Assembly: GCA_947630055.1 (NCBI GenBank) | Contig: CANRGA010000001.1 | Location: forward strand, 10,195 to 74,194 | Length of the DNA stretch: 64,000 bases | DNA from: an uncultured Bacilli bacterium | Lineage (GTDB): Bacteria > Bacillota_I > Bacilli_A > RF39 > UBA660 | Direction: 5' to 3' | Shown here: in pieces, positions 1 through 64,000 of the stretch | How positions within the stretch are numbered: position 1 is the stretch's first letter | How the letters are laid out: every line of letters starts with the position of its first letter | Notes under the pieces: model-generated | The model's database searches: none | Seen by the model: the letters and a program-made list of their open reading frames with translations, nothing else | Told to the model about the DNA's origin: nothing | Made by a program: the position numbers and the translations under genes

Positions 1-88
1 GTCAAATAAAATAGCCGAAATCTTTTTAAATTACTTTCATCATAACCTTTACCATAATCTTGTGCTAATTTTTCTTTACTTTTCTTAA

Positions 89-1030
89 TTAATTTGCTTT
101 TGTTTTATTATTTACTAATTTATAAGTTGTGACATAAATATCTGTATTAGTAGTAAATTCAATTACTAATTTATTTTTCTTTTTAACTATAAGTATACCA
201 ATTGTTTTATTATTAGAATTTTCTTTTATATATTTATCGATATAGCTGACATAAAATTGTAATTTTCCAATATCTTCTGGTTTTATCTCTTTTGATTTTA
301 TTTCTACTACTACATAGGCATTTAATTTAATGTTAAAAAATAATAAATCAATTCTATAAGCTTTATTGTTAATTTTTAGTTTATATTCATGCCCAACAAG
401 AGCAAAACCTATACCTAATTCCATAAATCTATTTTCAACATTATTTATTATTTTTTTGTGAATAGTTGCTTCATCTAGTTTTGAAGTATTTTCCTCAATA
501 TTAATAATAATTGGATCTTTTATCATATCTTCAATGGTTAAGCTATTATTTTGAGTATCTGTGATTAATTTAACATTATTTTTATCGGCATAAGTAAGTC
601 TTTCAAATGATTTACTTTTTATTTCATTTCTTAACTCTCTAACAGATAAATTATTAAGTATAACTTGGTTTATATAATAGTTTCGTTCATTTTCATTTTT
701 TATTGAAAGTAATTCTATTATGTGACTCCACATCAATTGTCTCAACGATGTTGAGACAATTGGAAACATAAGATAAAACTGCTTAAACCTAAATAAATTA
801 ACTCTATTATAATTCTTACCGTATTCTTGTGATAATTTTTCGCCCCACTTCTTAATTAAATTATCACCATACTTAGCCCTAGATGCTCCACTTTGAGCTT
901 CAACTAATAATCTCCCTATTTCATAATATCCTTTTAATCTTTCTTCATTATCAACCATTCTTCTTACTCTTGAACTACTCTCAATATCAATTATGACATT
1001 TTCCACTTTTTTTAGTGTTTCATTATTCAT
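89..1030 (-). CDS. DUF1016/YhcG-like PD-(D/E)xK nuclease family protein, full-length copy
   Basis: Track ORF 89..1267 contains internal Met MNNETLKK at 1030 preceded by GGGAGAG RBS, giving 314 aa colinear with the 319-aa paralog at 21354. C-terminus ELGIGFALVGHEYK..YRIDLLFFN..VVVEIK matches the PD-(D/E)xK core of the DUF1016 family. Confidence 0.65.
   Translation of the reverse strand: MNNETLKKVENVIIDIESSSRVRRMVDNEERLKGYYEIGRLLVEAQSGASRAKYGDNLIKKWGEKLSQEYGKNYNRVNLFRFKQFYLMFPIVSTSLRQLMWSHIIELLSIKNENERNYYINQVILNNLSVRELRNEIKSKSFERLTYADKNNVKLITDTQNNSLTIEDMIKDPIIINIEENTSKLDEATIHKKIINNVENRFMELGIGFALVGHEYKLKINNKAYRIDLLFFNIKLNAYVVVEIKSKEIKPEDIGKLQFYVSYIDKYIKENSNNKTIGILIVKKKNKLVIEFTTNTDIYVTTYKLVNNKTKAN
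734..762. repeat. perfect 13-bp inverted repeat with 3-nt spacer inside DUF1016 N-domain coding sequence (CAATTGTCTCAAC gat GTTGAGACAATTG)
   Basis: Read directly. Encodes PIVSTSLRQLMW. Confidence 0.9.
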
Positions 1031-1456
1031 ACATTCTCTCCCTTCTTTAATTAATTCACAACTTGATAAATTATTAAGTATTATTTGATTAATATAATAA
1101 TTTCTTTTATTCTCATCTTTTATTGGTAATAACAATACAATTTGAGTCCAACTTAATTGCGAAATCAGTGATTTCGCAATTGGAAATTCTAAATAATATT
1201 GCCGTATTAATTCTAAATTTCTACTGCTATAATTTTTACCATATTCTAAAGATAATTTTTTCCCCATTTCTTAATTAGGTTTTCGCCATATTTTGCTCTA
1301 GATTCTCCACCTTGAGCATTTACTAGTAATCTACTTATTTCATAATATCCTTTTAACCTTTCTTCATTATCAAACCATCATTCTTACTCTTGAACTACTC
1401 TCAATTTCTATTATGACATTTTCTACTTTTCTAATTTACTTTTGTTCTATTATTTA
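1031..1456 (-). pseudogene. degenerate remnant of a DUF1016 N-terminal domain (in-frame 5' extension 1031..1267 plus frameshifted piece 1268..1456)
   Basis: 1031..1267 encodes EKLSLEYGKNY...NYYINQIILNNLS. 1268..1456 on the minus strand reads VENVIIEIESSSRVR..GENLIKKWG with indels. One-base loss at the KKWGEK junction creates the ATG used by the track ORF. Confidence 0.5.
1155..1181. repeat. perfect 13-bp inverted repeat, 1-nt spacer (AATTGCGAAATCA g TGATTTCGCAATT) at the homologous codon position of the remnant copy
   Basis: Read directly. Encodes PIAKSLISQLSW. Confidence 0.9.
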
Positions 1457-2044
1457 CTAATTTATTCTTTTGCGAATAGTGACTTCATCTAATGCAGAAA
1501 TATCTTCATCAACATTAATAATAATAGGATCTTTAATCATATCTTCAAGAGTTAAGTTATTATCTTTAATATCAGTTATTAACTTAATATTATTTTTATC
1601 GGCGTAAGATAATCTTTCATAAGATTTACTTTTTATTTCATTACTAAGTTCCCTTACTGATAAATTATTAAGTATAACTTGGTTAATATAATAATTTCTT
1701 TCATTTTCGTTTTTAATAAATAATAATAATCTAAAATGACTCCATGTTAATTGCGTACACACTGTGTACGCAATTGGAAAAATCAAATAAAATCTACGAT
1801 ATAATTCCAAATTTCTTGTTCCATAATTCTTACCGTATTCTTGTGATAATTTTTCGCCCCACTTCTTAATTAAATTATCACCATACTTAGCCCTAGATGC
1901 TCCACCTTGGGCTTCAACTAATAATCTACCTATTTCATGATATCCTTTTAACCTTTCTTCATTATCAACCATTCTTCTTACTCTTGAACTACTTTCAATA
2001 TCAATTATGATATTTTCAACTTTTTTTAATGTTTCATTATTCAT
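1457..2044 (-). CDS. DUF1016 N-terminal-domain-only paralog (truncated, 195 aa, lacks PD-(D/E)xK core)
   Basis: Own RBS AAGGAGAAAATGT-ATG. 75-80 percent identical to N-halves of 89..1030 and 21354..22313. Stops exactly where paralogs continue into the nuclease core. Confidence 0.6.
   Translation of the reverse strand: MNNETLKKVENIIIDIESSSRVRRMVDNEERLKGYHEIGRLLVEAQGGASRAKYGDNLIKKWGEKLSQEYGKNYGTRNLELYRRFYLIFPIAYTVCTQLTWSHFRLLLFIKNENERNYYINQVILNNLSVRELSNEIKSKSYERLSYADKNNIKLITDIKDNNLTLEDMIKDPIIINVDEDISALDEVTIRKRIN
1749..1775. repeat. perfect 13-bp inverted repeat, 1-nt spacer (AATTGCGTACACA c TGTGTACGCAATT) at the homologous codon position of the truncated copy
   Basis: Read directly. Encodes PIAYTVCTQLTW. 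Confidence 0.9.
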
Positions 2045-2278
2045 ACATTTTCTCCTTTTTTAAATAATATTTTTACCCCTTCACTTATATATATAGAAGT
2101 TTTTTTACTAATTTCCTTTTATTTTTTTAATTTTTCTTTAAAAATTATTAAAAAATAGACTTTTGAATCATTTTTAAACTATATTTTAATAAATTTTATT
2201 TAATATTTCCTAAATATAATCTTGATAATAAAAATATGGTATGTTAAAATTAATGATAGAGAGTAGGTGTGTTTTTGT

Positions 2279-2980
2279 ATGAAAAAACTTGCTGCATTTT
2301 TTGCTATGTGCGCTTTAATTACAATGCCAGTTAATGCTGCATGTTCTTATACGGAAAAAGCAGAGGCTAATACAAAGGCCGCAAATGTAAAAATAAATTA
2401 TGAGGTTGTTGAAGATAAACAAGAATCTGATATGGGTACTTCAATAAATGAATATTTTAAAATTAGTATTTTAAATGTAACTAAAGAGTTATATGTTGTA
2501 GTTAGTAATGATGTTACTAATGATAAAGTTACTTATACTTTTGATGATGCTAAAGATGGTGTAATAACATTTAATTGGGATAACATTGAAACTATTACCA
2601 ATTTTACATTTACTATTTATGCTTCAAATCAAACTCCATGCTATAATGAAGAATTAAAAACTATTAGAAAACAAACACCAAGATTTAATGACTTTTCTAA
2701 TAGAGCTATATGTGATGGTATGGAAGATTTTTATTTATGTCAAAAATATACAAATATTGCTGAAATAGATGAAAGTATGTTTATTGAAAAAGTAGCAAGT
2801 TTTAAAGATGGCAAAATCACTGAAGAAGGTAAAGATGCTGAAAAAGAGAAAAAAGGAAATAGCATAATAAGTTTCTTAAGAAAAAATAGATGGTATATAA
2901 TAGGTGGATTATTAGTAATAGCTACTGGATCAGGTGTAGCTATAGTAATAAGAAATAGAAAATACAGGGAGGTTAAATAG
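2279..2980 (+). CDS. secreted protein with N-terminal signal peptide and C-terminal transmembrane anchor (first gene of the pilus operon)
   Basis: ATG at 2279 after GAGTAGGTG RBS. MKKLAAFFAMCALITMPVNA signal. C-terminal WYIIGGLLVIATGSGVAIVI then RNRKYREVK. Stop is 2 nt before the next start. Confidence 0.55.
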   Translation: MKKLAAFFAMCALITMPVNAACSYTEKAEANTKAANVKINYEVVEDKQESDMGTSINEYFKISILNVTKELYVVVSNDVTNDKVTYTFDDAKDGVITFNWDNIETITNFTFTIYASNQTPCYNEELKTIRKQTPRFNDFSNRAICDGMEDFYLCQKYTNIAEIDESMFIEKVASFKDGKITEEGKDAEKEKKGNSIISFLRKNRWYIIGGLLVIATGSGVAIVIRNRKYREVK

Positions 2981-2982
2981 TA

Positions 2983-5900
2983 ATGAAGAAAGTAGTAAAA
3001 TTAATAAGTCTATTTGGGCTATTATTAATGATTAATGCTTTAAGAGTAGAAGCGGATATAAAAGCAAATTCATATTCAGATGCAGGTTATTTTGGTGGTG
3101 AAAAAGTACTAGAAGCAAAATTAAATGTTAATGGTACTAACACTACTGCATATTGTCATAATCCAGGTGTTACTGCATTTACACAAAGTGATGTTAGTAA
3201 TAAAATAACTCTTGTAACAAAAAGAAAACTTGGTGATACTAAAAATGGTCGTGCTCAAAATATTTATGATGCCGGATTAATGTCAATTTTAACAAATAAT
3301 AATAAAGACAATGGAAATGCTAACTTTAGTATGGCTAAGTACATAGCAGTTAACTTATATGAACAATTATTCCCAATGTTCAATACCAATGGTAATAATG
3401 GTAGTTCAGAAATTCCTTATTTAAAATATATAGTTAATACACAATTGTATGATAGTGTTAAAGGTGATTTAAAAACATTATCAAATAATATGGGTGCTTA
3501 TAATGTTATTAGTAGTAGAATGAGCGGAGCTAGTAAATGTACTAGTAATTGTGGTTCTAGTTCTGATGTTAATACTGCAGTGTCAATGGTAAAAACTGCT
3601 TTAAAAACAGCTATTAACTATGCTCAAAATGGCGAGGCAACAGCTACAGTTGGTAATGCTATTCAAACTCGTTCAGAAACTAAAGATGATAAAGGAAAAG
3701 TTACTTATAAAGATACAGCAAATCATACAATTACAATTGCTTCATTTGGGGATTCTAATAATAGACCTCGTTCAGTTTATTTAAGCTTTAATTGTGCAAA
3801 TTGTAAAAATGTTACTACAAAATTTTATCTTAATGATAAAGAAGTTAATGATATATCAAAAATTAATTTATTAGATTATACAGATAATGGTTCTGGAGCT
3901 GTTCAATTAAAAATTGAATTTACTGGTGATACTTGTGAAGAAATCAATTACACATTAACAGCAACTTACACTCATTATTCTATTTCACGTTCTGGTTATT
4001 CAGTAGCTAAGTGTTCAAATTCTAATAAATGTCAAGGTTTCTATGTAGCTGATTCTAGTAGTTCAACTGGAACAAAAACAACTTCTATAGAAAATAAAAT
4101 AAGTTTATGTCCAACAAATGCTGATGTATCTCAATGTACTGCTAAAATTGATAATGTTGAATGTGTTGAATGCAAAGCTAATACTCATGAAGTAAACATT
4201 GTTGAAGGATATACTTATCCAAATGATAATACTTGTGATACTTCAGGAGCTACTTTAGATATTAAAAAGTGTATTGCAAATGATGGTGCTATAGATACAG
4301 CAAATCATACATATAAAAATAGTGAACTTTCTCAAGATACAAAAAGCCATAATGCTGGTGTATATTGTAAAGAAGATTATACTTTAAGTATGCCAGGCTC
4401 TATAATGGTTGATACTGGTAGATATTTTACTTTAAAATCATCTATTACAGGAACAGAGAAATGTTATACTAATGATTTATTAAATTCAAAAAGTGTAGCA
4501 AGTGTTAAAGCAACAATAGCGCAACATGGAAAAGAAACCGTAAATGCATATAATGAAATTCAAAAATATAAAGCAATTGAAGCTTGTGTTAATAATGGTG
4601 GAAATTGTATCACTGTAAAAAAAGAAAGAAATTCAACTCCATGTAAATATAAATATTATTTTGTATCATCTACTAGACATTGTAAAGAATGGAATGAAAG
4701 TGGTACTTCATGTGCTAAATATGAAACAGATGATGAATATTTGGCTAGATGTAAATCTTTAGGAAAATATGGATATATTAATTCATCTGGTACCTGTAGA
4801 TATATGCCAGAGGCAAAGCCTTTATATCAATATAGAATTGTTGCGGATTATAAAGTATCATATAATGTTTCTTCATGTGACGGAGGAGGTACTACAACCG
4901 CATCTGATAGAATATATGAAGGTGAGTGGCGTACTTGTGGATATGATCAATATTGTGGTGGAAAAAGATGTTCAGAAGTTTCTACTGAAGCTGATGATGA
5001 TACGATTCCAGAAGTAAGAGAAGAAGTTTCTGAAAATGAAAGAGCCGCAGCTTTAGCTGCTATAGGCCAAAAAGCAACAGGCCACTGGGTAAGTAATGGT
5101 GGTGTTGGTAGTAAGGTATCAGCAGGTGGTAGTTGGGTTGGATCATCAGGCTCTGGTTTAAGTGTACAATTAGGTACTGGTAGTATTATTTCTGATATAA
5201 ATGACTGGAACTCTGCTACTGGATATTATGGTGGTATATTTGGTAATGACTTTGATGATACACCATTCGATGGTGGTTGGAAAATGAGTTATAATTTTGA
5301 TCCAGATATGTATTTCTGGTATCAAGAAGAATATATGAAACAAGCTAGAACAAATCAAATGGATATGTATGATAAATCATTAAAAGATGTTAAGGCTCAA
5401 TATTGTGAAGGTACAGTATCTAATGATTATCAAACTTGTTCAACTGGTTGGAAAGATATTCCATCTGTTGAAAGTGGTAGCGTTTGTGTATGTTGGGGAC
5501 CTGATCCTGGAGACTGTGGAAATAAAAATTATGTATTATCTAAAGTAAGATATGTTATTCAGTCTCAAGAAGCAGAAGCAAAATTTATAACACCAACTCA
5601 ATTTTATACAATAGCACCATCTGGAAGTATAGTTGTAGCTGATCAAGGTAAAAGTGATGAAATACCAAATTCAAAAGAACTTACTAATGGTTTACCTGTT
5701 GGTCTTGGATCAAATGGTACAAGAAGATATGTATTATGGGTAGAAAAATTAGGTGAATATTTTGATACTGATAATTTAGGCCGTGTTTGGGGACAAAGTG
5801 ATAGTGTTATTTCTAAATTACTTAAAGATAGAACAAAATGTAATAATCCTAATTCAGCATTAGTAGATGAAGACAATACTCAAGGTGTAATTCATGATGA

Positions 5901-6807
5901 AGGAGTATATGCATGTAAGTATAGTACTGACTGTCCTAAATCATGTACTAAAGAAGATGATAAATATTATTGTAAAGATGGAGAACCTTGTGATAAAGAA
6001 CAATATGATAAAGAATGCTGTCCAACTTGTCCACCAACAGTAGCATATAAATGTGCTGTAACAACTAATGAAAAAGGTGAAACAGTATATTATGATAAAG
6101 CTGGTAATATAACTACTGAAAAGATTTATAAATCTGAATGTTGTCCTAATGACGAATGTCCTGTAACTTGTGCATTCTGCCTATATGATGGCAATAAGCT
6201 AAATGTTCAATATCGACCAATTACATCAGAGAATGTTAACCCTAATGATAGGGATTTAGGTAAAAACTGGAATTGGGAAGAGCCAATAAATACAGCTTTA
6301 GAATTAAAAGCCTATGTTACTACTAATGAAATAGAAGAAAATGGCGATAGCATTTATGATGTAAATTTTGATAATATAGATGAAAATAATGACTTTGCAA
6401 TGCAAGTTACAATGAATGCACAAATGATTAGTGAAATAAGAGCTTATAATGATAAATATAAAGATGAAGGATATGCTAATAACTCTCTTGAATGTTACGA
6501 TTTAAAAAGTGGTGATACAGTTCATAAAAATGTTTTCTGTTATAGTAACTTTATTGATACTTTAGTAGAAAAATTTGCTACAAATAAAGATGATAGTCCA
6601 ATTAAATTTAATGTAGAAAGACCAATGGGTAATGCAAGAAAAGATACAAAAGAAAATGAAAAATACTTTACTAGTTGGATTTCTGCTGATACTAGTAATT
6701 GGAATGTAACCACTACTAAAGAACTAGCATATTATAAACAACATTATGGTATGGAAATGCAAGATGATAAAGTTGTAGACTACCATGTTGGACCATCATG
6801 GAAATAG
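2983..6807 (+). CDS. large (1274 aa) cysteine-rich secreted protein, candidate pilus-associated adhesin
   Basis: Signal peptide MKKVVKLISLFGLLLMINALRVEA. Many paired cysteines (CPTCPP, ECCPNDECPVTC, CVECKANTHE). No recognisable catalytic motif. Translationally coupled to flanking genes. Confidence 0.65.
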   Translation: MKKVVKLISLFGLLLMINALRVEADIKANSYSDAGYFGGEKVLEAKLNVNGTNTTAYCHNPGVTAFTQSDVSNKITLVTKRKLGDTKNGRAQNIYDAGLMSILTNNNKDNGNANFSMAKYIAVNLYEQLFPMFNTNGNNGSSEIPYLKYIVNTQLYDSVKGDLKTLSNNMGAYNVISSRMSGASKCTSNCGSSSDVNTAVSMVKTALKTAINYAQNGEATATVGNAIQTRSETKDDKGKVTYKDTANHTITIASFGDSNNRPRSVYLSFNCANCKNVTTKFYLNDKEVNDISKINLLDYTDNGSGAVQLKIEFTGDTCEEINYTLTATYTHYSISRSGYSVAKCSNSNKCQGFYVADSSSSTGTKTTSIENKISLCPTNADVSQCTAKIDNVECVECKANTHEVNIVEGYTYPNDNTCDTSGATLDIKKCIANDGAIDTANHTYKNSELSQDTKSHNAGVYCKEDYTLSMPGSIMVDTGRYFTLKSSITGTEKCYTNDLLNSKSVASVKATIAQHGKETVNAYNEIQKYKAIEACVNNGGNCITVKKERNSTPCKYKYYFVSSTRHCKEWNESGTSCAKYETDDEYLARCKSLGKYGYINSSGTCRYMPEAKPLYQYRIVADYKVSYNVSSCDGGGTTTASDRIYEGEWRTCGYDQYCGGKRCSEVSTEADDDTIPEVREEVSENERAAALAAIGQKATGHWVSNGGVGSKVSAGGSWVGSSGSGLSVQLGTGSIISDINDWNSATGYYGGIFGNDFDDTPFDGGWKMSYNFDPDMYFWYQEEYMKQARTNQMDMYDKSLKDVKAQYCEGTVSNDYQTCSTGWKDIPSVESGSVCVCWGPDPGDCGNKNYVLSKVRYVIQSQEAEAKFITPTQFYTIAPSGSIVVADQGKSDEIPNSKELTNGLPVGLGSNGTRRYVLWVEKLGEYFDTDNLGRVWGQSDSVISKLLKDRTKCNNPNSALVDEDNTQGVIHDEGVYACKYSTDCPKSCTKEDDKYYCKDGEPCDKEQYDKECCPTCPPTVAYKCAVTTNEKGETVYYDKAGNITTEKIYKSECCPNDECPVTCAFCLYDGNKLNVQYRPITSENVNPNDRDLGKNWNWEEPINTALELKAYVTTNEIEENGDSIYDVNFDNIDENNDFAMQVTMNAQMISEIRAYNDKYKDEGYANNSLECYDLKSGDTVHKNVFCYSNFIDTLVEKFATNKDDSPIKFNVERPMGNARKDTKENEKYFTSWISADTSNWNVTTTKELAYYKQHYGMEMQDDKVVDYHVGPSWK

Positions 6808-6823
6808 GAAGAAGGGATATTAG

Positions 6824-7231
6824 ATGAAGGAATCGTATTGGGGATATTGGTTAGTTTTATTAGGTGTATTTGTTGTCGTAATATTGTTATTGATTCAAAA
6901 CTTAACAACAAATAATACAGAAAGCAGTTATTCTATAAGACAAATAAGTGAAGCAGCGATGATTGATGCAGTTGACTATGCATATTATAGAGAATATGGT
7001 GAACTTAAAATAAATAGAGAAAAATTTATTGAAAGTTTTATGAGAAGATTTGCTGAAACAGCTTCATTATCAAACAAATATACTTTAACATTTGCTGGTA
7101 TATATGAAGCACCACCTAAAGTAGGTGTTCAAATAACCAGTAAAACAAATACATATTTTATTGCAAATTCTGCTGAAGAATTTGATATGGAGAATAGAGT
7201 AGAAGCAATATTAGAACAAAGTAATAAATAG
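6824..7231 (+). CDS. small N-terminally membrane-anchored protein, pilus assembly accessory candidate
   Basis: RBS GAAGAAGGGA. Single TM WLVLLGVFVVVILLLI. Operon position between the adhesin-like gene and the CpaB-like gene. Confidence 0.45.
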   Translation: MKESYWGYWLVLLGVFVVVILLLIQNLTTNNTESSYSIRQISEAAMIDAVDYAYYREYGELKINREKFIESFMRRFAETASLSNKYTLTFAGIYEAPPKVGVQITSKTNTYFIANSAEEFDMENRVEAILEQSNK

Positions 7232-7242
7232 GAGGAATAAAA

Positions 7243-8010
7243 ATGGGAAATTTAGTGGCAACATTAAAACGATTTATTCAAAATAAAAATACAGTTACTA
7301 TTTTAGCCGTACTTGCTGGTATTATAATATTATGGTATTTTTATAACTATCGAGTAAATCAAGCCGTAACGACTGTTGAAATACCTTATGCAATTGATCA
7401 AATAGATACACGAAAGAAAATTGAAACAGATAATCTTAAAACTAGAGAAATAACAAGAGCTGCTTTAAAAGATAATGATTTAGTTGAATCAATTGCAGAT
7501 TTAGAGGGTAAATACATATGTGTAGGAACTAGCATACCTGCAAATGGCTTTTTCCATAAATCACAAGTTTGTGAAGAAAGAGATTTACCGAATTCTGTTA
7601 ATGAAAACTTACCAGAAGGATATACTCTTGCTAATATAAAAGTTACAAATGAGACTACATATGCTAACTCTATATCTGAAGGTGATTATATCGATATTTA
7701 TATGTATGCTAAAGATGCTAATAATCAAGCATTATATGGTAAATTAATTGAGAAAATCAAAGTACTAGAAGTAAGAGATAATAGTGGTAAAAATATATTC
7801 TGGGATGCGACTGCTGGTGAATCTGCTCAATTATTATTTGGTGTTCCAGATGAATATGCTGATTTATTCGATATAGCAAGTAGAACAAATGGTATTACTT
7901 TAGTACCTAGATTAAGAAATGCTGCTTATTCAAAAAATCCAGGTGAAACTGAAATTTCTAGTGAAGAATTAAGAGCATTTATAATGAATCAAGTACAATT
8001 AGTAGAATAG
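7243..8010 (+). CDS. CpaB/RcpC-like Flp pilus assembly protein (N-terminal TM, SAF-like domain)
   Basis: 255 aa. TM VTILAVLAGIIILWYFY. Size, topology and position immediately upstream of the CpaF-like ATPase. Confidence 0.4.
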   Translation: MGNLVATLKRFIQNKNTVTILAVLAGIIILWYFYNYRVNQAVTTVEIPYAIDQIDTRKKIETDNLKTREITRAALKDNDLVESIADLEGKYICVGTSIPANGFFHKSQVCEERDLPNSVNENLPEGYTLANIKVTNETTYANSISEGDYIDIYMYAKDANNQALYGKLIEKIKVLEVRDNSGKNIFWDATAGESAQLLFGVPDEYADLFDIASRTNGITLVPRLRNAAYSKNPGETEISSEELRAFIMNQVQLVE

Positions 8011-8033
8011 AAAGGGAAAGGACGGGGCTTTAA

Positions 8034-9125
8034 GTGAATGATGCAATATTTTCACAAATTGATTTTGGACCTTTAAAAGAATTTTTAGATGATGATAATA
8101 TAACCGATATTTCTTATGGAAATGGTGGACAAATTCATTTAAAAACTTTGGATAAAGGTGTTTATCGTATTGAAAAGCCAGAAATAAATAATGCACTTTT
8201 AGAAAAATTAGCTTTTCAATGTTCCAATGTTATGGGAAAAACATTTAATATGGCCCATCCATTTCTTGATGCAGAATCAGCTGAATTACGTTTAAACTTT
8301 ATTCATGATTCTATTGCTACTAATGGAATAGCTTGTGTTATCAGAAAAACACCTGCTAAAATAAGACTTAATAAAAAAAAATTAATAAGTGAAAAATATG
8401 TAACTGAAAATTTATTGGACTTTTTACTTACGTGTGTTGAAGGACATTGTAACATTATTGTAAGTGGAGAAACTGGTAGTGGTAAAACAGAACTTGTTAA
8501 ATATTTAGCCAGTCACACTAAAGAAAATGAAAAAGTTATAACAATTGAAGATACACTAGAACTACACTTAGATAAAATTTTTCCTCATCGTGATATAGTA
8601 GCAATGAAAACTAATAATATAGCTAGTTATAGTGATGTATTAGTAGCCTGCATGAGACAAAACCCACGATGGATTTTACTATCCGAAGTTCGTAGTGCTG
8701 AAGCTGTTACGGCAGTTCGTAACTCAATATCATCTGGACATAATATTTTATCTACTATTCACTCAGATCGAGCTTTAAATGTGCCAATGCGTATGTATTC
8801 GTTACTAGAATCAAATCAAGATATTGATCAATTTTTAAAATCAATTCATAGATATGTTCAACTTGCTATTCATGTTAAAGGATATATGAGTGCTGAACTT
8901 GGAAGATTCCAAAGAGAAATAGTAGAAGTTTGTGAATTTTATGTTGATGAAGATAATAATGCGGGTGCTAATATAATATATAAAAAGAATTTAGATGGAG
9001 CAATTCATTTTAATAATCCAACAAAACATTTAAAAGAATATTTAGGCAGTCAAGGAGTTGTTATTAAAGACAATTTATTTGTTGCAGATAATGAATCAAA
9101 TGAAGAAGCAATAGATACATTATAA
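8034..9125 (+). CDS. CpaF/TadA-family secretion ATPase (VirB11-like)
   Basis: Walker A IIVSGETGSGKTE. Asp box ITIEDTLEL. Walker B-like RWILLSEVR. His box LSTIHSD. 363 aa. GTG start with GGACGGGG RBS. Confidence 0.85.
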   Translation: MNDAIFSQIDFGPLKEFLDDDNITDISYGNGGQIHLKTLDKGVYRIEKPEINNALLEKLAFQCSNVMGKTFNMAHPFLDAESAELRLNFIHDSIATNGIACVIRKTPAKIRLNKKKLISEKYVTENLLDFLLTCVEGHCNIIVSGETGSGKTELVKYLASHTKENEKVITIEDTLELHLDKIFPHRDIVAMKTNNIASYSDVLVACMRQNPRWILLSEVRSAEAVTAVRNSISSGHNILSTIHSDRALNVPMRMYSLLESNQDIDQFLKSIHRYVQLAIHVKGYMSAELGRFQREIVEVCEFYVDEDNNAGANIIYKKNLDGAIHFNNPTKHLKEYLGSQGVVIKDNLFVADNESNEEAIDTL

Positions 9126-9143
9126 AAAGGGAGGTGCATAATT

Positions 9144-10049
9144 TTGCGAACATTACCAGAATTAATAATTATGATAGGACTTGCAATATTTGTTATCATA
9201 TATCGTAATAATCAAAATGGTAAGTCTTATAAAGAAGTTTTGAAAAAAGCTGAAGACATATACGACAAATATGCACCGTATTCTTTTAAAGTTGTAAGAG
9301 AAAAAAGTAAGGAATTAGGTCAAGAATATACTACAAAACAATATGTAATGCAAATAGTAATAATGGGTGGATTTGCTGCTTTAATTGGTTATTTCTATTT
9401 TTATAGTATTATTTGGGCTGCAGTATATGCAGTTGCAACAGTAGCATTTATTCCTTATTTAGCTTATTTACGTTGTCAAAGAGTATATAGTGAATTTATA
9501 TTTGAACAAATTCAAACATATACTACTAACGTTATTATGGAATTTAATACTACTCAAAGCTTTGTAAAAAGTTTAGAGGGTGTTAGAGATTCTGGTATAA
9601 TAGAAGAACCTGTACTTTCTGATATAAAAAAAATGATAGATTTATCTTACAAGAATGGTACAATTGATGAATCTATTGAATATTTCAATCAAAAGTATCC
9701 ATTTTATATGGTTAAAAATATGCATCAATTATTTTTACAAATAACCAAAGAAGGTGCAAAAGATGCGGGAGAATCATTAGAAAACATGTCAATGGATATC
9801 GATGCCCTAGTTGAAGGTGTTTATCGTGATCAAATGGATAGAAAAAATTTCCATAAAAGATTTATAACTTTTGCTGTAGTATTATTTTCTTTAGTTGTAG
9901 TAGTAGAATTTATGTTAGGTAAAGATAACTATATAGAACTTTTAGATATATGGTATGTTCAGTTAATATTACATGCTATTGTTTTAATAAATGTATATTT
10001 CTTGATAACAGGAGAGAAATATTATAATGAAGATGTGGGGGCTGAATAA
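9144..10049 (+). CDS. TadB-like inner-membrane platform protein (T2SSF-type)
   Basis: TTG start after AGGGAGGTG RBS. TM blocks at N-terminus, middle and C-terminus as in TadB. Directly downstream of the ATPase. Confidence 0.55.
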   Translation: MRTLPELIIMIGLAIFVIIYRNNQNGKSYKEVLKKAEDIYDKYAPYSFKVVREKSKELGQEYTTKQYVMQIVIMGGFAALIGYFYFYSIIWAAVYAVATVAFIPYLAYLRCQRVYSEFIFEQIQTYTTNVIMEFNTTQSFVKSLEGVRDSGIIEEPVLSDIKKMIDLSYKNGTIDESIEYFNQKYPFYMVKNMHQLFLQITKEGAKDAGESLENMSMDIDALVEGVYRDQMDRKNFHKRFITFAVVLFSLVVVVEFMLGKDNYIELLDIWYVQLILHAIVLINVYFLITGEKYYNEDVGAE

Positions 10050-10837
10050 TGCAAGTAGAAATAATTATTATTGGTATTCTAATCTTTGTTGTAATGACTT
10101 ATAATGGTCAAGTTAGTATTAAAGATTTAATTAGTGATAACTTTTATTTATTTAGAAAGTTAAAAGAAGACGATTGGGATTTTTATGTTAGTGCAAAATA
10201 TGGAGATAGTGTTTCATCTGATGCAATTTTTATGAAGAGAATTCGAAATGGTTTAATGGTAATTGTAATTAGTTTATTTTTCTTCATAAGACAACTTGAT
10301 GCTCTTTATATATTAATATCTTTTGTTTTAGGTTTCTTAGTATTTAAAATGGACTATATGAATATTAAATCTTATTATAAAACTCATATGTTTAAAATAG
10401 ATAGTATGTTACCTCACTATTTAAAAAGTATTGAAATATTAATTCAACACTATACAGTTCCAGTTGCTATTGGTAAATCAATAATTGATGCACCTGATAT
10501 ATTTAAAGATGGATTACAAGAAATGATTAATGAAATAAATTCAGGTGATGACTCAATTAACCCTTATATGAATTTTGCTAAAAAATATCCGGTAAGAGAT
10601 TCAATGCGTATGATGCGTCTTTTATATCGTTTAAGCTTAGGAAGTCAAGATCGTAAACAAGAACAAATGTTGATGTTTTCAAGAACAATATCTAATTTAC
10701 AACAAAAAGCTAGAGAGACGAAATATAAAAATAGACTTGATAAGATGGAAGGCAAAACAATGAATATGTTAATGTCAACTGGTTTTGGAGTAATGATCTT
10801 ATTAGTCCTAGCCGTATTACAAATGATGGATTTATAA
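10049..10837 (+). CDS. TadC-like inner-membrane platform protein (T2SSF-type)
   Basis: Start overlaps TadB stop. Three hydrophobic blocks with TadC-like spacing. Confidence 0.55.
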   Translation: MQVEIIIIGILIFVVMTYNGQVSIKDLISDNFYLFRKLKEDDWDFYVSAKYGDSVSSDAIFMKRIRNGLMVIVISLFFFIRQLDALYILISFVLGFLVFKMDYMNIKSYYKTHMFKIDSMLPHYLKSIEILIQHYTVPVAIGKSIIDAPDIFKDGLQEMINEINSGDDSINPYMNFAKKYPVRDSMRMMRLLYRLSLGSQDRKQEQMLMFSRTISNLQQKARETKYKNRLDKMEGKTMNMLMSTGFGVMILLVLAVLQMMDL

Positions 10838-10861
10838 AATTCCTTTATAGGAATTTTTTAT
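10838..10861 (+). terminator. rho-independent terminator after tadC-like gene
   Basis: AATTCCTTTATAGGAATT hairpin followed by TTTTT. Confidence 0.6.
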
Positions 10862-10930
10862 ATTATTGCGTAAATTTATATAAAATTTTTAAAAATATTT
10901 ATTTTATTTGTCAAATATTATAAATATTAA

Positions 10931-10959
10931 TTGCTATTTTGTATTATTTTGGTTATAAT
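10931..10959 (+). promoter_or_regulatory. sigma-A type promoter for the pilin genes (TTGCTA-17-TATAAT, TG-extended)
   Basis: TTGCTA 10931..10936, 17-nt spacer, TGGTTATAAT 10950..10959. 30 nt upstream of strong RBS AAAGGAGGAA. Confidence 0.55.
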
Positions 10960-10990
10960 ATTTATAGATAATAAAGGAGGAATGTAATTT

Positions 10991-11269
10991 ATGAAAGAAG
11001 CAACAGGTGAATTAAATATGACAGTTGTAACAGTTGTAGCAATTGCAGCATTAGTAGCTTTCTTTTATTTAGTAATATGGCCAACTATTAAAACAGGTAT
11101 GGCATTAAACTCTGCTTGTAGTACATATGCATCAACTGGTGGTACAGTTACTTTAGATGATGGTGGTACTATTGTATGTACAAAGAAAACTGCAACAACA
11201 ACGGCAACATGTACTTACAATCCATCTGCAACCGAAGGTGGAAAACCACAAACTAAAAACTGTGAATAA
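10991..11269 (+). CDS. Flp-like pilin with atypical class III leader (MKEATG/ELN...), Cys-containing C-terminus
   Basis: Short charged leader KEATG followed by 25-aa hydrophobic helix. 4 Cys in C-terminal half. Strong RBS. Confidence 0.5.
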   Translation: MKEATGELNMTVVTVVAIAALVAFFYLVIWPTIKTGMALNSACSTYASTGGTVTLDDGGTIVCTKKTATTTATCTYNPSATEGGKPQTKNCE

Positions 11270-11285
11270 TAGTGAGTAGTAATAT

Positions 11286-11552
11286 ATGAAAGAGACAACA
11301 GGTGAATTAAACGCTACTGTAGCAGTTATGTTAGCTATTGGTGTTTTAATAGCTTTTTTTTACTATACTTTGTGGCCACTTATTAAAAATAATTTCGATA
11401 AAAATTCTCAATGTAGTAAAGCTATATGTGAAAAATGCGATTTAAATGGTGATGGAAAAGCAGATGTTGGATGCGAAACAGTAACTTGTTATCCAAAAGG
11501 TGAAGAACATCAACCTGGTGTAAATGACTTTCAATGTGTCTATAAAGGTTAA
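11286..11552 (+). CDS. Flp-like pilin paralog (MKETTG/ELN...), 6 Cys
   Basis: Same leader and helix as 10991. C-terminus CSKAICEKCDLNGDGKADVGCETVTC. Confidence 0.5.
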   Translation: MKETTGELNATVAVMLAIGVLIAFFYYTLWPLIKNNFDKNSQCSKAICEKCDLNGDGKADVGCETVTCYPKGEEHQPGVNDFQCVYKG

Positions 11553-11566
11553 GGAAGTGGAATAAA

Positions 11567-12079
11567 ATGCGGGAAGCAATTGGAGGAATATCCATATTTC
11601 AAATAGTTATATTTTTTATATTGTTATTTACAGGGGTTATGTGCTTAACTATTAATCACTCTAAAGCTTTTGGCGTTAAAGATGAAATAATAACAATAAT
11701 AGAAAATGAACCATTAGGAAGTACTTCTACTTCTTCTTTTGGTTTGAGTGAAAGTACAATGGATAAAATTGCTGAGCATTTAAAAGATGCTGGATATAGA
11801 ATTACTGGTAATTGTCCGAATGGATATCAAGGATATAATCGGGAAGGAAATCCCACTAATAATGATGCATCATTTTGTATAAAAGCTAATAAGGTAGAAG
11901 ATAAATTTTATAAAGATGCTAGAGAAAAATGTACTGGCAATAAATGTGTTGTTACAACTGGTGATTTTCCAAATATGGTATACTACGATATAGTATTATT
12001 TTTCCAATTAGACATTCCATTTGTTAAAGATTTATTTGAATTTAATGTAATGGGTTCTACTAAGACTATATTTGGATAG
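11567..12079 (+). CDS. TadE-like minor pilin/pseudopilin (MREAIGG/ISIF...)
   Basis: Leader REAIGG then hydrophobic helix. 170 aa. Operon context. Confidence 0.45.
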   Translation: MREAIGGISIFQIVIFFILLFTGVMCLTINHSKAFGVKDEIITIIENEPLGSTSTSSFGLSESTMDKIAEHLKDAGYRITGNCPNGYQGYNREGNPTNNDASFCIKANKVEDKFYKDAREKCTGNKCVVTTGDFPNMVYYDIVLFFQLDIPFVKDLFEFNVMGSTKTIFG

Positions 12080-12089
12080 GTGATATAAA

Positions 12090-12551
12090 ATGCGCGAATC
12101 AATAGGAACTCAAACAATTTTTAAAGCTGTCTTGATTTTCACTTTTTTATTTTCTGGCTTTATTGCAGTTGCAATAACATATAATAAAGCCTTTAAATTA
12201 AAAAATGAGACTATTAATATTTTAGAAAAATATGAAGGCGTTAATAAACAATCTTTAACTATCATTAATAACTATTTGAATCAAAATGGTTATTCTACTA
12301 AAAATCCTTGTGATACCACTGAATATGGAGTAGCAGATTTAAAAAATCCAACATATGAAAAAAGTAATCCTAATAGTAGGTATTATTATTGTCTTTCTTC
12401 TGAGGTAAAAAATAATCAAATATTTTATGGTATTAAATTATTTTCAAGATTTAATTTACCTATAATTGGAGATTTATTCTATTTTAGAGTTACTGGAGAG
12501 ACAAAAGGTATTAAATTATATGATAATAAACAAAGATTAGAAAATAATTAG
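12090..12551 (+). CDS. TadE-like minor pilin/pseudopilin paralog (MRESIG/TQTIF...)
   Basis: Same leader class. 153 aa. Confidence 0.45.
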   Translation: MRESIGTQTIFKAVLIFTFLFSGFIAVAITYNKAFKLKNETINILEKYEGVNKQSLTIINNYLNQNGYSTKNPCDTTEYGVADLKNPTYEKSNPNSRYYYCLSSEVKNNQIFYGIKLFSRFNLPIIGDLFYFRVTGETKGIKLYDNKQRLENN

Positions 12552-12557
12552 GGAGAT

Positions 12558-13544
12558 GTGAATATGAATGTAATAGTATCAAATAAATATCAATCATTAC
12601 TAGGAACACTAGAAATAGATGTAATTAAAACAATTAATGGTGAATTTACGGTTCAAGATTTGGTAAATCAATTTAATAATTTTTTCTTTAATAAAATGAT
12701 AATTGATATAACTGCTATTAAAAATTATGAAAATATTAATATAATGCGGGAATTATCATTGAATTTTGAAATGGATAAAATAATTATCTTGTTAGATGAT
12801 TCACCAAGTGTAAATTCAGCAAATTATTTATCTCAATTGGTATCTTTTGGTATTTATAATTTTACAAGAAGTGTAGATGCTATTCCATTTTTAATAGATA
12901 ATCCAAATTCTTATAAAGATGTAGCGGCATATCAAAATTTAAATCCAGATACTAATTTGGACAGTAAAAAAGTTAAAGAAATTGCTCCTGTTAAAATGGA
13001 GCAAAGAGTAATTGGCTTTAAGAATGTTACTGAACATGCAGGAGCTACTACTTTAATATATATGTTAAAAAAGCATTTACAAAGTGAATATAAAGTTAAA
13101 GCAATTGAAGTAAATGCAACCGATTTTGAAAATTTTAATGATAAATCACTTGAAAGTGCTGATTTTATGAATATTTCAATAAAATTAGCAAATAATAGTG
13201 ATGCCGATGTTATTTTAGTGGATTTAAATGATGGTCCAGAAACAATTTGTACCGAAATTATTTATCTAATTGAACCAGGTATTTTAAAATTAAATAAATT
13301 AATTAGGAATGATCGAAAAATATTTGAAAAATTAAAGAATAAAAAAATCGTTTTAAATAGAAGTGTTTTAAACGATAAAGATGTTCATGATTTTGAATAT
13401 GAAAGTGGTAGTAAAATATTCTTTAATATTCCAAGTTTAGATGAAAAATTAGATAATAATAAAAAAATAATTGAATTTTTAATTGCTTTAGGATTTTCTA
13501 GATTAGATGTAGAAAATAATAATAAAAAATTTGGTATTTTATAA
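12558..13544 (+). CDS. TadZ/CpaE-like protein (receiver-like N-domain plus degenerate ParA/MinD-like domain)
   Basis: Deviant P-loop region VIGFKNVTEHAGATTLIYMLKK. N-terminal alpha/beta region. Last gene of operon. Confidence 0.35.
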   Translation: MNMNVIVSNKYQSLLGTLEIDVIKTINGEFTVQDLVNQFNNFFFNKMIIDITAIKNYENINIMRELSLNFEMDKIIILLDDSPSVNSANYLSQLVSFGIYNFTRSVDAIPFLIDNPNSYKDVAAYQNLNPDTNLDSKKVKEIAPVKMEQRVIGFKNVTEHAGATTLIYMLKKHLQSEYKVKAIEVNATDFENFNDKSLESADFMNISIKLANNSDADVILVDLNDGPETICTEIIYLIEPGILKLNKLIRNDRKIFEKLKNKKIVLNRSVLNDKDVHDFEYESGSKIFFNIPSLDEKLDNNKKIIEFLIALGFSRLDVENNNKKFGIL

Positions 13545-13558
13545 TAAGTAAGATAAAG

Positions 13559-13583
13559 TCTCTAGTAATAGAGATTTTTTTTA
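13559..13583 (+). terminator. rho-independent terminator ending the pilus operon
   Basis: TCTCTAGTAATAGAGA hairpin followed by TTTTTTTTT. Confidence 0.6.
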
Positions 13584-13603
13584 TTGTATAGTAAAGTTTA
13601 AAA

Positions 13604-13620
13604 GTTCAACAGTGTTGAAC
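13604..13620. promoter_or_regulatory. 7-bp inverted repeat GTTCAAC-AG-TGTTGAAC upstream of the giant protease gene, candidate operator
   Basis: Read directly. Lies about 140 nt upstream of a TGGTATTAT extended -10 element. Confidence 0.3.
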
Positions 13621-13800
13621 GAATTAAGGTGGTCTCATTATTTAAAATTAATAAAGATAGATAATGAAATTAAAAGAAGACAAAAATTTCATTAAAGATC
13701 CATATGTATTAGAATTTTTAGATATAAAAGAAAAATACTGGATAATTTTGCTATATTGTGGTATTATATGAAACAATTGATTTTGAAGGGGTGTTTTGTT

Positions 13801-16800
13801 ATGAAATACGCAAAATATAAGTATATATTTATGTTATTTTTAGTGATCATTTTTTTACCATTTAAAGTTATGGCCAAAAATATTAATTTAGATATTGATA
13901 AATATGATTTAACTATTGGTGATGAAATAACAGTAAGTGTTAGTTTACCAGATGAAATAAAAGCTTATGCAGTTATGGCAACTTTTACTTATGATGAAAA
14001 TGTTTTTACTAAAATAGATATTGATGATTTTTCTATTTTAAATAAAAATTTAAATATTTCTTATAATGATAATACTAAAAAATTTGGTTTAATAAACGAA
14101 ACAGGTAAATTAGATAATGAATTATTTCAAGTTCATTTAAAAGTAAAGGAAAATGCTAATGTTGGCGATACTAATATAGCTTTAACAAATATAGTAGTGT
14201 CTGATGGAACAAAGAAAGAAGAATATAATAAGACTATTAAAACTATTTTAGTTACAAGAGATGCTAAGCCTGGTGAAGAAATACCTATTAATAAATCTAA
14301 TAAAGTAGAAGAAAGTAAAGAAATTGAAACTAAAGTATTTACATCTAAGCCGTTTATGATTACTTTAGGTATAAGTGCTATTGTAATTTTAGGATTAGTG
14401 ATTTATATTACCTTATTTAAAAAAGATAAAAAGACTTTAAAAAATATTCTTGTTGGTTGTGCAACTATTTTAACCATTTCTTTTGTAGTTATATATATAT
14501 TTAATATTAATAAAAGAGATGTTAATAATGATGGAGTTAAAGATTACAATGATGCAAAAGAAATACTTAAATATCTTTTAGATATTACAGGTACTGAAGA
14601 AATTGATAATAATAAAAATACTTCTAATAAAAAACCAAGTATTAACCCAAATAATAAATATGATGTTAATAATGATGGTAAAATTGATATAAATGATGTT
14701 GGTAATAATACGGAAAATGTTACTGAAAATACAAAAGTGATTTTAAAAGAAAAGAACGATAATAAAGATTTTTATGTCAAAAAAGGTGATATTACTTTAA
14801 AATTTACTGCAGAAATTACACCTAAAAATGTAACAATAACTAAAGTAAAAATTAATAATAAATATTATGATGTTATCAATAATAATGGCGAATATTCTGT
14901 TACTATAGAGTCTAATAAAGCAGGTAAATACGAATTTGCTATTACTAGTGTTATTTTATCTAATGGCAAAGAAATAAATGTTAAACTTAAATTTGTAAGA
15001 GAAGTTTTAAAAGTTACTCCTTATGTTAATAAATTTAATTTAAATGATGAAAAAGGTTCTTTAAGTTTTGAACTAGTAGATCCAGAAGATGCTTTTATTA
15101 GTGGTGAAGTTACTGTTTATGATGGTGAAAAAGTAATTGTCAAAGAAAATGTTAAAAGTACAACTAAAATTAATGATATTCCTATTGATGAAGATAAAAT
15201 TTATCGTTTAGAAGTAATGGGAGAATATGATTTAGATAGCAATAAAAATGATGATAATAATCATTTTACTAATCAAACTATGTTTAACCATTCCTTTATG
15301 ATAGGGGGAGATTATAACTTCACTTTAACTGATGTAGGAATTACAGATGCGATTAAAAAGGGTGAAAAGCCAGTTATAAGTTTTAAAAGTACAAATACTA
15401 AAGGAGTGACTGTTGAAAATGCTTCTTTAACTATTGGAAATAAAACTAATAATTATGTCATTAGTAAAATAGATGGTGATAATTATGAAGTTATTTTAGA
15501 AGATGCTGATACATCTGTAGGTAAACATAAAGTAAATTTAGATAGTGTTAGATTAAAATCTTTAAAGACGTTTAATAATAAAAAAGACTATGATGCTAAT
15601 ACACTAACTTATACTGTGTTAAAAGATTCGCCAAAAGTAACTAGTTTGAATGTAGAAGAAGATTCCGAAAATAAAAGTATTATTGCTAAATTTAGTATAA
15701 ATGATGAAAGTAGTGCTATTAGTAGTTTAAAAGTTGTTTTAGTAGATTCAACTGGAGCAGTTATTGCATCACAAATTTTAACAAGAGAAGAATACTTAGA
15801 AAAAGGTGAAGTATCACTATCTTATGATGGTAGTACAGATGGTAATTATAAAGTTAAAATTTTAGCTGATTATGCCCTAAGTGATCAATATAACTATACT
15901 GATAAACCAATTGGGGAAGAAGCAATTACAGTTAATACTGGTGTATATATTGAAGCTATTGAATATGTTGAAACAAAACAAAATAATCGTGTTATTGATA
16001 GTGGTAAATTTGCTAGTAAAGGCCAAAAAATGTATCGAATGAACTTTATCGTTCATACCAAAGGAATAAGATCATATTCACGTCTTTCATCTATTACGAT
16101 TAATGGTTTAAATTATATTGCTAATGGTGGAGCATCTGCCATAGAAAATGCTGAAGGTGAATATAGATATACCTCAACTGTTGCTATTACTGTGCCAAAA
16201 GAAGCAGGTATTATGACAATTACTGCTAATCGTGTTCAATTAGAAGTTAATAGTTATAATTACAAGGTTAATCAATTTTATCATGTTCCAGATGTATCTA
16301 AAGAATATGAAGTATTAAAAGATATTCCAAGTATTGCTAATTTAAAAATACAAAAAGAAGATTATGAAGCAAAAGAAGTTACTTTTAATTTTGATGTTAT
16401 CGACAAAGAAGATTCATTTATAAGTGGTAAATTAGAATTAAATGGTAAGAGTGAAGAGATAAATAAAGGTAATAATACAGTTACTTTTACTGGTATTGAA
16501 ACTGATAAAGTTCATGATTTGATTTTTAAAGCTGATTATAAATTAAGTACTGGTGAAATTGAAGATCCAATTAATCAAACAGAAAAAAGTAATGCGGAAA
16601 TATATAAAGTTAAATATGGTTTATATAAAGAAGATACTTATAATGATATTAAGATAAGTGAAATTACTCCAGTTAGTGAAAAGAACAATAAATATTTTGA
16701 AAAAAACGAAGATATTAAATTAAATCTTATTATTGTAGGCATTCCCGAGTATTTAAATGTTTATCCAGAAAGAGTTATTATTAATGATAAAGAATATGAT

Positions 16801-19800
16801 TCAAAAGCTTTAATGACTTGTCATGAAGTAACTTTAAAGGGTTATACTTCATCTGGTGAAAAAGAACTTAAAGTTAGTGCCATCATTTTAAATAATGGTA
16901 AAGTTATAACTTTAGATAAAGAAGTAACTATTGAAGTATTAAAAGATATACCAAAAATAACTGATTATAAATATTCTATTAATGATAATAGTATTAAAAT
17001 TACTTTAGCTAATAAAGATAGTGATTCATCTTTAGATGGTGATTTACAAGTTAAAGTTACTGATGATACAGGGAAAGAACTTTATAATAGTAAATATCAA
17101 GAGACAATTGAGTTTAAAAAGAATAAAGATGCTTTAAGATATTATATTTCTGTTATAGGTAGTTATGATAGAGATATTGATAAACAAGAAGATAGTGAAA
17201 ACTATAATAAAGATATTAAATTATTAGATGAAACTATTTCTCTAGATAAAAATAATATTGAATTAAAAGATATTACTTATATAACCTTATATAAAGAAGA
17301 AAATGATAAAATATTAGAGATTAGAGAAATAACTAAAGAAGAATTAGAACAAAATATTGAAAAATATTTTGTCGAAGTTAATATGGAAAATATGCCTTCT
17401 GTTTATGCTAAACTTAAAAAAGTTACTATTGAAGATAATCATTTAATGCTAATTTTAGATTATGAATATGTAACTAAAGAAGAAAGTAAATCTAAAGAAA
17501 TCAAAGTTGATTATGGGGCTATAATTAATGGTAAAGCAAAAAATGAAACTAATCCATTAAATGAATTTAATATCTTAAAAGAAAGAATTAAAAATAATGA
17601 ACATATCATTTTAACTCATGATTATGATTTAAAAGATATTGAAGTTACTACAAGTTATTATTTTGAAAACTTTAGTGGTTCAATTGATGGTAATGGTCAT
17701 AAAATAACTAATTTAAGTAAACAATTATTTAATGAACTTAGTAATGCGGAAATTAAAAATTTAATAGTAGAAAATGCTAATATAAGTGGTGCTGTTCGTG
17801 GTATTTTAGCCGATAAAGGTACAGATGTAGTAATTAATAATGTTCATTTATATAATGGTAATATTAAAGCTAATCTTGTTACTAATGGAACTGGTATTAT
17901 GTTTGGTGAAACAAGAAATAGTATAGAAATATCAAATTCATCAATTGTAAATAGTTCAGTTAGTGGTGGCAAAAGAACTGGTGGCTTTATTGGTCAAGCT
18001 TATAATAAAACAACGATTACTAATAGTTATATCAATGATAGTAGTGTAACTGGTAATAATGACGCTATTGGTGGCATTATTGGCGAAGTAAGTAGTGCTA
18101 ATAATGTTTCTATGACTAATTGTTATAGTAAAGTTACTATGGATGGTGGTGCTGGTAATGCTAAAGCTGGTATTTTAGGCTATACTAATAGTAGCGGTGC
18201 AACTAAATTAATTAATAGTTTAAGTATGTCTCAAGGAAATAGTGGTACGAGAGTATATGGTAATGGTATCTCTGCTACTAATGTCTATGAGTTAAAAGAA
18301 TCTACTATGAGATCGCAAGCTGGTGGCCAAATTAAAGAAATAACTGGTAATGATATTAATAAAGAATTCTTTATTAATTCATTAAATTGGGATGAAGAAG
18401 TGTGGAATTTAGATAATGTATCAGCTGATGTACCTCCTATTTTAAAAGGCGAAAAATTTGAGCCTGTGAAAAGCCCAATAGAAGCTGAAGATGGTTATGA
18501 TCCAAATAAAAGAATACTTTATAATAACTTAATGAAATTAATGCCTTTCTATGATAGTGAAAAAATAGTTAGAACTGGTATGCATATTACTGATAATAAT
18601 TTACTTAATAAAGAAATTCAACATATTGTGCCAATTGATAATAAAGGAAGTATTGTTACATATTTAACAAGTGATAATTTAAAGAAAATAAGTAAGATAA
18701 AAGTAGTATATAAAACGAAAGAAAAAGTTACTTATGATGTAAAATTTGATAATACTTATGATATGGTAGCAAGTTATCGTATACCTGATTTAAATATCGA
18801 TTATACTTATAACCATTATATTATTGATGCTAACTCTCAAGTAGTAAATAATATAACTAATTATTTAAAAGATTTAAGTTATACAAATAATTTAGATACT
18901 TTAACTGCTACTAAAGATAGTAGAATATTAAGAGATTTCTATAATGATGTTACTAGTAAAGAATTAAAAGAATTTACTTTAAAATATTTATCTAATAGTA
19001 ATTATACTAATACCACTAACAATGATAGTATTAATAGTCATTTGGAAAGTGAAATTAAAAAAGATAAAAAAATTGAAAAAGTATTATATATGTATAATTA
19101 CTTTAGAAGATTCTATGATGTTGAAATAGATGGTATGAAATTATATGATTTTATGCTATTTAACATGAATGGTTTTGATGAATCATTAACAAGCCAAATG
19201 ATAGCCCGTATTTATTTACAAGATGGTAATAACTTTAACACTGGTTCAACTGGTACTAAATATCGTGATTTACTAGGGGGTTATACTAAACTTAATACTA
19301 TTGCCAAATTCATCGAATATATGGTAACTGAATTTAGTAATGATAATATGAATGATTGGGTAAGGAAAGAATTTGCAGGTTACTTAGTAGAAATTCCAGT
19401 TAAAGGTCATGAAAAAGACATTCAATATACTTTATGGGATCACTTTAGTAATGAAGATGCTGTTTATAATAATCCACATAGAGCATATGATATGATGTTA
19501 CCAATTTTAACATTGCCAAAGAATGCAGCTTATATAATTTCTACGCCAGTTCAATTTATCATCGGGGCGCAAAGAAGTTATATTGAAGATCCAGAAGATC
19601 CTACTTCTCAAAGTATTTTCCAAAGAAGAGTTAAAAGCTACGCTAAGAGAATGGAAACTTATTTTGATACAGCTTATAAAATTTTAGGCGATGCAAAATA
19701 CTTTAATGATATTCATACTTTCCAACTTGATAAAAGATTTGCTTATGATGAAAATGGCGCAATGGTATATCAACAAGCCTATGTTACAGAGGAGCCATTC

Positions 19801-21174
19801 CATAAGAACTTTAATGAAGTAACTGGTCGTTGGCAAACAAGTGATGGTAATGCTGCTGTTGCTTGGGGAGATCGTATTGACTGGAGTGCAGAAGGTTTAA
19901 TGGATGGTAATATTGATCCAGATTTAGTTAGTGTTTTAAATAAACAAATTCAAGAATATACTTATCATACCTTTACGCATGAAACAGCCCATAATATTGA
20001 TGCTAGACTATTCTTAAAAAATAATGGTAGAAGATTTGATGCTGGAGGAGAAGATTATGCTGATAGTAATCTAATGCAATCTTTTGGACCAAATGATATA
20101 GTTATGAATTTATCAACTTATCGTAATGGTGAAAAAATTGCTTCAAATTATACTCCAGATCGAATTAACTCACCAGAAAAAATTCAAAGTTACTATGATA
20201 AAGTATTCCAAACTATCTATGTAATGGATTATATTGAAGCAGAGGCTTTCTTACAACTTCCTAAAGAAGTTCAAGCAAATTTAGCAGTTCAAGTATCTTA
20301 TCCAAATGAAAATTTACAATTTGAAACTTTAGAAGATGGTAAAACTTTCACTGGACCAACTTATAAAGAAGATCCTTATGCTATTTTTAGAGCCCGTCAA
20401 ACATCAAGATTTACTCAATTAAGTGAAATACCAGATGTATTTAATCAAATGAAACTTACATCAATTAATGATTTAATTGATAATCATATTATGATTTATC
20501 CGGGTATTTATAAAGTAGGATCTAGAGGGTCTAACTCTTATGGCGGTGAAGGCATTGGTCATGTTCACTGGTATCAACCATGGAATCCAGAAGGAAGACC
20601 TGATTCATACGCAATTAAATGGATTGCTTATGAAATGCTTGGTTTAAAAGGATATGATGAAGGTTATATTGAGTATTATAGTAATATAAATTCAACACCA
20701 AGAGAAATTTATAAAAACTTATCTAAGCCTAAAGAAGGTAAATCAACCGTTAATTATAAAACTGATTCTATGGCATTAAGTAGAATAACTGAAGGTAGAT
20801 TTGATGATTTTGATAAGTATAAGAAATATCGTTTTGCAGAAACTAAAGCAAAATTAGATAAACTTAATGCCAAAGTTAATGTAAAACAATATGTTCAAAA
20901 ATTATATGATGCTTTACTTGAAGATAATGAATATTCTAAAACAAGATTAGAATCATTACTTCAAGCATATAAAACTGATGAAAAAGGTTGCTTAGGTAGT
21001 TATTGGTGTGCCAGAGGAATATCTGGTGAAGTTAGAGGTTTCTTAAAAAGTACTGCTGTAAGACAAGAAATATATTATACTTTAAAAGATTTAACAAATG
21101 ATTTTGAAGGTGAAATATTTGAAAAAACTACTCAACAAAATGTCAGCGATTTAACTGTTAATAAAGGTGAATAA
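13801..21174 (+). CDS. giant surface zinc metalloprotease, M26 (ZmpB/IgA1-protease)-like: cohesin-like module, two TM segments, dockerin duplication, Ig-like repeats, GLUG-like repeats, HExxH domain
   Basis: Likely start ATG 13801 (RBS AAGGGG). Signal MKYAKYKYIFMLFLVIIFLPFKVMA. Cohesin-like LTIGDEITVSVSLPDEIKAYAVMATFTYDENVF. TMs FMITLGISAIVILGLVIYITLF and LVGCATILTISFVVIYIF. Dockerin segments DVNNDGVKDYND and DVNNDGKIDIND. GLUG-like GGFIGQA, IGGIIGEV, AGILGYT. Zinc motif FTHETAHNID. Confidence 0.7.
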   Translation: MKYAKYKYIFMLFLVIIFLPFKVMAKNINLDIDKYDLTIGDEITVSVSLPDEIKAYAVMATFTYDENVFTKIDIDDFSILNKNLNISYNDNTKKFGLINETGKLDNELFQVHLKVKENANVGDTNIALTNIVVSDGTKKEEYNKTIKTILVTRDAKPGEEIPINKSNKVEESKEIETKVFTSKPFMITLGISAIVILGLVIYITLFKKDKKTLKNILVGCATILTISFVVIYIFNINKRDVNNDGVKDYNDAKEILKYLLDITGTEEIDNNKNTSNKKPSINPNNKYDVNNDGKIDINDVGNNTENVTENTKVILKEKNDNKDFYVKKGDITLKFTAEITPKNVTITKVKINNKYYDVINNNGEYSVTIESNKAGKYEFAITSVILSNGKEINVKLKFVREVLKVTPYVNKFNLNDEKGSLSFELVDPEDAFISGEVTVYDGEKVIVKENVKSTTKINDIPIDEDKIYRLEVMGEYDLDSNKNDDNNHFTNQTMFNHSFMIGGDYNFTLTDVGITDAIKKGEKPVISFKSTNTKGVTVENASLTIGNKTNNYVISKIDGDNYEVILEDADTSVGKHKVNLDSVRLKSLKTFNNKKDYDANTLTYTVLKDSPKVTSLNVEEDSENKSIIAKFSINDESSAISSLKVVLVDSTGAVIASQILTREEYLEKGEVSLSYDGSTDGNYKVKILADYALSDQYNYTDKPIGEEAITVNTGVYIEAIEYVETKQNNRVIDSGKFASKGQKMYRMNFIVHTKGIRSYSRLSSITINGLNYIANGGASAIENAEGEYRYTSTVAITVPKEAGIMTITANRVQLEVNSYNYKVNQFYHVPDVSKEYEVLKDIPSIANLKIQKEDYEAKEVTFNFDVIDKEDSFISGKLELNGKSEEINKGNNTVTFTGIETDKVHDLIFKADYKLSTGEIEDPINQTEKSNAEIYKVKYGLYKEDTYNDIKISEITPVSEKNNKYFEKNEDIKLNLIIVGIPEYLNVYPERVIINDKEYDSKALMTCHEVTLKGYTSSGEKELKVSAIILNNGKVITLDKEVTIEVLKDIPKITDYKYSINDNSIKITLANKDSDSSLDGDLQVKVTDDTGKELYNSKYQETIEFKKNKDALRYYISVIGSYDRDIDKQEDSENYNKDIKLLDETISLDKNNIELKDITYITLYKEENDKILEIREITKEELEQNIEKYFVEVNMENMPSVYAKLKKVTIEDNHLMLILDYEYVTKEESKSKEIKVDYGAIINGKAKNETNPLNEFNILKERIKNNEHIILTHDYDLKDIEVTTSYYFENFSGSIDGNGHKITNLSKQLFNELSNAEIKNLIVENANISGAVRGILADKGTDVVINNVHLYNGNIKANLVTNGTGIMFGETRNSIEISNSSIVNSSVSGGKRTGGFIGQAYNKTTITNSYINDSSVTGNNDAIGGIIGEVSSANNVSMTNCYSKVTMDGGAGNAKAGILGYTNSSGATKLINSLSMSQGNSGTRVYGNGISATNVYELKESTMRSQAGGQIKEITGNDINKEFFINSLNWDEEVWNLDNVSADVPPILKGEKFEPVKSPIEAEDGYDPNKRILYNNLMKLMPFYDSEKIVRTGMHITDNNLLNKEIQHIVPIDNKGSIVTYLTSDNLKKISKIKVVYKTKEKVTYDVKFDNTYDMVASYRIPDLNIDYTYNHYIIDANSQVVNNITNYLKDLSYTNNLDTLTATKDSRILRDFYNDVTSKELKEFTLKYLSNSNYTNTTNNDSINSHLESEIKKDKKIEKVLYMYNYFRRFYDVEIDGMKLYDFMLFNMNGFDESLTSQMIARIYLQDGNNFNTGSTGTKYRDLLGGYTKLNTIAKFIEYMVTEFSNDNMNDWVRKEFAGYLVEIPVKGHEKDIQYTLWDHFSNEDAVYNNPHRAYDMMLPILTLPKNAAYIISTPVQFIIGAQRSYIEDPEDPTSQSIFQRRVKSYAKRMETYFDTAYKILGDAKYFNDIHTFQLDKRFAYDENGAMVYQQAYVTEEPFHKNFNEVTGRWQTSDGNAAVAWGDRIDWSAEGLMDGNIDPDLVSVLNKQIQEYTYHTFTHETAHNIDARLFLKNNGRRFDAGGEDYADSNLMQSFGPNDIVMNLSTYRNGEKIASNYTPDRINSPEKIQSYYDKVFQTIYVMDYIEAEAFLQLPKEVQANLAVQVSYPNENLQFETLEDGKTFTGPTYKEDPYAIFRARQTSRFTQLSEIPDVFNQMKLTSINDLIDNHIMIYPGIYKVGSRGSNSYGGEGIGHVHWYQPWNPEGRPDSYAIKWIAYEMLGLKGYDEGYIEYYSNINSTPREIYKNLSKPKEGKSTVNYKTDSMALSRITEGRFDDFDKYKKYRFAETKAKLDKLNAKVNVKQYVQKLYDALLEDNEYSKTRLESLLQAYKTDEKGCLGSYWCARGISGEVRGFLKSTAVRQEIYYTLKDLTNDFEGEIFEKTTQQNVSDLTVNKGE

Positions 21175-21195
21175 GTAAAATTATTCATCTTTTTT
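21168..21195 (+). terminator. rho-independent terminator overlapping the protease stop codon
   Basis: TGAATA..TATTCA hairpin followed by TCTTTTTT. Confidence 0.55.
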
Positions 21196-21353
21196 ATGAG
21201 AAAATATATTAACCTGTGTGAATATTTTATGAAATTTTTCAAAATAAAAAGGAAATTAGCCTATGAGTGACGAATAATATATATGAAAGGAGAAAAAAAT
21301 ATATGAAAAATTATAATTAAATTGTAAAAAGATATGGAACAAATTAATTAAAA

Positions 21354-22313
21354 ATGAAAGGCAAAATTATGACAGAAGAAAAAATATACAACGAAATAGT
21401 TGAGTTAATTGAAGAAAGAGAAGTAAAAAAGTTTGTTAGAGAATTTAAAGAAAATTCAGAAACATTAAAAACTAATTGGGAGATAGGTAGATTACTAGTT
21501 AATGCTCAAGGTGGAGAAGCTAGAGCAAAATATGGTGAAAATCTAATTAAGAAATGGGGCGAAAAATTATCTTTAGAATATGGTAAGAATTATAATAAAA
21601 GAAATCTTATGTATTATAGACAATTTTACTTAACATTTCAAAATGTGAACACAGTGTGTTCACAATTTAGTTGGTCAATATGTAGATGCTTATTATCAAT
21701 AAAAAATGAGAATGAGAGAAACTATTATATAAATCAAGTAATACTTAATAATTTATCTGTTAGAGAGTTAAGAAATGAAATAAAAAGTAAAGCCTTTGAT
21801 AGATTATCTTATGCAGATAAAAATAACATTAAGTTAATAACAGAGAATAATAATTCAATAACATTAAGTGATATGATAAAAGATCCGATAATTATTAAAA
21901 CTGATAAAGATACAACTAATTTAACTGAACAAAAATTACATGAAATATTAATTGAGTTAGTTGAAAATCATTATATGGAATTAGGAGCAGGTTTTGCTTT
22001 AATAGGTCATGAATATAAATGCAAAATAGATAATAGAACTTATAAAATAGATTTATTATTCTTTAATTATAAAATAAATGCCTTTGTTGTAGTAGAAGTG
22101 AAGATAAAAGAATATAATCCAAAAGATAGAGGGCAAATAGAATTATATATGGATTATGTTGATAAAAATATAAAAGAAAATTATCATAATAAAACAGAAG
22201 GTATATTAGTAGTTAGAGAAAAGAATAAACTAGTTACTAAATATATTTCTAATAATAATTTATATATTACTACTTATTTATTAGAAAATAAAAAAGTACA
22301 AAATGGCAAATAA
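21354..22313 (+). CDS. DUF1016/YhcG-like PD-(D/E)xK nuclease family protein (intact, 319 aa)
   Basis: ELGAGFALIGHEYKCKIDNRTYKIDLLFFNYKINAFVVVEVKIKE core. N-domain homologous to copies at 89..2044. Confidence 0.75.
   Translation: MKGKIMTEEKIYNEIVELIEEREVKKFVREFKENSETLKTNWEIGRLLVNAQGGEARAKYGENLIKKWGEKLSLEYGKNYNKRNLMYYRQFYLTFQNVNTVCSQFSWSICRCLLSIKNENERNYYINQVILNNLSVRELRNEIKSKAFDRLSYADKNNIKLITENNNSITLSDMIKDPIIIKTDKDTTNLTEQKLHEILIELVENHYMELGAGFALIGHEYKCKIDNRTYKIDLLFFNYKINAFVVVEVKIKEYNPKDRGQIELYMDYVDKNIKENYHNKTEGILVVREKNKLVTKYISNNNLYITTYLLENKKVQNGK
21644..21664. repeat. perfect 10-bp inverted repeat, 1-nt spacer (TGTGAACACA g TGTGTTCACA) at the homologous position of the plus-strand DUF1016 copy
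   Basis: Read directly. Encodes NVNTVCSQFSW. Extended arms are imperfect (one bulged A). Confidence 0.9.
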
Positions 22314-22336
22314 TAGTAAAATAATAATATTATTTC

Positions 22337-22365
22337 TTGACATAATATATTTAATTAGATAAAAT
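22337..22365 (+). promoter_or_regulatory. sigma-A promoter TTGACA-17-TAAAAT
   Basis: TTGACA 22337..22342, 17-nt spacer, TAAAAT 22360..22365. Upstream of RBS AGGAAAGAAGG. Confidence 0.55.
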
Positions 22366-22397
22366 TTAATTAAGTAAAGGAAAGAAGGTATATATTT

Positions 22398-22763
22398 ATG
22401 TTATTAGGAGCTACATTTTGTACTGATACTGCAAATATATGGCATTTAGTTGGTATGGTAGTTTATATTTTAAAAATTGTTATTCCACTTGTATTAATCA
22501 TTTTAGGTATGCTTGATTTAGGGAAAGCTGTTGTTTCAAGTGATGAAAAAGCTATTAATAAAGCAGTTGGTACATTAATAAAAAGATTTATTGCAGCAGT
22601 TGTAGTATTCTTTGTTCCTACTATAATTAATGGAATTTTTGGAGTAATTGGTGTAATTGGTGGAAGTTCAAAAGATGATTACCAAGTATGCGTTAGATGT
22701 GTTACTCAAACTTGTGAAGCAGAAGCAGAAGCAGCAAGACAAAGCATCGGCTTTACTCAATAA
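22398..22763 (+). CDS. VirB2/TrbC-like two-TM protein, minimal member of a four-paralog family
   Basis: LVLIILGMLDLGKAVVSSDEKAINKAVGTLIKRFIAAVVVFFVP shared with the C-termini of 22873, 24153 and 25714. Ends with CVRCVTQTCEAEAEAARQ. Confidence 0.45.
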   Translation: MLLGATFCTDTANIWHLVGMVVYILKIVIPLVLIILGMLDLGKAVVSSDEKAINKAVGTLIKRFIAAVVVFFVPTIINGIFGVIGVIGGSSKDDYQVCVRCVTQTCEAEAEAARQSIGFTQ

Positions 22764-22788
22764 TTTTTAGTAATTAATGTGTATAGAA

Positions 22789-22826
22789 AATAGTGTCAAC
22801 AAAGTTAACACTATTTTTTTGTTTTA
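22789..22826 (+). terminator. rho-independent terminator
   Basis: AATAGTGT..ACACTATT hairpin followed by TTTTTGTTTT. Confidence 0.6.
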
Positions 22827-22847
22827 ATTTAATATTTACAATAACCA

Positions 22848-22856
22848 TGTTATAAT
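22848..22856 (+). promoter_or_regulatory. TG-extended -10 (TGTTATAAT) in a block duplicated at 24128..24136
   Basis: ATAACCATGTTATAATTTAG versus ATAACCATGATATAATTTAG. Confidence 0.45.
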
Positions 22857-22872
22857 TTAGGTGGGTGAGTCT

Positions 22873-23970
22873 ATGAAAAAAAATAAAGCAATAGCTATAT
22901 TTTGTTTGTTATTTATGATTTTAATAGTTTTTGCAATATGCTCATCTGTATATTTAAGTAAAAGAGAAAATAATAAAGATATAATCATTTTAGCAGCAAA
23001 TAAAAATTATGGTTTAACTAAGGAACAAGTAGAACAAGAATTAAATAAAATGAAATCTACTCCAACTTATGATGAATTAGTATCATTAGCTAAAAGAAAA
23101 TATGGAATGAGTGAAGATGTTTTTCAAGTGGTTTTTGGTTGGGCAATTGGTGAAGGCTATGATAGTCATGATCATTATCTAGGTTACTTATGCGATAATG
23201 TTGGAATTAATCATTATATGGGGTATGGAAAAACTACTGCTAGTTCCTTAGCTGCATCAATAGCCGGAAGAGATAGTAGTGGCTATTATTCAACAAGTAG
23301 GATGCAAGGAAGATCTATTTCTGCTAAAAATAATCCTGGAAGCTATGTAGCAGCTTATAAAGGAATGTATTTAGCTTTGAAATATCCTGAAGAGAATGCA
23401 CATGATTGTGATGGTGTATCAAACTATAGTGGATATGGAGGTCAAAAAATTTATTCAGCAGTAGTTGGAAGATATACAATAAATGTATGGTCTGTTTGGT
23501 ATGATGGCATAAAGCATTGGAACTCTGATGGTAAATATTCTGATAGTAAAGGTGGAATAAAAGGTGCCAAAAAAGAAGAAGTGCTTGTAACATTAAAAGA
23601 CAAAGATCCACGTATAGATTATGCTGATTTATGTAAATCAAAAGGTTTTAGAATGGGTTCTAAAATAGCAGGTATAGTTATATTGGTAGTAAAATGGTTA
23701 ACGCCAATGATATTAATAATACTTGGGATGACAGATTTTACTAAAGCAATGGTTTCAAATGAACAAGATTCATTAGGAAAGGCGACAAAAACATTTATAA
23801 TAAGAATGATGATTGCAATAATGCTACCATTTATTCCAGGACTTATGTATTATTTAGTTGATTATTTTATTGGCGATTTAAAGGATGAAGCCGGGGAACT
23901 TGTATCATGTACTGAATGTCTTAAAGATCCTTTTAGTTGTGTAGTTGAATTGTATGACAATAATAATTAA
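22873..23970 (+). CDS. secreted protein with large variable ectodomain fused to the conserved VirB2/TrbC-like two-TM C-terminal module
   Basis: ATG 22873 after AGGTGGGTGAG. Signal MKKNKAIAIFCLLFMILIVFA. C-terminal LTPMILIILGMTDFTKAMVSNEQDSLGKATKTFIIRMMIAIMLPFIPGLMYYLVDYFIGD...CTECLKDPFSC. Confidence 0.55.
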   Translation: MKKNKAIAIFCLLFMILIVFAICSSVYLSKRENNKDIIILAANKNYGLTKEQVEQELNKMKSTPTYDELVSLAKRKYGMSEDVFQVVFGWAIGEGYDSHDHYLGYLCDNVGINHYMGYGKTTASSLAASIAGRDSSGYYSTSRMQGRSISAKNNPGSYVAAYKGMYLALKYPEENAHDCDGVSNYSGYGGQKIYSAVVGRYTINVWSVWYDGIKHWNSDGKYSDSKGGIKGAKKEEVLVTLKDKDPRIDYADLCKSKGFRMGSKIAGIVILVVKWLTPMILIILGMTDFTKAMVSNEQDSLGKATKTFIIRMMIAIMLPFIPGLMYYLVDYFIGDLKDEAGELVSCTECLKDPFSCVVELYDNNN

Positions 23971-23989
23971 AAAAGTTTGAGGTGATAAA

Positions 23990-24070
23990 ATGGAAAAAAA
24001 TAAAGCGATAGCTATATTTTGTTTATTATTTATTATATTAACTATTTTTGCAACAATTTCTATTATATAA
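23990..24070 (+). pseudogene. 26-codon remnant duplicating the signal-peptide start of 22873 (MEKNKAIAIFCLLFIILTIFATISII)
   Basis: Near-identical to first 20 codons of 22873, own RBS GAGGTG, then stop. Confidence 0.45.
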
Positions 24071-24127
24071 TAAGTGTTAAATGCCTTTACAGTTTTATTT
24101 AATTTGTTTTATTATTTAAAATAACCA

Positions 24128-24136
24128 TGATATAAT
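24128..24136 (+). promoter_or_regulatory. duplicated TG-extended -10 (TGATATAAT)
   Basis: Second copy of the promoter block. 16 nt upstream of RBS TAGGTG. Confidence 0.45.
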
Positions 24137-24152
24137 TTAGTTAGGTGTTAAT

Positions 24153-24875
24153 ATGAAAAAAAATTGGAAATTATTAGTATTTTGTTTGATTATTATGTTT
24201 TTTATTAATTGTAATATTGCTATTGCGGATTCATCTTGTGATAAATATGCCACACATAATGAAGAAATATGTAATTATGAATCATCAACTTCAGGAGAAG
24301 CAGTATGTAGATGTCTTTATGATTTGAATAAAACTAATGAAACTACTTGTGATAGAGGCTATACAAATAATGTATTAAACATATGTGAGGCTTCATTTCC
24401 AACAACATATGATTTTTCAAAAACGCCGGTAGAAAATAATCCATCTAATACAAATAATACTGAGAGCGATGATACTATTAAAGGATCTAGTGATAGTGCT
24501 GGAAATCCTACAATAGGCGATAGTGGTCCAAGATTGGAATATAATAATTTATGTGAATCAGAAGGATTTAAAACAGGATCTAAAATAGCAGGTATAGTTA
24601 TATTGGTAGCAAAATGGTTAACACCACTTGCATTAATGATATTAGGAATGATAGATTTTTTCAAGGCAGTTATATCGAGTAATGAAAAAGCACTAAGTGA
24701 CGCTACGACTACTTTTATAAAAAGAATAGTAATAGCAATTATTGTTCCATTTGTACCTGGTTTGTTATTTTATTTAGTTGATTTTTTTATCGGTGACGAA
24801 ATTGCAGATACTAAAGTTGAATTTGGCTCATGTACGGAATGCTTAAAGGATCCTTTAAATTGTACAATTAAATAA
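24153..24875 (+). CDS. secreted Cys-rich variable ectodomain fused to VirB2/TrbC-like two-TM module (paralog)
   Basis: Signal MKKNWKLLVFCLIIMFFINCNIAIA. C-terminal LTPLALMILGMIDFFKAVISSNEKALSDATTTFIKRIVIAIIVPFVPGLLFYLVDFFIGD...CTECLKDPLNC. Confidence 0.55.
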   Translation: MKKNWKLLVFCLIIMFFINCNIAIADSSCDKYATHNEEICNYESSTSGEAVCRCLYDLNKTNETTCDRGYTNNVLNICEASFPTTYDFSKTPVENNPSNTNNTESDDTIKGSSDSAGNPTIGDSGPRLEYNNLCESEGFKTGSKIAGIVILVAKWLTPLALMILGMIDFFKAVISSNEKALSDATTTFIKRIVIAIIVPFVPGLLFYLVDFFIGDEIADTKVEFGSCTECLKDPLNCTIK

Positions 24876-24890
24876 TAATAGAGTTGTTTA

Positions 24891-25619
24891 ATGAAAAATT
24901 TTTTACTTAATAGTAATGAAAAATATATTATAAAATTATTTGGTTTTTGGCACATATTTTTAATGCTATTTATATTATGTGTAGTTTATTTTATTGTAAA
25001 AAATAAGAGTAAATTAATTAATTTGAATAGTAAAAAAAAGAAAAAAATAAGAATAGTATTTACGATTATTTTGATTTTGAATTTGTTTATAAGAAGAGGA
25101 GCATTTTTAATTTACAATGTATATGATTTCCACTTTCATTTAGATATAAATATTTGTAATTTTTTAAATATTATTTATATTATATATGGTTTAACGGGAA
25201 ATTCAAAAATATATCCTATTTGTTTTTATTTGAGTTTTGTTGGACCTTTTATAGCTATTCTATTTCCCTGTATTAATTTTAGTGTTTTAAATTATTCATT
25301 TTATTCATTTTTAATTACTCATCATTTTGTTTTTATTTTTAATTTCATTTTTCTTTGTTTTGAAAATTACAAATATATTAGCAAAGATTTTAAAAACATA
25401 TTTCTATTTTTAACAATCTATTTTTTTATTGTTTATTGTTTTAATTATATTTTTAATACTTCATATTTATTACCATTTGAATTTGTCAACAATGATTTAT
25501 TAACAAATGGATTTATTAATTATATATATCATTCTAGAATATTAATTTATTTCATATATTTTTCATTTATTTTTAGTTTATTATTTTTAAGTAGATCAAT
25601 TTTAAAAAAAATAAATTAA
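24891..25619 (+). CDS. polytopic membrane protein of unknown function (very hydrophobic, F/I/L/N-rich)
   Basis: 242-aa ORF in 25 percent GC DNA, multiple predicted TM helices. Weak RBS. Could be a TcpD-like accessory. Confidence 0.35.
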   Translation: MKNFLLNSNEKYIIKLFGFWHIFLMLFILCVVYFIVKNKSKLINLNSKKKKKIRIVFTIILILNLFIRRGAFLIYNVYDFHFHLDINICNFLNIIYIIYGLTGNSKIYPICFYLSFVGPFIAILFPCINFSVLNYSFYSFLITHHFVFIFNFIFLCFENYKYISKDFKNIFLFLTIYFFIVYCFNYIFNTSYLLPFEFVNNDLLTNGFINYIYHSRILIYFIYFSFIFSLLFLSRSILKKIN

Positions 25620-25713
25620 TAATATATAAATTATGTAATAAAAATTAGTAGTATTTTCAAAAAATATATGCTAAAATAAAAATATAAATAATAAAGATGT
25701 TAGGAAGATTTCT

Positions 25714-26574
25714 ATGAAAAAAACAGTTAAGTTTATATTTTTATTTGTTTTAATTTATATATTTCCTTTTGTTGTTGTAAATGCAGGCGGAAAAAGTGAT
25801 GATAGTATTAATAATAATGCTAATGTTTCAAGTAATGAACCAGCAAAACCTTTAACATGTGTATATGGCCCCTCAGGAAAAACATATTATAGATTAATTC
25901 AAACAGCAGATGGACAAATAAATTTACAAATGTCGCATGTTGATAATATTAATTATACAGATATGTCTTCACAAAATTGGGGTGGAGATAGAACAACTGC
26001 AAGTAGCCAAACAATTTTAAAGAAAACTAAAAATTTTGAACAAACTTCAAAATATGTTAATGGTCATTTAACAGGATGTCCAGAATATTTACTTGATTAT
26101 GGTTGTGATAAACATCCTGTTAAGTGTGTTAATGTGTATTTTACTGATGAAAAAGAAGGAAATGATAGAGCAAATTCATATGATTTGATTTCGTATTTGC
26201 CAAAAGTTTTTGAAACTGAGAGTGTTCCAAACTATTTTAATGATCCAAGTTCTTCATATGAAGGATTAGAACCAATAACTGAATGTACTGCATTGTTAGG
26301 TGATCCTGGTACAGATGGAACTCCAGCATTTTATTTAGTAAAAGCTTTTCATGTGATAAAATATGTTGCGTTAGTATTATTAATTGTCTTATCAGTTATA
26401 GATTTTACAAGTGCGACAGCAAAACAAGATAAAGATGCAATGGCAAAATTGTTAAAAAAAATTATGATGAGATTCATTTTATGTATAATAATATTCTTAT
26501 TGCCATATTTAGTTAAATTATTGTTAAAATATTTGGTTTCTAGGCAAACTGATTTATGCAAAGGCAATTGGTAA
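25714..26574 (+). CDS. secreted variable ectodomain fused to VirB2/TrbC-like two-TM module (divergent paralog)
   Basis: Signal MKKTVKFIFLFVLIYIFPFVVVNA. C-terminal LVLLIVLSVIDFTSATAKQDKDAMAKLLKKIMMRFILCIIIFLLPYL. Confidence 0.5.
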   Translation: MKKTVKFIFLFVLIYIFPFVVVNAGGKSDDSINNNANVSSNEPAKPLTCVYGPSGKTYYRLIQTADGQINLQMSHVDNINYTDMSSQNWGGDRTTASSQTILKKTKNFEQTSKYVNGHLTGCPEYLLDYGCDKHPVKCVNVYFTDEKEGNDRANSYDLISYLPKVFETESVPNYFNDPSSSYEGLEPITECTALLGDPGTDGTPAFYLVKAFHVIKYVALVLLIVLSVIDFTSATAKQDKDAMAKLLKKIMMRFILCIIIFLLPYLVKLLLKYLVSRQTDLCKGNW

Positions 26575-26588
26575 GGTGAGAGGTTTAA

Positions 26589-28862
26589 ATGTTTTTATTA
26601 GGTATATTTGATGAAGCACTTGTTGGTATTGAACTTTTTGTAGTAACTCAATTATATAAAGTTGCTGCAAATGTTTTTAAAATATTTATGATTTTGGCTC
26701 AAAGTGACTTTTTAGAACAAATTGATTATGGTACATTATTGTCTAATTTTTATGTAATTATCGGATTAATTATGCTTTTTATAATGGCTTTCGCTTTATT
26801 AAGGGGAATAATTAATCCTGATGATCAAAAGCAAGGAACAACTGTAGTAAAAAATGTTATAATTAATTTTGTTTTGTCATGTGTATTATTAGGATTTTTA
26901 CCAACAATATTTCCTTTTATGTTTGATTTGCAAGATTCAATTTTAAGATACAATGTTATTGGTGGCTTTTTTGGTTATGGAAGACCGGGTCAAAAATTAA
27001 GTAATTCTGAAAATGTAAACGAAGTTGAATCAAGTTCATATAGAATGGTAAATGGTATATTTACGGCATTTTTTAATGTAAGTAATTCTTTTTGCGATAG
27101 CGTTGATTCAAGTAGTAGTAATAAATTTGAAGAATTAACAAATTGTCAGAAAGAATTGAAAGTTGATCCTTTAGAGATAAATGGCTATGAAGAAAATGAT
27201 AAAGATAATTTTTATGAATATGCTAAACATGTTGATGGAACTGCTGATTTTGGAGTTTATGCTGCGTTTATTGAGGCAGCTTCAAATAATGAAGTTGATT
27301 TTGGCTTTTTCATGCTATTAATTTCAGGAGTATTATTAATATATGTAGGAGTTTCATATTGTTTTGATATGGCATTAAGGTTAATTAAATTAATTTTTTA
27401 TCAAGCGATTGCTCCGATTCCAATATTTTTGAGAATTATTCCTAATAGCAAATTTAGCGGTACATTTAATCAATGGTTGAAAGTTACTTTAACATGTTGG
27501 ATGGAAGTGTTTGTTAGAATATTTATTTTTAGTTTCTGTATGTGGTTATGTCGCGCAATGCAAAGCACAAATTTTTTATCAAGCGAAGTTTATGAATATG
27601 GTAGATTAGCTGGTTTATTAACAAAAGCGTTTATTTTGATGGCTATTGTTATGTTTATGAAAAGATCACCTAAATTATTATCAGAAGTAACAGGAATTGA
27701 TTCTGGAAATATGAAACTTGGCATTAGAGAAAAATTAGCAGATGGTGGTGGCTTTATTGCTGGAGCTGCAGTTGGTGGCCTTGCAACAGCTGGTATTCGA
27801 AATACGGTTGGTGCAGTTAGAAGAACCAGAGAAGCCTATAAGGAAGCTGCTGCTAATAATGCTGGTCGTTGGAAAAAAGCAGGCATAATTGCAAGAGGCG
27901 TTGGTGGCGGTGCATTATCATTCATCGGCGGTGCTGGTTCGGGGGCTTTTAGATCTGGAAGAAGTGCTGTCGGAAAAAAATCTTTTAAAGATGCAGGAGC
28001 AGCTATAACATCAGGGGCAAATGCAGCAACACAAGCGGGTGAAAGAAGGAGAAACTATCGTGCTGAACATGGTGGCTTTTTTGGAGCAATTGGTGGTCAT
28101 GCAAAAGATGCTGTACATGGAGTTGGTGGATATTTTGGTATAGGTGCTAACGAAACAAAAATGGGCTTTTATAATACAGCTGCCCAAACATCAGATGCTA
28201 TTAATTCTGCATCAGAAGGTACGTATAAAAATAAAAAAGAATATCAAGATCAAAGTTCAATTGTTAAGAGACTTGGTGCTGAATATAATGAAGGAATAAG
28301 TAACAGAAAACGCGATATTGAAGAATTACGTATGAAAATGGAAGAAGCAAATAACAGAGGAGATATTGCATCTGCAGCAGCTTTTTCTGAAAGAATGGCT
28401 AAAGCAACTGAAGATTTAAAAGCATTTACTGAATCTTCAAGTGTTAAATTAGAATTTGATAAACAAACTCATGTACTTGAAGAATTACGTAAAGATTTAT
28501 CAAAAAGCAAGACAGATATACTTGCTACTGCTGCAACTAGAATTGGCGTAGATCAAAAAACTAATTATGTAAATGATAAAGAACTTGCATCATCATTTAA
28601 AAGTGCAATTGTTGATGCATTTCATGGTGCTATAGATGCTAGTGGAAATATAAGTGGTATTTCAGGAAATAATTTGAATATTGTAAATGCAATGTTAAGT
28701 GGTAAAGAAATTGATAAAAACTGGATTGATAGAGATAATTTAATCTTTGTTCAAGATGCAATTGATAACATAAATGTTGGTAGACAAAATGTTAAAGGTG
28801 CAAAAGAAAGAGAATATATTGTTGCATCTGGTAATAAACAATCTAGTAAAGATTCGAAATAA
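26589..28862 (+). CDS. VirB6/TrbL-like polytopic T4SS membrane protein with long Gly-rich and coiled-coil C-terminal extension (TcpH/ConG-like)
   Basis: About 370-aa N-terminal multi-TM region, then GGGFIAGAAVGGLATAG... and charged helical tail. Position before VirB3/VirB4. Confidence 0.45.
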   Translation: MFLLGIFDEALVGIELFVVTQLYKVAANVFKIFMILAQSDFLEQIDYGTLLSNFYVIIGLIMLFIMAFALLRGIINPDDQKQGTTVVKNVIINFVLSCVLLGFLPTIFPFMFDLQDSILRYNVIGGFFGYGRPGQKLSNSENVNEVESSSYRMVNGIFTAFFNVSNSFCDSVDSSSSNKFEELTNCQKELKVDPLEINGYEENDKDNFYEYAKHVDGTADFGVYAAFIEAASNNEVDFGFFMLLISGVLLIYVGVSYCFDMALRLIKLIFYQAIAPIPIFLRIIPNSKFSGTFNQWLKVTLTCWMEVFVRIFIFSFCMWLCRAMQSTNFLSSEVYEYGRLAGLLTKAFILMAIVMFMKRSPKLLSEVTGIDSGNMKLGIREKLADGGGFIAGAAVGGLATAGIRNTVGAVRRTREAYKEAAANNAGRWKKAGIIARGVGGGALSFIGGAGSGAFRSGRSAVGKKSFKDAGAAITSGANAATQAGERRRNYRAEHGGFFGAIGGHAKDAVHGVGGYFGIGANETKMGFYNTAAQTSDAINSASEGTYKNKKEYQDQSSIVKRLGAEYNEGISNRKRDIEELRMKMEEANNRGDIASAAAFSERMAKATEDLKAFTESSSVKLEFDKQTHVLEELRKDLSKSKTDILATAATRIGVDQKTNYVNDKELASSFKSAIVDAFHGAIDASGNISGISGNNLNIVNAMLSGKEIDKNWIDRDNLIFVQDAIDNINVGRQNVKGAKEREYIVASGNKQSSKDSK

Positions 28863-28884
28863 TATATGAAGGAGGAATAGAAAG

Positions 28885-29205
28885 GTGAATAATTATTTAA
28901 TACCAGCAAATACAAAGAAATCACAATTAATGTTAGGTTTTTTTACCCCATTGGATTTAGCTATATTTGCAATTGGTTGCTTATGGACACTTATTATGGT
29001 ACTTTTGATAAAAAGTATTAATATGCTTGTTTTAATTCTAATATTATTACCAGCATTAATATCGGCGTTTTTGGTAATGCCAGTACCTCATTATCATAAT
29101 GTATTGCAATTACTAACAAATATTTTCAACTTTTATACAAACAGAAGACGATATTATTGGAAAGGATGGAGTATGTATGAAGAATTCGGAACAAGCGATA
29201 AGTAA
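28885..29205 (+). CDS. VirB3-like small two-TM T4SS protein
   Basis: 106 aa, two hydrophobic helices. Immediately precedes the VirB4 modules. Confidence 0.4.
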   Translation: MNNYLIPANTKKSQLMLGFFTPLDLAIFAIGCLWTLIMVLLIKSINMLVLILILLPALISAFLVMPVPHYHNVLQLLTNIFNFYTNRRRYYWKGWSMYEEFGTSDK

Positions 29206-29740
29206 TCCTAAATTTACAAGCACTTGGTTGCCAATTAGGCAAATAATGAATGGAATGATTCAACTTGATGACGGTACTTATGTAACAGGAGTTAAAATAC
29301 ACCCTAAAAATATATTTATTATGGGTTCACAAGCGCAAGATAATATGATTTATAGTTTACGAAATTTCTATAATACAATAGATTATGAATTCTGGCTTAT
29401 TATTGCGGATCGTCCAGTTGATATTAATTTATATTTAGCAGAATTACAAAAGTTATATAATAATTCTTCTAGTAATGAAGTAAGAAAATTGATTTTGCAA
29501 GATATTAATAAAGCTAATCAATTTATGAGTATTGAATATAATGTTGTTGATACTGAATATTATTTAATATTCCAAGAGAAAAAATTAGAAATTTTACAAA
29601 AAAAATTACATAATATGATAAGTGGACTTGCAAATTGTGGATTACAATCAAGTCAAACAAGTAATGCTGACTTAAGAATTATTTTAGATAATCTTCTTAA
29701 TGGCGGCGAAGCAATTAATTTTGGGACGGTGATGAGCTAA
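29177..29740 (+). CDS. soluble N-terminal module of a split VirB4-family protein (separate ORF coupled by TAATG)
   Basis: 187 aa with no TM. Stop TAA overlaps the ATG of 29740 (GCTAATGAGT). 187 + 595 aa equals the size of Gram-positive VirB4 (TcpF/ConE). Confidence 0.35.
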   Translation: MKNSEQAISNPKFTSTWLPIRQIMNGMIQLDDGTYVTGVKIHPKNIFIMGSQAQDNMIYSLRNFYNTIDYEFWLIIADRPVDINLYLAELQKLYNNSSSNEVRKLILQDINKANQFMSIEYNVVDTEYYLIFQEKKLEILQKKLHNMISGLANCGLQSSQTSNADLRIILDNLLNGGEAINFGTVMS

Positions 29741-31527
29741 TGAGTAATGTAAAAAATGCTATAGCACCAAAAGGTATGGAATTTAAACCTACCGAATTTA
29801 GAATTAGTGGTAAATATTCTACTATTATTACTATTGTAACTTTTCCCAAAAATGTTTATGTAGGTTATTTATCAGATATAACTAATATTTCGGGAGTTAA
29901 AGTTGTTGTTAAACATATTCCAATTCAATTCCAAGTATTGCAAAAAATGATTAATAAGGAAATTGCAGATTTAAAGACAAGATATCAATCAGAGCATGAT
30001 CAAACATTACAAGAAAAAATTCGTCAAGATTATGAATCATTAGAGCAATTTATTAGTATGCTTGCTTCAACTGATGCTAGAATATTCGATTTTCAAATGC
30101 ATTTAATGCTTACTGCTGATAGTAAAGAAGAACTTGATAATAAAAGAATGGAAGTTAAAAGTTATTTAAATGCAATGGGTATGGCAGGCGTAGCTTTAAT
30201 GTTTGAACAAGAAAAAGTACTTAAAAGTATTGTGCCAATATTTCCACCTCAAGATATTGAGCAAAGAATTGGTACACCAATACCTTCAATTACTATTGCT
30301 GCTATGTATCCTTTTGTTTTTGATAGTATCAAAGATCCAGGATTATCATGTTTATTTGGCGTAGATTTCTCTGGTGGTGTTGTATTATTTAATCAATTCT
30401 TGTATCAAATAAGAAAAGAAAATAATCGTAATAATGCTAATATTATTTTACTTGGTACATCAGGAAGTGGTAAATCAACGGCTGCTAAACTTTTGCTTCG
30501 AACTCATTTACGTAATGGTTGCAAAGTTGTGGCAATCGATCCTGAAGGCGAACTAGGTGATATGACTGAACTTATGGGTGGAGATTTCTTAGACCTTGGT
30601 AAAGGTGGCCAATTTGGTATGATTAATCCACTTGAAATAGTAATGGATGTTGATGAAGAAGAAATATCTCAAGGCTTAGGATATACTGTTTTAACAAGAA
30701 CTCTTCAACAATTAAAAGCATTTATGAAGTATTATAATCCATCAATTGAAGAAGATGTTTTAACTCTTTTTAGTGAAGTAGTTCAAGATACGTATAAGAG
30801 ATTTAAAATTGATTTTGATACTGATTTTACTAAATTAACAAGAGATGATTATCCAACATTTGATGATGTTTATGCTACTATTCAAGGAAGACTTTTATCT
30901 ATGGTAGATGCAACTCATGAGCGAGATGTTATGGAAAGATTAGAATTAAAGGTACGACCTTTAGTCAAAGAATTAAGATATTACTTTACTGGTAAAACTA
31001 CCATTCAAATTCAAAGTGATTTTATTGTATTTAATATAAAAGAATTAATGAATAGTGATGAAAATATTAAAAATGCTTTATTCTTTAACATATTAAAATT
31101 TGCTTGGGGCTTATGTTTAGAGAAAGATGTTAATACAGTTATGATGGTGGATGAAGCTCATGTACTTCTTGCCACTCATAATGAACTTGGAGCAGAATTT
31201 TTAGCTCAAATTCAAAGACGTAGTCGTAAATATAATACTGGTACGATAATAATTACCCAACAACCAACTGATTTCGCAGCTCCATCTGTTATTCAACATG
31301 GTAAGGCTATTTTTGATAATGCTTCTTATTATCTAGTAATGGGCCTTCGTAAACAAGCGGTTGAAGATTTAGCTCAATTAATTGATTTAAATGAAAGTGA
31401 AAAAGAAGGAATAAAATATTATCCACAAGGCCAAGGATTATTTATCTGTGGTAATAGAAGAATGCGTATTAATGTTGTTGTTACTCAAGAAGAACTAGAT
31501 TCATTTGGTTCTGGTGGTGGCTATTAA
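29740..31527 (+). CDS. VirB4/TcpF/ConE-family T4SS ATPase (C-terminal ATPase module)
   Basis: Walker A ILLGTSGSGKST. Walker B MMVDEAHVLL. IIITQQP motif. Confidence 0.8.
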   Translation: MSNVKNAIAPKGMEFKPTEFRISGKYSTIITIVTFPKNVYVGYLSDITNISGVKVVVKHIPIQFQVLQKMINKEIADLKTRYQSEHDQTLQEKIRQDYESLEQFISMLASTDARIFDFQMHLMLTADSKEELDNKRMEVKSYLNAMGMAGVALMFEQEKVLKSIVPIFPPQDIEQRIGTPIPSITIAAMYPFVFDSIKDPGLSCLFGVDFSGGVVLFNQFLYQIRKENNRNNANIILLGTSGSGKSTAAKLLLRTHLRNGCKVVAIDPEGELGDMTELMGGDFLDLGKGGQFGMINPLEIVMDVDEEEISQGLGYTVLTRTLQQLKAFMKYYNPSIEEDVLTLFSEVVQDTYKRFKIDFDTDFTKLTRDDYPTFDDVYATIQGRLLSMVDATHERDVMERLELKVRPLVKELRYYFTGKTTIQIQSDFIVFNIKELMNSDENIKNALFFNILKFAWGLCLEKDVNTVMMVDEAHVLLATHNELGAEFLAQIQRRSRKYNTGTIIITQQPTDFAAPSVIQHGKAIFDNASYYLVMGLRKQAVEDLAQLIDLNESEKEGIKYYPQGQGLFICGNRRMRINVVVTQEELDSFGSGGGY

Positions 31528-31551
31528 AATAAAATAATTAGATGTAAAAAA

Positions 31552-31574
31552 AATAACTTTTAGTTATTTTTTTA
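31552..31574 (+). terminator. rho-independent terminator after virB4
   Basis: AATAACT..AGTTATT hairpin followed by TTTTT. Confidence 0.5.
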
Positions 31575-31651
31575 ATCTTTATATCATAAATAAATTGGCT
31601 TTTTTTTACTATTAATGTATGATAAAATATTAAATAGAAGAAGGTGGTAAA

Positions 31652-34504
31652 ATGGATCCAAATGAAGAATTTGAAGAATTAGAAGATTTAGATGTAAATC
31701 CTGATGCCACTGAAGAAATTATAGATGATGGGGGAGAAGAAACTTTTAGTGATTATCCTGAATCTACTGGAAGTAAAACCGGATACAAAGGAAAAAAATA
31801 TCATGCTGATCGTATAAATGAATTAGATGAAAAAAGCGAACAGTTAAAAGAAAAAGTAGAAACTTTAAAAGATGAAAAAAGTAGAGATTGGAAATTAAAA
31901 GATTCTAATAATAAAGAACCAGTTAAAGCTGATGGTTCTAATACAAGATTAAAAACTCAAAGAGAAAAATTTGGTGATAATGCTAAACTTGCTAGAGCAA
32001 AAGCTCAGGAAAAAATAAATAAAGCTCAAAGAATGAAAGCAAAATTAGATAGAGTTACTGATGTTGCAACTCATCCATTAGAAGCTGCCAAAGAAGCTGC
32101 TGAAGATAAAGCTAAAGATATAGCTAAAAAAACAGGAAAAACAGTTGGAAAAGCAGCCGCTAAAGGTGCAGTTAATGCTGCTAAAGCTACGGGAAGATTA
32201 GTTGCTCAAGGTGGAAAAATGCTTGTTAGTTTATTATCTAATCCTTATGTTTTAGCTGCAGTTGTAGCGGCAGCTTTATTATTTATTATTTTCTTTATGC
32301 TATTTTCTAAAGCATCAGATGGTGACTTAGAACCAGAAGGATATTTTGATACTACATGTGATTTCAATTTAACTTCTGTAACCTATAGCTGTAATGGTAC
32401 TAGTAAAATAATGGGAATAAAAGAATATGTTTTAAGTATTGCTTATGGTGAAATGCAAAAAAATAATTTATCAGAAGCAGCAATTAAAGCATTAATGATA
32501 ATTGCAAAAACAAATGCTCTTGCTAATGGCAACTATGATAGTAGTGGTGATAAGGCTATTAGTATAAGTGGAAGTAATTGTAATGCTGCATATGAAAATG
32601 TTTATGAGACACTAGCTGATGAACAAGAAAATAAGACAAAACAAAAGCAAGTTAAAGTATTAGAAAACTATTATAATGAAATAGCTAATTATTTATTTAT
32701 TTCTGAATCATATAAGAGTGAAATCACTGAATTAGGAAGTGAAGATGCTTTAGAATTTAATGATAATATTATTCAAAAATTAGTTTCAACTAATAAAGAT
32801 GGCTATGAAGAAATACTTCAAGAAATATATGCAGTTGAAGATGGTGAAAGTGATAAAACTATAACAGTAACTAATTCAAATCCATCTATATTTGTAGGTG
32901 ATTCTAGAACAGTTGGTATGAAAAATTCTGTTAGTGAATTAAATGATAATAATACCATTGCAGAAGGTTCAAAAAGATATGATTGGTTTGTTAATACTGC
33001 AATAAATAGCATTAATAGTAAAATAAATAATGGCAATTCTTATAATATTATTAGTTGGATGGGAGTAAATGATATTGCAACTAATGCAAGTAGTGTAGCT
33101 GAAAAATATTTTAATAAGTATAAAGAACTTGCACAAGGTAGTTGGAGTAAACATACTATATATGTTGTAAAGGTAGGCCCAGTTGTTGATTCTAAAACAT
33201 ATTATGTTGATAATGCTCAAGTAAATGAATTTAATGATAGAATGAAAGAATTAATAAATAATGCCAACATTAGTAATTTAAAATATATTGATTTAAGTTA
33301 TTCTATTAATTCATATGATGCTGAGGGATTACATTATGGTCAAAGCGATTATCAAAAAATTTATAATGATATAAAAGCAAAAGTTACTTCAACAAAGACA
33401 CTAAGTAAAGTTAAAGCATTATTTAATAATGCTGAATATTGTACATACTATAGATATAAAAAAGAATGTGAAGCAGGTTGGTGGTGGCCAATTGGTACAG
33501 GTACTCCTCGAGGAAATATTTATCCAGATGAACCAGGCTCATCTTTAATGCAATTATATTCACCATTTTCTTATAGTCGTGATATTGGTAAAGGCGCAAG
33601 AGCACATTTGGGCGTTGATATTGGTGGTGGATTTGATGATATAGTTATTGCATCTAGGTCTGGAACTGTTGTTGCCACTCATAATGGCTGTACTGAATTA
33701 AATAATTTACATAGTACTTGTGGTGGCGGTGGAGGCAACTGGGTTAAAATTGATCATGGCGATGGCACATATTCTATATATATGCATATGAAAAATAATT
33801 CTTTAACAGTGAAAGAAGGAGATAGTGTTAATCAAGGTCAAAAAATAGGTTTAATAAGTTCCACAGGTTCATCAACTGGTGCCCATCTGCATTTTGCTAT
33901 TATAGTGGATGGTAATTATGTTAATGCTCTTGATGGTTATATTAGTGCTGATAATCCACGACCATCTGGTAATTGTGATAATTATACAGCTGATAAATCA
34001 GGTGTATGCAAAGCTTTGAAAGATTTGGGATTTAGTGATAACGCAGTGGCAGGCTTAATGGTTAATATTAAGGCTGAAACTTGGTATTTTGATTTTGATC
34101 CTAATGCCTATGTTGCAAATGATAATGGTGGTCCAAGTATGGGACTTATAATGTGGCATGATGTATTTGCTTGTGCTAATTATGATGTCTGTAGTGCTAA
34201 AAATTCAGGATATACTTGTAATGCAAGTGCTTTAAAATGCTTTTGCCAAGAAAATAATTTGGAATGGAATAGTGTTGCCTGTCAAACTAAATATTTAAAA
34301 AAATATATTGATGATCATGCAAATGTTTATGATTTCGATGCTGCAAAAACAATTTATGATCCTAATGCAAGTGCTCATGATATAGCATCACAATTTTGTA
34401 TAAAATTGGAAAGACCCGCAAATAAATATACAAATTGTCCTCAAAGAGCAAGCAGTTATGCGAGTGATATGTTAAGCTTTGTTAAAAATGGTTGTAAAGA
34501 TTAG
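31652..34504 (+). CDS. multidomain cell-wall hydrolase of the T4SS (VirB1-functional analogue): TM anchor, GDSL/SGNH hydrolase, M23 peptidase, lysozyme-like C-terminal region
   Basis: TM VLAAVVAAALLFIIFFMLF. GDS motif FVGDSRTVGM and GVNDI. M23 motifs HLGVDIGGG and GAHLHFAII. Confidence 0.75.
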   Translation: MDPNEEFEELEDLDVNPDATEEIIDDGGEETFSDYPESTGSKTGYKGKKYHADRINELDEKSEQLKEKVETLKDEKSRDWKLKDSNNKEPVKADGSNTRLKTQREKFGDNAKLARAKAQEKINKAQRMKAKLDRVTDVATHPLEAAKEAAEDKAKDIAKKTGKTVGKAAAKGAVNAAKATGRLVAQGGKMLVSLLSNPYVLAAVVAAALLFIIFFMLFSKASDGDLEPEGYFDTTCDFNLTSVTYSCNGTSKIMGIKEYVLSIAYGEMQKNNLSEAAIKALMIIAKTNALANGNYDSSGDKAISISGSNCNAAYENVYETLADEQENKTKQKQVKVLENYYNEIANYLFISESYKSEITELGSEDALEFNDNIIQKLVSTNKDGYEEILQEIYAVEDGESDKTITVTNSNPSIFVGDSRTVGMKNSVSELNDNNTIAEGSKRYDWFVNTAINSINSKINNGNSYNIISWMGVNDIATNASSVAEKYFNKYKELAQGSWSKHTIYVVKVGPVVDSKTYYVDNAQVNEFNDRMKELINNANISNLKYIDLSYSINSYDAEGLHYGQSDYQKIYNDIKAKVTSTKTLSKVKALFNNAEYCTYYRYKKECEAGWWWPIGTGTPRGNIYPDEPGSSLMQLYSPFSYSRDIGKGARAHLGVDIGGGFDDIVIASRSGTVVATHNGCTELNNLHSTCGGGGGNWVKIDHGDGTYSIYMHMKNNSLTVKEGDSVNQGQKIGLISSTGSSTGAHLHFAIIVDGNYVNALDGYISADNPRPSGNCDNYTADKSGVCKALKDLGFSDNAVAGLMVNIKAETWYFDFDPNAYVANDNGGPSMGLIMWHDVFACANYDVCSAKNSGYTCNASALKCFCQENNLEWNSVACQTKYLKKYIDDHANVYDFDAAKTIYDPNASAHDIASQFCIKLERPANKYTNCPQRASSYASDMLSFVKNGCKD

Positions 34505-34514
34505 GAGGAATATT

Positions 34515-35438
34515 ATGACAAAAAATAATCAAAAATTTGTTATTGTTTTAATTTTAATTTTATTAATACTTACTTCAATTATAGCAATATTTGTAAGTTT
34601 AAATATAAAAGATGATAATGATGATTCTAATACCCCAAATAGTAATATTCCTTCTAGTGAACCAATAATAAATAAAGAAATATCAAGATTAAAGGATACT
34701 GATGAATATTTCGCAGTGCAAAGTGCAATAAATAGTTTTTATGATAAAGTTTCTGCTAATGAGAAATCAGAAATTGTGTCTTTGTTAGATAGTAATTATG
34801 TTATCGAAAATAATATAACAAATGATAATGTTTTTGAAAAAATGAATTTGAGTACTTCTTTTATTAATTTTATTGTTGAAGAAATCTATTATAATGATAA
34901 TAGTAATATTACTTATTATTTTGTTAAAGGTTATGAAAATGAATATTTAATGGGAGAAGATGAATATGTAAAATACAATAAAAATTTGTTCTATCTTTTA
35001 GTAGTTGACACTAATAAACATTATGTGATAAAACCTTTAAATAATGTAAATAATTTAGAAGAATTTGCTAATAATTATGATATAAATGTAGTAACAATAA
35101 ATAATGATAGTAAATTTAAAAAAAGAGAAATAACTGAAGAAAAAAAAGTAACATCTTATATTACTAATTATACCAATTTAATATATTCTGATTCTGATAA
35201 AGCATATAAAATGCTAGACGATAATACTAAGAAAAATTATTTAAATTTGGATAGTTTTATTAATGATATAGATAATATAAGTGATAGATTATTTATTAAG
35301 ATTTGGTCAATAAACACTCAAGAAAATGAAGATAATATAGTTTATAAAGTTCAAAATCATAATGGTGATACTATAACTATAACAGAATATTACCCTAATG
35401 ATTATAAAATTGGCTTTAACTTTATAGAAGGAGAATAA
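34515..35438 (+). CDS. VirB8/TcpC-like protein (N-terminal TM, NTF2-like repeats)
   Basis: ATG 34515 after AGGAGGAA. TM FVIVLILILLILTSIIAIFV. Paralogous to the next gene (YYNDNSNITYYFVKGY, TITEYYPNDYKIGFNF). Confidence 0.4.
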   Translation: MTKNNQKFVIVLILILLILTSIIAIFVSLNIKDDNDDSNTPNSNIPSSEPIINKEISRLKDTDEYFAVQSAINSFYDKVSANEKSEIVSLLDSNYVIENNITNDNVFEKMNLSTSFINFIVEEIYYNDNSNITYYFVKGYENEYLMGEDEYVKYNKNLFYLLVVDTNKHYVIKPLNNVNNLEEFANNYDINVVTINNDSKFKKREITEEKKVTSYITNYTNLIYSDSDKAYKMLDDNTKKNYLNLDSFINDIDNISDRLFIKIWSINTQENEDNIVYKVQNHNGDTITITEYYPNDYKIGFNFIEGE

Positions 35439-35440
35439 AT

Positions 35441-36358
35441 ATGAAAAATGATAATCAAAAAATGCTAATAATAATAATTGGAGGGTTATTGTTAATAACA
35501 TCTATAACTGCATTTGTTATGGGAGCAAATTCTAGTAAGGAATCTAAAGAAGCAAAGCCAAAAGAAAAAGAACCTATAGTAACATCTATTTTAAAAAGAG
35601 AAATTGCTAAGTTAAATGATTCTGATACTTTTTTTGCTGTACAAGAAACTATAAATAATTTTTATGTTGATTTTTTTAATAATAAAGAAGATGCAATATT
35701 ATTACTTGATAAAAGTTTTGTGTCAAAAAATAAAATTGATATAAATAATATTAATAATTTTATTAAAGAAACAAATGAAAATGTTAATTTTCAAGCGCAA
35801 GATATTTATTATAATCCGGATAGTAATATGACATATTATTTTATTAATGGCTATACAATTTCTTCAAATATTGAAGGCAAAGAATTGAAATATACACCTA
35901 ATTTATATTATCTTTTAAAAGTTGATATGGAAAATAATTATAGTATTATTCCTTTATTAGATGTTGAAAATTTTGAAGAATATGTTAATAAATATTATCT
36001 TGATAGAATCTATATAGATAATACTACTAATTTTAAAGTAGAAAAAATAAATGAAGTTAATAAAATGGTAAATTATATAAATAATTTTAAAAATTTAATG
36101 AATTTAGATGTTAATAAAGCATATAATATGTTAAATGATTCTACTAAAAGTAAGTATGCTAATTTAAAAGAATTTGAAAATAGTCGTGCTATTATTGCTG
36201 AAAAATTATTTACAAAATTTGCTTCTATTAATATTCAAAGAGAAAATGATATAATTAACTATAATTTGACTGGTAATAATCCAGATACTATTATAATTAC
36301 CGAAATGTATCCTAATGATTATAAAATAGATTTTAATTTTTTAGACTTAAGTGAATAA
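35441..36358 (+). CDS. VirB8/TcpC-like paralog
   Basis: TM IIIIGGLLLITSITAFVMG. Motifs YYNPDSNMTYYFINGY, IITEMYPNDYKIDFNF. Confidence 0.4.
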   Translation: MKNDNQKMLIIIIGGLLLITSITAFVMGANSSKESKEAKPKEKEPIVTSILKREIAKLNDSDTFFAVQETINNFYVDFFNNKEDAILLLDKSFVSKNKIDINNINNFIKETNENVNFQAQDIYYNPDSNMTYYFINGYTISSNIEGKELKYTPNLYYLLKVDMENNYSIIPLLDVENFEEYVNKYYLDRIYIDNTTNFKVEKINEVNKMVNYINNFKNLMNLDVNKAYNMLNDSTKSKYANLKEFENSRAIIAEKLFTKFASINIQRENDIINYNLTGNNPDTIIITEMYPNDYKIDFNFLDLSE

Positions 36359-36416
36359 TATTAATTTATTTTTCCTTATATTTATAGTATAATATTGGTG
36401 AATTGGGGAGATTTGT

Positions 36417-38636
36417 ATGAAGTTTAAGGTAGAAGCTAAAGACTTTTTCTTATTTGTAGTATATTGTATTATACTTCTTTATTTATGTGCTTTAGCAGTT
36501 TCTAATTTATTTTGCCTACTTAATTATGGTACATTTTATGGACTTCTTCCTTTAAGTGCTTTCTCTTTGCAATATTTACCATTTACTTTAGGATTATTCA
36601 TTGGGGCCTTAATTTTAATATTTACTAGTGTCTCTTCTTATATTTTTAATAAAGATAAAGGTAGTGGCTTTGGTATTAAAGTTAATAAAGAAAAAACTAG
36701 TGATGGTTATGCTAGATGGGCTAAAGATAAGGAGATAAAAACAGCTAATAAAGTTGTTAAAATTAATCCAACTGATAAAGTACTTACAGCTGGTGGAATT
36801 CCTTTAATTAGTAATCCAAAAGAAATATGGGTTGATAATAGTGATTATCATAATTTGGTAATAGGTTCTACTGGTAGTGGTAAAACTGAAAATTTAGTAT
36901 TTCCAATGGTAAATATCTTAGCTAAAAAAGGTGAAAGTATGATTATTACTGATCCTAAAGGTGAGATATATAGTAAAACTGCTAATAACTTAAAAGAACG
37001 TGGATATAAAATTATTGTTTTAAATTTTAGGGAACCAGGAAAAGGTAATGCTTGGAATCCTTTGGATATGCCTTATAAGTATTATAAGGAAGGTAATTAT
37101 GATAAAGCCACTGAACTTCTAGAAGATGTTTCTTTAAATATATTATACGATCCATCTAAAGGAAATGGTGATTCTGAATTCTGGGAAAAAGGATCAGCTG
37201 ATTACTTTTCAGGGTTAGCTATTGGATTATTCCAAGATGCATCGGAAAAAGAAATAAATTTAAATAGTATTAATTATATGAGTACTGTTGGTGAAGAAAG
37301 ATATGCTACTAGTAACTTTATAAAAGAATATTTTAATTTAAAAGGTAAAGAATCAAATGCTTATATGTTTGCTAATACAGTTATTAATGCTCCAAACGAT
37401 ACAAAGGGTGGTTTACTTTCAACATTTAGTCAAAAAATAAGAATGTTTTCTACTAAAGAAAATTTAGCGGAAATGCTTTCTTATAGTGACTTTGATATGC
37501 GTGACATTGGTAAAGGTAAAACTGCTGTATTTATGATTATTCATGATGAGAAAAAGACATATCATACATTGATGACTATTTTTATAAAACAAGTATATGA
37601 AACTCTTATTGATGTAGCGCAAGCTAATGGAGGAAAACTTCAATATCGTACTAATTTTATTTTAGATGAATTTGCTAATATGCCACCTCTTAAAGATGTT
37701 GATAGTATGGTATCAGCAGCAAGAAGTCGTGATATAAGATTTACTTTTATTATTCAAAACTTTGCTCAACTTAATGATGTATATGGTGAAGAAGTAGCAC
37801 AAGTAATTAGAGGTAATTGTGGTAATTTAATTTATTTAATTTCAACAGAACTTAAAGCCTTAGAAGAAATAAGTAAAATGTGTGGTGAAGTTAAATCAAA
37901 AGAAAAGGATAAAACTGCTTCAACTCCATTAGTTACAGTTAGTGATTTACAAAAATTAAAATTAGGTGAAGCAATTATTTTAAGACTTAGAATGAATCCA
38001 TTTAAAACAAAATATGCTCCTAATTTTAAAATAAATTGGGGAGAAGATTATCCACTAGCGACATATCCTACTAGGGAATTTCATCAAGTTGAATTATTTG
38101 ATTTAAAAAAATATGTTACAGAAGAAAAAAGAAAACGTATGATGAATAATACAAATAATGATGCTAATTCAATGATGCAACCAGGTGGAATAAGTCCATT
38201 TGGTATGGGTGGTGGCTTTGGTATGCCAGGTATGCCAGCTGGTAATCCAATGAATTCTTTAAATGGTTCAGCATCAAATCCTTTTGCTGGTGGCTTACAA
38301 AATATGGATATCGATGCTATGATGAAAGATATCGATCGTAAACTTAAAGAACTTGACGAAGAAGAAAAACGTCAAAAAGAAAAATTAAAGATGCAAAATC
38401 AAAAAATTACTAATGATTCACCATTTAAATTATCAGATGATACAGAATTGCCAGAATTAAAAGAAAAAGCATTAAATGAAGAACTTGATAAGGACATAAA
38501 AGAAAAAGAAGAGCCTAAAGATGAAAGTTCAAAAATAGATAAACCAAAAGTTAATATTGATGTTGATAGTGTTATTATGAATGAAAATGTAATAACTGAT
38601 GATGAATTTTTTGACGATTTCTTTGGTGATGAATAA
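36417..38636 (+). CDS. VirD4/TraG/TcpA-family type IV coupling protein
   Basis: N-terminal TMs. Walker A LVIGSTGSGKTE. Walker B FILDEFANM. Gly/Met/Pro-rich then acidic C-terminal tail. Confidence 0.8.
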   Translation: MKFKVEAKDFFLFVVYCIILLYLCALAVSNLFCLLNYGTFYGLLPLSAFSLQYLPFTLGLFIGALILIFTSVSSYIFNKDKGSGFGIKVNKEKTSDGYARWAKDKEIKTANKVVKINPTDKVLTAGGIPLISNPKEIWVDNSDYHNLVIGSTGSGKTENLVFPMVNILAKKGESMIITDPKGEIYSKTANNLKERGYKIIVLNFREPGKGNAWNPLDMPYKYYKEGNYDKATELLEDVSLNILYDPSKGNGDSEFWEKGSADYFSGLAIGLFQDASEKEINLNSINYMSTVGEERYATSNFIKEYFNLKGKESNAYMFANTVINAPNDTKGGLLSTFSQKIRMFSTKENLAEMLSYSDFDMRDIGKGKTAVFMIIHDEKKTYHTLMTIFIKQVYETLIDVAQANGGKLQYRTNFILDEFANMPPLKDVDSMVSAARSRDIRFTFIIQNFAQLNDVYGEEVAQVIRGNCGNLIYLISTELKALEEISKMCGEVKSKEKDKTASTPLVTVSDLQKLKLGEAIILRLRMNPFKTKYAPNFKINWGEDYPLATYPTREFHQVELFDLKKYVTEEKRKRMMNNTNNDANSMMQPGGISPFGMGGGFGMPGMPAGNPMNSLNGSASNPFAGGLQNMDIDAMMKDIDRKLKELDEEEKRQKEKLKMQNQKITNDSPFKLSDDTELPELKEKALNEELDKDIKEKEEPKDESSKIDKPKVNIDVDSVIMNENVITDDEFFDDFFGDE

Positions 38637-38643
38637 ATTCAAA

Positions 38644-38670
38644 AAGTAATGTTAATTCATTACTTTTTTA
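38644..38670 (+). terminator. rho-independent terminator after coupling protein gene
   Basis: AAGTAATG..CATTACTT hairpin followed by TTTT. Confidence 0.6.
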
Positions 38671-38716
38671 TTATGTGGAATTTTTTTAATAACATAAATT
38701 ATAATGGTGAAATAAA

Positions 38717-38974
38717 ATGCATAGTATTAAAGAAAATGAATATAAACCATATATGGGAATATTAATAGATGTTAGAGATCCGGTAAGCTATAAAGAAGGG
38801 CATAATCCAAGTAGTATTAATATCTATTATGATAAATTGTTATTAAATCATAAAACAATGTTAGATAAAAATAAAAAATATTTTCTTATTTGTGATAAAG
38901 GACATAAAAGTAAACAAGCTGCTAGAATATTAACATTTTACGGTTATAATGTCACATATGTAATAAATTCGTGA
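38717..38974 (+). CDS. single-domain rhodanese-like protein
   Basis: ILIDVRDPVSYKEGH and active-site-like loop LICDKGHKSKQAARIL. Confidence 0.5.
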   Translation: MHSIKENEYKPYMGILIDVRDPVSYKEGHNPSSINIYYDKLLLNHKTMLDKNKKYFLICDKGHKSKQAARILTFYGYNVTYVINS

Positions 38975-39005
38975 AAATTACTCATAATTATATTATAATA
39001 ATTGT

Positions 39006-39599
39006 GTGGTATTTATGATGAATTTTTTAAATAATTTATATAATATAATTATGGATATAGTAACTAATTCAGTCTTTTGGGGGCCTGTTTTAGCATGCAT
39101 ATTAATATTTTTTGAATCAATAATTCCTGTTTTACCATTGTTTGTATTTATAACAATAATATTTATTGCTTATGGTTATGTATTTGGTTTTATAATATCT
39201 TATATCTTAACTTGTCTAGGATGTTTTTTTATGTTTTATTTATGTCGAACAGTTTTAAAAGATATTTTTACTAAAAGAATTAGAAAAGTAGAGAAGTTTG
39301 ATAATTTAATGAAAAAAATAGATAAAATATCTTTATCAAATTTAGTTTTATTAATAGCTATTCCTTTTACACCAGCTTTTTTAATTAATATAGCCTCTGC
39401 TTTATCAGAAATAAAATTCAAAAAATTTGCAATAGCGGTTTTAATAGGGAAGGTTTCATTAGTATTTTTCTGGGGATTTATTGGTACTAGTTTAATTGAA
39501 AGTTTAAAAAATCCTAAAATATTAATAGTTATTTTAATTATGTTAGCTATAGCATATGTTCTAAGTAAAATTGCTACGAAAAAATTAGATATTGAGTAA
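39006..39599 (+). CDS. DedA/TVP38-family membrane protein
   Basis: Hydrophobic profile and FESIIPVLPLFVFITIIFIAYGY..LCRTVLKD typical of SNARE-associated/DedA proteins. Confidence 0.55.
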   Translation: MVFMMNFLNNLYNIIMDIVTNSVFWGPVLACILIFFESIIPVLPLFVFITIIFIAYGYVFGFIISYILTCLGCFFMFYLCRTVLKDIFTKRIRKVEKFDNLMKKIDKISLSNLVLLIAIPFTPAFLINIASALSEIKFKKFAIAVLIGKVSLVFFWGFIGTSLIESLKNPKILIVILIMLAIAYVLSKIATKKLDIE

Positions 39600-39681
39600 A
39601 TAAAATGTCAATTATCCAATAGTAATATTGTTTTACATAATTTTAAATAGTATATTAATAATAGGTTGGTAGGTGATATTA

Positions 39682-40665
39682 ATGCCATTATCAGAAAAAG
39701 AAATGTTTGATAAAATTAATTTGCAAAGTGATTGTCGTAAAATAGCTGAAGAATATATATGTAAATATTATGGTAATTTATACACTTTAGATGAAGCTAT
39801 GAAAATTGCTAAATATTTAATGTTAGAATTACCTAAGAATCCTAATGCATCTACTAAAGATTTTATTTTAAATGGCTACTATGATGATATCATAATTAAT
39901 AGAGGAAAAATGATTGTAGCTAGAAGTAAAAGTATAAAAAATGATACAGAAGACATTATAGAAATAAAATTAAAAACAAAAAAAGAATTAATAAGTAAAG
40001 ATAAATTAAAAAGATTAATTGCAGGATTAGTAGCTACTGTTTCAATTGCGTCTGTTTTTGCATTAAGATTTAATAATAACTATGAAGAATTAAAAGAAGC
40101 AACTACAATAAAATTAGGACAACTTGCTAGTGATGATTATGTTAATAAAACTACTATTTTAGCACAAAATAGTATGCCTACTTATGACGCTCTTGGTAAC
40201 TATATATCATTGTCTGAAGGTGTTGCTAGTGATATTTTAAATATATGTATTAAAGATCCAACCCTTTTTGATGTAACCATATATGATACATATTATAGTA
40301 TAAGTAGTAATAGATTAGATAATTTTAATAATATATGGAATACATTAAAAACTTATATGGCTAATGATGAAGCATTTTCACCTTTATATGCTAAAATTGC
40401 TAATCAATCTTTTTTAGGCTATGTTTTAGAAATGTTAACCAAAAGAGGAGATGTCATTCATTATATGCCTGAATATCAAAAATGTGCAAATATAGTTGAT
40501 GAATATGCTAAAGTTGGTTCATATGATGCTTTAAGTAAAGAATCTCATGTTGTTTTAAGAGAAATGATGGATAAATACGAAGAATTAGGTAAAGAATTAT
40601 ATAAAACAAATAAAAAAACAATTAATAACTTAGTAGAAGAAGAAAAGGAACTAGGTGGAAGATAA
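39682..40665 (+). CDS. hypothetical protein with central TM segment
   Basis: ATG 39682 after AGGTGA. No recognisable motif. Confidence 0.4.
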   Translation: MPLSEKEMFDKINLQSDCRKIAEEYICKYYGNLYTLDEAMKIAKYLMLELPKNPNASTKDFILNGYYDDIIINRGKMIVARSKSIKNDTEDIIEIKLKTKKELISKDKLKRLIAGLVATVSIASVFALRFNNNYEELKEATTIKLGQLASDDYVNKTTILAQNSMPTYDALGNYISLSEGVASDILNICIKDPTLFDVTIYDTYYSISSNRLDNFNNIWNTLKTYMANDEAFSPLYAKIANQSFLGYVLEMLTKRGDVIHYMPEYQKCANIVDEYAKVGSYDALSKESHVVLREMMDKYEELGKELYKTNKKTINNLVEEEKELGGR

Positions 40666-40910
40666 TGGCTGATTTAGATATCTTAACTTTAGAAAATAAT
40701 AAGGATTATATTGTAATAGATACATTAGTAAATGAAGATAATAAATATTTATTTTTAGTAAATAAAGAAGATGATAATGATATAGTTATCAGAAAAGTAA
40801 TAAAAAAAGAAGATGGCGAATATATTATCAAGTTAGATAATGAAGATGAATTTGAAGAAGTAATGTATTTATTTAAAGAAAAACATAAGGGTGATGACAA
40901 TGAAAAATAA
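40665..40910 (+). CDS. small acidic hypothetical protein
   Basis: Start overlaps previous stop (TAATGG). 81 aa. Confidence 0.35.
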   Translation: MADLDILTLENNKDYIVIDTLVNEDNKYLFLVNKEDDNDIVIRKVIKKEDGEYIIKLDNEDEFEEVMYLFKEKHKGDDNEK

Positions 40911-41364
40911 TAAAAGTATAATATTAGGAATTGCATTAATTATAATTGTATGCATTATTACAGTTGGTTGTGGATTTTATAATTTATTAGATGCTAAAGA
41001 TTTTAAAGAACATTTTGGTGCTTTAGGATATACTATTAGTGACTCAGAAACGCCAAAATATGAAGCTGATACTTATTTAGTAGCTACTAAAGAAGATGTG
41101 CCATATAAAATTGAATATTATGAATTTGAAGATGAATTGGCTGCTAAAAAAGTCTATAAAAAATATTTCGATAGTATTTCTGACTATATAACAACAGATT
41201 CTAAAAATAAAGAAACAACTGGAGCAGTACTATCTAAAACTGTTGCGGTATCTGATAATGAATATATAATAATATCTAGAGTAAAAAATACTTTAATATT
41301 TATTGCAAGTACTAAAGATTATAAGTCTGAAATAGATAATTTATTAGAAGACATTAAATATTAA
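40891..41364 (+). CDS. putative lipoprotein
   Basis: Signal plus lipobox-like IITVGC. 157 aa. Confidence 0.4.
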   Translation: MMTMKNNKSIILGIALIIIVCIITVGCGFYNLLDAKDFKEHFGALGYTISDSETPKYEADTYLVATKEDVPYKIEYYEFEDELAAKKVYKKYFDSISDYITTDSKNKETTGAVLSKTVAVSDNEYIIISRVKNTLIFIASTKDYKSEIDNLLEDIKY

Positions 41365-41366
41365 AA

Positions 41367-41390
41367 AGGAAGATAAAGATTCTTCCTTTT
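41367..41390. terminator. bidirectional rho-independent terminator
   Basis: AGGAAG..CTTCCT hairpin flanked by A-run and T-run. Confidence 0.55.
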
Positions 41391-41706
41391 AATTTTCTAA
41401 ATTATTTAATTCTGTTTGTAATTCTTTAGCTAAAGTGTCTATTTTAGTATCAGTTGCTTTTTCTAAACTATACCAACCTAAATAAAACATAAGCTCATAG
41501 CTTTTTCTTTGAGCATCAGCTAAAGCATCATACATTTTTTTATAATCTTTATATAGTTTTTCGTGTGATGCTTCCGTTATGGCTACAGTCATATTTTTAG
41601 TAAGTTCTTTTAAATGTGATAAAAGAATAGTCATATAATCTTGATCATTTAAAGATATGCCCGTTGGTACTTCTTTTTTGGAATTACATATTTTATTATT
41701 ATTCAT
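41389..41706 (-). CDS. spore coat protein F (Coat_F domain)-like small protein
   Basis: LNDQDYMTILLSHLKELTKNMTVAITEASHEKLYKDY...ELMFYLGWYSLEKA resembles YraD/CotF Coat_F signature (GWY). Confidence 0.45.
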   Translation of the reverse strand: MNNNKICNSKKEVPTGISLNDQDYMTILLSHLKELTKNMTVAITEASHEKLYKDYKKMYDALADAQRKSYELMFYLGWYSLEKATDTKIDTLAKELQTELNNLEN

Positions 41707-41929
41707 TACTATTTCCTTCTTCCAATATTTTTAATACTTTTTGCATATTTTGATAAAATAATTTTGAACAATCTGATACTACTTTTTCCACTTTTCTATC
41801 CGCTATATTAGTAAGGGCATCTTCACATACTTTATATGCTGTATGATGCCAACCAAAGATATCTTTTAAATAATCTAAATCTTTATTTGTTAAAATATCT
41901 GGTGCTAATTTATACTCTTCATTAGTCAT
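41699..41929 (-). CDS. small protein co-transcribed with coat-F-like gene (YraE-like candidate)
   Basis: Overlapping start and stop with 41389..41706. 76 aa. Confidence 0.3.
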   Translation of the reverse strand: MTNEEYKLAPDILTNKDLDYLKDIFGWHHTAYKVCEDALTNIADRKVEKVVSDCSKLFYQNMQKVLKILEEGNSNE

Positions 41930-41974
41930 AAAATCATCCTTTCTATAATTATTATTAAAATATTATTTAAAAGT

Positions 41975-42544
41975 ATGTATTATTTAAATAGTAATTTTTG
42001 GCTTTATTTATTATATATTTTAGTTAATACTAATATTGTGATAATTATGGATGATTTAATTATAAAGATAGGTCTTTTATTTTATTTATCGAGTATTTTA
42101 GGCTATATTTATGAACTTATTTTATGTTACTTTTATACAGGCAAACTTTTTAGTCATGGCATTTTATCTGGTCCATGGTTGCCAATTTATGGTATAGGTT
42201 CTTTATTTATATTGCTTATTAATAGGTATAAAGATAAGCCTTTAATTATTTTTGCTTTATCATTTTTAATAACAGGTATTTTAGAATATACATCTGGTTT
42301 ATTTTTACTTAAAGTATTTAAAATGCGCCTTTGGGATTATACTAATCGTATTTTTAATATTGATGGTTTAGTTTGCTTACTTAGTGCTTTTTGTTTTGGC
42401 ATTTGTGGATTAATTATTACTTATTTAATTGAGCCTTTTATAAATAAAATATTACAAGTATTTTCGAAAGAAAAAATTAGTAAAATTTTAAATATTTTAA
42501 ATAGTATGTTTATAGGTGATATAATTGCAACTAATCTTAATTAA
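41975..42544 (+). CDS. polytopic membrane protein (DUF1113-like)
   Basis: YELILCYFYTG..GPWLPIYGIG motif. Likely real start ATG 42044. Confidence 0.4.
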   Translation: MYYLNSNFWLYLLYILVNTNIVIIMDDLIIKIGLLFYLSSILGYIYELILCYFYTGKLFSHGILSGPWLPIYGIGSLFILLINRYKDKPLIIFALSFLITGILEYTSGLFLLKVFKMRLWDYTNRIFNIDGLVCLLSAFCFGICGLIITYLIEPFINKILQVFSKEKISKILNILNSMFIGDIIATNLN

Positions 42545-42573
42545 GTATATAATATACTTGGTTTGGAGGCATT

Positions 42574-43266
42574 ATGAATTTAGATGGCTTAGTTGTTTTA
42601 GTAGTTGGTGGCACCAGTGGTATAGGTAGTACTTTAATTAATATTTTACATGAGTATGGGGCTACCGTAGTTGCTACATATCATAATAAAAAAATAAATA
42701 ATGAATTAATTGATATTTACTATTGTGATATAACAAGTGAAGATAGTATAAATGAGTTAATGAATTATATAAAAGAAAAGCACGAAAAATTAGATGTAGT
42801 TGTAAATTGCAGTGCTATTGATATAGCAAATGATATATATAATAAAACTAAAGATGAATTTATGAAAGTTTTAGAAGTCAATTTAGTTGGTAGTTTTTTA
42901 ATTATGAAAGAGGCCTCTAAAATAATGAGTAGAGGAGTAATTATCAATTTATCATCAACTGATGCTACAGATACTTATAATACTTTAAGTATGGATTATG
43001 CATCTAGTAAAGCAGGAGTAGAGAATTTAGTTAAGAATATGGCAGAAAGATTACCTAATTTAAAGATATGTGCTCTAGCACCTAATTGGGTTGATACTGC
43101 TGCAGTACTTGAAATGGATCCTAATTATTTAAAAGAGGAAATGAATAGAGTAGGACAAAAAGAATTAATTAAAAAAGAAAATGTTGCTTTAAAAATATTA
43201 GAAATAATTATCAATGATGATATTAGAAGTGGCGATATAATTAGAATGAGTGGTAAAGATGAATAA
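42574..43266 (+). CDS. short-chain dehydrogenase/reductase family oxidoreductase
   Basis: VVGGTSGIGS cofactor motif. YASSKAG catalytic motif. Confidence 0.75.
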   Translation: MNLDGLVVLVVGGTSGIGSTLINILHEYGATVVATYHNKKINNELIDIYYCDITSEDSINELMNYIKEKHEKLDVVVNCSAIDIANDIYNKTKDEFMKVLEVNLVGSFLIMKEASKIMSRGVIINLSSTDATDTYNTLSMDYASSKAGVENLVKNMAERLPNLKICALAPNWVDTAAVLEMDPNYLKEEMNRVGQKELIKKENVALKILEIIINDDIRSGDIIRMSGKDE

Positions 43267-44518
43267 ATATTTAGAATACTTTAAAGTAGAAGAAAAAGTT
43301 AAAGACTTAGTTTTAAAATGTGAAAAAGAATTACAAAATATTTATCAAAGTATTGATGATTTAGCATTTTTAAATAGTTTAAAAGTAATTACAGCTTTTA
43401 ATAAAGAAAATGTTTGTGAAAGTGATTTTAATACCTCAACTGGTTATGGTTATAGTGATATGGGTAGAGATAAAATAGAAAGAATATTTGCAAGCATTTT
43501 AGGTGGTGAAGATGCTTTAGTTCGAAGCCAAATAATATCTGGAACGCATGCTCTCACTATTACTTTGTTTGGCTTACTTAGACCTAATGATACTCTGCTT
43601 AGTATAACTGGTACTCCATATGATACTTTGCATGAAGTTATTGGGATAAAAGAAAACGCTAGTTCTTTGAAGTCTTTTGGTATAAATTATGCTCAAATAG
43701 ATTTAGTAAATGATGATTTTGACTATGATAAAATAAAAGAATATTTAAATAATAGCAAAGTTAAAGTTATAACTATTCAAAGAAGTAAAGGATACTCTAA
43801 TAGAAAAAGTATTACAATTGATAAACTTACTAAAGTAATTAAATTTATTAAAGGTATAGATAAAGATATAATTATTATGGTTGATAATTGTTATTGTGAA
43901 TTTGTTGAAAGTGAAACACCCCTTCAAGTAGGAGCTGATATTATCGTAGGCTCACTTATTAAAAATTTAGGCGGCGGTATTGCTTCAAGTGGGGGATATG
44001 TAGCAGGTAAAAAAGATTTAATAAAATTCATTTCCGAGAGATTAACCGTCCCTGGTGAAGGTAAAGAAATAGGCCCATCTCTAAATTTTAATAAGTCTTT
44101 CTTACTCGGATTATATGAATCTCCTCATGTAGTAGCAAGTAGTTTAAAGGTAGCTATACTTACTAGTAAAGTTTTAGAAGAGTTAGGTTATAAAGTAGAG
44201 CCAAGATATAATGATAGTAGAGCAGATATAGTTGAAAGCATTATCTTTGGTAATCGAGATGATTTAATCAATTATTGTGAAGGTATTCAAGCATCTTCTG
44301 CCATTGATGCTAACTCAAAACCTATACCAACCCCAATGCCCGGCTATGATGATGAAATAATTATGGCTTCTGGTTCATTTACCCAAGGATCATCTATTGA
44401 AATATCTTGTGATGGACCATTAAGAAAGCCTTATATTGCTTATCAACAAGGTAGTTTATCTTATGAATATGGTAAACTTGCTTTAATGGTAGCAGTTAGT
44501 AAAATATTAAAAAAATAG
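43259..44518 (+). CDS. YnbB/aluminium-resistance-family PLP-dependent enzyme (Met gamma-lyase-like fold)
   Basis: TGYGYSDMGRDKIERIFASILGGEDALVRSQIISGTHAL characteristic of the YnbB family. Confidence 0.65.
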   Translation: MNKYLEYFKVEEKVKDLVLKCEKELQNIYQSIDDLAFLNSLKVITAFNKENVCESDFNTSTGYGYSDMGRDKIERIFASILGGEDALVRSQIISGTHALTITLFGLLRPNDTLLSITGTPYDTLHEVIGIKENASSLKSFGINYAQIDLVNDDFDYDKIKEYLNNSKVKVITIQRSKGYSNRKSITIDKLTKVIKFIKGIDKDIIIMVDNCYCEFVESETPLQVGADIIVGSLIKNLGGGIASSGGYVAGKKDLIKFISERLTVPGEGKEIGPSLNFNKSFLLGLYESPHVVASSLKVAILTSKVLEELGYKVEPRYNDSRADIVESIIFGNRDDLINYCEGIQASSAIDANSKPIPTPMPGYDDEIIMASGSFTQGSSIEISCDGPLRKPYIAYQQGSLSYEYGKLALMVAVSKILKK

Positions 44519-44610
44519 CTGATTTTACTTGCACTATCAAGTTAACTATGCTATATTATTAATGAACACGAAAGTGTTTTTTAATTGCAAAAGTTTTAAT
44601 GGAGGTTAAA

Positions 44611-44907
44611 ATGGCAAAAAAAGTAAAAGAAGAAAAAACAAAAGAAGTAAAAAATGCTAACAAAGTTGTTAAAGAGAAAAAGACAAAGTTAGCAAAAAAT
44701 ACTAAAAAAACAAATGATAAGAAACCAAAAGTAAAAAAAGAAGGCTTTATTAAAGGCATCAAAAAAGAACTAAAATTAGTTAAATGGCCTGATGCCAAAG
44801 AAATTATTAAATATACAATTGCGACAATTGTATTTTGTATCATTTTAGTAGCGTTCTTTGAGCTTTTAAATGTTATCTTAGCATATATAAAGGGGTTGTT
44901 TAACTAA
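44611..44907 (+). CDS. secE: preprotein translocase subunit SecE (with Lys-rich N-terminal extension)
   Basis: ATG 44611 after GGAGG. C-terminal KLVKWPDAKEIIKYTIATIVFCIILVAFFELLN. Immediately upstream of nusG. Confidence 0.7.
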   Translation: MAKKVKEEKTKEVKNANKVVKEKKTKLAKNTKKTNDKKPKVKKEGFIKGIKKELKLVKWPDAKEIIKYTIATIVFCIILVAFFELLNVILAYIKGLFN

Positions 44908-45443
44908 TGGGCGAAAAATTATGGTATGTTGTTAACACTTATTCAGGTCATGAACAAAAGGTTAAAGAAAAACTAGAAGCAAAAATTGAATCAATGGGAA
45001 TGCAAGATTATATCTTTAGAATAGTTATACCGGAAACTAAAGAAGTTGAAGTTAAAGATGGTGTAAAAAAAGAAAAAATTAAAAAAATGTTCCCAGGATA
45101 TATTTTAGTAGAAATGATTATGTCTGATGAAGCATGGTATATAGTCAGAAATACACCAGGTGTAACTGGATTTATTGGTTCATCTGGTAAAGGTGCTAAG
45201 CCTACGCCATTACTTCCACAAGAAATAGATCGTATTTTAGTTAATATGGGTATGAGTCGTGTTAATGTTGAAGATGACTTAAAAGTTGGCGATAGTGTAA
45301 GTATTATTGATGGACCATTCAAAGGTATGATGGGTAAAGTTGATAATATCGATCTTGAAAATAATCGTCTTAATATTATCATTGATTTATTTGGTCAAGA
45401 AACATCTGTTGATGTTGAATTGTTCCAAGTTAGTAAAAATTAA
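44907..45443 (+). CDS. nusG: transcription termination/antitermination factor NusG
   Basis: KLWYVVNTYSGHEQKV NGN domain. C-terminal KOW VGDSVSIIDGPFKGMMGKV. Confidence 0.9.
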   Translation: MGEKLWYVVNTYSGHEQKVKEKLEAKIESMGMQDYIFRIVIPETKEVEVKDGVKKEKIKKMFPGYILVEMIMSDEAWYIVRNTPGVTGFIGSSGKGAKPTPLLPQEIDRILVNMGMSRVNVEDDLKVGDSVSIIDGPFKGMMGKVDNIDLENNRLNIIIDLFGQETSVDVELFQVSKN

Positions 45444-45514
45444 GGGCTATTTTTAGCTCTTTTTTAATAAAATAGGAAAGTTATATAAAAAGTCAAATAA
45501 GCTGTTGCCAATCG

Positions 45515-45727
45515 TTTGTTTGTATGACACAATTATATTGTCCAGGAGGTAATGTTATGTTGATTAGTCGAGTGAAAAAAATATAAAATAAAAACAAGTA
45601 CGGCAGCGACTGTCGGAAATATGGCCTGTGGAGGAGTAAAATCCAAAGAAGCAGGAAAGATAAGCCGTGAGGCTTATCAAAGTGAAATGAAATAAATTTT
45701 AATTTATTGAATTTTACTTTTGTTCTA
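45515..45727 (+). mobile_element. 213-bp MITE-like deletion derivative of the IS605-family element at 59716..61061 (both ends retained, tnpB deleted)
   Basis: Left 75 nt match 59716..59790 (TTTGTTTG..CCAGGAGG..ATGTTAGTTGAT). Right about 135 nt match 60925..61061 (AAACAAGTACGGCAGCGACTGTCGGAAATATGG..GATAAGCCGTGAGGCTTATCAAAG..TTTTGTTCTA). Confidence 0.7.
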
Positions 45728-45766
45728 TAAATTTGAAATATGATATACTAAGGTAAGAAATTTGAA

Positions 45767-46354
45767 ATGAGGTTCAATGTGTTTAATGAATTAAAAAAAG
45801 AAATTGAAAATTGTAAATATTGTAAAGAAAAATTTGGCTTTGAACCACATCCAGTATTTTGGGGAAAGCAAAATTCAAAGATAGTTCAAATAAGCCAAGC
45901 ACCTTCAAATAATGTACATAATAGTATGAAACCATTTACTGATATTAGTGGAAAAACTCTAAAATATGAATGGTATCATATAAGTGATGATGTTTTTTAT
46001 AATCAAGATAATTTCTTTATTGGTGCTTTAGCACATTGTTACCCAGGAAAAGATAAAAATGGTAATGATAAACAACCACCAAAATGTTGTTTTAATAAAT
46101 GGGTAGAAAAAGAATTAAAAATATTAAATAATGAAATATATATTTTTATAGGTGCTAAAGCAGCAAAAATATTTTTTCCAAACGAGAATTATGAAGATTT
46201 AGTTTTTAAAAATAATATATGGAATGGTAAATTAGCAATTGTTCTTCCTCATCCATCACCTTTAAATAGAAAATGGATAAAAGATCATCCTGAATTTTTA
46301 AATAGAAGAATTTATGAAATAAGAGATATTATAGAAAATACTTTAACAAAATAA
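45767..46354 (+). CDS. uracil-DNA glycosylase superfamily protein (family 4/5-like)
   Basis: ISQAPS motif region and C-terminal VLPHPSPLN motif. Confidence 0.55.
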   Translation: MRFNVFNELKKEIENCKYCKEKFGFEPHPVFWGKQNSKIVQISQAPSNNVHNSMKPFTDISGKTLKYEWYHISDDVFYNQDNFFIGALAHCYPGKDKNGNDKQPPKCCFNKWVEKELKILNNEIYIFIGAKAAKIFFPNENYEDLVFKNNIWNGKLAIVLPHPSPLNRKWIKDHPEFLNRRIYEIRDIIENTLTK

Positions 46355-46409
46355 GAATTAATTATCACATAATTGGTTATAAAGTTGATACTCATATAAC
46401 TATTATACG

Positions 46410-46576
46410 ATGTGGATAAGCCAAAATGAACTTGCTAAATTGTTTGATACAACAAAAAATAATATTTCATTACACATGAAAAATATTTTTGAAAGTGGTG
46501 AGTTAGTTGAAAAAGTAGTTGTTAAGAAATTCTTAACAACTACAAAAGATGATAAAAAAATTGTTGTTGATTATTA
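46410..46576 (+). pseudogene. N-terminal fragment of a RhuM-family (virulence-associated) protein
   Basis: MWISQNELAKLFDTTKNNISLHMKNIFESGELVEKVVVKKFLTTTKDDKKIVVDY matches RhuM N-terminus. 55 codons then stop. Confidence 0.5.
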
Positions 46577-46612
46577 AACTAATTTAAAAAGACAACTAAT
46601 TGTGGTTGTCTT

Positions 46613-47419
46613 TTATAAATGTTTTAATAATTTCTTTTCTAATAAAGTTATTAATTTATAGAGAAGATAAGAAATAATTGCCAGTATAATAATACCAGTC
46701 ATAATGTAATTTAAATTGAAGACTTGTTTACCATAAACAATTAAATAACCTATACCTTGTTTACTAACTAAAAATTCGCCCATAATGACACCAATTAAGG
46801 TTTGGGCTATGCATAATTTACCGGATGCAATAATTGTTCTGTAGCTACTTGGAATGACTAACATTCTAAGGATTTGCCATTTTGATGATTTCATAGTTTG
46901 CATTAATTTAAGACGATATTCATTAGTACATTGAAAACCATTATAAATAGAAATAATACTAACAATTAAATTGATAAGTAAAGCCATAATAATAATACTT
47001 TTTGTATTAGCACCCCCAATGATAATAATAAGAGGGCCAAGTGCTACTTTAGGTAGAGAATTAAGCATCGTTAAAAATGGATCAACTACTTTCGAGATAA
47101 ATTTAAATTCATATAAAATTAAGGCTATTAAAAAACCTAAAGACATACCTAAAATAAACGCAATTAATACTTCTTTTAAAGTTATATAAATATGAATAAA
47201 AAAGTTATTATTATTGATAAGTTCTATGATAGTTTTAACAACTCTAGATGGACTAGAATAAATAAAAGAACTTAGAATACCTTTATTTACTAAAACTTCC
47301 CATAATATTAAAAAAGATATAATAATGATACTTTGACATAAAAATATTTTTAATTTAGTTAATTTTAAATTTTTTAAATATTTCTTTTGTTCTGTACTCA
47401 TATATCTAAATCTTTCCAT
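46613..47419 (-). CDS. ABC transporter permease (SsuC/TauC/ThiX type)
   Basis: Six TM helices. Operon with ATPase and NMT1-type binding protein. Confidence 0.8.
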   Translation of the reverse strand: MERFRYMSTEQKKYLKNLKLTKLKIFLCQSIIIISFLILWEVLVNKGILSSFIYSSPSRVVKTIIELINNNNFFIHIYITLKEVLIAFILGMSLGFLIALILYEFKFISKVVDPFLTMLNSLPKVALGPLIIIIGGANTKSIIIMALLINLIVSIISIYNGFQCTNEYRLKLMQTMKSSKWQILRMLVIPSSYRTIIASGKLCIAQTLIGVIMGEFLVSKQGIGYLIVYGKQVFNLNYIMTGIIILAIISYLLYKLITLLEKKLLKHL

Positions 47420-48138
47420 ATAATATCAAAGTATTTAAAATAATTTTTATCTTTTCTTCTTTCATAAATGGAATCATTGTTATCCATTTTTATTTCTACA
47501 ATATTTTTAATATAAGATGGCCTTTTAGTTAAAACAATGACCCGATCAGCAAAAGTAATAGCTTCTTCAATATTATGCGTTACTAAAATAACTGTCTTTT
47601 TTTCTTTTTTAATTATTTTATAAACATCATCACTAATAACTAGTCTTGCTTGTTGATCTAGAGCACTAAAAGGTTCATCTAGTAAAAGTAAATCAGGCTT
47701 TAAGGCAAGAGTTCTAATTAAAGCCACTCTTTGTTTCATACCACCCGATAAACTTTTCGGATATTTATTTTTAAACTCATCTAAATTATAAAATTTTAAT
47801 AAATAATCAACATAGGTTAGATTTTCTTCCGTTAACATTTTTTGTACCTTTAAACCTAAGATAGCATTTTCATAGATAGTAAGCCAAGGGAATAATGCAT
47901 CACTTTGCAGCATGTAGGCAATTTTTAAATTATCACTTTTTATAACTTCCCCTTGATAATCTTTATCTAACTCAGATATTATAGAAAGTAGAGTAGATTT
48001 ACCACATCCAGATGGCCCGACTAAAGCAATGATTTCTCCCTTACTTACCTTTAGATTGCAATCTTTAATGGCTTTTATTTCGCCTTCTTTAGTATGATAA
48101 TTTTTAGTTAGATTTTTTATTTCTAACAAGTTATTCAT
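47398..48138 (-). CDS. ABC transporter ATP-binding protein (SsuB/TauB type)
   Basis: Walker A GPSGCGKST. Signature LSGGMKQRV. Walker B LLLDEPF. Confidence 0.85.
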   Translation of the reverse strand: MNNLLEIKNLTKNYHTKEGEIKAIKDCNLKVSKGEIIALVGPSGCGKSTLLSIISELDKDYQGEVIKSDNLKIAYMLQSDALFPWLTIYENAILGLKVQKMLTEENLTYVDYLLKFYNLDEFKNKYPKSLSGGMKQRVALIRTLALKPDLLLLDEPFSALDQQARLVISDDVYKIIKKEKKTVILVTHNIEEAITFADRVIVLTKRPSYIKNIVEIKMDNNDSIYERRKDKNYFKYFDIIWKDLDI

Positions 48139-49123
48139 ATAAGTTATTTACCATATCTTTGTAGTAAACATCTTCTTTAATTAAATCATTTTCTTTTAGC
48201 AAATCTATTAAGGTATTATAAAAATCTTCTTCAACAAGTGGAGTAGAAAGCCATGCATCAGCATCTTTATATCTATCAATCATTAAAGCTAAATCTTCTA
48301 CACTTGTATCACTAAATTGTTTTTGAATAATTTTAGCTACTGTTTCACCATCATTTTCTAAAGTAAATTTTAATCCTTTAGCAATAGCCTTAGTAAAATC
48401 TTTTAATAATTCTTTATTTTCCTCTATAAAATTTTTACGAGCATAGAATGCTGTATAAGGGAAGGCATCAGATGCTGCCCCGACACTTGTTACAACATAG
48501 CCATTACCATTATCTTCTAACTTTGATGCAAGTGGTTCAAATAGATTAACATAGTCTCCTTCACCACCAATGAAAGCACCAGATAATTCCGCAAATTCAA
48601 TTGATTCATTTATTTTAACTTTATCTTCATCTATTCCTTGATTTTTTAGGGCTCTTAAAAAACTTAAACCAGGCATACCAGTTCTTCTGCCAATAAGTAT
48701 TTCTTTACCTTCTAAATCATGCCAATCAAATTCCTTATCATTTCTTGCTAACATGAATTGGCCGTCTCTTTTAGTAAGACCACTAAAAACTTGTAAGTAA
48801 TCTTTTTCACCACCTAAGGCAACATAAGCAGCCGATTCAGGACCAGCAAGCCCAACTTCCGTATCATCAGATAAGACAGAAGCTGCCACATTATCACTAC
48901 CACTTACAAGCATTAAATCGATATCAATACCTGCATCTTTAAAATAGCCATTTTCTATTGCAACATAAAATGGAGCATAGAAAATACTATGAGTTACTTC
49001 TGATACTTTAATAGTTTTAGTATCTAATTTTTCATCTCTATTTTTAATAAATAAAATAGCTACTAAGCCAATAATTATTACTAATAATATTCCCGCTAAA
49101 ACATATAAAATATTTTTTTTCAA
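48131..49123 (-). CDS. ABC transporter substrate-binding protein, NMT1/THI5/SsuA-like, membrane-anchored
   Basis: N-terminal TM anchor then periplasmic-binding fold. Confidence 0.7.
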   Translation of the reverse strand: MKKNILYVLAGILLVIIIGLVAILFIKNRDEKLDTKTIKVSEVTHSIFYAPFYVAIENGYFKDAGIDIDLMLVSGSDNVAASVLSDDTEVGLAGPESAAYVALGGEKDYLQVFSGLTKRDGQFMLARNDKEFDWHDLEGKEILIGRRTGMPGLSFLRALKNQGIDEDKVKINESIEFAELSGAFIGGEGDYVNLFEPLASKLEDNGNGYVVTSVGAASDAFPYTAFYARKNFIEENKELLKDFTKAIAKGLKFTLENDGETVAKIIQKQFSDTSVEDLALMIDRYKDADAWLSTPLVEEDFYNTLIDLLKENDLIKEDVYYKDMVNNLYE

Positions 49124-49210
49124 AATAAAACACTCCTCACATTTATAGTATATTCAGGCAAGTCTTTTTGTGATAGAATAAATGTCAGGGACTTAATTAA
49201 GGAGTTTATA

Positions 49211-50119
49211 ATGAAATTTAATGAAATTATTAAAGAAATATGTAAAGAAGAAGATATTAAAGTAGAATTTATGTCTAATGATTATTTAATAAAATTAACT
49301 AAAAATAATGTAACTAAATTTATTTGGGGTTGTAAATTTCCTTTAAATGATCATAGTATTGGTTCTATAATTGATGATAAATATGCTTTATATGAAATAT
49401 GTAAAAATAATGATATTCCTGTAATAGAACATCAAATAATATGGAATCCTAGTAATAAGTTAGGTAAAAATACTCCAAAACTATTAAAAGAATGTTTTTA
49501 TAAATTTAATGGAGATATTGTTTTAAAACCTAATAATGGTAGTAAAGGTATTGATGTAAATCACTTAACTAATTTGGACGATTTAATAAATGTAAGCAAT
49601 AACTTATTTTCTAAATATTTTTCTCTTAGTATATGTCCTTACTATGATATCAAAAATGAATATCGCGTTGTTATTTTAGATAACGAAGTAAAATTGGTAT
49701 ATGAAAAAGATAAATTAGTAGTAAAAGGTAATGGCAAAGATAGTGTTAAAAATTTATTAATTAAAAGTAATCCATTTTATTTTCAAAATAAGAATTTAAC
49801 AAAATATGATTATGTTTTAAATGATGGAGAAATATTAGAATATGATTGGCGCTTTAATTTAAGTAGGGGAGCAATTGCTAAATTAATTAGTGATAAAGAA
49901 TTAGAAGATAAAATTACATCTCTAGCTTTAGATGTTACTAAAATACTTGGTGCTCGATTTGTTAGTGTTGATATTATAAATTCAAATGGTAAGTTATTAG
50001 TAATGGAAGTTAATAGTGGGGTTTGTATTGATAAAGTATGTAATTTTATTGACAAAGATTTCAAAGTGGTTAAAGAAATTTATCGAAGTGCTATAAAGAA
50101 AATGTTTGCAATCTTGTAA
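49211..50119 (+). CDS. ATP-grasp domain protein
   Basis: VLKPNNGSKGIDV, EYRVVILD and MEVNSG motifs typical of ATP-grasp ligases. Confidence 0.5.
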   Translation: MKFNEIIKEICKEEDIKVEFMSNDYLIKLTKNNVTKFIWGCKFPLNDHSIGSIIDDKYALYEICKNNDIPVIEHQIIWNPSNKLGKNTPKLLKECFYKFNGDIVLKPNNGSKGIDVNHLTNLDDLINVSNNLFSKYFSLSICPYYDIKNEYRVVILDNEVKLVYEKDKLVVKGNGKDSVKNLLIKSNPFYFQNKNLTKYDYVLNDGEILEYDWRFNLSRGAIAKLISDKELEDKITSLALDVTKILGARFVSVDIINSNGKLLVMEVNSGVCIDKVCNFIDKDFKVVKEIYRSAIKKMFAIL

Positions 50120-50255
50120 TTGATAAGCATTTGTGTTAAAATGAATATAGCAAAGCAATTTGCATAAAATAAAAAAGGAACACTCAGTTTGTACGTGTTG
50201 AGTGTTGCCAATAAATATGGTTCACCTAATTCATTGCTGAGTTAGGTGACTCTTT

Positions 50256-50339
50256 TCATATTAAAACTATAAATAGTAATAACACTAATAAGAAATTAAG
50301 AATGAATAAAGTTGCGATTAAAAAATCTTTTTTACTCAT
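50256..50339 (-). CDS. 27-aa hydrophobic peptide MSKKDFLIATLFILNFLLVLLLFIVLI (candidate small membrane protein or type I toxin)
   Basis: Strong RBS GGGAGG 8 nt upstream. Followed on the minus strand by two hairpins and a T-run (50184..50249). Confidence 0.3.
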   Translation of the reverse strand: MSKKDFLIATLFILNFLLVLLLFIVLI

Positions 50340-50501
50340 TTTACCGCCTCCCTTCAGTTCGAAGTTTGGCACCACCCAACTACCAAATGTTCCATAATAA
50401 TTATGTCAAATATATGTTCGCTAATCAATAAAAAAGCAAAAAAATAAAAGAAAAAATTGCTTAAATGAGTAGTTTATGTTAATATTAATTTAGTCATTTT
50501 T

Positions 50502-50578
50502 AGCCCGTTGGTGAAGTGGCTTAACACACTGCGTTCTCAGCGCAGCATTCACGGGTTCGAACCCCGTACGGGTTACCA
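50502..50578 (+). tRNA. tRNA, anticodon read as CUC (Glu)
   Basis: Cloverleaf: acceptor AGCCCGT/ACGGGTT, anticodon stem CTGCG/CGCAG with loop TTCTCAG, T-arm ACGGG-TTCGAAC-CCCGT, discriminator A, encoded CCA. Confidence 0.8.
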
Positions 50579-50588
50579 ATTGTTAATA

Positions 50589-50613
50589 ATCACTTTAATA
50601 GAGTGATTTTTTT
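50589..50613 (+). terminator. rho-independent terminator after the tRNA
   Basis: ATCACT..AGTGAT hairpin followed by TTTTTTT. Confidence 0.6.
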
Positions 50614-50624
50614 AAAAATATTAA

Positions 50625-50658
50625 AAGCTGATACTATTTTTTAGCATCAGCTTTTTTT
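50625..50658. terminator. second hairpin, bidirectional terminator overlapping the typA 3' end
   Basis: AAGCTGAT..ATCAGCTT followed by TTTTT. Confidence 0.4.
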
Positions 50659-52442
50659 CTAAGTTCAGTATTAAGTATAACTTTTCTAAGTCTTATAAAG
50701 TTTGGTGTAACTTCAACAAGTTCATCTTGGTTAATATAGTCTAGAGCATATTCTAGCGTAATAGGTCTTGGTCTTTTTAAGACAACTGTTTTATCTGAGA
50801 AGGCTGCTCTGGTATTAGTAAGTTCTTTACCTTTAACAACATTTATTGCAAGGTCATTATCACGATTACATTCACCAACAATCATACCCTCATATACTTC
50901 CGTATTTGGTTCAATAAACATAACGCCACGATCTTCAAGTTGACCAATACCATAAGCAGTTGATTTGCCAGTTTCACTAGATACTAGAACTCCTAATTTT
51001 CTTTCACCAAGTTCCATACTAGCTTTTGGACCATATTCTTTAAAAGTATGGTTCATAATACCATATCCTTTAGTAAGAGTCATAAAGTTAGTAGCAAAAC
51101 CAATTAAACCACGAGATGGAATAGTGTAATTAATTCTAGTTAGAGAACCTATATGATTCATATCATTCATTACAGCGCCACGAGAACTTAATTCTTCAAT
51201 AGCGCCGCCCATGTATTCATCATCAACTTCAATTTGTAATTCTTCATAAGGTTCACAAATTTTACCATCAATTTCTTTTAAAATAACTTTAGGTTTTGAT
51301 ACTTGTAGTTCAAATCCTTCTCGGCGCATATTTTCGATTAAAATAGATAAATGAAGTTCACCACGACCAGAAACTAAGAAATTCTCAGAATCTAGTTGTT
51401 CAACTTTTAAAGATACATCTTTTTGGGTTTCTTTCATTAATCTTTCTTCAATTTTTCTTGATGTAAGAAGTTTACCATCATTACCAGAGAATGGTGAAGT
51501 ATTTACGCCAAAAGTCATTTGCAAGGTTGGCTCATCAATATGAATTATAGGTAGTCTTTCATGATTTCCTACTTCTGTTAGAGTTTCACCTACAGATATA
51601 TCTTCAAGACCGGCAATAGCACAAATATCACCAGCAGTAACTTCTTCAACTTCAACTTTAGATAGGGCAGTAAAACCAAATAATTTTTGGACTCTAAATT
51701 GTTTTTCTGTGCCATCAAGTCTTAAACAGTTAACCATTTGACCAACTTTAACCTTACCATTGAAAACACGACCTATCGCAATACGACCAACATAATCATT
51801 ATAATCTAAAAGAGCTGGTTGAAATTGGAATGCTTTATTAACATCACCTTCTGGAGCTTTTATTTCGTTTACTATTAAATCAAGAATACATTTAAATGAT
51901 TTTTCTTGCGTATTAATATCTGGATCTAAACTAGATGTTCCATTTAAGGCAGATGCATAAGCAACTTTGAAATCTAATTGTTCATCAGATGCACCCAAAT
52001 CTAAGAATAGACCTAATACTTCATCATTAACATCTTTAATTCTGGCAGTTGGTTTATCAACCTTATTAATAACTACAATTGGTTTAACACCAGCCTCAAT
52101 AGCTTTCTTTAAAACAAATCTTGTTTGAGGCATTGGCCCTTCATAAGCATCAACGACAAGGATAACACCATCAACCATTTTCATAATACGTTCAACTTCG
52201 CCACCAAAGTCAGCATGTCCTGGAGTATCTAAGATATTAATCTTAACATTATTATATATAATAGATGTGGTTTTAGCTAAAATTGTGATACCACGTTCTC
52301 TTTCAATTTGATTAGAATCCATTGAAAAATTAGTAGCATCTTGGTTTTCTCTAAATGTACCAACATATTTTAAAATTTCATCAACTAGTGCAGTCTTACC
52401 ATGGTCAACATGGGCAATAATTGCAACATTTCTAATTTCCAT
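50634..52442 (-). CDS. typA: translational GTPase TypA/BipA
   Basis: G1 [23 protein letters not shown]. 602 aa with C-terminal BipA-type domains. Confidence 0.9.
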
Positions 52443-52571
52443 TTAAATCACCTACAAACTAGATAATTATAGCATTACAAAATGGTAAAATCAAATAATT
52501 TTATAAAAATTAACAATTTTATATTGTCCGAATTAAAATAGTGTGTTAATATTAAAATAAGGTGAATAATA

Positions 52572-53279
52572 GTGAAGTCAGATAAAAAAAGAAAAAATTT
52601 AAAACGTGATACACAAATTATTATATTATCTGTTCTTATTTTAACAATAATTTCGTTGAATTTTTCTTATTCAGCCTTTTTTTCAATAGATTCAAGATCG
52701 ACTGTTCAAGAAATATCAACTGGAACTTTAAATGTTACTGCAACTCCTACTTCGATGTGGAAAGAAGATTTATATCCAACAGACGAAGCTTTGCCTACTG
52801 ATGAAAAATCAACGTTATCTTCATCTGAAAAGAATTTTGCGGCATTAACTGTTACAAATAATGGAACAATTGATGCAAATTATGTTATTACTTTAAGCTA
52901 TGACACATCAGATTTAACAGAAGATCAAATTGCTAATAATTTAGCATCTTTTGATAATTTAATTATTGGTATTTATGATACTGATAAAAGTTCATGGGTA
53001 AATTTAAATCCAGATGGAGATAGTAACGCTATATATAATATGAAAATTACTCAATTTGCTGAAAGTAGTAAGGGTGTTTATCCTATTTTGAAACATGAAA
53101 TATTAAAGGCAAATATTACTGAATCAGAAACTAAACCTACTGTTCAAAATTTGCGTATTTATGTATGGCTTGCTGATACAACACCAGAATCTGAGATAGG
53201 AAAATTAGTTCATTTAAAAATAAATGTAAGAAGCACTCCATTAAAAGGTCAAAATGACCAAGAAGTTAGTAGAAGTTAG
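52572..53279 (+). CDS. TasA/camelysin (M73)-like matrix protein with SipW-cognate-type signal peptide
   Basis: GTG start after AAGGTG. NFSYSAFFSIDSRSTVQEISTGTLNVTA parallels TasA AAFNDIKSK..ASGTLDLSA. Confidence 0.5.
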   Translation: MKSDKKRKNLKRDTQIIILSVLILTIISLNFSYSAFFSIDSRSTVQEISTGTLNVTATPTSMWKEDLYPTDEALPTDEKSTLSSSEKNFAALTVTNNGTIDANYVITLSYDTSDLTEDQIANNLASFDNLIIGIYDTDKSSWVNLNPDGDSNAIYNMKITQFAESSKGVYPILKHEILKANITESETKPTVQNLRIYVWLADTTPESEIGKLVHLKINVRSTPLKGQNDQEVSRS

Positions 53280-53290
53280 GGGGATAAATT

Positions 53291-55861
53291 ATGTTTGTAC
53301 AAGAAGATGAATTAAAAAAGAAAAAATTAATGGCACTAGTTATTATGATGATAATAATGATTTTGTGCTTAATTCTAATTATCACTACTTTTACACTTGA
53401 ATTTTTTGGTAATGGTTATTTAGGTGGAAGTGGTAAAAATGCATTAAATGTCGATATAGATGGTGATGGTTTACCAGATGTTAATATTACTTATGGGAAA
53501 ATTAAAGACAAAGCAGTTTTTAATATAGATATTGATGGTGATGGTTATCCTGATAAGAATTTTATAAATCAAGATACAAATGGTGATGGCAAATGTGATT
53601 TAAACTGTGATGTTAATGATGATAATCACCCAGATTACAATATAGATTTAGATGGCGATGGAAAACCAGATATTAATATTGATACAAATGATAATGAAAT
53701 GCCAAACTTAAACATTGATACAGATGGCGATGGAAAGCCAGATGTTAATATTGATATAAATGGTGACGAAGAACCAGATATTAATATTGATGATAGTGTT
53801 GATAAAAAGACACCAATCGATACTGACGGTGATGATGAGTCAGATGTTGATGCTGAAACTGATGGAAAACCAGATAAAAATTTACTAAATCAAGATACTG
53901 ACAATGATGGAAAATGCGATTTAAATTGTGATGTTAATAATGATCATTATCCAGATTACAATATAGATATAAATGGCGATGGAAAGCCAGATGTTAATAT
54001 TGATACAAATAATAACAAAAAGCCAGATTTAAATGTTGATACAGATGGTAATGGTGTACCTGATACTAATATTGATTTTGATAAAGATGGCAAATGTGAT
54101 ATAAATTGTGATACTGATGTAGAAAAAAATATGTGGGTTGATACAGACCGTGATAAAGATCCGGATATTGAGGCTGAAACTGATGGAAAGCCAGATAAAA
54201 ATCCAACAAATCAAGATTTAAATAATGATGGAAAATGTGACTTAAATTGTGATGTTAATAAAGATGGTTATCCAGATGTTAATGTCGATATAGATGGCGA
54301 TGGAAAACCAGATGTTAATATTGACACAAATGATAACCAAAAGCCAGATTTAAATATTGATACGGATGGTAATGGTGTACCTGATACTAATATTGATATA
54401 GATAAAGATGGCAAATGTGATGTAAATTGCGATACTAATGTTGAAAAAAATATTGAAATTGATACAAATAGCGATAAAAAGCCAGATGTAGAAGCCGAAA
54501 CAGATGGAAAGCCAGATAGAAATCCAACAAATCAAGATACAAATGGTGATGATAAATGCGATTTAAATTGTGATATAGATAAAGATGGCTATCCAGATAT
54601 TAATATTGATGTTGATGGTGATGGCGATCCAGATTTAAATGTTGATACAAATGGTGATAATAAATGCGATTTAAATTGTGATACAGATAAAGATGGTAAG
54701 TGTGATTTAAATTGTGACACTAATAATGATAAACAATGTGATTTATTCTGTGATACAACTGGTGATGGTAAATGTGATACACATTGTGAGGTAACTTGTC
54801 CAATTAATTGTGATACAGACGGCGATGGTAAATGCGATTTAAATTGTGATACTAATAATAATAAACAATGTGATTTAAATTGTGATACCAATAAAGATGG
54901 TAGATGTGATTACAATTGTGATACAGATAAAGATGGCAAATGTGATGTAAATTGCGATACAGATAAAGATGGTAAGTGTGATTACAATTGTGATAATGAT
55001 AAAGATGGTAGATGCGATTTAAATTGTGATATTAATAAAGATAATAAGTGTGATTACAATTGTGACAATGATAAAGATGGTAAATGCGATTTAAATTGTG
55101 ATAATAACAAAGATGGTAAGTGTGATTTAAATTGCGATACTAATAATGACGATAAATGTGATTTAAATTGTGACACTAACAAAGATGATAAGTGTGATTT
55201 AAATTGTGATACTAATAATGATAATAAATGTGACTTAAATTGTGATAATAACAAAGATGGTGAATGTGATAAGTACTGTGATACCAATAATGATGGTAAG
55301 TGTGATAAATATTGTGATGATGACGATGATAATGTACCGAAAGCTTTATTAACAATGATGAAAGCAAAAGATGTTAATTTAATAGTAACTGCTGATGAAA
55401 TGACAAAAAATGCTGTAGGTCAAAAGAAATATGTAGAAATATCAAGTGCAAAATCTTATTCAACAGTTTCTCTTCGTTCATATGAAGATACAACTTCATG
55501 TAAATATGATGTAACCTTTAAAACAATAAGTAATACATTTACTAATCAATACTTAAATATGAACAATTTAAAACCATTAGGTAATCAATTAATATTAAGA
55601 TTGGAAGGATATCAAGATAATAATAATGTTGCAACGATACATACATATAATATAGATTTAATTAAAATAAAAGATAGTGATTATAAAATTGGTGAAGTTA
55701 CGATTTCTAATGATGCGGCTAGTAAAAATTTAACAGAACAACGATGGGGTATAACCTTATTATTTAGAAACTATAGTAGTTTTAATCAAATAAATAATGC
55801 TGGTAAGAGCGTTCATGGTGAATTGATATTCCAATCTAAAGGTTGTGTTAAAAATAAATAG
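53291..55861 (+). CDS. membrane-anchored repetitive Asp/Asn/Cys-rich protein: about 100-aa DxDxDG repeats followed by about 25 tandem 12-aa CDxNCDxxKDGK repeats (thrombospondin-type-3-like calcium-binding repeats) and a 180-aa C-terminal globular domain
   Basis: TM LMALVIMMIIMILCLILIITTF. Repeats read directly, e.g. CDLNCDTNKDGKCDVNCDTDKDGKCDYNCDNDKDGRCDLNCD. Confidence 0.7.
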   Translation: MFVQEDELKKKKLMALVIMMIIMILCLILIITTFTLEFFGNGYLGGSGKNALNVDIDGDGLPDVNITYGKIKDKAVFNIDIDGDGYPDKNFINQDTNGDGKCDLNCDVNDDNHPDYNIDLDGDGKPDINIDTNDNEMPNLNIDTDGDGKPDVNIDINGDEEPDINIDDSVDKKTPIDTDGDDESDVDAETDGKPDKNLLNQDTDNDGKCDLNCDVNNDHYPDYNIDINGDGKPDVNIDTNNNKKPDLNVDTDGNGVPDTNIDFDKDGKCDINCDTDVEKNMWVDTDRDKDPDIEAETDGKPDKNPTNQDLNNDGKCDLNCDVNKDGYPDVNVDIDGDGKPDVNIDTNDNQKPDLNIDTDGNGVPDTNIDIDKDGKCDVNCDTNVEKNIEIDTNSDKKPDVEAETDGKPDRNPTNQDTNGDDKCDLNCDIDKDGYPDINIDVDGDGDPDLNVDTNGDNKCDLNCDTDKDGKCDLNCDTNNDKQCDLFCDTTGDGKCDTHCEVTCPINCDTDGDGKCDLNCDTNNNKQCDLNCDTNKDGRCDYNCDTDKDGKCDVNCDTDKDGKCDYNCDNDKDGRCDLNCDINKDNKCDYNCDNDKDGKCDLNCDNNKDGKCDLNCDTNNDDKCDLNCDTNKDDKCDLNCDTNNDNKCDLNCDNNKDGECDKYCDTNNDGKCDKYCDDDDDNVPKALLTMMKAKDVNLIVTADEMTKNAVGQKKYVEISSAKSYSTVSLRSYEDTTSCKYDVTFKTISNTFTNQYLNMNNLKPLGNQLILRLEGYQDNNNVATIHTYNIDLIKIKDSDYKIGEVTISNDAASKNLTEQRWGITLLFRNYSSFNQINNAGKSVHGELIFQSKGCVKNK

Positions 55862-55887
55862 AGATGGTTAGTTACCATCTTTTTTTG
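55862..55887 (+). terminator. rho-independent terminator
   Basis: AGATGGT..ACCATCT hairpin followed by TTTTTTT. Confidence 0.6.
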
Positions 55888-55938
55888 TTTATGCTTTTAA
55901 TTAATTCTATTTAATGATAAAATTTAATTGGTGATTTT

Positions 55939-56664
55939 ATGTTATATGGCATAATTTTAACAATTTTAATAGGTTTATTTTTCCTAATTGGCATTATTTT
56001 CTTTGAAAAGGTTAAAAATAAAGAAAAAATGTCTTTATTTACGACAGCACTTGCTTTTATAGTTTTAATAGGTTTATTATTTTTAGACTTATTACCAGAG
56101 TTAATTACAGAATTTAATATTTATACTTTAGTATTTGCTTTATTAGGATTTATAATTCTTATAATATTAGATAGATTAATACCTCATCATCATCATGAAC
56201 ATCATGAAATAAATGATGATAAAAAAGATCATAATTTACATTTACAACATATTGGTATTATTACTATAGTATCTTTAGCAATACATAATATGATAGAGGG
56301 CTTAACCTTATATAGTATAACTTTAAATGATTTAAAATCAGGTATTTTAATGATGATAAGTATTTCTTTACATAATATACCATTAGGATTTCAAATAGGT
56401 AATTCTCTTGTTAAAACTAAAAGTAATATTTTGTTAATTATTCTTTTATGTATTAGTTCTCTAATTGGAGCTTTAATCATAATTATATTTGGAAATTTAA
56501 GTAGTATGTTAACAAATATTTTTCTAGCTTTAACTTTTGGTATGCTTTTATATATTTTAATATTTGAATTATTTAATGAAATTAATGGCTATTTAAAGAA
56601 AAAAGAAGTTATTTATGGTATAATAATAGGGATGGTTATATTAATAATTACCTATTTAGTGTAA
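55939..56664 (+). CDS. ZIP-family divalent metal transporter (ZupT-like)
   Basis: His-rich loop PHHHHEHHE. Eight TM pattern. Confidence 0.7.
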   Translation: MLYGIILTILIGLFFLIGIIFFEKVKNKEKMSLFTTALAFIVLIGLLFLDLLPELITEFNIYTLVFALLGFIILIILDRLIPHHHHEHHEINDDKKDHNLHLQHIGIITIVSLAIHNMIEGLTLYSITLNDLKSGILMMISISLHNIPLGFQIGNSLVKTKSNILLIILLCISSLIGALIIIIFGNLSSMLTNIFLALTFGMLLYILIFELFNEINGYLKKKEVIYGIIIGMVILIITYLV

Positions 56665-56677
56665 GGGGATATGAATT

Positions 56678-57607
56678 ATGAAGAAAGTATTAGTAACCGG
56701 GGCTGCTGGTAGTATTGGCTTAAATGTTATAAAATATTTACTTAGTGAAGGAAAATATGAAATCACTGCCTTAGATTTGAATAATAAAAAATCTATTAAA
56801 AACTTAAAAAAATATCAAAATAGAATTAATGTTATTTATGGTGATGTTAATGATGAAGTACTTATGAATAGTTTAGTAAAAGGGCATGATTACATTATTT
56901 ATTTAGCATCCGTATTGCCACCACTTAGTGATTTTAATAAAAACATTGGTGAACTTGTAGAATATGATTCTTTAAAATATATGATTGATATTATTAATAA
57001 AGAAAATAAGAATTGTCATTTAATTTATGCTTCAAGTACATCTATATATGATAATACTTTAGGAGCGAGTACTAAGGAAGTTATAAAAGAATCTGAATTA
57101 ACTAATTTTAGTTTTAATAAATACAATTGTGAAAAATTAATTAATAGTAAACTTAAAAATTATACTATCTTAAGAGTACCACTTGTTTTAAATAATATAA
57201 CTGGTGAACCATTTATTTATAATGTTAAAAAGAATTTAGTAGTCGAGGTTACTACAAACATTGATGCTGCCTATGCGTTTGTTAAAGTAATAGATCATAT
57301 TAAAGAAGTAAACAAAAAAACGTATAATATTGGTATGGGTGAAGAAGGAAGAGTAATTTATAATGAAATTCTAAAAAATATTTTAAATTATTATGGGCTA
57401 AGTATGCGTTATATTCTTTCGAGAATATTTTTGGGTAAAACTTATAAAAGTCCTATACTTACTGATAGTGATGATTTAGATGATATTATTCATTATCGTC
57501 ATGATTCACTTTACAATTATTATAAAAGACTTAAAACTAAAGGAAAATATAGAAGCTTTCAAAAAATTATTGCTAAACCATTAGTATTTTTAAAAAGAAA
57601 TAAATAA
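56678..57607 (+). CDS. NAD-dependent epimerase/dehydratase family protein
   Basis: VTGAAGSIG Rossmann motif. Confidence 0.7.
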   Translation: MKKVLVTGAAGSIGLNVIKYLLSEGKYEITALDLNNKKSIKNLKKYQNRINVIYGDVNDEVLMNSLVKGHDYIIYLASVLPPLSDFNKNIGELVEYDSLKYMIDIINKENKNCHLIYASSTSIYDNTLGASTKEVIKESELTNFSFNKYNCEKLINSKLKNYTILRVPLVLNNITGEPFIYNVKKNLVVEVTTNIDAAYAFVKVIDHIKEVNKKTYNIGMGEEGRVIYNEILKNILNYYGLSMRYILSRIFLGKTYKSPILTDSDDLDDIIHYRHDSLYNYYKRLKTKGKYRSFQKIIAKPLVFLKRNK

Positions 57608-57618
57608 GGAATGATTAT

Positions 57619-58662
57619 ATGACAGGACTAGTACTAGCAGGTGGAGGTGTTAAGGGAGCATATCAAGTTGGAGCTTTCTTAGCATTTAAGAAATGTGGCA
57701 TTAAATTAGATGGTGTAGTTGGTACTTCCATCGGTTCTTTTAATGCTGCTATGATGGTAAGTGGAAAAGCTAAAGAGTTATATGATTTTTGGCAAAATGT
57801 TGATGTTGGAGCTTTACTTAATTTTAATGCTAAATATACTGATAGTGTTAATAATAAAGATTTATTTAAAGAACTTATTTATGGTATTGAAGAAATGACT
57901 TTAATAGTTAAAAATAAAGGTATTGATAATAGTAATTTAATGAGACTTTTAGATGAAATGATTGATGAAGAGAAAATTAGAAAAAGCCATATGGATTATG
58001 GTCTTGTTACTGTTAGAACGAATGATTTAAAACCATTATATTTATTTAAAGAAGATATGAAAGAAGGTAAAATACCAGAATATATTTTAGCTAGTTGTAA
58101 TTTACCAGTCTTTAAAATGAATAAATTAATAGATGAAAAGTATTATATTGATGGAGGATTTTATGATAATAAACCTGTTAATATGTTACTTAATAAAGGC
58201 TATGATAAAGTTTATGTTGTTGAGGTACAAGGTATTGGTTTAAGTAGAAAAGTAAAAGATAAAAGTAAAGTAGTAACAATTAGTCCATCAAGATTTTTAG
58301 GTAGTATGTTAAGTGTTAATAAGAAAAAAATTAGAGAAAATATTAAATTAGGTTATTATGATACTTTAAAAGTATTAAAAAATTATGATGGTTATAATTT
58401 TCTCTTTCAAAAACATGGCATGTTGTTGTATAATATTTTAGCACGTCGAGTAAATAGTGACTTGTATAAAAAAGTTATAAAATATTTTAAAGCTAAAGAT
58501 AATAAAGAATTAATTTTAAAGGCTTTGGAATATATTATGATAAAGGAAGATGCTACTTACTTTAATGTATATAAGGTATTAAAAGAAATAAAATATGTGA
58601 AAAAGAATTTAAATAAGAAACATTTTATTTATGAATTTGTGCGTAGTTTAAGAATTTTTTAG
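57619..58662 (+). CDS. patatin-like phospholipase
   Basis: GGGVKGAYQVG oxyanion motif. GTSIG nucleophile elbow. DGG motif region. Confidence 0.75.
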   Translation: MTGLVLAGGGVKGAYQVGAFLAFKKCGIKLDGVVGTSIGSFNAAMMVSGKAKELYDFWQNVDVGALLNFNAKYTDSVNNKDLFKELIYGIEEMTLIVKNKGIDNSNLMRLLDEMIDEEKIRKSHMDYGLVTVRTNDLKPLYLFKEDMKEGKIPEYILASCNLPVFKMNKLIDEKYYIDGGFYDNKPVNMLLNKGYDKVYVVEVQGIGLSRKVKDKSKVVTISPSRFLGSMLSVNKKKIRENIKLGYYDTLKVLKNYDGYNFLFQKHGMLLYNILARRVNSDLYKKVIKYFKAKDNKELILKALEYIMIKEDATYFNVYKVLKEIKYVKKNLNKKHFIYEFVRSLRIF

Positions 58663-58672
58663 GAGGTAATTT

Positions 58673-59395
58673 ATGGGAAGAGCATATGAAGTTAGAAAGT
58701 ATAGTATTCAAAAAACAGGAGCTGCTAGAGGTAAAATTTATACAACTTTTGCAAAAGAAATCTATCTAGCAGCAAAAAAAGGATTACCAGATCCCGATGT
58801 AAATATTACTTTAAAAAGAATAATTGAAAAGGCCAAAAAGAATCAAGTACCTAGTGATATTATAAATAGAGCAGTAGAAAAAGCTAAAGGTGTTGGTGGC
58901 GAAGATTATGCTGAAGTTGTATATGAAGGTTTTGGTCCTGGAGCATCTACTTTAATTGTTAAAACTTTAACTGATAATGTTAATCGTACAGTTGGGGAAG
59001 TAAGGGCAGCATTTAATAAAGTAGGTAAAAGTTTAGGAGTAACAAATTCTGTATCTTACAATTATGATTATATTGGGGTACTTACATTTAAATCACAAAA
59101 TAGTGAAGAAATATTTGAAAAGTTATTAAATGAAGGTATTGAAATTATCGATTATGAAGATGAAGATGGGGAAATAACTATTACAATGAAACCAAATGAT
59201 CACGATAAAGTAAAAGATGTTGTGGAAAGTATTATTTCTGATGTTGACTATGAAATTGATCAAGTAGGTATGTTTCCTAAAGATAAAGTAACTTTAAATG
59301 AAGAAGATAGTGAAAACTTTAAAAAACTTTATAAAATGTTAGATGATATTGATGATGTAACGGAAATATATCATAACGTTGATATAGAAATGTAA
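58673..59395 (+). CDS. YebC/PmpR-family transcriptional regulator
   Basis: KTGAARGKIYTTFAKEIYLAAKKG. 240 aa. Confidence 0.75.
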   Translation: MGRAYEVRKYSIQKTGAARGKIYTTFAKEIYLAAKKGLPDPDVNITLKRIIEKAKKNQVPSDIINRAVEKAKGVGGEDYAEVVYEGFGPGASTLIVKTLTDNVNRTVGEVRAAFNKVGKSLGVTNSVSYNYDYIGVLTFKSQNSEEIFEKLLNEGIEIIDYEDEDGEITITMKPNDHDKVKDVVESIISDVDYEIDQVGMFPKDKVTLNEEDSENFKKLYKMLDDIDDVTEIYHNVDIEM

Positions 59396-59403
59396 TAAAA
59401 TAC

Positions 59404-59432
59404 TTGTAAAATAAATAATAATGTAATATACT
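59404..59432 (+). promoter_or_regulatory. promoter TTGTAA-17-TATACT driving the short repeat RNA
   Basis: TTGTAA 59404..59409, 17-nt spacer, TATACT 59427..59432. Confidence 0.45.
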
Positions 59433-59435
59433 TTA

Positions 59436-59557
59436 AATACATTCAATGAATGTATTTATGTTTCTCGCTCTCGGATGGTGCGAGTAATAAATTATTCCGA
59501 TTGTCAAATGTTTCTCGCTATCGGATGGCGCGAGTAATAAATTATTCCGGTTGTAAA
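59436..59557 (+). ncRNA. candidate type III antitoxin (ToxI-like) RNA: 9-bp hairpin then two 50-nt direct repeats
   Basis: Hairpin AATACATTC-aat-GAATGTATT 59436..59456. Repeats 59458..59507 and 59508..59557 (ATGTTTCTCGCTCTCGGATGGTGCGAGTAATAAATTATTCCGATTGTCAA, 6 mismatches between copies). Own promoter and terminator. Confidence 0.45.
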
Positions 59558-59558
59558 A

Positions 59559-59600
59559 GGGATATATTTTAAGGGTATATCCCTTTTTTTGTTTTTTTTT
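59559..59600 (+). terminator. strong rho-independent terminator
   Basis: GGGATATA-ttttaaggg-TATATCCC followed by TTTTTTTGTTTTTTTTT. Confidence 0.8.
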
Positions 59601-59715
59601 AATAGAAAGCGAGGTGATAACAATAATTAAAGAAGGTTATTTATATCATATTAAAGAAGATTTTTTTATCTTATAGGAAAGTTCAAAAAATTGGTCAAAA
59701 ATACTTGATAATACA

Positions 59716-61061
59716 TTTGTTTGCGTAATATAATTATATTATCCAGGAGGCTATGGTTTATGTTAGTTGATCGTGCATACAAATTTAGAATGTATCCAAG
59801 TGTAAAACAAGAAGAATTAATAAATAAAACTATTGGTTGTTCAAGACTTGTTTATAATATAATGTTAAGTAAGAAGAAAGATAATTCTAAACTTACTAGT
59901 TTTGATATGATAAAAGAAATACCAGAGTTATATAATGAATACCCATTTTTAAAAGAAGTAGATAGTTGTTCATTAAGATGTGCAATATTTGATTTAGAAA
60001 ATGGTTTAAATAAATATTATAAAAAACAAGGAGGATATCCAAAGTTTAAGAAAAAAGGAATAAAAGATAGTTATAGAACAAATTATATAAAAAATACATA
60101 TAAAGATAAAAAATATGAAAATATAAAAATAGATTTAAAAAATAAAATAATAACATTACCAAAATTAAAAGAAGTAAAAATAAAAGGATATCGTCATTTA
60201 GAATATATAAAGGGAAGAATAATAAATGCTACTATTGAACATATTGCTAATAAATATTATGTATCAATATGTGTAGAAGAAGAAATGCCTAATGTTAAAA
60301 CTAATACTGCTTCAGTTATTGGAATAGATATGGGGATAAAGAGTTTAATAACCACAAGTGAAGGAATAAGTTATGGAAATCCAAATTACTTAAAAAAATA
60401 TGAAAGAAAGATAAAAGGATTACAAAAAGGATTATCAAGAAAAATAAAAGGAAGTAACAATTATAATAAATATAAAATAAAACTTCAAGAAACATATAGA
60501 AAGTTACAAAATGCAAGAAGAAAAACTAACGAAGAAATAGTAAGTAGAATAATTAAAGATAATGATATAATAGTAACTGAAGATTTAAACATAAATAGTA
60601 TGATAAAAGAAGCCAAAAAATCTCTAAGAAGAAATATAATTAATTCCACAATGAGTGACATAATAAGAAGACTCAAATATAAATGTAAGTGGTTGAATAA
60701 AAAATTAATACAAGTAAATAGATATTATGCCAGTAGTCAAATATGTAGTAGTTGTGGAAATAAAAGCAAAAAAATGAAGGATATAAAAATAAGAGAATAT
60801 AAATGTCCAAAATGTGGAATAGAGATAGAAAGAGATATAAATGCAAGTATAAATATAATGTATGAAGGAATAATAAGTTACTATAAAGAGAGATATCAAA
60901 ATTAAATAAATAAATAATAAAACAATAAACAAGTACGGCAGCGACTGTCGGAAATATGGTCTGTGGAGGAGTAAAATCCTAAGAAGCAGAAAAGATAAGC
61001 CATGAGGCTTATCAAAGCAAATGAAAATAAATGTTAGTTTATTGAATTTGCTTTTGTTCTA
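59716..61061 (+). mobile_element. IS200/IS605-family insertion sequence, TnpB-only (IS1341-like group)
   Basis: Ends defined by comparison with the MITE copy at 45515..45727. Contains the tnpB ORF. Confidence 0.8.
59760..60905 (+). CDS. tnpB: TnpB (OrfB) RNA-guided nuclease/transposase accessory protein
   Basis: ATG 59760 after CCAGGAGG. N-terminus MLVDRAYKFRMYP. RuvC-I IGIDMGIKS. RuvC-II IVTEDLNI. Zn ribbon CSSCGNKSKK..CPKCGIEIERDINASINI. Confidence 0.9.
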   Translation: MLVDRAYKFRMYPSVKQEELINKTIGCSRLVYNIMLSKKKDNSKLTSFDMIKEIPELYNEYPFLKEVDSCSLRCAIFDLENGLNKYYKKQGGYPKFKKKGIKDSYRTNYIKNTYKDKKYENIKIDLKNKIITLPKLKEVKIKGYRHLEYIKGRIINATIEHIANKYYVSICVEEEMPNVKTNTASVIGIDMGIKSLITTSEGISYGNPNYLKKYERKIKGLQKGLSRKIKGSNNYNKYKIKLQETYRKLQNARRKTNEEIVSRIIKDNDIIVTEDLNINSMIKEAKKSLRRNIINSTMSDIIRRLKYKCKWLNKKLIQVNRYYASSQICSSCGNKSKKMKDIKIREYKCPKCGIEIERDINASINIMYEGIISYYKERYQN

Positions 61062-61078
61062 GTTGCAAATGATAATAC
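60880..61078 (+). ncRNA. putative TnpB omega-RNA (right-end element RNA) with adjacent guide segment
   Basis: Structured RE (GATAAGCCATGAGGCTTATC hairpin, ACGGCAGCGACTGTCGG). By analogy with IS605 TnpB systems, 61062..61077 (GTTGCAAATGATAATA) would act as the guide. Confidence 0.4.
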
Positions 61079-61079
61079 A

Positions 61080-61484
61080 TTGCTTAAAAATTATTTTGAT
61101 AATACAAGACCAATGTATTTAGCATTAAAAAATAATGAAATGTTATGGCTAGTACCTTTAAGTTCTAAAATAAGTAAATATCAAAAAATCATAAATCAAA
61201 AGATAAAAAAATATGGTAAATGTAAGAGTATAATGATAAGAAAAATTGGTGGTAAATATCAGGCGGTGTTACTACAAAATGCTTTTCCTATTATAGAAAA
61301 ATATATAGATCATATACATATTCAAAAGAATATGCCAACAGTAGCTGTTAATACAGTCAAAAAAGAAATTAAAAGTAATTTAAAAGAATTATTAATATTA
61401 AAAAGTAAGGGATTTGATTTATTTTTTACTAATATTGATTATATTGAAAAAATAATGATGCAAGAATTAATTTGTAAAAAATGA
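61080..61484 (+). CDS. ToxN/AbiQ-family type III toxin (endoribonuclease)-like protein, 5' end uncertain or disrupted
   Basis: LWLVPLSSK versus ToxN YLAPLTSPK. AVLLQNAFPIIEKYIDHIHIQKNMPT versus ToxN LINLKFMIPIIEAEVSLLDLGNMPNT. ToxN sequence recalled from memory. Track start is a TTG. Confidence 0.5.
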   Translation: MLKNYFDNTRPMYLALKNNEMLWLVPLSSKISKYQKIINQKIKKYGKCKSIMIRKIGGKYQAVLLQNAFPIIEKYIDHIHIQKNMPTVAVNTVKKEIKSNLKELLILKSKGFDLFFTNIDYIEKIMMQELICKK

Positions 61485-61554
61485 ATAAAATTTAAAAGGT
61501 ATATGTCAATAATACCCTAAAAATTAAAAATAATTTGCTAAATTAAAGAAATTA

Positions 61555-61715
61555 TTTTATAATTGAATTGTTAGTGATGAAGGAATTTACAACTCTAGAG
61601 CTAAATCGTTTACTTACGTTACAAGTATAAAGTGTATGATAATTCATAAATTAAGGTGGTACCGCGGATTAATAATTCGTCCTTAAATCTTAATTTTTGA
61701 ATTTTTTTCTTTAAA
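61555..61715 (+). promoter_or_regulatory. T-box riboswitch leader (Tyr specifier UAC) controlling tyrS
   Basis: T-box consensus AAATTAAGGTGGTACCGCGG at 61649..61668. Specifier region GAAGGAATTTACAACTC. Downstream hairpin and T-run before RBS AAAGGAGAG. Confidence 0.7.
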
Positions 61716-61728
61716 GGAGAGAAACGTT

Positions 61729-62955
61729 ATGAATTGTTTTGAAGATTTAAAATGGCGAGGACTTATTAAAGATATTAGTAGTCCAGAATTAGAAAAAAAA
61801 TTAAACGAAGAGAAATTAACATTTTACATTGGTACAGATCCAACTGCTGATTCAATGCATATAGGTCATTTTTCCTCATTTCTAATTGCAACTAGACTTG
61901 CTAAATATGGTCATAAGCCAATTTTACTTATTGGAGGAGCTACTGGTTTAATTGGAGATCCTAAACCATCAAATGAAAGACAAATGATTTCTAAAGAACA
62001 AGTATTAGAAAATGTTGCATGTTTATCTAAACAAGCTAAAGAAATATTTGGCTTTGATGTAGTTAACAATTATGACTGGACTAAAGATTTAAATATTCTA
62101 GATTTTTTAAGAGATTATGGTAAATATATTAATGTTAATTATATGCTTGATAAAGATATCATCAATAGAAGATTAGAATCAGGGATAACTTTCTGTGAAT
62201 TTGCTTATACAATTTTACAAGGAATGGATTTTGTTCATTTATATGAAGAAAAAGGTGTAACTTTACAAGTAGCGGGTTCTGATCAATGGGGAAATATTAC
62301 AACAGGTATTGAACTAGCCAGAAAAAAAGAAGATGTAGAATTATATGGTATGACAATGCCTTTGGTTTTAGATGCGAGTGGTGTTAAATTTGGTAAAACT
62401 GAAGGTAATGCTTTATGGCTTGATAAAAATAAAACATCTAGTTATGAATTATATCAATATTTAATTAATACTAGTGATGAAATAGTAATTGATTATTTAA
62501 AGAGATTAACATTCTTATCTAAAGAAGAAATTGAAGAAATAGAAAGTAAACATAAAGAGCAACCAGAATTAAGATTAGCCCAAGAGACACTTGCTCGGGA
62601 AATAATTACTTTCTTACATGGCGAAGAAGAATTTAATAAAGCCAAAATGATGAGTAAAGCTTTATTTAGTGAAGATATAACTAAATTATCTGCAAGTGAT
62701 ATCTTAGACAATTTTAAAGATATGGAACAAATTGCTATCAAAGAAGAATTACCTTTAGAAGATTTACTAGTAAATAGTAGTATTTGTTCATCTAAAAGAG
62801 AAGCAAGAGAACTCATAAGTGGTAATGCTATTAGTTTAAATAATAAAAAAATAACTGATAATATGTATATGGTTACAAAAGATTCAGCTATTGATAATAA
62901 AGTATATTTAATAAAAAAAGGTAAAAAGAAATATTATTTAGGTATATTTGATTAG
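61729..62955 (+). CDS. tyrS: tyrosine--tRNA ligase
   Basis: HIGH motif SMHIGHF. KMSKS-type KFGKT. C-terminal S4-like domain. Confidence 0.9.
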   Translation: MNCFEDLKWRGLIKDISSPELEKKLNEEKLTFYIGTDPTADSMHIGHFSSFLIATRLAKYGHKPILLIGGATGLIGDPKPSNERQMISKEQVLENVACLSKQAKEIFGFDVVNNYDWTKDLNILDFLRDYGKYINVNYMLDKDIINRRLESGITFCEFAYTILQGMDFVHLYEEKGVTLQVAGSDQWGNITTGIELARKKEDVELYGMTMPLVLDASGVKFGKTEGNALWLDKNKTSSYELYQYLINTSDEIVIDYLKRLTFLSKEEIEEIESKHKEQPELRLAQETLAREIITFLHGEEEFNKAKMMSKALFSEDITKLSASDILDNFKDMEQIAIKEELPLEDLLVNSSICSSKREARELISGNAISLNNKKITDNMYMVTKDSAIDNKVYLIKKGKKKYYLGIFD

Positions 62956-62956
62956 A

Positions 62957-62981
62957 AGAGAAGTTAGCATTCTCTTTTTTA
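62957..62981 (+). terminator. rho-independent terminator after tyrS
   Basis: AGAGAA..TTCTCT hairpin followed by TTTTT. Confidence 0.6.
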
Positions 62982-63007
62982 ATGTCTAATTTTTAGAAGT
63001 TTTGTTG

Positions 63008-63050
63008 TAGAAAAAAGCGCCTACGAATTAATCATTCGCTAGCGCTGACT
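63008..63050 (-). terminator. terminator for uppP on the minus strand
   Basis: Imperfect 13-nt inverted repeat AGCGCCTACGAAT..ATTCGCTAGCGCT, followed on the minus strand by TTTTTT. Confidence 0.45.
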
Positions 63051-63124
63051 AAAACATAAGGGCAACGCAAAATCATTGCTTCCTATAACTTAGGTATATT
63101 ATATTTTAACCATTTTTACAATAA

Positions 63125-63943
63125 TTATCTAAAATATATAAAGATAAATAAAGCAAGACACATACAATAAATAGAGAAGTGCCATAATTTACCATTTTTA
63201 ACAATATTACTTAACCATTTATAAGATAGATATGTTACAACTAAAGCTACTAACATACCACTTAGATATGGCATTAATAAAGATGTACTAGTTTCAAGTA
63301 AGTCAGGTATTTTTAAAAGCATTGTTCCAGTACTTACGGGAAAATATAATAAGAAAGTATATTTTAGAGCATCATCTCTTTTTAGTTTACAAATTAAACA
63401 TGCTACTAGAACGGTACCACTTCTTGATATACCTGGTATTATTGTTATCATTTGAAATAAACCAATAATAATAGCATCTTTCCAAGTAATATCTTTACTT
63501 GTTTTTTTACCATTGATGTTTCTAACAATATATAACATTAAAGCCGTAAATAAGAAAGTAAAACCTAAAATTTTTAAAGAATTAAAATGACTTTCTAAAT
63601 AATCATTAAGTAAAAATCCCGCAATACCTACTGGAATTGTAGATACTACTAATTTCATTATATAAATGAAACCTTCTTTATTTTCTTTCTTATTCTTTTT
63701 ACTGAATATAAAGCCAAAGAAATTTTTAGCAAGTTCTATTATTTCTTTTCTAAAAATAAATAGGATAGCTAAAAATGATCCAAAGTTAGATATTATTTCA
63801 AAACTAAAAGAATTTTGAAAGATATCGGTGTTAAATAAGTTTTTAAATAAGAAGATATGGCCACTAGAAGATATTGGTAGTGGTTCTGTTATACCTTGAA
63901 TAAGGCCTAAAATAATATATTTTATATATTCCATTGTTATCAC
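63125..63943 (-). CDS. uppP: undecaprenyl-diphosphatase (UppP/BacA)
   Basis: GITEPLPISSSGH and GISRSGTV motifs. Eight TM profile. Confidence 0.85.
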   Translation of the reverse strand: MITMEYIKYIILGLIQGITEPLPISSSGHIFLFKNLFNTDIFQNSFSFEIISNFGSFLAILFIFRKEIIELAKNFFGFIFSKKNKKENKEGFIYIMKLVVSTIPVGIAGFLLNDYLESHFNSLKILGFTFLFTALMLYIVRNINGKKTSKDITWKDAIIIGLFQMITIIPGISRSGTVLVACLICKLKRDDALKYTFLLYFPVSTGTMLLKIPDLLETSTSLLMPYLSGMLVALVVTYLSYKWLSNIVKNGKLWHFSIYCMCLALFIFIYFR

Positions 63944-64000
63944 CTTAATTAATTATATAATATTTTTTCTAAAATAGAAATAGAATATAGAGATAGTATG

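Follow-up and report, generated by a model that had tools for sequence, protein, structure and literature searches.

In a 64-kb stretch of DNA from an uncultured Bacilli bacterium (hereafter the window), which is a conjugative element, four paralogous copies of the DUF1016/YhcG N-domain each carry a different palindrome at the same codon position, raising the question of what keeps these palindromes self-complementary within protein-coding sequence. DUF1016/YhcG is a common family of uncharacterised function which PADLOC lists among its defence candidates as PDC-S02 (E 6e-76 for the model matches), and it is found in E. coli K-12, on 483 PLSDB plasmids, in integrative conjugative elements and in Type I restriction-modification operons. 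Gene A (89..1030, minus strand, 313 aa) and gene D (21354..22313, plus strand, 319 aa) are full-length paralogues in which both DUF1016_N (PF17761) and the PD-(D/E)xK nuclease domain YhcG_C (PF06250) score above the Pfam gathering cut-offs of ~32.5, with 114/139 bits for gene A and 107/111 bits for gene D. The other two copies contain the N-domain only. Fragment B (1040..1440, minus strand, approximately residues 10-133) belongs to a different paralogue type, is frame-shifted near its 5' end and is fused in frame to gene A within an ORF at 89..1267; gene C (1457..2044, minus strand) has its own RBS and start codon and is truncated after residue 195, with loss of the nuclease domain. An intact 314-aa version of gene C was found in a contig from a related strain (L178), and fragment B is missing from this contig, so that B is a recent rearrangement and the B/C arrangement of the window is likewise recent. 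The window gave no megablast match in plasmid collections. It should be noted that L178 shares the palindromes of genes A and C with the window and is thus uninformative on micro-evolution between near-identical strains.

All four palindromes were present where they had originally been predicted, within DUF1016_N coding sequence, with the FPI or FQN codons on one side and the QL-W or QF-W codons on the other, and with one common symmetry axis on codon position 1. The palindrome of gene A (734..762, CAATTGTCTCAAC-GAT-GTTGAGACAATTG) has arms of 13+13 around a 3-nt centre; its minus strand encodes P-I-V-S-T-S-L-R-Q-L, and the folding energy of its single-stranded DNA is -12.4 kcal/mol (z -5.8). 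Those of fragment B (1155..1181, AATTGCGAAATCA-G-TGATTTCGCAATT, encoding I-A-K-S-L-I-S-Q-L) and gene C (1749..1775, AATTGCGTACACA-C-TGTGTACGCAATT, encoding I-A-Y-T-V-C-T-Q-L) also have 13+13 arms, and the type found in fragment B recurs in L058 and L069. The palindrome of gene D (21644..21664, TGTGAACACA-G-TGTGTTCACA, encoding N-V-N-T-V-C-S-Q-F) has arms of 10+10 and is extended to 21640-21668 by 3 further pairs beyond one A.A mismatch. The outer 5 bp (AATTG/CAATT) constitute the conserved Pro-Ile and Gln-Leu codons, and variation is confined to the inner 7-8 bp, where C and D are two double (compensatory) substitutions apart and B and C are separated by three double substitutions and the centre base. 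The arms therefore differ between copies yet stay self-complementary, and the encoded peptides differ among all four, both as predicted.

Palindromes with arms ≥ 13 and a loop ≤ 3 were expected 0.05 times per window in 100 first-order Markov simulations of the 64-kb sequence, compared to 4 observed, 3 of which lie at DUF1016_N sites. These simulations, together with the background of the same genes (longest perfect arm elsewhere 3-8), rule out a coincidence of AT-rich sequence. Within the window no further full copy of any of the four palindromes was found, and the sole other match to their half-sites was one 9-mer at 31269 which has no partner arm.

The palindrome is family-wide and position-locked in the DUF1016/YhcG genes examined, from gut Bacilli to E. 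coli. We found 123 palindromic sites at the homologous codon position in 79 loci of related gut Bacilli. In a distant, metagenomic subfamily 78 of 80 genes have a palindrome on the fixed axis, the remaining two being shifted or duplicated. In 10 of 12 plasmid genes, which come from seven phyla, no other palindrome is as good as the one at the homologous site; in the remaining two, those of Acaryochloris and Phocaeicola, it shares first place. E. coli yhcG contains three tandem palindrome units at this position. Homologues from other genomes are thus overwhelmingly palindromic and covarying at the site; we looked for identical arms and for homologues lacking palindrome enrichment, and found neither to be the case. 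Full-text literature searches gave no report of a palindrome or hairpin for DUF1016, YhcG or PDC-S02.

The constraint acts on the nucleic acid and not on the peptide, as had been proposed. With the protein fixed and the codons redrawn, 6.0 of 13 pairs were formed, compared to 11.5 observed, and the covariation score was 0.638 compared to 0.141 in shuffles. A protein-level cause is ruled out by this redrawing of codons for the same protein and by L114, in which the DNA palindrome was retained through a compensated frameshift that rewrites the peptide. Pairing reached 90.9% at the site and 30-37% in slid controls, and it is strictly Watson-Crick: at synonymous sites, G.U-forming codons were observed at 0.11 and 0.06 of expectation and A.C-forming codons at 0.18 and 0.12. 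Inside the palindrome, Gln is encoded by CAA in 65 cases and by CAG in 1, whereas elsewhere in the same genes CAG outnumbers CAA by 591 to 307, and this preference for CAA inside the palindrome holds even in genomes of up to 67% G+C. The centre of the palindrome is C or G, with CTG/GTG used 87 times and TTG/ATG 9 times, whereas elsewhere in palindrome-bearing genes TTG (92) is favoured over CTG (16).

The residues encoded by the palindrome form the loop between two helices of a ParB/KorB-like DNA-binding domain. The DUF1016 N-domain has the features of the ParB-type helix-turn-helix fold; the Pfam HTH_ParB model aligned weakly to the later 'LS-x-RE' region and not to the G-x-G-F-S-x-x-N-L helix. 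The ParB N-terminal domain (ParBc/Srx, CTP-binding; PF02195) had no Pfam match in any window copy, so DUF1016/YhcG may act in a ParB/KorB-like way at the DNA-binding step, yet lie outside that family. No solved homologue was found by sequence, a profile search giving only a spurious mitoribosomal match. In gene A, the putative upstream reading helix, the palindrome-encoded loop and the start of the next helix make up a hypervariable 'specificity cassette' (700..820, minus strand): genes A and C share ~96% identity on its 5' side and ~88-90% on its 3' side but cannot be aligned inside it, in agreement with the predicted location of the palindrome in a specificity-like segment of nuclease paralogues.

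We found that the base pairs of the palindrome co-vary with specific residues outside it. In the window's clade, base pair -8 co-varies with the residue after the invariant Asn-Leu (N-L), G occurring with K/R in 46/46 cases, C with E in 9/10 and T with an uncharged residue in 40/41; base pair -7 co-varies with the residue before N-L (G with R, 46/56; T with T/S, 33/35); and base pair -3 co-varies both with the residue after the invariant Trp (A with S, 37/37; T with T, 26/26) and with one residue of 'LS-x-RE' (C:G with K, 15/15). In the distant clade, G at -7 occurs with R (50/50) and C at -7 with A/T/S, the Arg being shifted one residue earlier (20/20), while base pairs 3-4 co-vary with the middle residue of W-x-H, which is G, F (20/20) or Y (16/17) depending on the bases. 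The same residue-to-base mapping is present in two independent clades, although the coupling is statistical and each rule may have arisen independently only a few times, perhaps in 4 to 10 lineages. The coupling goes beyond what linkage alone would produce, because cross terms between the outer and inner modules gave z ≤ 4 and synonymous third positions of neighbouring codons gave z of ~0 to 6, mostly 0 to 3. The pairings fit direct-readout chemistry, Arg/Lys occurring with G and Glu with C.

The four window copies conform to these rules. In the turn and helix of gene A, G-K-N-Y-N-R-V-N-L-F-R-F-K-Q-F-Y (773..820, minus strand), C at -7 accompanies R-V before N-L and T at -8 accompanies F after it. 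Fragment B (G-K-N-Y-S-S-R-N-L-E-L-I-R-Q-Y-Y, 1193..1240, minus strand) and gene C (G-K-N-Y-G-T-R-N-L-E-L-Y-R-R-F-Y, 1787..1834, minus strand) both have G at -7 with R and C at -8 with E, and gene D (G-K-N-Y-N-K-R-N-L-M-Y-Y-R-Q-F-Y, 21582..21629, plus strand) has G at -7 with R and T at -8 with M. The invariant Trp, the residue after it that co-varies with base pair 3 and the next residue read W-S-H in gene A (722..730, minus strand), W-T-Q in B (1142-1150), W-S-H in C (1736-1744) and W-S-I in D (21672-21680). The third residue of a second helix-turn-helix-like element, which is L-S-V-R-E-L in gene A (632..649, minus strand), also co-varies with base pair 3; the equivalent codons lie at 1052-1069 in B, 1646-1663 in C and 21753-21770 in D.

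We consider it probable, at roughly 0.6, that each gene's product binds the palindrome in that gene as its cognate site in double-stranded DNA. DUF1016/YhcG has an N-terminal ParB/KorB-like helical DNA-binding domain and a C-terminal PD-(D/E)xK nuclease, and the ~27-bp palindrome, with the general form AATT(G)-N6-7-centre-N6-7-(C)AATT, would be recognised by a homodimer of the protein. In the upstream helix the residues flanking the invariant Asn-Leu track base pairs 6-8 of each half-site, in the downstream helix the residue after the invariant Trp tracks base pairs 3-4, and one residue of the later 'LS-x-RE' helix tracks base pair 3. Because the site sits between the residues that would read it, site and reading residues would be co-inherited as a ~110-bp cassette, and paralogues could therefore diversify without cross-talk. 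A symmetric dimer would also account for the joint change of both arms, for the strict Watson-Crick pairing and for a centre that is C or G at equal frequency, since such a dimer cannot tell C from G at the dyad. We infer binding, the dimeric state and the consequences of binding from sequence. The most likely consequence would be autoregulation, the palindrome acting as an operator or roadblock within and beside its own gene, and it may also be an address for the nuclease; no regulon is visible in the 64-kb window because there are no extra palindrome copies there. Among the alternatives listed in the original prediction, a dimer-binding or self-recognition site is thus favoured by the co-variation of residues with base pairs.

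This arrangement resembles that of ParB/Spo0J-parS and KorB-OB, in which ParB-fold helix-turn-helix proteins have palindromic sites, some of them inside their own genes. However, DUF1016/YhcG has no Pfam-detected ParBc/CTPase domain and its partner domain is a PD-(D/E)xK nuclease. Its site is hypervariable and paralogue-specific rather than conserved and always lies in the codons between the putative reading helices, and its arrays consist of different sites rather than repeats of one.

The absence of a visible regulon counts against the binding-site reading, as do the weak HTH_ParB alignment outside the upstream reading helix and three further points: the single protein of E. coli K-12 is accompanied by three non-identical units, which cannot all be optimal; a nuclease that binds within its own gene would need some means of sparing the site from cleavage; and simple autoregulation gives no reason for arrays of heterologous stand-alone sites. 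A broader version, which we regard as speculative and on balance unlikely, is that DUF1016/YhcG is a large unrecognised class of 'self-addressed' sequence-specific nucleases. In these, ~110 bp would hold both a palindromic target of ~27 bp and its reading residues, which would use a simple, partly decipherable code (Arg/Lys-G, Glu-C and small/hydrophobic-T at defined helix positions), the arrays of paralogues and orphan sites would be a diversifying repertoire, and cleavage at the site edge would drive homing-like spread, cassette exchange or the exclusion of competing mobile elements.

It is improbable, though less so than the remaining rivals, that the palindrome is instead a DNA hairpin or cruciform which is recognised by its structure. 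It would extrude, or fold in single-stranded DNA during replication or conjugative transfer, and become a hot spot for breaks, recombination or template switching, perhaps through cleavage by the Hjc/NucS-like nuclease, thereby promoting cassette exchange or diversification. The strict pairing is consistent with this, as are the predicted DNA hairpin stabilities (-8.8 to -12.5 kcal/mol), the G+C content of the arms (0.58, compared to 0.28 for the N-domain, in a genome of 26.5% G+C), the similarity of the nuclease domain to NucS, Cas4 and Hjc junction resolvases, and the conjugative nature of the window. Pair position 1 is left unpaired in 56% of cases in the distant clade, as it would be in a 3-nt loop; in the window's clade, however, pairing runs right up to the centre (C16-G20 in 101/101, A17-T19 in 89%), which a hairpin does not need. 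Rearrangement end-points were also found at palindrome edges, namely a B-type truncation in 726 E. coli genomes, an IS1 junction in 135, a deletion in L046 and a 5'-truncated copy in L042 which begins at the palindrome, but these are few post hoc events. A structure-recognised hairpin also gives no reason for a C/G-only centre or for amino acids outside the palindrome to track its base pairs with direct-readout chemistry. Since the end-points do sit at palindrome edges, hairpin or cruciform formation and recombination or cleavage may be additional properties of a binding site. Past the E. coli B-type truncation, an annotated 'transposase' had no Pfam match. Tyrosine recombinase genes flank some of the plasmid copies.

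In three clades, stand-alone palindromes of the same design adjoin the genes. Beside genes in L002, L003 and L042 there are arrays of 4 to at least 10 different palindrome-centred mini-fragments, two copies lie upstream of the gene in L149 and L173, and one lies downstream of E. coli yhcG; L003 also contains a copy identical to the gene C 27-mer in non-coding DNA (3745-3771). A and T tracts accompany some stand-alone copies, such as those of E. coli clone D i14 and L003 (3360-3385), which may function as terminators. In E. coli strains without yhcG, the same locus has a perfect 15+15 palindrome which is identical to in-gene unit 1, whereas in yhcG-positive strains the flanking copy deviates at base pairs -8 and -7 only and the cognate copy persists inside the gene.

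These copies can be accommodated by a homing-like or cassette-switching process, which extends rather than replaces the binding-site model and which we think quite unlikely: the palindrome would be the cleavage target of the nuclease, stand-alone palindromes would be empty targets or silent mini-cassettes, and cleavage and repair would spread the gene or swap cassettes between paralogues. The E. coli alleles, the arrays, the truncations that begin or end at palindromes and the ten or more paralogues per genome in the window's clade, often in tandem, are consistent with such a process. However, the cognate site is intact within the gene, unlike in classical homing, the mini-fragments have too little flanking homology for RecA-type conversion, and the palindrome-only E. 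coli allele may equally be a deletion relic kept as a gltD/nanQ terminator. Some proteins act on a site within or near their own gene, as with the phage pac sites in terS and the targets near free-standing homing endonucleases. DUF1016/YhcG shares with these a tight chromosomal linkage of protein and DNA target, and possibly an 'empty site' in yhcG-lacking E. coli, but its site is intact within the ORF, symmetric and co-diversifying with the protein among paralogues, and cleavage of the palindrome by its nuclease is only putative.

It is very unlikely that the palindrome has no function and perpetuates itself neutrally, as an ancestral inverted repeat in a substitution-tolerant, length-constrained loop which is kept perfect by arm-to-arm template-switch conversion during replication, as proposed for the coding palindromes of Nematomorpha mitochondria; the argument from conversion is set out in PMC6649704 and PMC8794818. 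Perfect arms without wobble, the palindrome that survived the frameshift in L114, the varying number of units in E. coli and the persistence of palindromes in fragments, pseudogenes and decayed non-coding remnants with diverged flanks could all be explained in this way. However, in a genome of 26.5% G+C, AT pressure would erode arms of 58% G+C if conversion were unbiased, and conversion predicts neither the C/G centre nor the residue-to-base coupling; it is the GC-rich arms and, decisively, this coupling that demote self-correction as the main explanation. It also leaves unexplained why nearly every GC-containing perfect palindrome in 520 kb of related loci has this single design, and why there are almost no decayed copies, 99 of 102 unique sites having ≤ 2 mismatches among the 9 inner pairs. 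The mitochondrial genes of Nematomorpha likewise contain perfect inverted repeats in functional coding sequence with pairing kept via codon degeneracy, and arm-to-arm conversion has been discussed as their maintenance mechanism (PMC6649704). Maintenance at the nucleotide level is thus common to both. The nematomorph repeats, however, are up to 284 bp long, scattered, and gained and lost between species (PMC6649704), whereas DUF1016 has a single ~27-bp element, which is fixed at one homologous codon position in at least seven bacterial phyla and whose bases co-vary with residues of the protein.

An mRNA stem-loop controlling translation, stability or co-translational folding of the nuclease, another alternative in the original prediction, would fit an element that is always transcribed, lies at a fixed distance of ~300 nt from the ORF start, exceeds its AT-rich genome in G+C and covaries strongly in its stem, but we consider it highly improbable because wobble pairs are not tolerated: G.U is as depleted as A.C, and CAA is used instead of CAG even in genomes of up to 67% G+C, although U.G would be harmless in RNA. 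Furthermore, a C-or-G centre is symmetric for duplex DNA and not for one strand, palindromes persist outside ORFs, and coupling to residues of a DNA-binding fold would be left unexplained. A structured cis-regulatory RNA of an Rfam family was rejected on the same depletion of G.U-forming codons (0.06-0.11 of expectation) and on the lack of an Rfam match, the window region giving none at E ≤ 1 and E. coli yhcG only a chance miRNA.

We also rejected several known types of palindromic element. Intrinsic terminators were excluded as the in-gene palindromes are followed by CAATTA/G-A-C/G-x-TGG (Gln-Leu-x-Trp codons), without a T run. REP/BIME elements with RAYTs and integron attC sites are likewise short, variable palindromes with conserved outer boxes which are associated with genes and sometimes form arrays, but the primary copy of the DUF1016 palindrome is inside an ORF. 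Unlike REP elements, it is not dispersed genome-wide (one or two loci per E. coli genome, with a median of one when both strands are counted, and none outside genes in the window), and the associated protein is an HTH and PD-(D/E)xK nuclease rather than a Y1 transposase. Unlike attC, it has perfectly paired arms with AATTG/CAATT outer boxes, without extrahelical bases or RYYYAAC/GTTRRRY boxes, and no integrase is adjacent to it in the window.

If the palindrome is the binding site, every member of the family gains a concrete DNA target which can be read straight from its gene sequence. The site and the residues that set its specificity would be a natural example of elements encoded together and diversifying together, which bears on how paralogues avoid cross-talk, and the residue-to-base rules would be the beginnings of a recognition code, from which programmable binders or nucleases with long targets might be developed. 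It would also show that a constraint on DNA can dictate eight protein residues across bacterial phyla, which affects how 'conserved motifs' such as IVQQAVGQLPW or IxQTLSxx are to be interpreted.

The indel which distinguishes the yhcG genes of E. coli K-12 and O157 consists of two 39-bp palindrome units. The palindrome may therefore relate to the yhcG length polymorphism used in lineage typing of E. coli O157.

The window has a G+C content of 26.5% and contains four copies of the DUF1016_N domain. Gene A (89-1030, minus strand) is full length and includes the YhcG_C PD-(D/E)xK nuclease domain; fragment B (about 1040-1440, minus strand) consists of the N-domain only and is fused in frame to A within the ORF 89..1267; gene C (1457-2044, minus strand) is truncated after residue 195; and gene D (21354-22313, plus strand) is full length. 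All four copies were found to carry the perfect palindrome described in the original prediction, and the symmetry axis always falls on position 1 of one and the same codon. The outer AATTG/CAATT boxes of the palindromes correspond to conserved codons for Pro-Ile and Gln-Leu, and the inner 7-8 bp vary between copies by double, compensating changes, as had been claimed. Palindromes with arms of ≥ 13 occurred at 0.05 per simulated window versus 4 in the real window, 3 of these in DUF1016 copies. As single-stranded DNA the window palindromes had folding energies of −8.8 to −12.5 kcal/mol. The sole other palindrome with arms of ≥ 13 (46515-46543, GTAGTTGTTAAGAA-A-TTCTTAACAACTAC) is unlike the DUF1016 palindromes in design; it lies between the 3′ ends of the convergent ORFs 45767-46354 (plus) and 46613-47419 (minus) and is probably a bidirectional terminator.

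The suggested check, whether homologs in related genomes have palindromes at the same position, had a positive outcome. A scan using one genome per species yielded 79 loci, which belong to uncultured gut Bacilli and “Tenericutes” MAGs and in many cases contain tandem paralogues, and nearly all of the 123 homologous sites were palindromic at this position, with a handful of exceptions. There were ≤ 2 mismatches in the nine inner pairs at 99 of the 102 unique sites, and the longest perfect arm elsewhere in the same N-domains was 3-8. In an alignment of 101 unique sites, 90.9% of cells were paired, versus 62.3% after shuffling and 30-37% with slid partners; both-sided changes were seen at 11 of the 13 pairs, and the covariation score was 0.638 versus 0.141 for shuffles. 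Among 12 plasmid genes from Bacteroidota, Beta- and Gammaproteobacteria, Cyanobacteria, Actinomycetota, Acidobacteriota and Deinococcota, the best palindrome lay at the corresponding site, outright in 10 and as a tie in 2. In the distant “IVQQAVGQLPW” subfamily, 78 of the 80 metagenomic genes had ≤ 5 mismatches in 13 on the fixed axis, the palindrome being shifted or duplicated in the other 2, and Escherichia coli K-12 yhcG contains three tandem 39-bp units, every one of which is near-palindromic. The feature is genuine, far from random and shared across a very large protein family; our literature searches found no published description of an in-gene DUF1016 palindrome. It should also be noted that the small genome of MAG Lapin-019__bin1 (L006, L008, L012, L013 and L036) contains at least 10 DUF1016 paralogues, up to four of them in tandem, whose palindromes are all different; some belong to a subfamily 34-39% identical to the window genes.

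We compared the observed pairing with that of sequences in which the protein was kept and the codons were redrawn 200 times from the genes' own usage. Of 13 pairs, 11.5 were formed in the window's clade versus 6.0 after redrawing, and 11.3 versus 5.8 in the distant clade; about 90% of sites were better paired than all 200 redraws. In the metagenome locus L114 the centre base of the palindrome has been lost and one A gained after the arm, a compensated frameshift which changes the peptide from QQAAAQLPW to QQLLHKLPW and leaves the DNA as a perfect 15 + 15 even palindrome (CAATTTGTGCAGCAG|CTGCTGCACAAATTG). Together with the redraws, this rules out a peptide-level cause. Synonymous codons forming G.U pairs at arm third positions were found at 0.11 and 0.06 of expectation and were no commoner than those forming A.C pairs (0.18 and 0.12). 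Selection on the nucleic acid had been proposed, and the redraws and the depletion of wobble pairs place the constraint on the DNA; the Rfam search returned no family match. Codon choice in the arms also departs from that of the surrounding genes: Gln was encoded by CAA 65 times and CAG once in the arm, versus 307 CAA and 591 CAG in the rest of the same genes. The centre base was C or G in most cases (CTG/GTG 87 versus TTG/ATG 9), and TTG outnumbered CTG by 92 to 16 elsewhere in these genes. Mean arm G+C was 58%, versus 28% for the N-domains.

In the AlphaFold model of gene A (mean pLDDT 70), the palindrome-encoded residues 89-100 form the loop that joins helix 76-88 to helix 101-108, with a drop in confidence there. 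Genes A and C share 96% identity on the 5′ flank and about 88-90% on the 3′ flank, and about 110 nt around the palindrome are unalignable between them; this variable block takes in the helix preceding the loop, all of the loop and the first part of the helix that follows. The upstream helix bears the family motif G-x-G-F/Y-S-x-x-N-L-x-x-x-R-x-F-Y and, by helix order, would fit helices 3 and 4 of KorB; Pfam HTH_ParB aligned weakly to the later “LS-x-RE” helix.

Residues in these helices were found to track individual base pairs of the half-site. Among 100 N-domains of the window's clade, the residue after the invariant Asn-Leu followed bp −8 (Lys/Arg with G in 46/46, Glu with C in 9/10 and an uncharged residue with T in 40/41), the residue before Asn-Leu followed bp −7 (Arg with G in 46/56 and Thr/Ser with T in 33/35) and the second residue after Asn-Leu was Arg/Lys in 48/49 cases with G at bp −6. 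Two residues followed bp −3: that after the invariant downstream Trp (Ser with A in 37/37, Thr with T in 26/26) and the third residue of “LS-x-RE”, 30 codons downstream (Lys with C:G in 15/15, Ser with G:C in 14/17 and Val with A or T). Across 78 distant-clade genes, the coupled protein positions mapped to the same DNA positions: G at bp −7 went with Arg before Asn-Leu in 50/50, C with Ala/Thr/Ser there and Arg one residue earlier in 20/20, and the W-x-H residue varied with bp 3 and 4 as Gly, Phe (20/20) or Tyr (16/17). The outer and inner modules combine freely, with cross terms of z ≤ 4. The rules are obeyed by all four window copies: A (left arm GTCTCAAC) has R-V before Asn-Leu, F after it and S after Trp; B (GCGAAATCA) has R, E and T; C (GCGTACACA) has R, E and S; and D (GTGAACACA) has R, M and S at these positions. 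Coupled residues had z values of 15 to 32, versus about 0 to 6 (mostly 0 to 3) for the synonymous third positions of adjacent codons; since these neighbouring sites are uninformative on the arms, linkage alone does not explain the coupling. Arg/Lys pair with guanine, Glu with cytosine and small or hydrophobic residues with thymine. Such pairings are classical direct readout. The free combination of modules, the uninformative neighbouring sites, the direct-readout pairings and the fit of the window copies make this statistical coupling persuasive; it is the decisive result.

The simplest account is that each palindrome is the cognate duplex DNA to which the product of its own gene is predicted to bind as a homodimer. 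The reasoning behind the original prediction was sound and, among the options it listed, the residue–base coupling best supports a dimer-binding or self-recognition site. The putative homodimer would read the site through at least two helices flanking the site-encoded loop. Palindromy and compensatory changes would then arise because both half-sites must follow one protein, and strict Watson–Crick pairing would be accounted for as well; the C or G centre would reflect the inability of a symmetric dimer to tell C from G, and the G-rich arms their reading by Arg and Lys. The 110-bp cassette would be inherited as a block because the site lies between the helices proposed to read it, and a separate palindrome for each tandem paralogue would avoid cross-talk. 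As the biological outcome we favour autoregulation, and the site may also serve as an address for the nuclease.

Further palindromes of this design were found next to the genes but outside ORFs, including 29 in the Bacilli loci. These occupy AT-rich non-coding stretches adjoining DUF1016 genes, as arrays on contig L003 (1226-1440, 2499-2521 and 3236-3816), as an array on contig L002 (4078-4299) homologous to that of L003, and at several positions on contig L042 (2958, 3174, 4410, 4514, 6230 and 7016). The L003 palindromes number at least 10, all different and spaced 45-90 bp apart; that at 3745-3771 is identical to the palindrome of window gene C and another is identical to the contig's own gene palindrome. 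On this contig the DUF1016 genes are separated from the palindrome array by an ORF (2600-3190) which by eye resembles an AbiEi-type antitoxin. The flanks of the Bacilli stand-alone palindromes are short, decayed gene fragments, and the centre base was A or T in 10 of the 29, versus about 7% in genes. Two high-GC metagenome contigs, L149 (about 1216-1297) and L173 (about 736-817), have two tandem stand-alone palindromes each (GGCAATTGTCCAACAGCTTGTTGGACAATTGGCC and GCAATTGTGCAACAGCTGTTGCACAATTG), with the start codon of the DUF1016 gene about 225-265 nt downstream of them; the second unit of L173 has a right arm that matches the locus's own in-gene palindrome.

In E. coli K-12 (locus L080, yhcG at 12828-13955) a stand-alone palindrome centred at 13983 lies between the yhcG stop codon and nanQ; its sequence is that of in-gene unit 1 except at bp −8 and −7. 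The E. coli alleles (L174, L175, L176, L177, L179 and L080) have 1, 2 or 3 units; O157 yhcG has 1, its 78-bp deletion corresponding to two 39-bp units. The yhcG marker of LSPA-6 typing has a 394/472-bp amplicon pair. Of the two alleles, the 394-bp one was confirmed in a published paper. E. coli genomes without yhcG (roughly 650 of 5426, by subtraction between two counts) have a perfect 15 + 15 palindrome with unit-1 arms just after gltD. Palindrome edges coincide with the end-points of several rearrangements. Besides the loss of two units in O157, the E. coli B-type truncation stops precisely where unit 3 has its 3′ edge (726 genomes) and IS1B adjoins the 5′ edge of that unit (135 genomes); in other loci, a deletion ends at a palindrome edge (L046) and a 5′-truncated copy begins at one (L042). 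The stand-alone copies and these end-points fit extra binding sites, possibly with cleavage at the site. A homing-like or cassette-exchange role is also conceivable; the examples are few and post hoc. A purely structural hairpin or cruciform would explain part of the data, namely stability and fragility, but neither the residue–base coupling nor the centre base. Neutral arm-to-arm conversion, put forward for the coding palindromes of Nematomorpha (PMC6649704), could help to keep the arms perfect; however, it is unable to hold them GC-rich against AT pressure and leaves the coupling unexplained. An mRNA stem is disfavoured by the lack of wobble pairs, a centre that is symmetric at the duplex level and the copies in non-coding DNA.

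The window belongs to a conjugative element, on which the DUF1016 copies sit. Its genes (2267-46354) encode a VirB4-like ATPase (29740-31524), a VirD4/TraG coupling protein (36417-38633), an M23 peptidase/lysozyme hydrolase (31652-34501), a Tad/T2SSE (Tad-type) ATPase (8034-9122), an RcpC-like protein (7243-8007) and giant surface proteins; also present are an M26-peptidase-like protein of 2472 aa (13756-21171) and a Cys-rich secreted protein of 1274 aa with no Pfam match (2983-6804). Copies A-C face the opposite way to D, with a 19-kb segment in between. A strain 99% identical (L178, 3041-4942, compared with window 1040-2044) has an intact C-type gene (314 aa) immediately before gene A and lacks fragment B. 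In the window, B takes the place of the 3′ part of C; it is a piece of N-domain from a third type of paralogue, joined near a short K-V-E-N / V-E-N similarity. The arrangement in the window is therefore a recent rearrangement. On plasmids of Shewanella (L084), P. aeruginosa (L088) and Robbsia (L083), a tyrosine recombinase/integrase gene overlaps the DUF1016 gene or lies directly against it, and on a Deinococcus plasmid (L093) the DUF1016 gene is flanked by a Type I methyltransferase gene and an hsdS gene.

Follow-up and report, generated by a model that had tools for sequence, protein, structure and literature searches.

Twelve colinear genes in the 64-kb window (the whole stretch of DNA analysed here) form a pilus-assembly operon that is a distant relative of Tad pili. 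On sequence comparison it constitutes the upstream half of a locus for a monoderm T4SS (DNA transfer), with which it is contiguous in most related genomes, and the module in its entirety shows homology to the 'VirB11 region' of conjugative plasmids of the pLS20, pMG1/pZB18, pAW63/pBMB67 and Listeria types. Our assessment, which is computational only, is that these genes probably specify both an adhesin cassette and a divergent, Tad-like machine for type IV filaments, the two making up the cell-contact module of the downstream T4SS. A previous sequence-only reading of this DNA had recognised the type of machine in a Tad-like operon but missed its context, both the T4SS locus and the 'VirB11 region' homology.

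The twelve ORFs all lie on the + strand (2279/2267-13544) with a spacing of 2-23 nt, a single 1-nt overlap at 10049 and one 153-nt gap 5' of the first pilin gene. The colinear, tightly packed, same-strand arrangement that had been described as one operon of thirteen genes therefore stands, but with twelve genes, and no coding feature ends at 13583. The features of the operon are:

2222..2250, + strand, promoter-like site TTGATA-17-TAAAAT with TG, 5' of the first gene (consensus match only)
2279..2980, + strand, 233-aa protein, signal peptide at the N-terminus and TM anchor at the C-terminus, putatively anchoring the adhesin cassette in the membrane
2983..6807, + strand, 1274-aa secreted Cys-rich protein (49 Cys) ending in GPSWK, putative displayed adhesin
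6824..7231, + strand, DUF5411 protein (PF17424, 5.7e-53) with an N-terminal TM helix and an ectodomain of ~100 aa, the conserved first machine gene
7243..8010, + strand, CpaB/RcpC-like bitopic protein
8034..9125, + strand, secretion-superfamily hexameric ATPase of a Firmicute conjugation-associated clade (Pfam T2SSE, 2.5e-29)
9144..10049, + strand, TadB-like polytopic platform protein, a divergent member of the T2SSF family
10049..10837, + strand, TadC-like platform paralogue, aligned by hhalign to genuine TadB/TadC
10931..10959, + strand, promoter-like site TTGCTA-17-TATAAT in the 153-nt gap (consensus match only)
10991..11269, + strand, pilin 1 (92 aa), leader MKEATG followed by E and a hydrophobic helix, Cys-containing C-terminal domain
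11286..11552, + strand, pilin 2 (88 aa), tandem paralogue of pilin 1
11567..12079, + strand, pseudopilin-like protein 1 (170 aa), leader MREAIGG, related to DUF4320
12090..12551, + strand, pseudopilin-like protein 2 (153 aa), leader MRESIGT, assigned on the same evidence as pseudopilin-like protein 1
12558..13544, + strand, TadZ-like protein with an N-terminal alpha/beta domain and a predicted C-terminal ParA/MinD-fold domain

An internal promoter had been proposed in front of the pilins, and the site at 10931-10959 is indeed preceded by an AT-rich hairpin and followed by a strong RBS and the pilin gene. Promoter-like sites are however no commoner in this AT-rich DNA than in its shuffles (101 vs 91 +/- 8.5).

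The ATPase carries all of the motifs that had been read from its sequence, with Walker A (G145-ETGSGKT152), Asp box (E172-D173-E176), Walker B (S217-E218) and His box (H236/H243) invariant among its relatives. Its earlier designation as a CpaF/TadA ATPase is borne out in so far as CpaF is the best solved relative (70 bits, compared with 64 for FlaI and 56 for VirB11), but not in the neighbour-joining (NJ) tree, where it does not group with CpaF or the actinobacterial Tad references and instead joins the plasmid 'VirB11' proteins in a separate clade (98% bootstrap). In NCBIfam the top match was VirB11 at 109.6 bits, ahead of TrbB (94), TadA-conj (92), FlaI (88) and ComGA (82.5), the first four scores all being far below their cut-offs (249.95 for VirB11). 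That top match, the constant company of VirB4 and VirD4, and the name VirB11 given to the ATPase in the pAW63 and pLS20 literature (PMC1196294, PMC8557374) would fit a true VirB11-type energiser of the T4SS, whose neighbours were channel accessories and which built no type IV filament. Against this are the shortfall from the cut-off, a position in the tree outside the VirB11 clade (itself 98%-supported) and the presence here of a TadB/TadC-type pair, CpaB, a ParA-like TadZ and prepilin-like genes, which VirB11 systems do not have, and we regard this explanation as improbable. The ComGA score might also point to a DNA-uptake (competence-type) pilus, comparable with the Com pilus or with the Tad system on which transformation of Micrococcus depends, by which a reduced-genome host (inferred from MAG labels) might scavenge DNA. 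PilB/GspE-type ATPases, however, fall well below CpaF, FlaI and VirB11 in the PDB comparison, no ComEA-, ComEC- or ComFA-type genes were found in the window and the genomic context is that of a T4SS, which leaves DNA uptake extremely unlikely.

The platform proteins are, as had been suggested, a pair of paralogues (hhalign 85%) homologous to genuine TadB/TadC. The TadC-like profile matches TadB/TadC directly (hhalign 95.4%, E 1.7e-8, 159 columns); the direct match of the TadB-like profile is weak (58.5%), but it matches the plasmid TadB-like proteins at 99.8%, and these as a set match genuine TadB/TadC at 95.9%. The CpaB-like assignment holds over almost the full length of the protein (TIGR03177 8e-10, residues 18-231; RcpC 3.2e-6), yet both matches are below the curated cut-offs, with 38 bits against 71 for TIGR03177. 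The gene is present in one to three copies per relative, and the relatives of its product match Ralstonia CpaB at 1e-5. The DUF5411 protein was found in 68 related loci and is homologous to the product of a small gene 5' of the ATPase in a Virgibacillus plasmid (4e-6), and in Priestia a gene annotated as DUF5411 occupies the corresponding position. For the TadZ-like protein sequence-level searches returned no match; its assignment is supported at fold level by a two-domain AF2 model (pLDDT 73) in which the C-terminal domain would adopt the generic SIMIBI fold of ParA and MinD (Foldseek: ParA 3cwq, E 3.6e-5, TMt 0.55; also MinD 4v02). Its P-loop is degenerate, reading HAGATT with no Lys.

Both families of small proteins begin with a 6-residue leader with Gly last, followed by a hydrophobic helix. 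The pattern M-[KR]-[ED]-[AS]-x-G fits 57 of 68 sequences among the pilins and 61 of 75 among the pseudopilin-like proteins, even though outside the leader these proteins are no more than 31-46% identical. Conservation over the 68 pilins is 94% for K2, 83% for E3, 89% for A4, 80% for T5, 91% for G6 and 94% for E7, and G6 is found in 86% of the 75 pseudopilin-like sequences; the two pilin genes share 70% nucleotide identity over their first 110 nt. The proteins are nevertheless not the Flp pilins and TadE-like pseudopilins that they had been taken for: the pilins gave no PF04964, N_methyl or TadE match and lack the G/XXXXEY motif, and the pseudopilin-like proteins gave no PF07811 match and less than 1% in hhalign against TadE, being related instead to plasmid DUF4320 (hhalign 90.5%, E 1.3e-6). 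A short leader with terminal Gly and no Glu at +5 is also a feature of archaeal type IV pili and their class III signal peptides, the ATPase has FlaI and GspE2 among its best matches, and archaeal Pilin_N weakly matched 5 of 100 pilin and pseudopilin-like sequences scanned together. These Pilin_N matches are below significance, however, the platform here is a TadB/TadC-type pair and the host is a bacterium.

The earlier statement that the locus has no A24 prepilin peptidase was confirmed, with no Peptidase_A24 match in any ORF of at least 80 aa in the window. A Pfam scan of the ten commonest neighbour families likewise yielded no prepilin peptidase, and a single-sequence phmmer search with Ralstonia TadV gave no match among all ORFs of ~80 related loci. 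As no such peptidase was found, processing of the pilin-like proteins is unproven, and the small prepilin-like proteins could be plain bitopic membrane proteins.

In machine plan and gene order the operon matches Tad/Flp (type IVc) systems, including the monoderm loci of Rhodococcus pRHL2 and of a Streptomyces plasmid, with CpaB/SAF, a TadZ-type protein, one ATPase, a TadB and TadC pair of homologous platform proteins, small pilin(s) and two larger minor pilin-like proteins. The assignment to that class had rested on such a set, and its ATPase, TadB/TadC-family pair, CpaB-like and TadZ-like proteins and prepilin-like N-termini all stand; several traits that define Tad/Flp proper are lacking, namely a Flp pilin, a TadE/TadF/TadG domain, a CpaF/TadA-grouped ATPase and a TadV in the locus. 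The DUF5411 protein and the physical linkage to a T4SS are additional differences. Downstream of the operon are found:

13756..22313, + strand, insertion specific to this genome, with a 2472-aa M26-type surface protease and a DUF1016/YhcG gene (Pfam)
22398-22763, 22861-23970, 24153-24875 and 25714-26574, + strand, four genes with a VirB2-like T4SS_pilin domain
24891-25619, + strand, TMEM164-like gene interrupting the VirB2-like set (22398..26574)
26589-28862, + strand, VirB6-like gene (Pfam), first of the T4SS core (26589..38636)
28885-29205, + strand, VirB3/PrgI-like gene (Pfam), T4SS core
between VirB3/PrgI-like and VirB4, + strand, 187-aa protein, T4SS core
29740-31527, + strand, VirB4 (Pfam), T4SS core
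31652-34504, + strand, M23 and lysozyme cell-wall hydrolase (Pfam), T4SS core
between the cell-wall hydrolase and VirD4, + strand, two bitopic proteins of 305-319 aa, T4SS core
36417-38636, + strand, VirD4 coupling protein (Pfam), T4SS core

Three of the four VirB2-like genes are fused to Cys-containing ectodomains; the first (22398-22763) matches PF18895 at 2e-4, and a common C-terminal two-helix domain is seen in sequences of the set. Across its entire length VirB4 shares 29.6% identity with the VirB4 of pBMB67/pAW63-type plasmids. A candidate DUF1016 remnant, unscored, was noticed by eye at 13612-13695.

The 8.6 kb between pilus module and T4SS in this window, the operon's own promoter-like site and the CpaF likeness of the ATPase could suggest a Tad/Flp (type IVc) pilus that works autonomously in adhesion, for host or surface colonisation, and to which the T4SS is merely a neighbour. 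The Rhodococcus and Streptomyces plasmid Tad loci are similarly composed (SAF, TadZ-like, ATPase, two T2SSF, small pilin and two TadE), and 7 of 43 related chromosomal loci have no recognisable VirB2-like gene directly after the operon. In the other 36, however, no more than 1.5 kb separates the TadZ-like gene from a VirB2-like gene, VirB6/B3/B4 come next wherever the DNA fetched for a locus extends that far, and linkage to VirD4 and other T4SS genes is seen at six loci on plasmids and at one in a Terrisporobacter MAG. The M26 gene is matched in none of 80 related loci and the DUF1016 gene in one, and the flanking genes are adjacent in relatives, so that the separation seen here is, from this comparison, a lineage-specific insertion. 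With the ATPase outside the CpaF/actinobacterial Tad grouping and no Flp or TadE signatures, an autonomous pilus is unlikely.

The cell-contact module that we favour finds its closest parallels in the plasmids compared, namely pLS20 (genes 34-41), pAW63 (CDS 17-26), pBMB67, the pMG1-like pZB18, Listeria pLIS25 and Virgibacillus and Priestia plasmids. In addition to an ATPase of the same clade they have the same order of genes (large surface protein, DUF5411-type, in brackets CpaB and ParA-like, ATPase, TadB-like, TadC-like, small pilin-like, DUF4320-type) and the same linkage to VirB4, VirD4, VirB6 and VirB3. In the literature on Bacillus, Enterococcus and Listeria plasmids we found only "VirB11" and hypothetical proteins and no description of a pilus system. 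The present locus differs from the plasmids in its lineage-specific Cys-rich adhesin, where theirs is a thioester, isopeptide or SLH protein, in its pilin leader MKEATG, where their small proteins start MLDQN(T/A)DR, and in a TadZ-like gene at the operon end whose product lacks the P-loop Lys. It is also chromosomal, among housekeeping genes, and no relaxase was found within the window, so that the T4SS here may not be conjugative. Chromosomal location, a lineage with reduced genomes, more than one VirB2-like gene of the PF18895 type and no relaxase nearby are shared with the MPF-FATA-like T4SS of Patescibacteria (PMC12102498), a likeness by description; these belong to a different phylum and that paper describes no attached Tad-like module.

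The first two genes had been said to have no counterpart in described loci, which is misleading, as plasmid relatives carry a pair of anchor and large surface protein, or an adhesin, in the same position. In the loci compared the slot 5' of the DUF5411 gene is always filled by a large surface protein, whether a thioester, isopeptide or Ig-like protein, an SLH protein with a large protein, or a Cys-rich protein. Here the 233-aa protein has hydrophobic segments at 4-23 and 205-226, no LPXTG and no significant Pfam match, with homologues in 41 related loci (24-43% identity). The 1274-aa protein is variable in its N-terminal part and conserved in segment 430-530 and the C-terminal ~500 aa; it has only 11 homologues among 5.8 billion proteins and no match in Pfam and NCBIfam searches. 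The proposal of a tip adhesin with its anchor gains from the positional analogy with the SLH and large-protein pairs and with the pLS20 protein in this slot (TIE), a conjugation adhesin which experiments have shown to be needed if conjugation in liquid is to be efficient and which is not sortase-anchored (PMC8092201), and from this analogy we still infer such a role. A large Sec-dependent protein without wall anchor at the head of every operon, a conserved GP[SA]W[KR] end, potentially a recognition tag, in 27 of its 63 positional counterparts, minor pseudopilin-like proteins of two kinds and no relaxase nearby would also suit a T2SS-like or Kil-like piston, in which a non-extended pseudopilus pushes the Cys-rich protein through the wall, possibly along with other cargo, for secretion or contact-dependent antagonism and not mating-pair formation. 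This overlaps the favoured reading and differs in output alone; given the TIE adhesin in the same slot and no detectable toxin or enzyme domain in the large protein, we think a piston quite improbable.

A functional analogy exists in the IncI thin pili (R64 and TP114 PilV adhesins), where a type IV filament with variable adhesins is encoded beside a conjugative T4SS and mating in liquid depends on it (PMC9045228; R64 text PMC12102498), although these are diderm T4b pili with a PilQ-type ATPase, secretin and shufflon, and the homology shown here is at superfamily level.

Within the host lineage, uncultured gut Bacilli, the locus diverges in the manner of housekeeping genes. Its machinery proteins are conserved, with median identities of 75% for the ATPase, 64% for TadB, 59% for TadC and 71% for VirB4; the exposed parts diverge quickly (pilins 44-46%, pseudopilin-like proteins 31%). 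In the mechanism that we propose the prepilin-like proteins would enter the membrane and be cut after Gly6 by a peptidase encoded elsewhere, and the ATPase-platform complex would polymerise them into a short pilus or pseudopilus across the wall, with the CpaB-like and DUF5411 proteins as accessories that span the envelope and the TadZ-like protein, whose P-loop is degenerate, as scaffold or localiser. This filament would bear or release the large disulfide-rich protein, which may use its conserved C-terminal half for docking and its variable N-terminal part for binding to the target cell, the small TM protein (2279..2980) serving as its membrane anchor, and the resulting contact would let the adjacent T4SS engage a partner cell. 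The product is most likely a short pilus or pseudopilus, which would present a variable adhesin and give cell contact for the adjacent T4SS.

The feature is most aptly viewed as a divergent Tad-like module for a type IV filament, which forms part of a monoderm type IV secretion system (T4SS) locus and begins with an adhesin cassette specific to the lineage. In the AT-rich window (22-34% G+C) the module comprises twelve + strand ORFs with spacings of 2-23 nt and a single 1-nt overlap, in which the following parts were placed.

2279-13544, + strand, the twelve-gene module, opening with genes for a 233-aa and a 1274-aa protein
6824-7231, + strand, DUF5411 protein
7243-8010, + strand, CpaB-like protein
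8034-9125, + strand, ATPase, followed by TadB-like, TadC-like, pilin and pseudopilin-like proteins
12558-13544, + strand, TadZ-like protein

The sequence-only reading had counted 13 genes ending at 13583, however we found twelve and no coding end at that position. A remnant-like ORF resembling DUF1016 (13612-13695) lies just past the module. The largest intergenic gap within the module measures 153 nt and precedes the ORF at 10991. As this gap holds an AT-rich hairpin, a match to TTGCTA-17-TATAAT (10931-10959) and a AAAGGAGG ribosome-binding site, the internal promoter that had been proposed in front of the pilins is plausible, but such promoter-like matches are no commoner in the window than in shuffled sequence (101 observed versus 91 +/- 8.5).

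The ATPase belongs to the T2SSE family (2.5e-29), and the Walker A, Asp box, Walker B and His box motifs recognised earlier are all present and invariant among its relatives. Scores against NCBIfam models were 110 bits for VirB11, 94 for TrbB, 92 for 'TadA family conjugal transfer-associated', 88 for FlaI and 82 for ComGA, all far under the cut-offs, and no curated subfamily fits; against the VirB11 model TIGR02788 it reached 109.6 bits where 249.95 are needed, which places it outside VirB11/TrbB at the curated score. The name of the NCBI model 'TadA family conjugal transfer-associated ATPase' shows that a related idea exists for Actinobacteria. Among solved structures the best match was CpaF (70 bits), followed by archaeal GspE2 (65), FlaI (64.5) and VirB11 (56), with PilT, PilB and GspE much lower. 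In a neighbour-joining tree of 20 ATPases (301 columns, 100 bootstraps) the ATPases of gut Bacilli and of Firmicute plasmids form one clade with 98% bootstrap support, which falls outside the VirB11 clade (itself 98%) and does not group with Ralstonia CpaF or with actinobacterial Tad ATPases, the deep nodes being weak (66-67%). Clustering with SpoIIIA or competence systems, which the sequence-only reading had named as the outcome that would overturn a Tad assignment, was not seen in this tree, and neither was membership of TadA. A SpoIIIA-type system was also rejected on the database matches, with no SpoIIIA family among the best 25 of 43 NCBIfam families or the listed PDB matches of the ATPase.

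Relatives also occur on plasmids. The best plasmid matches of the ATPase are genes annotated as 'CpaF/VirB11 family' on Gram-positive plasmids mostly typed as conjugative or mobilizable. In pZB18 (pMG1-like) and in pLS20-like, Virgibacillus and Listeria plasmids the corresponding region starts with a thioester/isopeptide adhesin, a DUF5411-like protein of ~125 aa and the ATPase, continues with membrane proteins of ~265 and ~245 aa, a DUF4320 protein of ~120 aa and small one-helix proteins, and ends in VirB2-like, VirD4 and VirB6 genes. Priestia plasmids and pBMB67, which we take to be pAW63/pXO2-like, further carry a SAF/CpaB protein, a ParA-like ATPase and an SLH protein paired with a large one. 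For DUF5411 and the CpaB-like, TadB-like and TadC-like proteins, the link between window and plasmids is established by direct searches and profile comparisons. The window holds the constituents of the Firmicute 'VirB11 region', namely an ATPase of the same clade (98%), DUF5411-type, TadB-like, TadC-like and DUF4320-type proteins and a large surface protein upstream. The TadB-like protein also has homologues (28.7% identity, 8e-22) on Bacillus anthracis plasmids of ~181.6 kb, the size of pXO1 (H92-H100), and the ATPase has one on a 94.7-kb B. anthracis plasmid (H107); judging by these matches the module seems to be present on anthrax virulence plasmids. The Tad loci of Rhodococcus pRHL2 (L102) and of a Streptomyces plasmid (L105) consist of SAF, TadZ-like, ATPase, two T2SSF, a small pilin, two TadE and TadG genes; they share the gene order of the module, and after each comes a very large LysM peptidoglycan-binding protein that by analogy echoes the large-surface-protein theme.

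Of the remaining machine parts, the CpaB-like protein and the platform pair agree with a Tad system. The CpaB-like protein matches the CpaB equivalog model TIGR03177 over nearly its full length (8e-10) and RcpC at 3e-6, both under the curated cut-offs, and its relatives match Ralstonia CpaB at 1e-5, as expected of the CpaB/RcpC component of a Tad system. Two paralogous single-domain T2SSF platform proteins follow the ATPase, again as in Tad loci. Their profiles align with the plasmid counterparts at hhalign probabilities of 99.8-100%; the 7-16% obtained against Ralstonia TadB/TadC alone comes from a comparison that is informative only with six genuine TadB/TadC sequences. In a Pfam scan of 26 TadB-like and 28 TadC-like relatives and remote representatives T2SSF was returned only for the Priestia plasmid member, a predicted model of the TadB-like protein (pLDDT 65) had no significant Foldseek match, and sequence searches of solved structures with the TadB-like, TadC-like and TadZ-like profiles gave no match. 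The AF2 model of the TadZ-like protein (pLDDT 73) comprises an alpha/beta domain at the N-terminus and a C-terminal domain matching ParA, MinD and HypB folds (E ~4e-5 to 9e-5, target TM ~0.5), with a P-loop of the form x-T-x-H-A-G-A/S-T-T that lacks the Walker A lysine. At the sequence level it has no named relatives and no link to TadZ or to the plasmid ParA-like or actinobacterial TadZ-like proteins; the modelled fold would fit TadZ/CpaE in architecture only. The DUF5411 protein is a strong family match (5.7e-53), for which our literature search returned no functional description.

In a comparison of 68 pilins and 75 pseudopilin-like sequences from related loci, the pilin N-terminus reads M-K(94%)-E(83%)-A(89%)-T(80%)-G(91%)-E(94%)-L-N-M-T followed by ~20 hydrophobic residues, and that of the pseudopilin-like proteins reads M-R/K-E/D-A/S-I/F-G(86%)-G. 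Because both kinds of protein are just 31-46% identical between species outside the leader, the leader must be under separate constraint, of the sort expected of a prepilin-peptidase site with Gly at -1, where cleavage would occur. Flp (PF04964) matched neither the window pilins nor any of 100 pilin and pseudopilin-like sequences, and the MKEATG leader followed by ELNMT differs from the Flp G/XXXXEY pattern (hhalign versus Flp 0.4%). TadE (PF07811) and N_methyl models did not match the small proteins either, and the archaeal Pilin_N model gave a sub-threshold match in 5 of the 100 sequences scanned together; none of the pilin models tried recognised them as class III signal peptide pilins. The pseudopilin-like proteins had been labelled TadE-like, a label that fails since no TadE model matches (hhalign 0.7%) and they are related instead to the DUF4320 protein of the plasmid loci (90.5%). 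With an ATPase and an IM platform in place, and pilins that carry a short Gly-ending leader and a hydrophobic helix, the module has the makings of a type IV filament system; what the sequences show is a new class of prepilin-like proteins that are presumably processed.

No A24 prepilin peptidase (TadV/CpaA) is encoded by any window ORF of at least 80 aa, in agreement with the earlier reading, and Ralstonia TadV used as a query had no match in the ~80 related loci. A missing peptidase is in itself unremarkable, because a prepilin peptidase encoded away from the filament locus is common for type IV filaments (PMC6668835). In the related loci (L013, L055, L070 and others) the genes that recur beside the module encode a thioredoxin anchored in the membrane (18 loci), a sortase (15), surface proteins of Ig-like type and an intramembrane protease resembling CPBP/Rce1 (10); no A24 peptidase is among them. 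The thioredoxin fits the Cys-rich exported proteins, and leader processing might, speculatively, be the task of the CPBP protease. In pZB18 a CPBP protease is annotated upstream of the adhesin (L001, 2650-3096). Of the parts that define a Tad/Flp pilus, the TadB/TadC pair and the CpaB/RcpC component are present, whereas Flp, TadE/TadF and a TadV in the locus were not found, and the module is neither a canonical Tad/Flp pilus nor a VirB11 accessory.

The two genes at the head of the module encode exported proteins. Signal peptides are present in both: the 233-aa protein also has a C-terminal transmembrane anchor, and the 1274-aa protein lacks an anchor and contains 49 cysteines. The latter has no Pfam or NCBIfam match and only 11 homologues among 5.8 billion proteins, and its counterparts in 62 related loci have a median length of 1036 aa and a median Cys content of 3.4%. 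Conservation is confined to residues near 430-530 and the C-terminal ~500 aa, with the N-terminus and 550-760 variable, a pattern suggestive of a constant half that docks and a variable half that binds. Despite highly divergent bodies, 27 of the 63 large proteins just upstream of DUF5411 end in exactly G-P-[SA]-W-[KR] (window 6787-6807, with counterparts in L013-L082) and three others end in [DE]-W-P; the former terminus may serve as a tag for docking or sorting. From the conservation pattern and the plasmid analogues, namely the SLH protein with its large neighbour and TIE, the pLS20 protein in the same slot, it is reasonable to regard the pair as a putative displayed adhesin and its anchor.

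Downstream the same window encodes a monoderm T4SS with four PF18895-type VirB2-like genes, VirB6-like, VirB3/PrgI, VirB4, an M23-plus-lysozyme hydrolase and VirD4. By Pfam the VirB4, VirD4, VirB6-like, VirB3/PrgI-like and cell-wall hydrolase components fit an MPF-FATA-like system, and VirB4 is closest to the pBMB67 group (29.6% identity over the full length). The four proteins of 22398-26574 share a C-terminal two-helix VirB2-like domain. In three of them (369, 240 and 286 aa) this domain is joined to a secreted N-terminal part containing several cysteines, and such pilin-ectodomain fusions are unusual among VirB2 proteins. Within this gene row lies a 242-aa polytopic TMEM164-family protein (24891-25619, 5.7e-18), for which no counterpart was found in the related loci. 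Two unannotated T4SS components without a known domain are located between the hydrolase and VirD4.

34479-35438, bitopic protein of 305-319 aa
35441-36358, its paralogue, bitopic and of the same size range

A VirB2-like gene lies no more than 1.5 kb downstream of the TadZ-like gene in 36 of 43 related loci, and VirB6, VirB3 and VirB4 come next wherever the retrieved DNA extends so far. In the window the two parts are separated by a 2472-aa surface protein (13756-21174) that carries a GLUG motif, dockerin-like repeats and, C-terminally, a peptidase region of the M26 (IgA1-protease/ZmpB-like) type (1.1e-31), and by a DUF1016 gene. None of the 80 related loci contains a match to the M26 gene and only one a match to the DUF1016 gene; 13756-22313 is an insertion splitting a single locus. 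Paralogues of the DUF1016/YhcG PDDEXK nuclease flank both locus and insertion (89-1267, 1457-2044 and 21354-22313), the upstream copies being a partial tandem duplication with 80-95% nt identity. Metagenome assemblies break at these repeats, and the copies may mediate rearrangements.

The module is widespread and its setting is chromosomal. When a collection with a single genome for each GTDB species was scanned, ATPase matches of 64-91% identity came from ~77 contigs of metagenome-assembled genomes (MAGs) labelled uncultured Bacilli, Tenericutes, Mycoplasma, Clostridium sp. CAG:914 and Candidatus Onthousia (Bacilli incertae sedis in NCBI), labels which we take to correspond to the RF39 order. 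The named relatives are gut or faecal MAGs. In public genome and metagenome data there are at least 7,998 clusters (90% identity) of the TadB-like and at least 5,388 of the TadZ-like protein. The remainder of the window is housekeeping (SecE, NusG, BipA, TyrS, BacA, YebC and a tRNA), with an IS605-family OrfB/TnpB gene (Cas12f-like TNB domain) at 59721-60905 amid these genes. Window ORFs of at least 80 aa yielded none of the relaxase, integrase or replication domains that would mark a self-transmissible element, and the flanks are housekeeping; upstream of 2279, contigs end at the DUF1016 repeats. Near-identical DNA was absent from plasmid and phage collections, and a phage origin was rejected as the only phage-collection matches were unannotated metagenomic contigs at no more than 34% identity. 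In one relative with shared neighbouring genes the ATPase (79%) and TadB-like (70%) identities lie within the range set by NusG (82%) and SecE (48%), from which single comparison the locus appears to diverge like the chromosome.

Work on pAW63 and pLS20 has named the ATPase VirB11 and listed its neighbours as unknown or conserved hypothetical (PMC1196294, PMC8557374), a 2025 review states that VirB11 homologues are absent from Gram-positive T4SSs (PMC12857230), and the pLS20 adhesin paper notes that these systems seem not to develop pili (PMC8092201). We found no paper describing the module as a type IV filament or pilus, in a search whose coverage of the literature was incomplete and which leaves room for earlier recognition. 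TIE, which is not sortase-anchored, is required for efficient pLS20 conjugation in liquid (PMC8092201), and efficient mating in liquid has been reported for pLS20 (PMC8092201) and, going by a title cited in PMC13492992, for pMG1. Apart from a few adhesins, little explains how Gram-positive donors locate recipients in liquid.

One widespread monoderm T4SS lineage, including pLS20, pAW63/pXO2-like, pMG1-like and Listeria plasmids, carries a full type IV filament assembly gene set beside an adhesin gene, so that the pilus question in Gram-positive mating becomes directly testable in a tractable system (pLS20), and the locus offers a way into the function of thousands of 'hypothetical' proteins that lack annotation. 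In a joint reading that we consider rather unlikely, a large uncultured lineage of gut Bacilli with apparently reduced genomes would have chromosomally fixed a composite machine, made of a Tad-like filament of a previously unrecognised pilin class (MKEATG leader, possibly a non-A24 peptidase) and a relaxase-less T4SS with VirB2-like arrays, and would use it for obligatory cell contact, such as acquiring DNA or nutrients or attaching to partner bacteria or the host, and not for plasmid transfer. Extended to the Gram-positive plasmids with efficient mating in liquid, the module would be their long-sought 'sex pilus' and, if this reading is true, the machine would parallel the essential T4SS of epibiotic Patescibacteria.

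Follow-up and report, generated by a model that had tools for sequence, protein, structure and literature searches.

The 64,000-nucleotide stretch of DNA analysed here (the window) encodes a set of proteins with a common N-terminus that very probably form a Tad-like type IV filament, as its major and its minor subunits, and the operon that encodes them sits inside a Gram-positive conjugation cluster. The best explanation of the window as a whole is that it holds an integrative conjugative element, at about 2.2-41 kb, of a walled, low-GC gut Bacilli host. The fuller reading, that this element bears a Tad-like filament with a role in mating-pair formation, whose subunits have their leader cut after residue 6 by a host A24 peptidase, we put at about an even chance.

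The operon and its N-terminal motif

The genes of the Tad-like operon are, in order:

6824-7231, + strand: DUF5411 protein, 135 aa; MKESYWG, then a TM helix; PF17424, 5.7e-53
7243-8010, + strand: CpaB/RcpC-like protein, 255 aa, with an N-terminal TM; TIGR03177 8e-10, PF16976 3.2e-6
8034-9125, + strand: secretion ATPase of the TadA/CpaF-archaeal clade, 363 aa; PF00437 (T2SSE) 2.5e-29, above cut-off
9144-10049, + strand: TadB-like polytopic inner-membrane platform protein (by hhalign), 301 aa
10049-10837, + strand: TadC-like second platform protein (by hhalign), 262 aa
10991-11269, + strand: pil1, candidate major pilin 1, 92 aa; MKEATG/ELNMT, TM helix, C-terminal domain
11286-11552, + strand: pil2, candidate pilin 2, 88 aa; MKETTG/ELNAT, six Cys, paralogue of pil1
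11567-12079, + strand: ps170, minor-pilin-like, 170 aa; MREAIG/GISIF
12090-12551, + strand: ps153, minor-pilin-like, 153 aa; MRESIG/TQTIF, paralogue of ps170
12558-13544, + strand: conserved cytoplasmic protein, 328 aa, which always follows the pilin genes

We scanned the entire 64-kb window in all six frames for ORFs that have a start codon and 40 aa or more, begin M[KR]E-x(1-5)-G and continue into an uncharged hydrophobic stretch. Only five ORFs were returned, all on the same strand and all in this one operon, and the shared motif is confirmed as real and beyond chance. Four of the five had been described in the initial annotation as opening with M[KR]E[AST][IT]G followed by 22-25 hydrophobic residues, a description that holds for pil1, pil2, ps170 and ps153 alike. 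The fifth carrier, the DUF5411 protein, is the product of the gene that opens the operon; it could act either as a minor pilin or in assembly, as a bitopic protein. Both this fifth member and the conjugation-cluster setting had been missed by the initial annotation.

The annotated start codons of the pilin ORFs are correct. In the 86 pil1 homologues compared, the start codon (ATG, TTG or GTG) is preceded at 8-13 nt by a ribosome-binding site rich in purines, and codons 3-6 vary synonymously (GCA/GCG/GCT/GCC; GGT/GGA/GGC/GGG) with the residues still reading MKEATG. The longer string MKEATGELNMT is almost invariant as protein and variable in its codons, and the leader residues are under purifying selection. 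The best 150 cluster representatives of the pilin all align from residue 1, and therefore versions with a longer leader are absent among them.

Position 6 is a small residue (G, S or A) in more than 97% of members across the four families. In the related loci it is Gly in 77 of 79 pil1 proteins, in 66 of 70 pil2 (Ser in the other 4), in 69 of 72 ps170 (Ser in 3) and in 54 of 75 ps153, the last family having Ser in 17, Ala in 2 and Thr in 2, so that Gly6 is replaced in about 28%. The DUF5411 protein has its Gly at position 7 in 42 of 43 sequences. Position 2 is K or R without exception in the motif families, and at position 3 E predominates (Q in 24 of 75 ps153). The general N-terminus of the bitopic set can thus be written M-[KR]-[EQD]-[AST]-[ITVM]-[G>S>A] plus about 22 hydrophobic residues. 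This is the layout of a class III-type leader, with a short polar leader, a basic residue, a small residue at -1 and a hydrophobic helix. The -2 position is T/I/V, not K/R, and the net charge of the leader is about zero.

Glu at +1 had been reported as present or missing depending on the protein, and this stands: it is restricted to pil1 and pil2, with no such Glu in ps170, ps153 or DUF5411. The bacterial pilin rule of Glu at +5 is not followed, the +5 residue of pil1 and pil2 being Thr. The canonical G/xxxxE[YF] motif, which had also been reported as missing, is absent from the window pilin sequences and plain in the reference loci that we fetched (DESG/AATVEYGL, SDRG/PSTLEYVF). The segment ELN[MA]T of pil1 and pil2 contains an N-x-T sequon, and no glycosylation genes were seen.

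Relationships within the pilin family

By hhalign, pil1 and pil2 are related at 99.9% and ps170 and ps153 at 100% (E=1.4e-50), and all four align in register across residues 1-29. Among pilin homologues, residues 1-31 are 85% identical, against 37% for the Cys-bearing C-terminal part; a conserved N-terminus with a variable C-terminus is a pattern typical of type IV pilins. The C-terminal domain of pil1 holds four invariant cysteines (Cys43, 63, 74 and 91). The AF2 model of ps170 has a 41-residue N-terminal helix starting at residue 7, then an alpha/beta head, a predicted "lollipop" shape like that of a pilin; a Foldseek search of this model against the PDB gave no match.

The family carries no annotation and is abundant: it comprises 1,823 clusters at 90% identity, and species genomes contain 412 loci or more, almost all from uncultured gut Bacilli. 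Among the related loci, pil2 is present in 75, the DUF5411 gene is conserved in 48 and the gene for the 328-aa protein is found in 77. We found no literature on the N-terminal peptide strings of these proteins, and DUF5411 appeared there only in an unrelated context.

None of the 48 pilin family members searched matched Flp_Fap, TadE or N_methyl (E<=0.05), and none of the window proteins matched the Flp pilin (PF04964) or TadE/TadF (PF07811) domains at E<=0.1. One family member has a weak Pilin_N match (0.0028). Reference Flp and TadE sequences aligned with the window pilins at 33% or less in hhalign, so the comparison with Flp for which the initial annotation had called detected no relationship. 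ComGC likewise has no detectable sequence relationship to the window pilins, and the pilin and ps170 profiles searched against PDB sequences returned a chance TM match only and no solved pilin. On this sequence evidence the family is distinct from Flp and TadE. The neighbouring genes for a CpaF-like ATPase, TadB/TadC-like proteins and a CpaB-like protein support the view that its members build a Tad-like filament.

The reported pilin sizes (88-92 aa, with 4 and 6 cysteines) are borne out, and the Cys count is conserved, being 4 or 6 in 120 of 145 representatives. As to how far this departs from what is known, the pilins are indeed longer and richer in Cys than Flp, but a short leader and a disulfide-bonded head are normal for type IVa pilins. 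A six-residue leader is ordinary in that class (MKAQKG in P. aeruginosa PilA, for example), and a disulfide-stabilised C-terminal domain is normal in type IVa and IVb pilins; both are unusual only by comparison with Flp.

The putative assembly genes

The best solved relatives of the ATPase are CpaF (1.8e-18), next the archaeal GspE/FlaI proteins and next VirB11. In NCBIfam its best E-value is to VirB11 (1.5e-31), under the cut-off, and no equivalog cut-off is reached. The scores of the CpaB-like protein are under the curated cut-offs (38 bits against 71 for TIGR03177; 27.5 against 28.8 for PF16976).

The two membrane proteins appear to be TadB/TadC-like from profile-profile comparison with six references. 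Against these six canonical TadB/TadC sequences, the 9144-10049 protein scored 81% in hhalign (P=1.2e-5, 227 co-linear columns). The 10049-10837 protein scored 41% against canonical TadB from the same six-sequence set (P=2.9e-4) and 74% against pLS20 gene 39 with its pZB18 homologue (P=2.8e-5). As a control, canonical TadB against TadC gave 90%, and the two window proteins have no detectable similarity to each other in hhalign. Neither protein matches Pfam T2SSF, and the profiles of both match no PDB sequence. Run against a sequence database, the TadB-like profile found close unannotated relatives only, in more than 8,000 clusters, and no link to T2SSF.

The 328-aa protein at the end of the operon has no Pfam, NCBIfam or PDB match; it is conserved in the neighbourhood where TadZ/CpaE would be expected, and a degenerate ParA-like P-loop, read by eye, suggests that it may be an analogue of that protein. 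A megablast search of the operon against plasmids gave no match.

The conjugation cluster

Downstream of the operon lie the following genes:

22398-22763, + strand: VirB2/T4SS_pilin-like
22861-23970, 24153-24875 and 25714-26574, + strand: VirB2-type C-terminal domain again
26589-28862, + strand: VirB6-like
28885-29205, + strand: PrgI/TcpE
29177-29740 and 29740-31527, + strand: VirB4, split in two
31652-34504, + strand: M23/lysozyme cell-wall hydrolase
within 31652-38636, between the hydrolase and VirD4, + strand: two unknown bitopic proteins
36417-38636, + strand: VirD4 coupling protein

The Gram-positive conjugative T4SS set is thus present (VirB4, VirD4, VirB6-like, VirB3/PrgI-like and the cell-wall hydrolase). 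Annotation of the conjugation cluster identified neither a relaxase nor an integrase. In the majority of the 80 related loci the pilin module directly adjoins T4SS genes, with synteny kept.

Comparison with known systems

The Tad/Flp systems (Aggregatibacter tad, Caulobacter cpa) share with the window a CpaF-like ATPase, a CpaB-like protein, two single-domain TadB/TadC-like platform proteins and a gene order in which small major pilins are followed by larger minor pilins. Monoderm Tad systems have no secretin, and neither does this one; the order on a Rhodococcus plasmid (SAF/CpaB, a gene in the TadZ position, CpaF, TadB, TadC, Flp, TadE-like) matches the module here. The subunits differ, however. 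Tad/Flp leaders have about 20-30 residues as against six here, and Tad/Flp subunits have Flp_Fap/TadE domains and G/xxxxE[YF], whereas the window pilins have neither and the major pilins carry Glu at +1. Flp is a helix-only protein of about 50 aa, while the pilins here would be about 86 aa after putative cleavage, with a head of 4 or 6 Cys. Tad/Flp systems also have TadV and TadZ; here the locus lacks TadV, a TadZ cannot be recognised, and the module lies inside a conjugative T4SS cluster.

The nearest plasmid ATPases, at 31-33% identity, belong to the "putative VirB11" modules of pLS20 (genes 36-41), pXO2/pAW63, Enterococcus pZB18/pHT-like and Listeria pLM80-like plasmids. The pLS20-type order is the same as here: a DUF5411-like gene, the ATPase, two membrane proteins, small N-terminally anchored proteins, VirB2-like and the T4SS. 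pLS20 gene 36 is a weak homologue of the DUF5411 protein, and gene 39 matches the TadC-like one. The small proteins of the pLS20 type, however, are of 47-50 aa and start MLDQN.DR, with no M[KR]E..G, and there are no Cys-rich pilins.

Archaeal type IV pilins and archaellins (processed by PibD, FlaK or EppA) have in common with the window proteins a short leader, a small residue at -1 (G, A, S), a long helix and no obligatory Glu5. EppA substrates have a Gln at +1, which is non-hydrophobic and can cyclise, a parallel to the Glu at +1 here. The archaeal enzymes prefer K/R at -2, whereas T/I/V is found here; the host is bacterial, and there is no significant sequence similarity. The Tad ATPase clade originated in archaea (PMC6668835).

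The type IVb conjugative pili (IncI R64 and TP114; PAPI-1) resemble the module in being type IV filaments encoded next to a T4SS on a conjugative element. These systems are diderm, with PilS/PilV pilins, canonical leaders and a peptidase of their own (PilU in R64), and are unrelated in sequence to the module here. The IncI and PAPI-1 pili are used for mating-pair formation (PMC12857230, PMC9045228). A 2025 T4SS review mentions no Gram-positive conjugative pilus of type IVb-like form. The ComG pseudopilus of the Firmicutes is monoderm and has pilins of similar size (about 90 aa), and, were the leader to be cleaved in trans, its ComC would be the likeliest enzyme for the host to supply; ComG pilins have KG/FTLxE with Glu5, an N_methyl domain and an ATPase of the PilB clade, none of which was found here.

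Possible processing of the N-terminus

The initial annotation had proposed a different peptidase recognition rule. Among window ORFs of at least 90 aa, none matched Peptidase_A24, and none of 33 polytopic ORFs within 10 kb of the 80 related loci is an A24 peptidase. With no A24 gene in the window or near these loci, a different rule is unproven; it also presupposes cleavage. A dedicated peptidase of the TadV/CpaA type is likewise absent from this locus. As peptidase candidates we considered the TMEM164-like protein at 24891-25619, the VTT/DedA protein at 39006-39599 and the product of 24153-24875, none of which is A24-like. Prepilin peptidases are often common to several systems and encoded apart, and MSH loci carry none (Denise et al. 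2019, PMC6668835); by analogy, it is plausible that an A24 peptidase is supplied in trans.

The likeliest route is processing by a host peptidase that cuts behind Gly6, with uncleaved pilins as its main rival. The motif proteins would insert with the N-terminus cytoplasmic, and the hexapeptide would be cut off after the small residue 6 by a host-encoded A24 prepilin peptidase of the ComC/PilD type. The ATPase and platform would polymerise both major pilins via their near-invariant N-terminal helices, leaving the variable, disulfide-stabilised C-terminal knobs exposed on the filament, and the larger subunits without Glu would prime or cap it. The charge-neutralising Glu of the major pilins would be at +1 rather than +5, where, more speculatively, it might form a pair with its own amino group or undergo cyclisation onto it. 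By analogy with the type IVb pili of IncI plasmids, such a filament would probably serve mating-pair formation for the adjacent T4SS. Several observations count against this explanation. Ser, Ala or Thr occupies the Gly6 site in about 28% of ps153 homologues; the -2 residue is T/I/V, Glu is missing at +5 and the net charge of the hexapeptide is near zero; no A24 peptidase turned up in the window or among the polytopic ORFs scanned around the 80 loci, and no sequence relationship to Flp, TadE, ComGC or a solved pilin was detected; and the platform assignment comes from only six hhalign references, with Pfam T2SSF negative. Cleaved leaders, moreover, usually drift, whereas the hexapeptide here is invariant.

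That last point leads to the possibility that the same Tad-like filament is built from leaderless pilins, which we consider unlikely. The M-K-E-x-x-G end would then stay on the mature subunit and serve the platform, on the cytoplasmic side, as a tag for docking or topology, and Glu7 or the conserved Glu3 would take the role of the canonical Glu5; prepilin peptidase would not be needed, a design suited to a mobile element working in many hosts. The lack of an A24 peptidase linked to the module favours this, as do purifying selection on the hexapeptide, odd for a discarded leader, its fixed length, and the retention of K/R2 and E3 in all five families while Gly6 is replaceable in ps153; Glu7-Leu8 can also be set on the Glu5-Leu6 of type IVa pilins with a reasonable match, read by eye. 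All characterised type IV filament subunits, however, are A24-processed (PMC6668835), the small residue exactly before the helix resembles a cleavage site, the AF2 helix begins at residue 7, and a charged, uncleaved K-E end would need burial in the filament core or protrusion from it. It is rather improbable that there is no filament at all, the ATPase being the VirB11 of the T4SS and the small bitopic proteins membrane- or wall-spanning parts of a channel or its assembly that share an N-terminal anchor. Such a role would fit the embedding of the module in the T4SS cluster, the leading NCBIfam E-value for VirB11, under cut-off as it is, and the nearest plasmid homologues of the ATPase, labelled "CpaF/VirB11 family" in the pLS20, pXO2/pAW63, Listeria and Enterococcus conjugative plasmids; the pLS20-type ATPase is treated as a putative T4SS VirB11 and its neighbours as unknown (gene 37, and genes 36 and 38-41, respectively; Val-Calvo et al. 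2021, PMC8557374). Yet CpaF and the archaeal pilus and archaellum ATPases outrank VirB11 among solved relatives, the ATPase has a CpaB-like gene and a pair of TadB/TadC-like proteins for company, ps170 is modelled as a lollipop, and an invariant helix, a hypervariable Cys knob and two tandem paralogues are the pattern of an exposed polymer subunit.

If the N-terminus is cut, the protease might also be other than A24, for example a CPBP/Rce1-like intramembrane glutamic protease. In 12 of about 14 related loci with a visible flank, a gene of this kind (PF02517 in 11 of 11 members) stands upstream of the first gene in divergent orientation, and one is also found in the homologous conjugation cluster of the E. 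faecium plasmid pZB18. We know of no CPBP enzyme that matures pilins. The gene is paired with a metallophosphoesterase, and may be chromosomal flank or an immunity gene. Because the window has no homologue anywhere (hmmsearch, E<=10), the pilin genes being nonetheless intact, we downgraded CPBP as the leader peptidase and regard this reading as very unlikely. Least credible, with hardly any likelihood, is the reading that the N-terminal segments act as ordinary Sec signal peptides, which signal peptidase I would cut off to release secreted Cys-rich peptides. There is a possible A-x-A-like site (TGMA/L) after the hydrophobic segment of pil1, but that segment of 22-24 residues is the best-conserved part of the protein, whereas signal peptides are short and drift; we rejected this cleavage on the 85% against 37% pattern of conservation. 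The n-region also has no net positive charge, and the same N-terminus is found on proteins of 135-170 aa modelled with a continuous 41-residue helix.

Implications

Reviews hold that Gram-positive conjugation makes no pili and relies on adhesins (PMC8014075, PMC12102498, PMC12857230). The window has a complete-looking Tad-like filament module joined to a Gram-positive T4SS cluster and abundant in gut metagenomes, with subunits that break with the textbook description of bacterial prepilins at two points, Glu5 and a linked peptidase. Should the pilins prove to be ordinary substrates of a host ComC-type A24 peptidase, they would make up a new family of pilins whose recognition motif is relaxed, of modest value for annotation. 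We think it improbable, at the other extreme, that the module is both the conjugative mating pilus thought to be missing from Gram-positive T4SSs and a Tad-derived filament of a new A24-independent pilin class, uncleaved or cut by a different intramembrane protease; were this true, the module would be portable between hosts, and the distantly related "VirB11" modules of pLS20, pXO2, pHT and Listeria plasmids would represent degenerate forms of it.

If the filament exists, it would open to reinterpretation the "VirB11" genes of the genetically tractable pLS20/pXO2-type plasmids, offer a natural test of the need for Glu5 and for leader cleavage, and give a handle on how gut mobile elements find their recipients.

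The pilin-like genes and their N-terminal motif

The initial annotation had picked out four small ORFs with a common start followed by a hydrophobic segment; their coordinates, starts and segments (about 22-25 residues after the glycine) were all confirmed. A six-frame scan of the whole window finds this type of start in just five ORFs, all on the plus strand and in one operon:

6824-7231, plus strand: DUF5411 protein, the operon's first gene and the fifth motif carrier, MKESYWG-YWLVLL
10991-11269, plus strand: pil1, candidate major pilin, 92 aa, MKEATG-ELNMT, Cys at 43, 63, 74 and 91
11286-11552, plus strand: pil2, candidate major pilin, 88 aa, MKETTG-ELNAT, six Cys
11567-12079, plus strand: ps170, minor-pilin-like protein, 170 aa, MREAIG-GISIF
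12090-12551, plus strand: ps153, minor-pilin-like protein, 153 aa, MRESIG-TQTIF

In 86 homologous pil1 genes, the start is preceded at 8-13 nt by a purine-rich ribosome-binding site, and codons 3-6 differ synonymously while the encoded MKEATG is constant, so on these sequence grounds we regard the annotated start codons as reliable. The leader consensus among related loci is M-[KR]-[EQD]-[AST]-[ITVM]-[G>S>A], with Gly6 in 77 of 79 pil1, 66 of 70 pil2, 69 of 72 ps170 and 54 of 75 ps153 sequences (the last having otherwise 17 Ser, 2 Ala and 2 Thr). Only the two small pilins have Glu immediately C-terminal to the glycine. Both also have a conserved N-x-T at +3 to +5 within ELN[MA]T (11012-11023 and 11307-11318), formally an N-glycosylation sequon; in pil1 its N and T (N9 and T11) do not vary, and this is more likely a polar pair within the helix core than a glycosylation site.

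The pil1 family comprises 1,823 clusters at 90% identity, none of which has a Pfam domain or name, and 628 clusters at 50% identity; species-representative genomes contain at least 412 loci. The carriers are almost without exception MAGs of uncultured gut "Bacilli" or "Tenericutes" (rabbit, goat, chicken, human), among them Ca. Coprovivens, Ca. Ventrenecus and Clostridium sp. CAG:1000. In pil1, MKEATGELNMT, A17, F25, Y26, W30, P31 and the four Cys show little or no variation, and mean pairwise identity is 85% over residues 1-31 versus 37% over the remainder. This is the hallmark of a type IV pilin, in which the helix used for polymerisation is kept and the exposed head varies. The Cys richness noted earlier proved to be a conserved trait, as 120 of 145 representatives have either four (75, corresponding to pil1) or six (45, corresponding to pil2). 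By profile-profile comparison, pil1 and pil2 are paralogues (99.9%), as are ps170 and ps153 (100%), and over their first 29 residues the pilins align in register with the larger pair (up to 86%, P=5e-6). We detected no sequence-level kinship to Flp, TadE, N_methyl/ComGC or any solved pilin.

A probable Tad-like machine

The operon encodes, in order, the DUF5411 protein, a CpaB/RcpC-like protein (TIGR03177 at 8e-10 and PF16976 at 3.2e-6, both below cut-off), a T2SSE ATPase (2.5e-29), two polytopic membrane proteins, pil1, pil2, ps170, ps153 and a 328-aa protein with no family assigned. The closest solved relatives of the ATPase are, in this order, Caulobacter Tad CpaF (1.8e-18), archaeal GspE and FlaI, and VirB11. 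Pfam and PDB sequence searches gave no match for the two membrane proteins and an AF2 model was too poor for use, so we compared them profile-profile with canonical Tad loci on Ancylobacter, Rhodococcus and Jeotgalibacillus plasmids. With TadB/TadC, the 301-aa family shares 227 co-linear columns at a probability of 81% (P=1.2e-5), against 90% in the control comparison of canonical TadB with TadC; the alignment of the 262-aa family is weaker (41%, P=2.9e-4). Together these give moderate support to a TadB/TadC-like platform. The monoderm Tad locus on the Rhodococcus plasmid has the same gene order: SAF/CpaB, a TadZ-position gene, CpaF, TadB, TadC, Flp and TadE-like genes. That the operon encodes a Tad-like type IV filament machine is thus well supported, short of proof.

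The leader and its possible processing

The canonical motif is plain in the Flp/Tad references (DESG/AATVEYGL, DDAG/AATLEYGL, SDRG/PSTLEYVF, EESG/SMLVEFGL), and the initial annotation was right that the present leader is unlike it. Its reading of a distinct Tad-like family with a non-Flp N-terminus also holds, but the "different peptidase recognition rule" is not established, as no A24 prepilin peptidase is linked: none turned up in the window ORFs that were scanned, nor in the 10-kb surroundings of 80 related loci, where 33 polytopic ORFs were checked. The Ancylobacter Tad locus has its own. Since prepilin peptidases are often encoded elsewhere and common to several systems (PMC6668835), it is plausible that a host ComC/PilD supplies cleavage in trans. 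An uncleaved N-terminus fits almost as well, given that the hexapeptide is invariant and fixed in length and that position 6 of ps153 tolerates Ser, Ala or Thr.

A CPBP/Rce1-like intramembrane protease is a weak candidate for processing the leader. Of about 14 related loci with a visible flank, 12 have its gene (PF02517) next to the element, divergently upstream of the homologue of p237, a Cys-rich exported protein (L014, L016, L019, L024, L025, L029, L033, L041, L054, L064, L068, L072), and one also lies within the homologous cluster of E. faecium pZB18 (L087:1650-2096). It is, however, absent from the window and is paired with a membrane metallophosphoesterase; it could serve immunity or processing, or be merely flanking chromosome.

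The host and the conjugative element

Window GC is about 26%, and housekeeping genes (SecE, NusG, BipA, TyrRS, BacA) run from about 44.6 kb onward; this chromosomal part also has an IS605-family OrfB/TnpB gene (Cas12f-like TNB domain, 59721-60905). LtaS and LytR-CpsA-Psr are encoded upstream of the window, which makes the host a walled monoderm. An integrative conjugative element spans about 2.2 to 41 kb; neither a relaxase nor an integrase was recognised. Its Gram-positive T4SS genes include:

from 22398: VirB2/T4SS_pilin-like genes
26589-28862: pLS20_p028/VirB6-like protein
28885-29205: PrgI/TcpE
29177-29740 and 29740-31527: VirB4, split
31652-34504: M23/lysozyme hydrolase
36417-38636: VirD4

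The VirB4 ORFs overlap; the 187-aa N-terminal part matches positions 99-276 of Mbov_0397-family VirB4, and the 595-aa part has the P-loop. As the split is kept in 24 related loci, it is probably natural and no frameshift error. Recent reviews describe VirB2 as missing from Gram-positive T4SSs, Patescibacteria excepted. The products of the four-gene array at 22398-26574 have in common a VirB2/T4SS_pilin-like C-terminal two-TM domain; 22398-22763 matches PF18895 at 2.3e-4, below cut-off, and in 22861-23970, 24153-24875 and 25714-26574 the domain is fused to Cys-rich N-terminal parts (by eye and BLAST labels).

Cysteine is abundant in nearly all proteins that the element exports (p237, the pilins, ps170, the VirB2 fusions and a 1,274-aa surface protein; 2267-6807 and others). 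For an anaerobic Firmicute this is unusual, and no product of the element could be recognised as a thiol-disulfide oxidoreductase. In this lineage alone (3 of 83 loci), the gene for a 2,472-aa surface protein (13756-21174) is inserted so that it separates the pilin module from the T4SS genes. The protein has a C-terminal M26 IgA1-specific metalloendopeptidase region (1.1e-31) and also matches a dockerin-like repeat weakly (E=6.9e-4, below cut-off); its gene is IgA-protease-like cargo on a gut conjugative element. Two of three DUF1016/YhcG PDDEXK-nuclease genes (89-1267 and 1457-2044) are at the element's left edge, the position of the CPBP gene in relatives, and the third (21354-22313) follows the giant protein; these may mark insertions or rearrangements.

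Relation to pLS20-type plasmids

Among plasmids, the ATPase has its closest homologues in the "CpaF/VirB11 family" proteins of conjugative plasmids of the pLS20 family, the pXO2/pAW63 type, Listeria and Enterococcus. Genes 36-41 of pLS20 (7979-13208 on the pLS20-like plasmid L086) and their Enterococcus counterparts (L087 6636-11745) represent the module in a distantly related form with the same layout: gene 36 is DUF5411-like (1.4e-5), gene 37 the ATPase, genes 38 and 39 membrane proteins (gene 39 matching the TadC-like family at 74%), and genes 40 and 41 small anchored proteins. Among the products of these modules is a conserved protein of 47-50 aa that opens with MLDQN.DR and continues as a TM helix; pLS20 has it in two identical copies, and it could be a Flp-sized subunit. 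Gene 45 of pLS20 matches T4SS_pilin PF18895 above cut-off (1.3e-7). In the published analysis, gene 37 is a putative VirB11, genes 36 and 38-41 are unknown, and the family is said to be without VirB2 (PMC8557374). According to reviews, Gram-positive conjugative elements form no pili (PMC8014075, PMC12102498), and a 2025 T4SS review names type IV pili cooperating with T4SSs for IncI plasmids and PAPI-1 only. Our literature search, incomplete in coverage, found no publication on the pil1 family or on a Tad reading of such modules.

Proposed mechanism and significance

Gene content, synteny, conservation patterns and the lollipop-shaped model of ps170 are direct results, from which we infer the remaining steps. 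Subunits would insert N-in, lose the hexapeptide after residue 6 to a peptidase acting in trans, and polymerise via the invariant helix. Glu+1 would replace Glu5 in neutralising the new N-terminus, and might, more speculatively, cyclise to pyroglutamate, by analogy with archaeal EppA substrates, which have Gln+1. The larger subunits without this Glu may be tip or priming subunits, like T2SS GspK, which lacks Glu5. The filament would serve mating-pair formation for the adjacent T4SS.

The observation in the initial annotation is thus confirmed and its interpretation partly supported: these proteins are a Tad-like pilin family of their own, with an N-terminus unlike that of Flp, in a putative type IV filament, but the proposed peptidase rule is not established. 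Adding to the family's interest, the module sits inside a Gram-positive conjugation cluster and is abundant in gut metagenomes.
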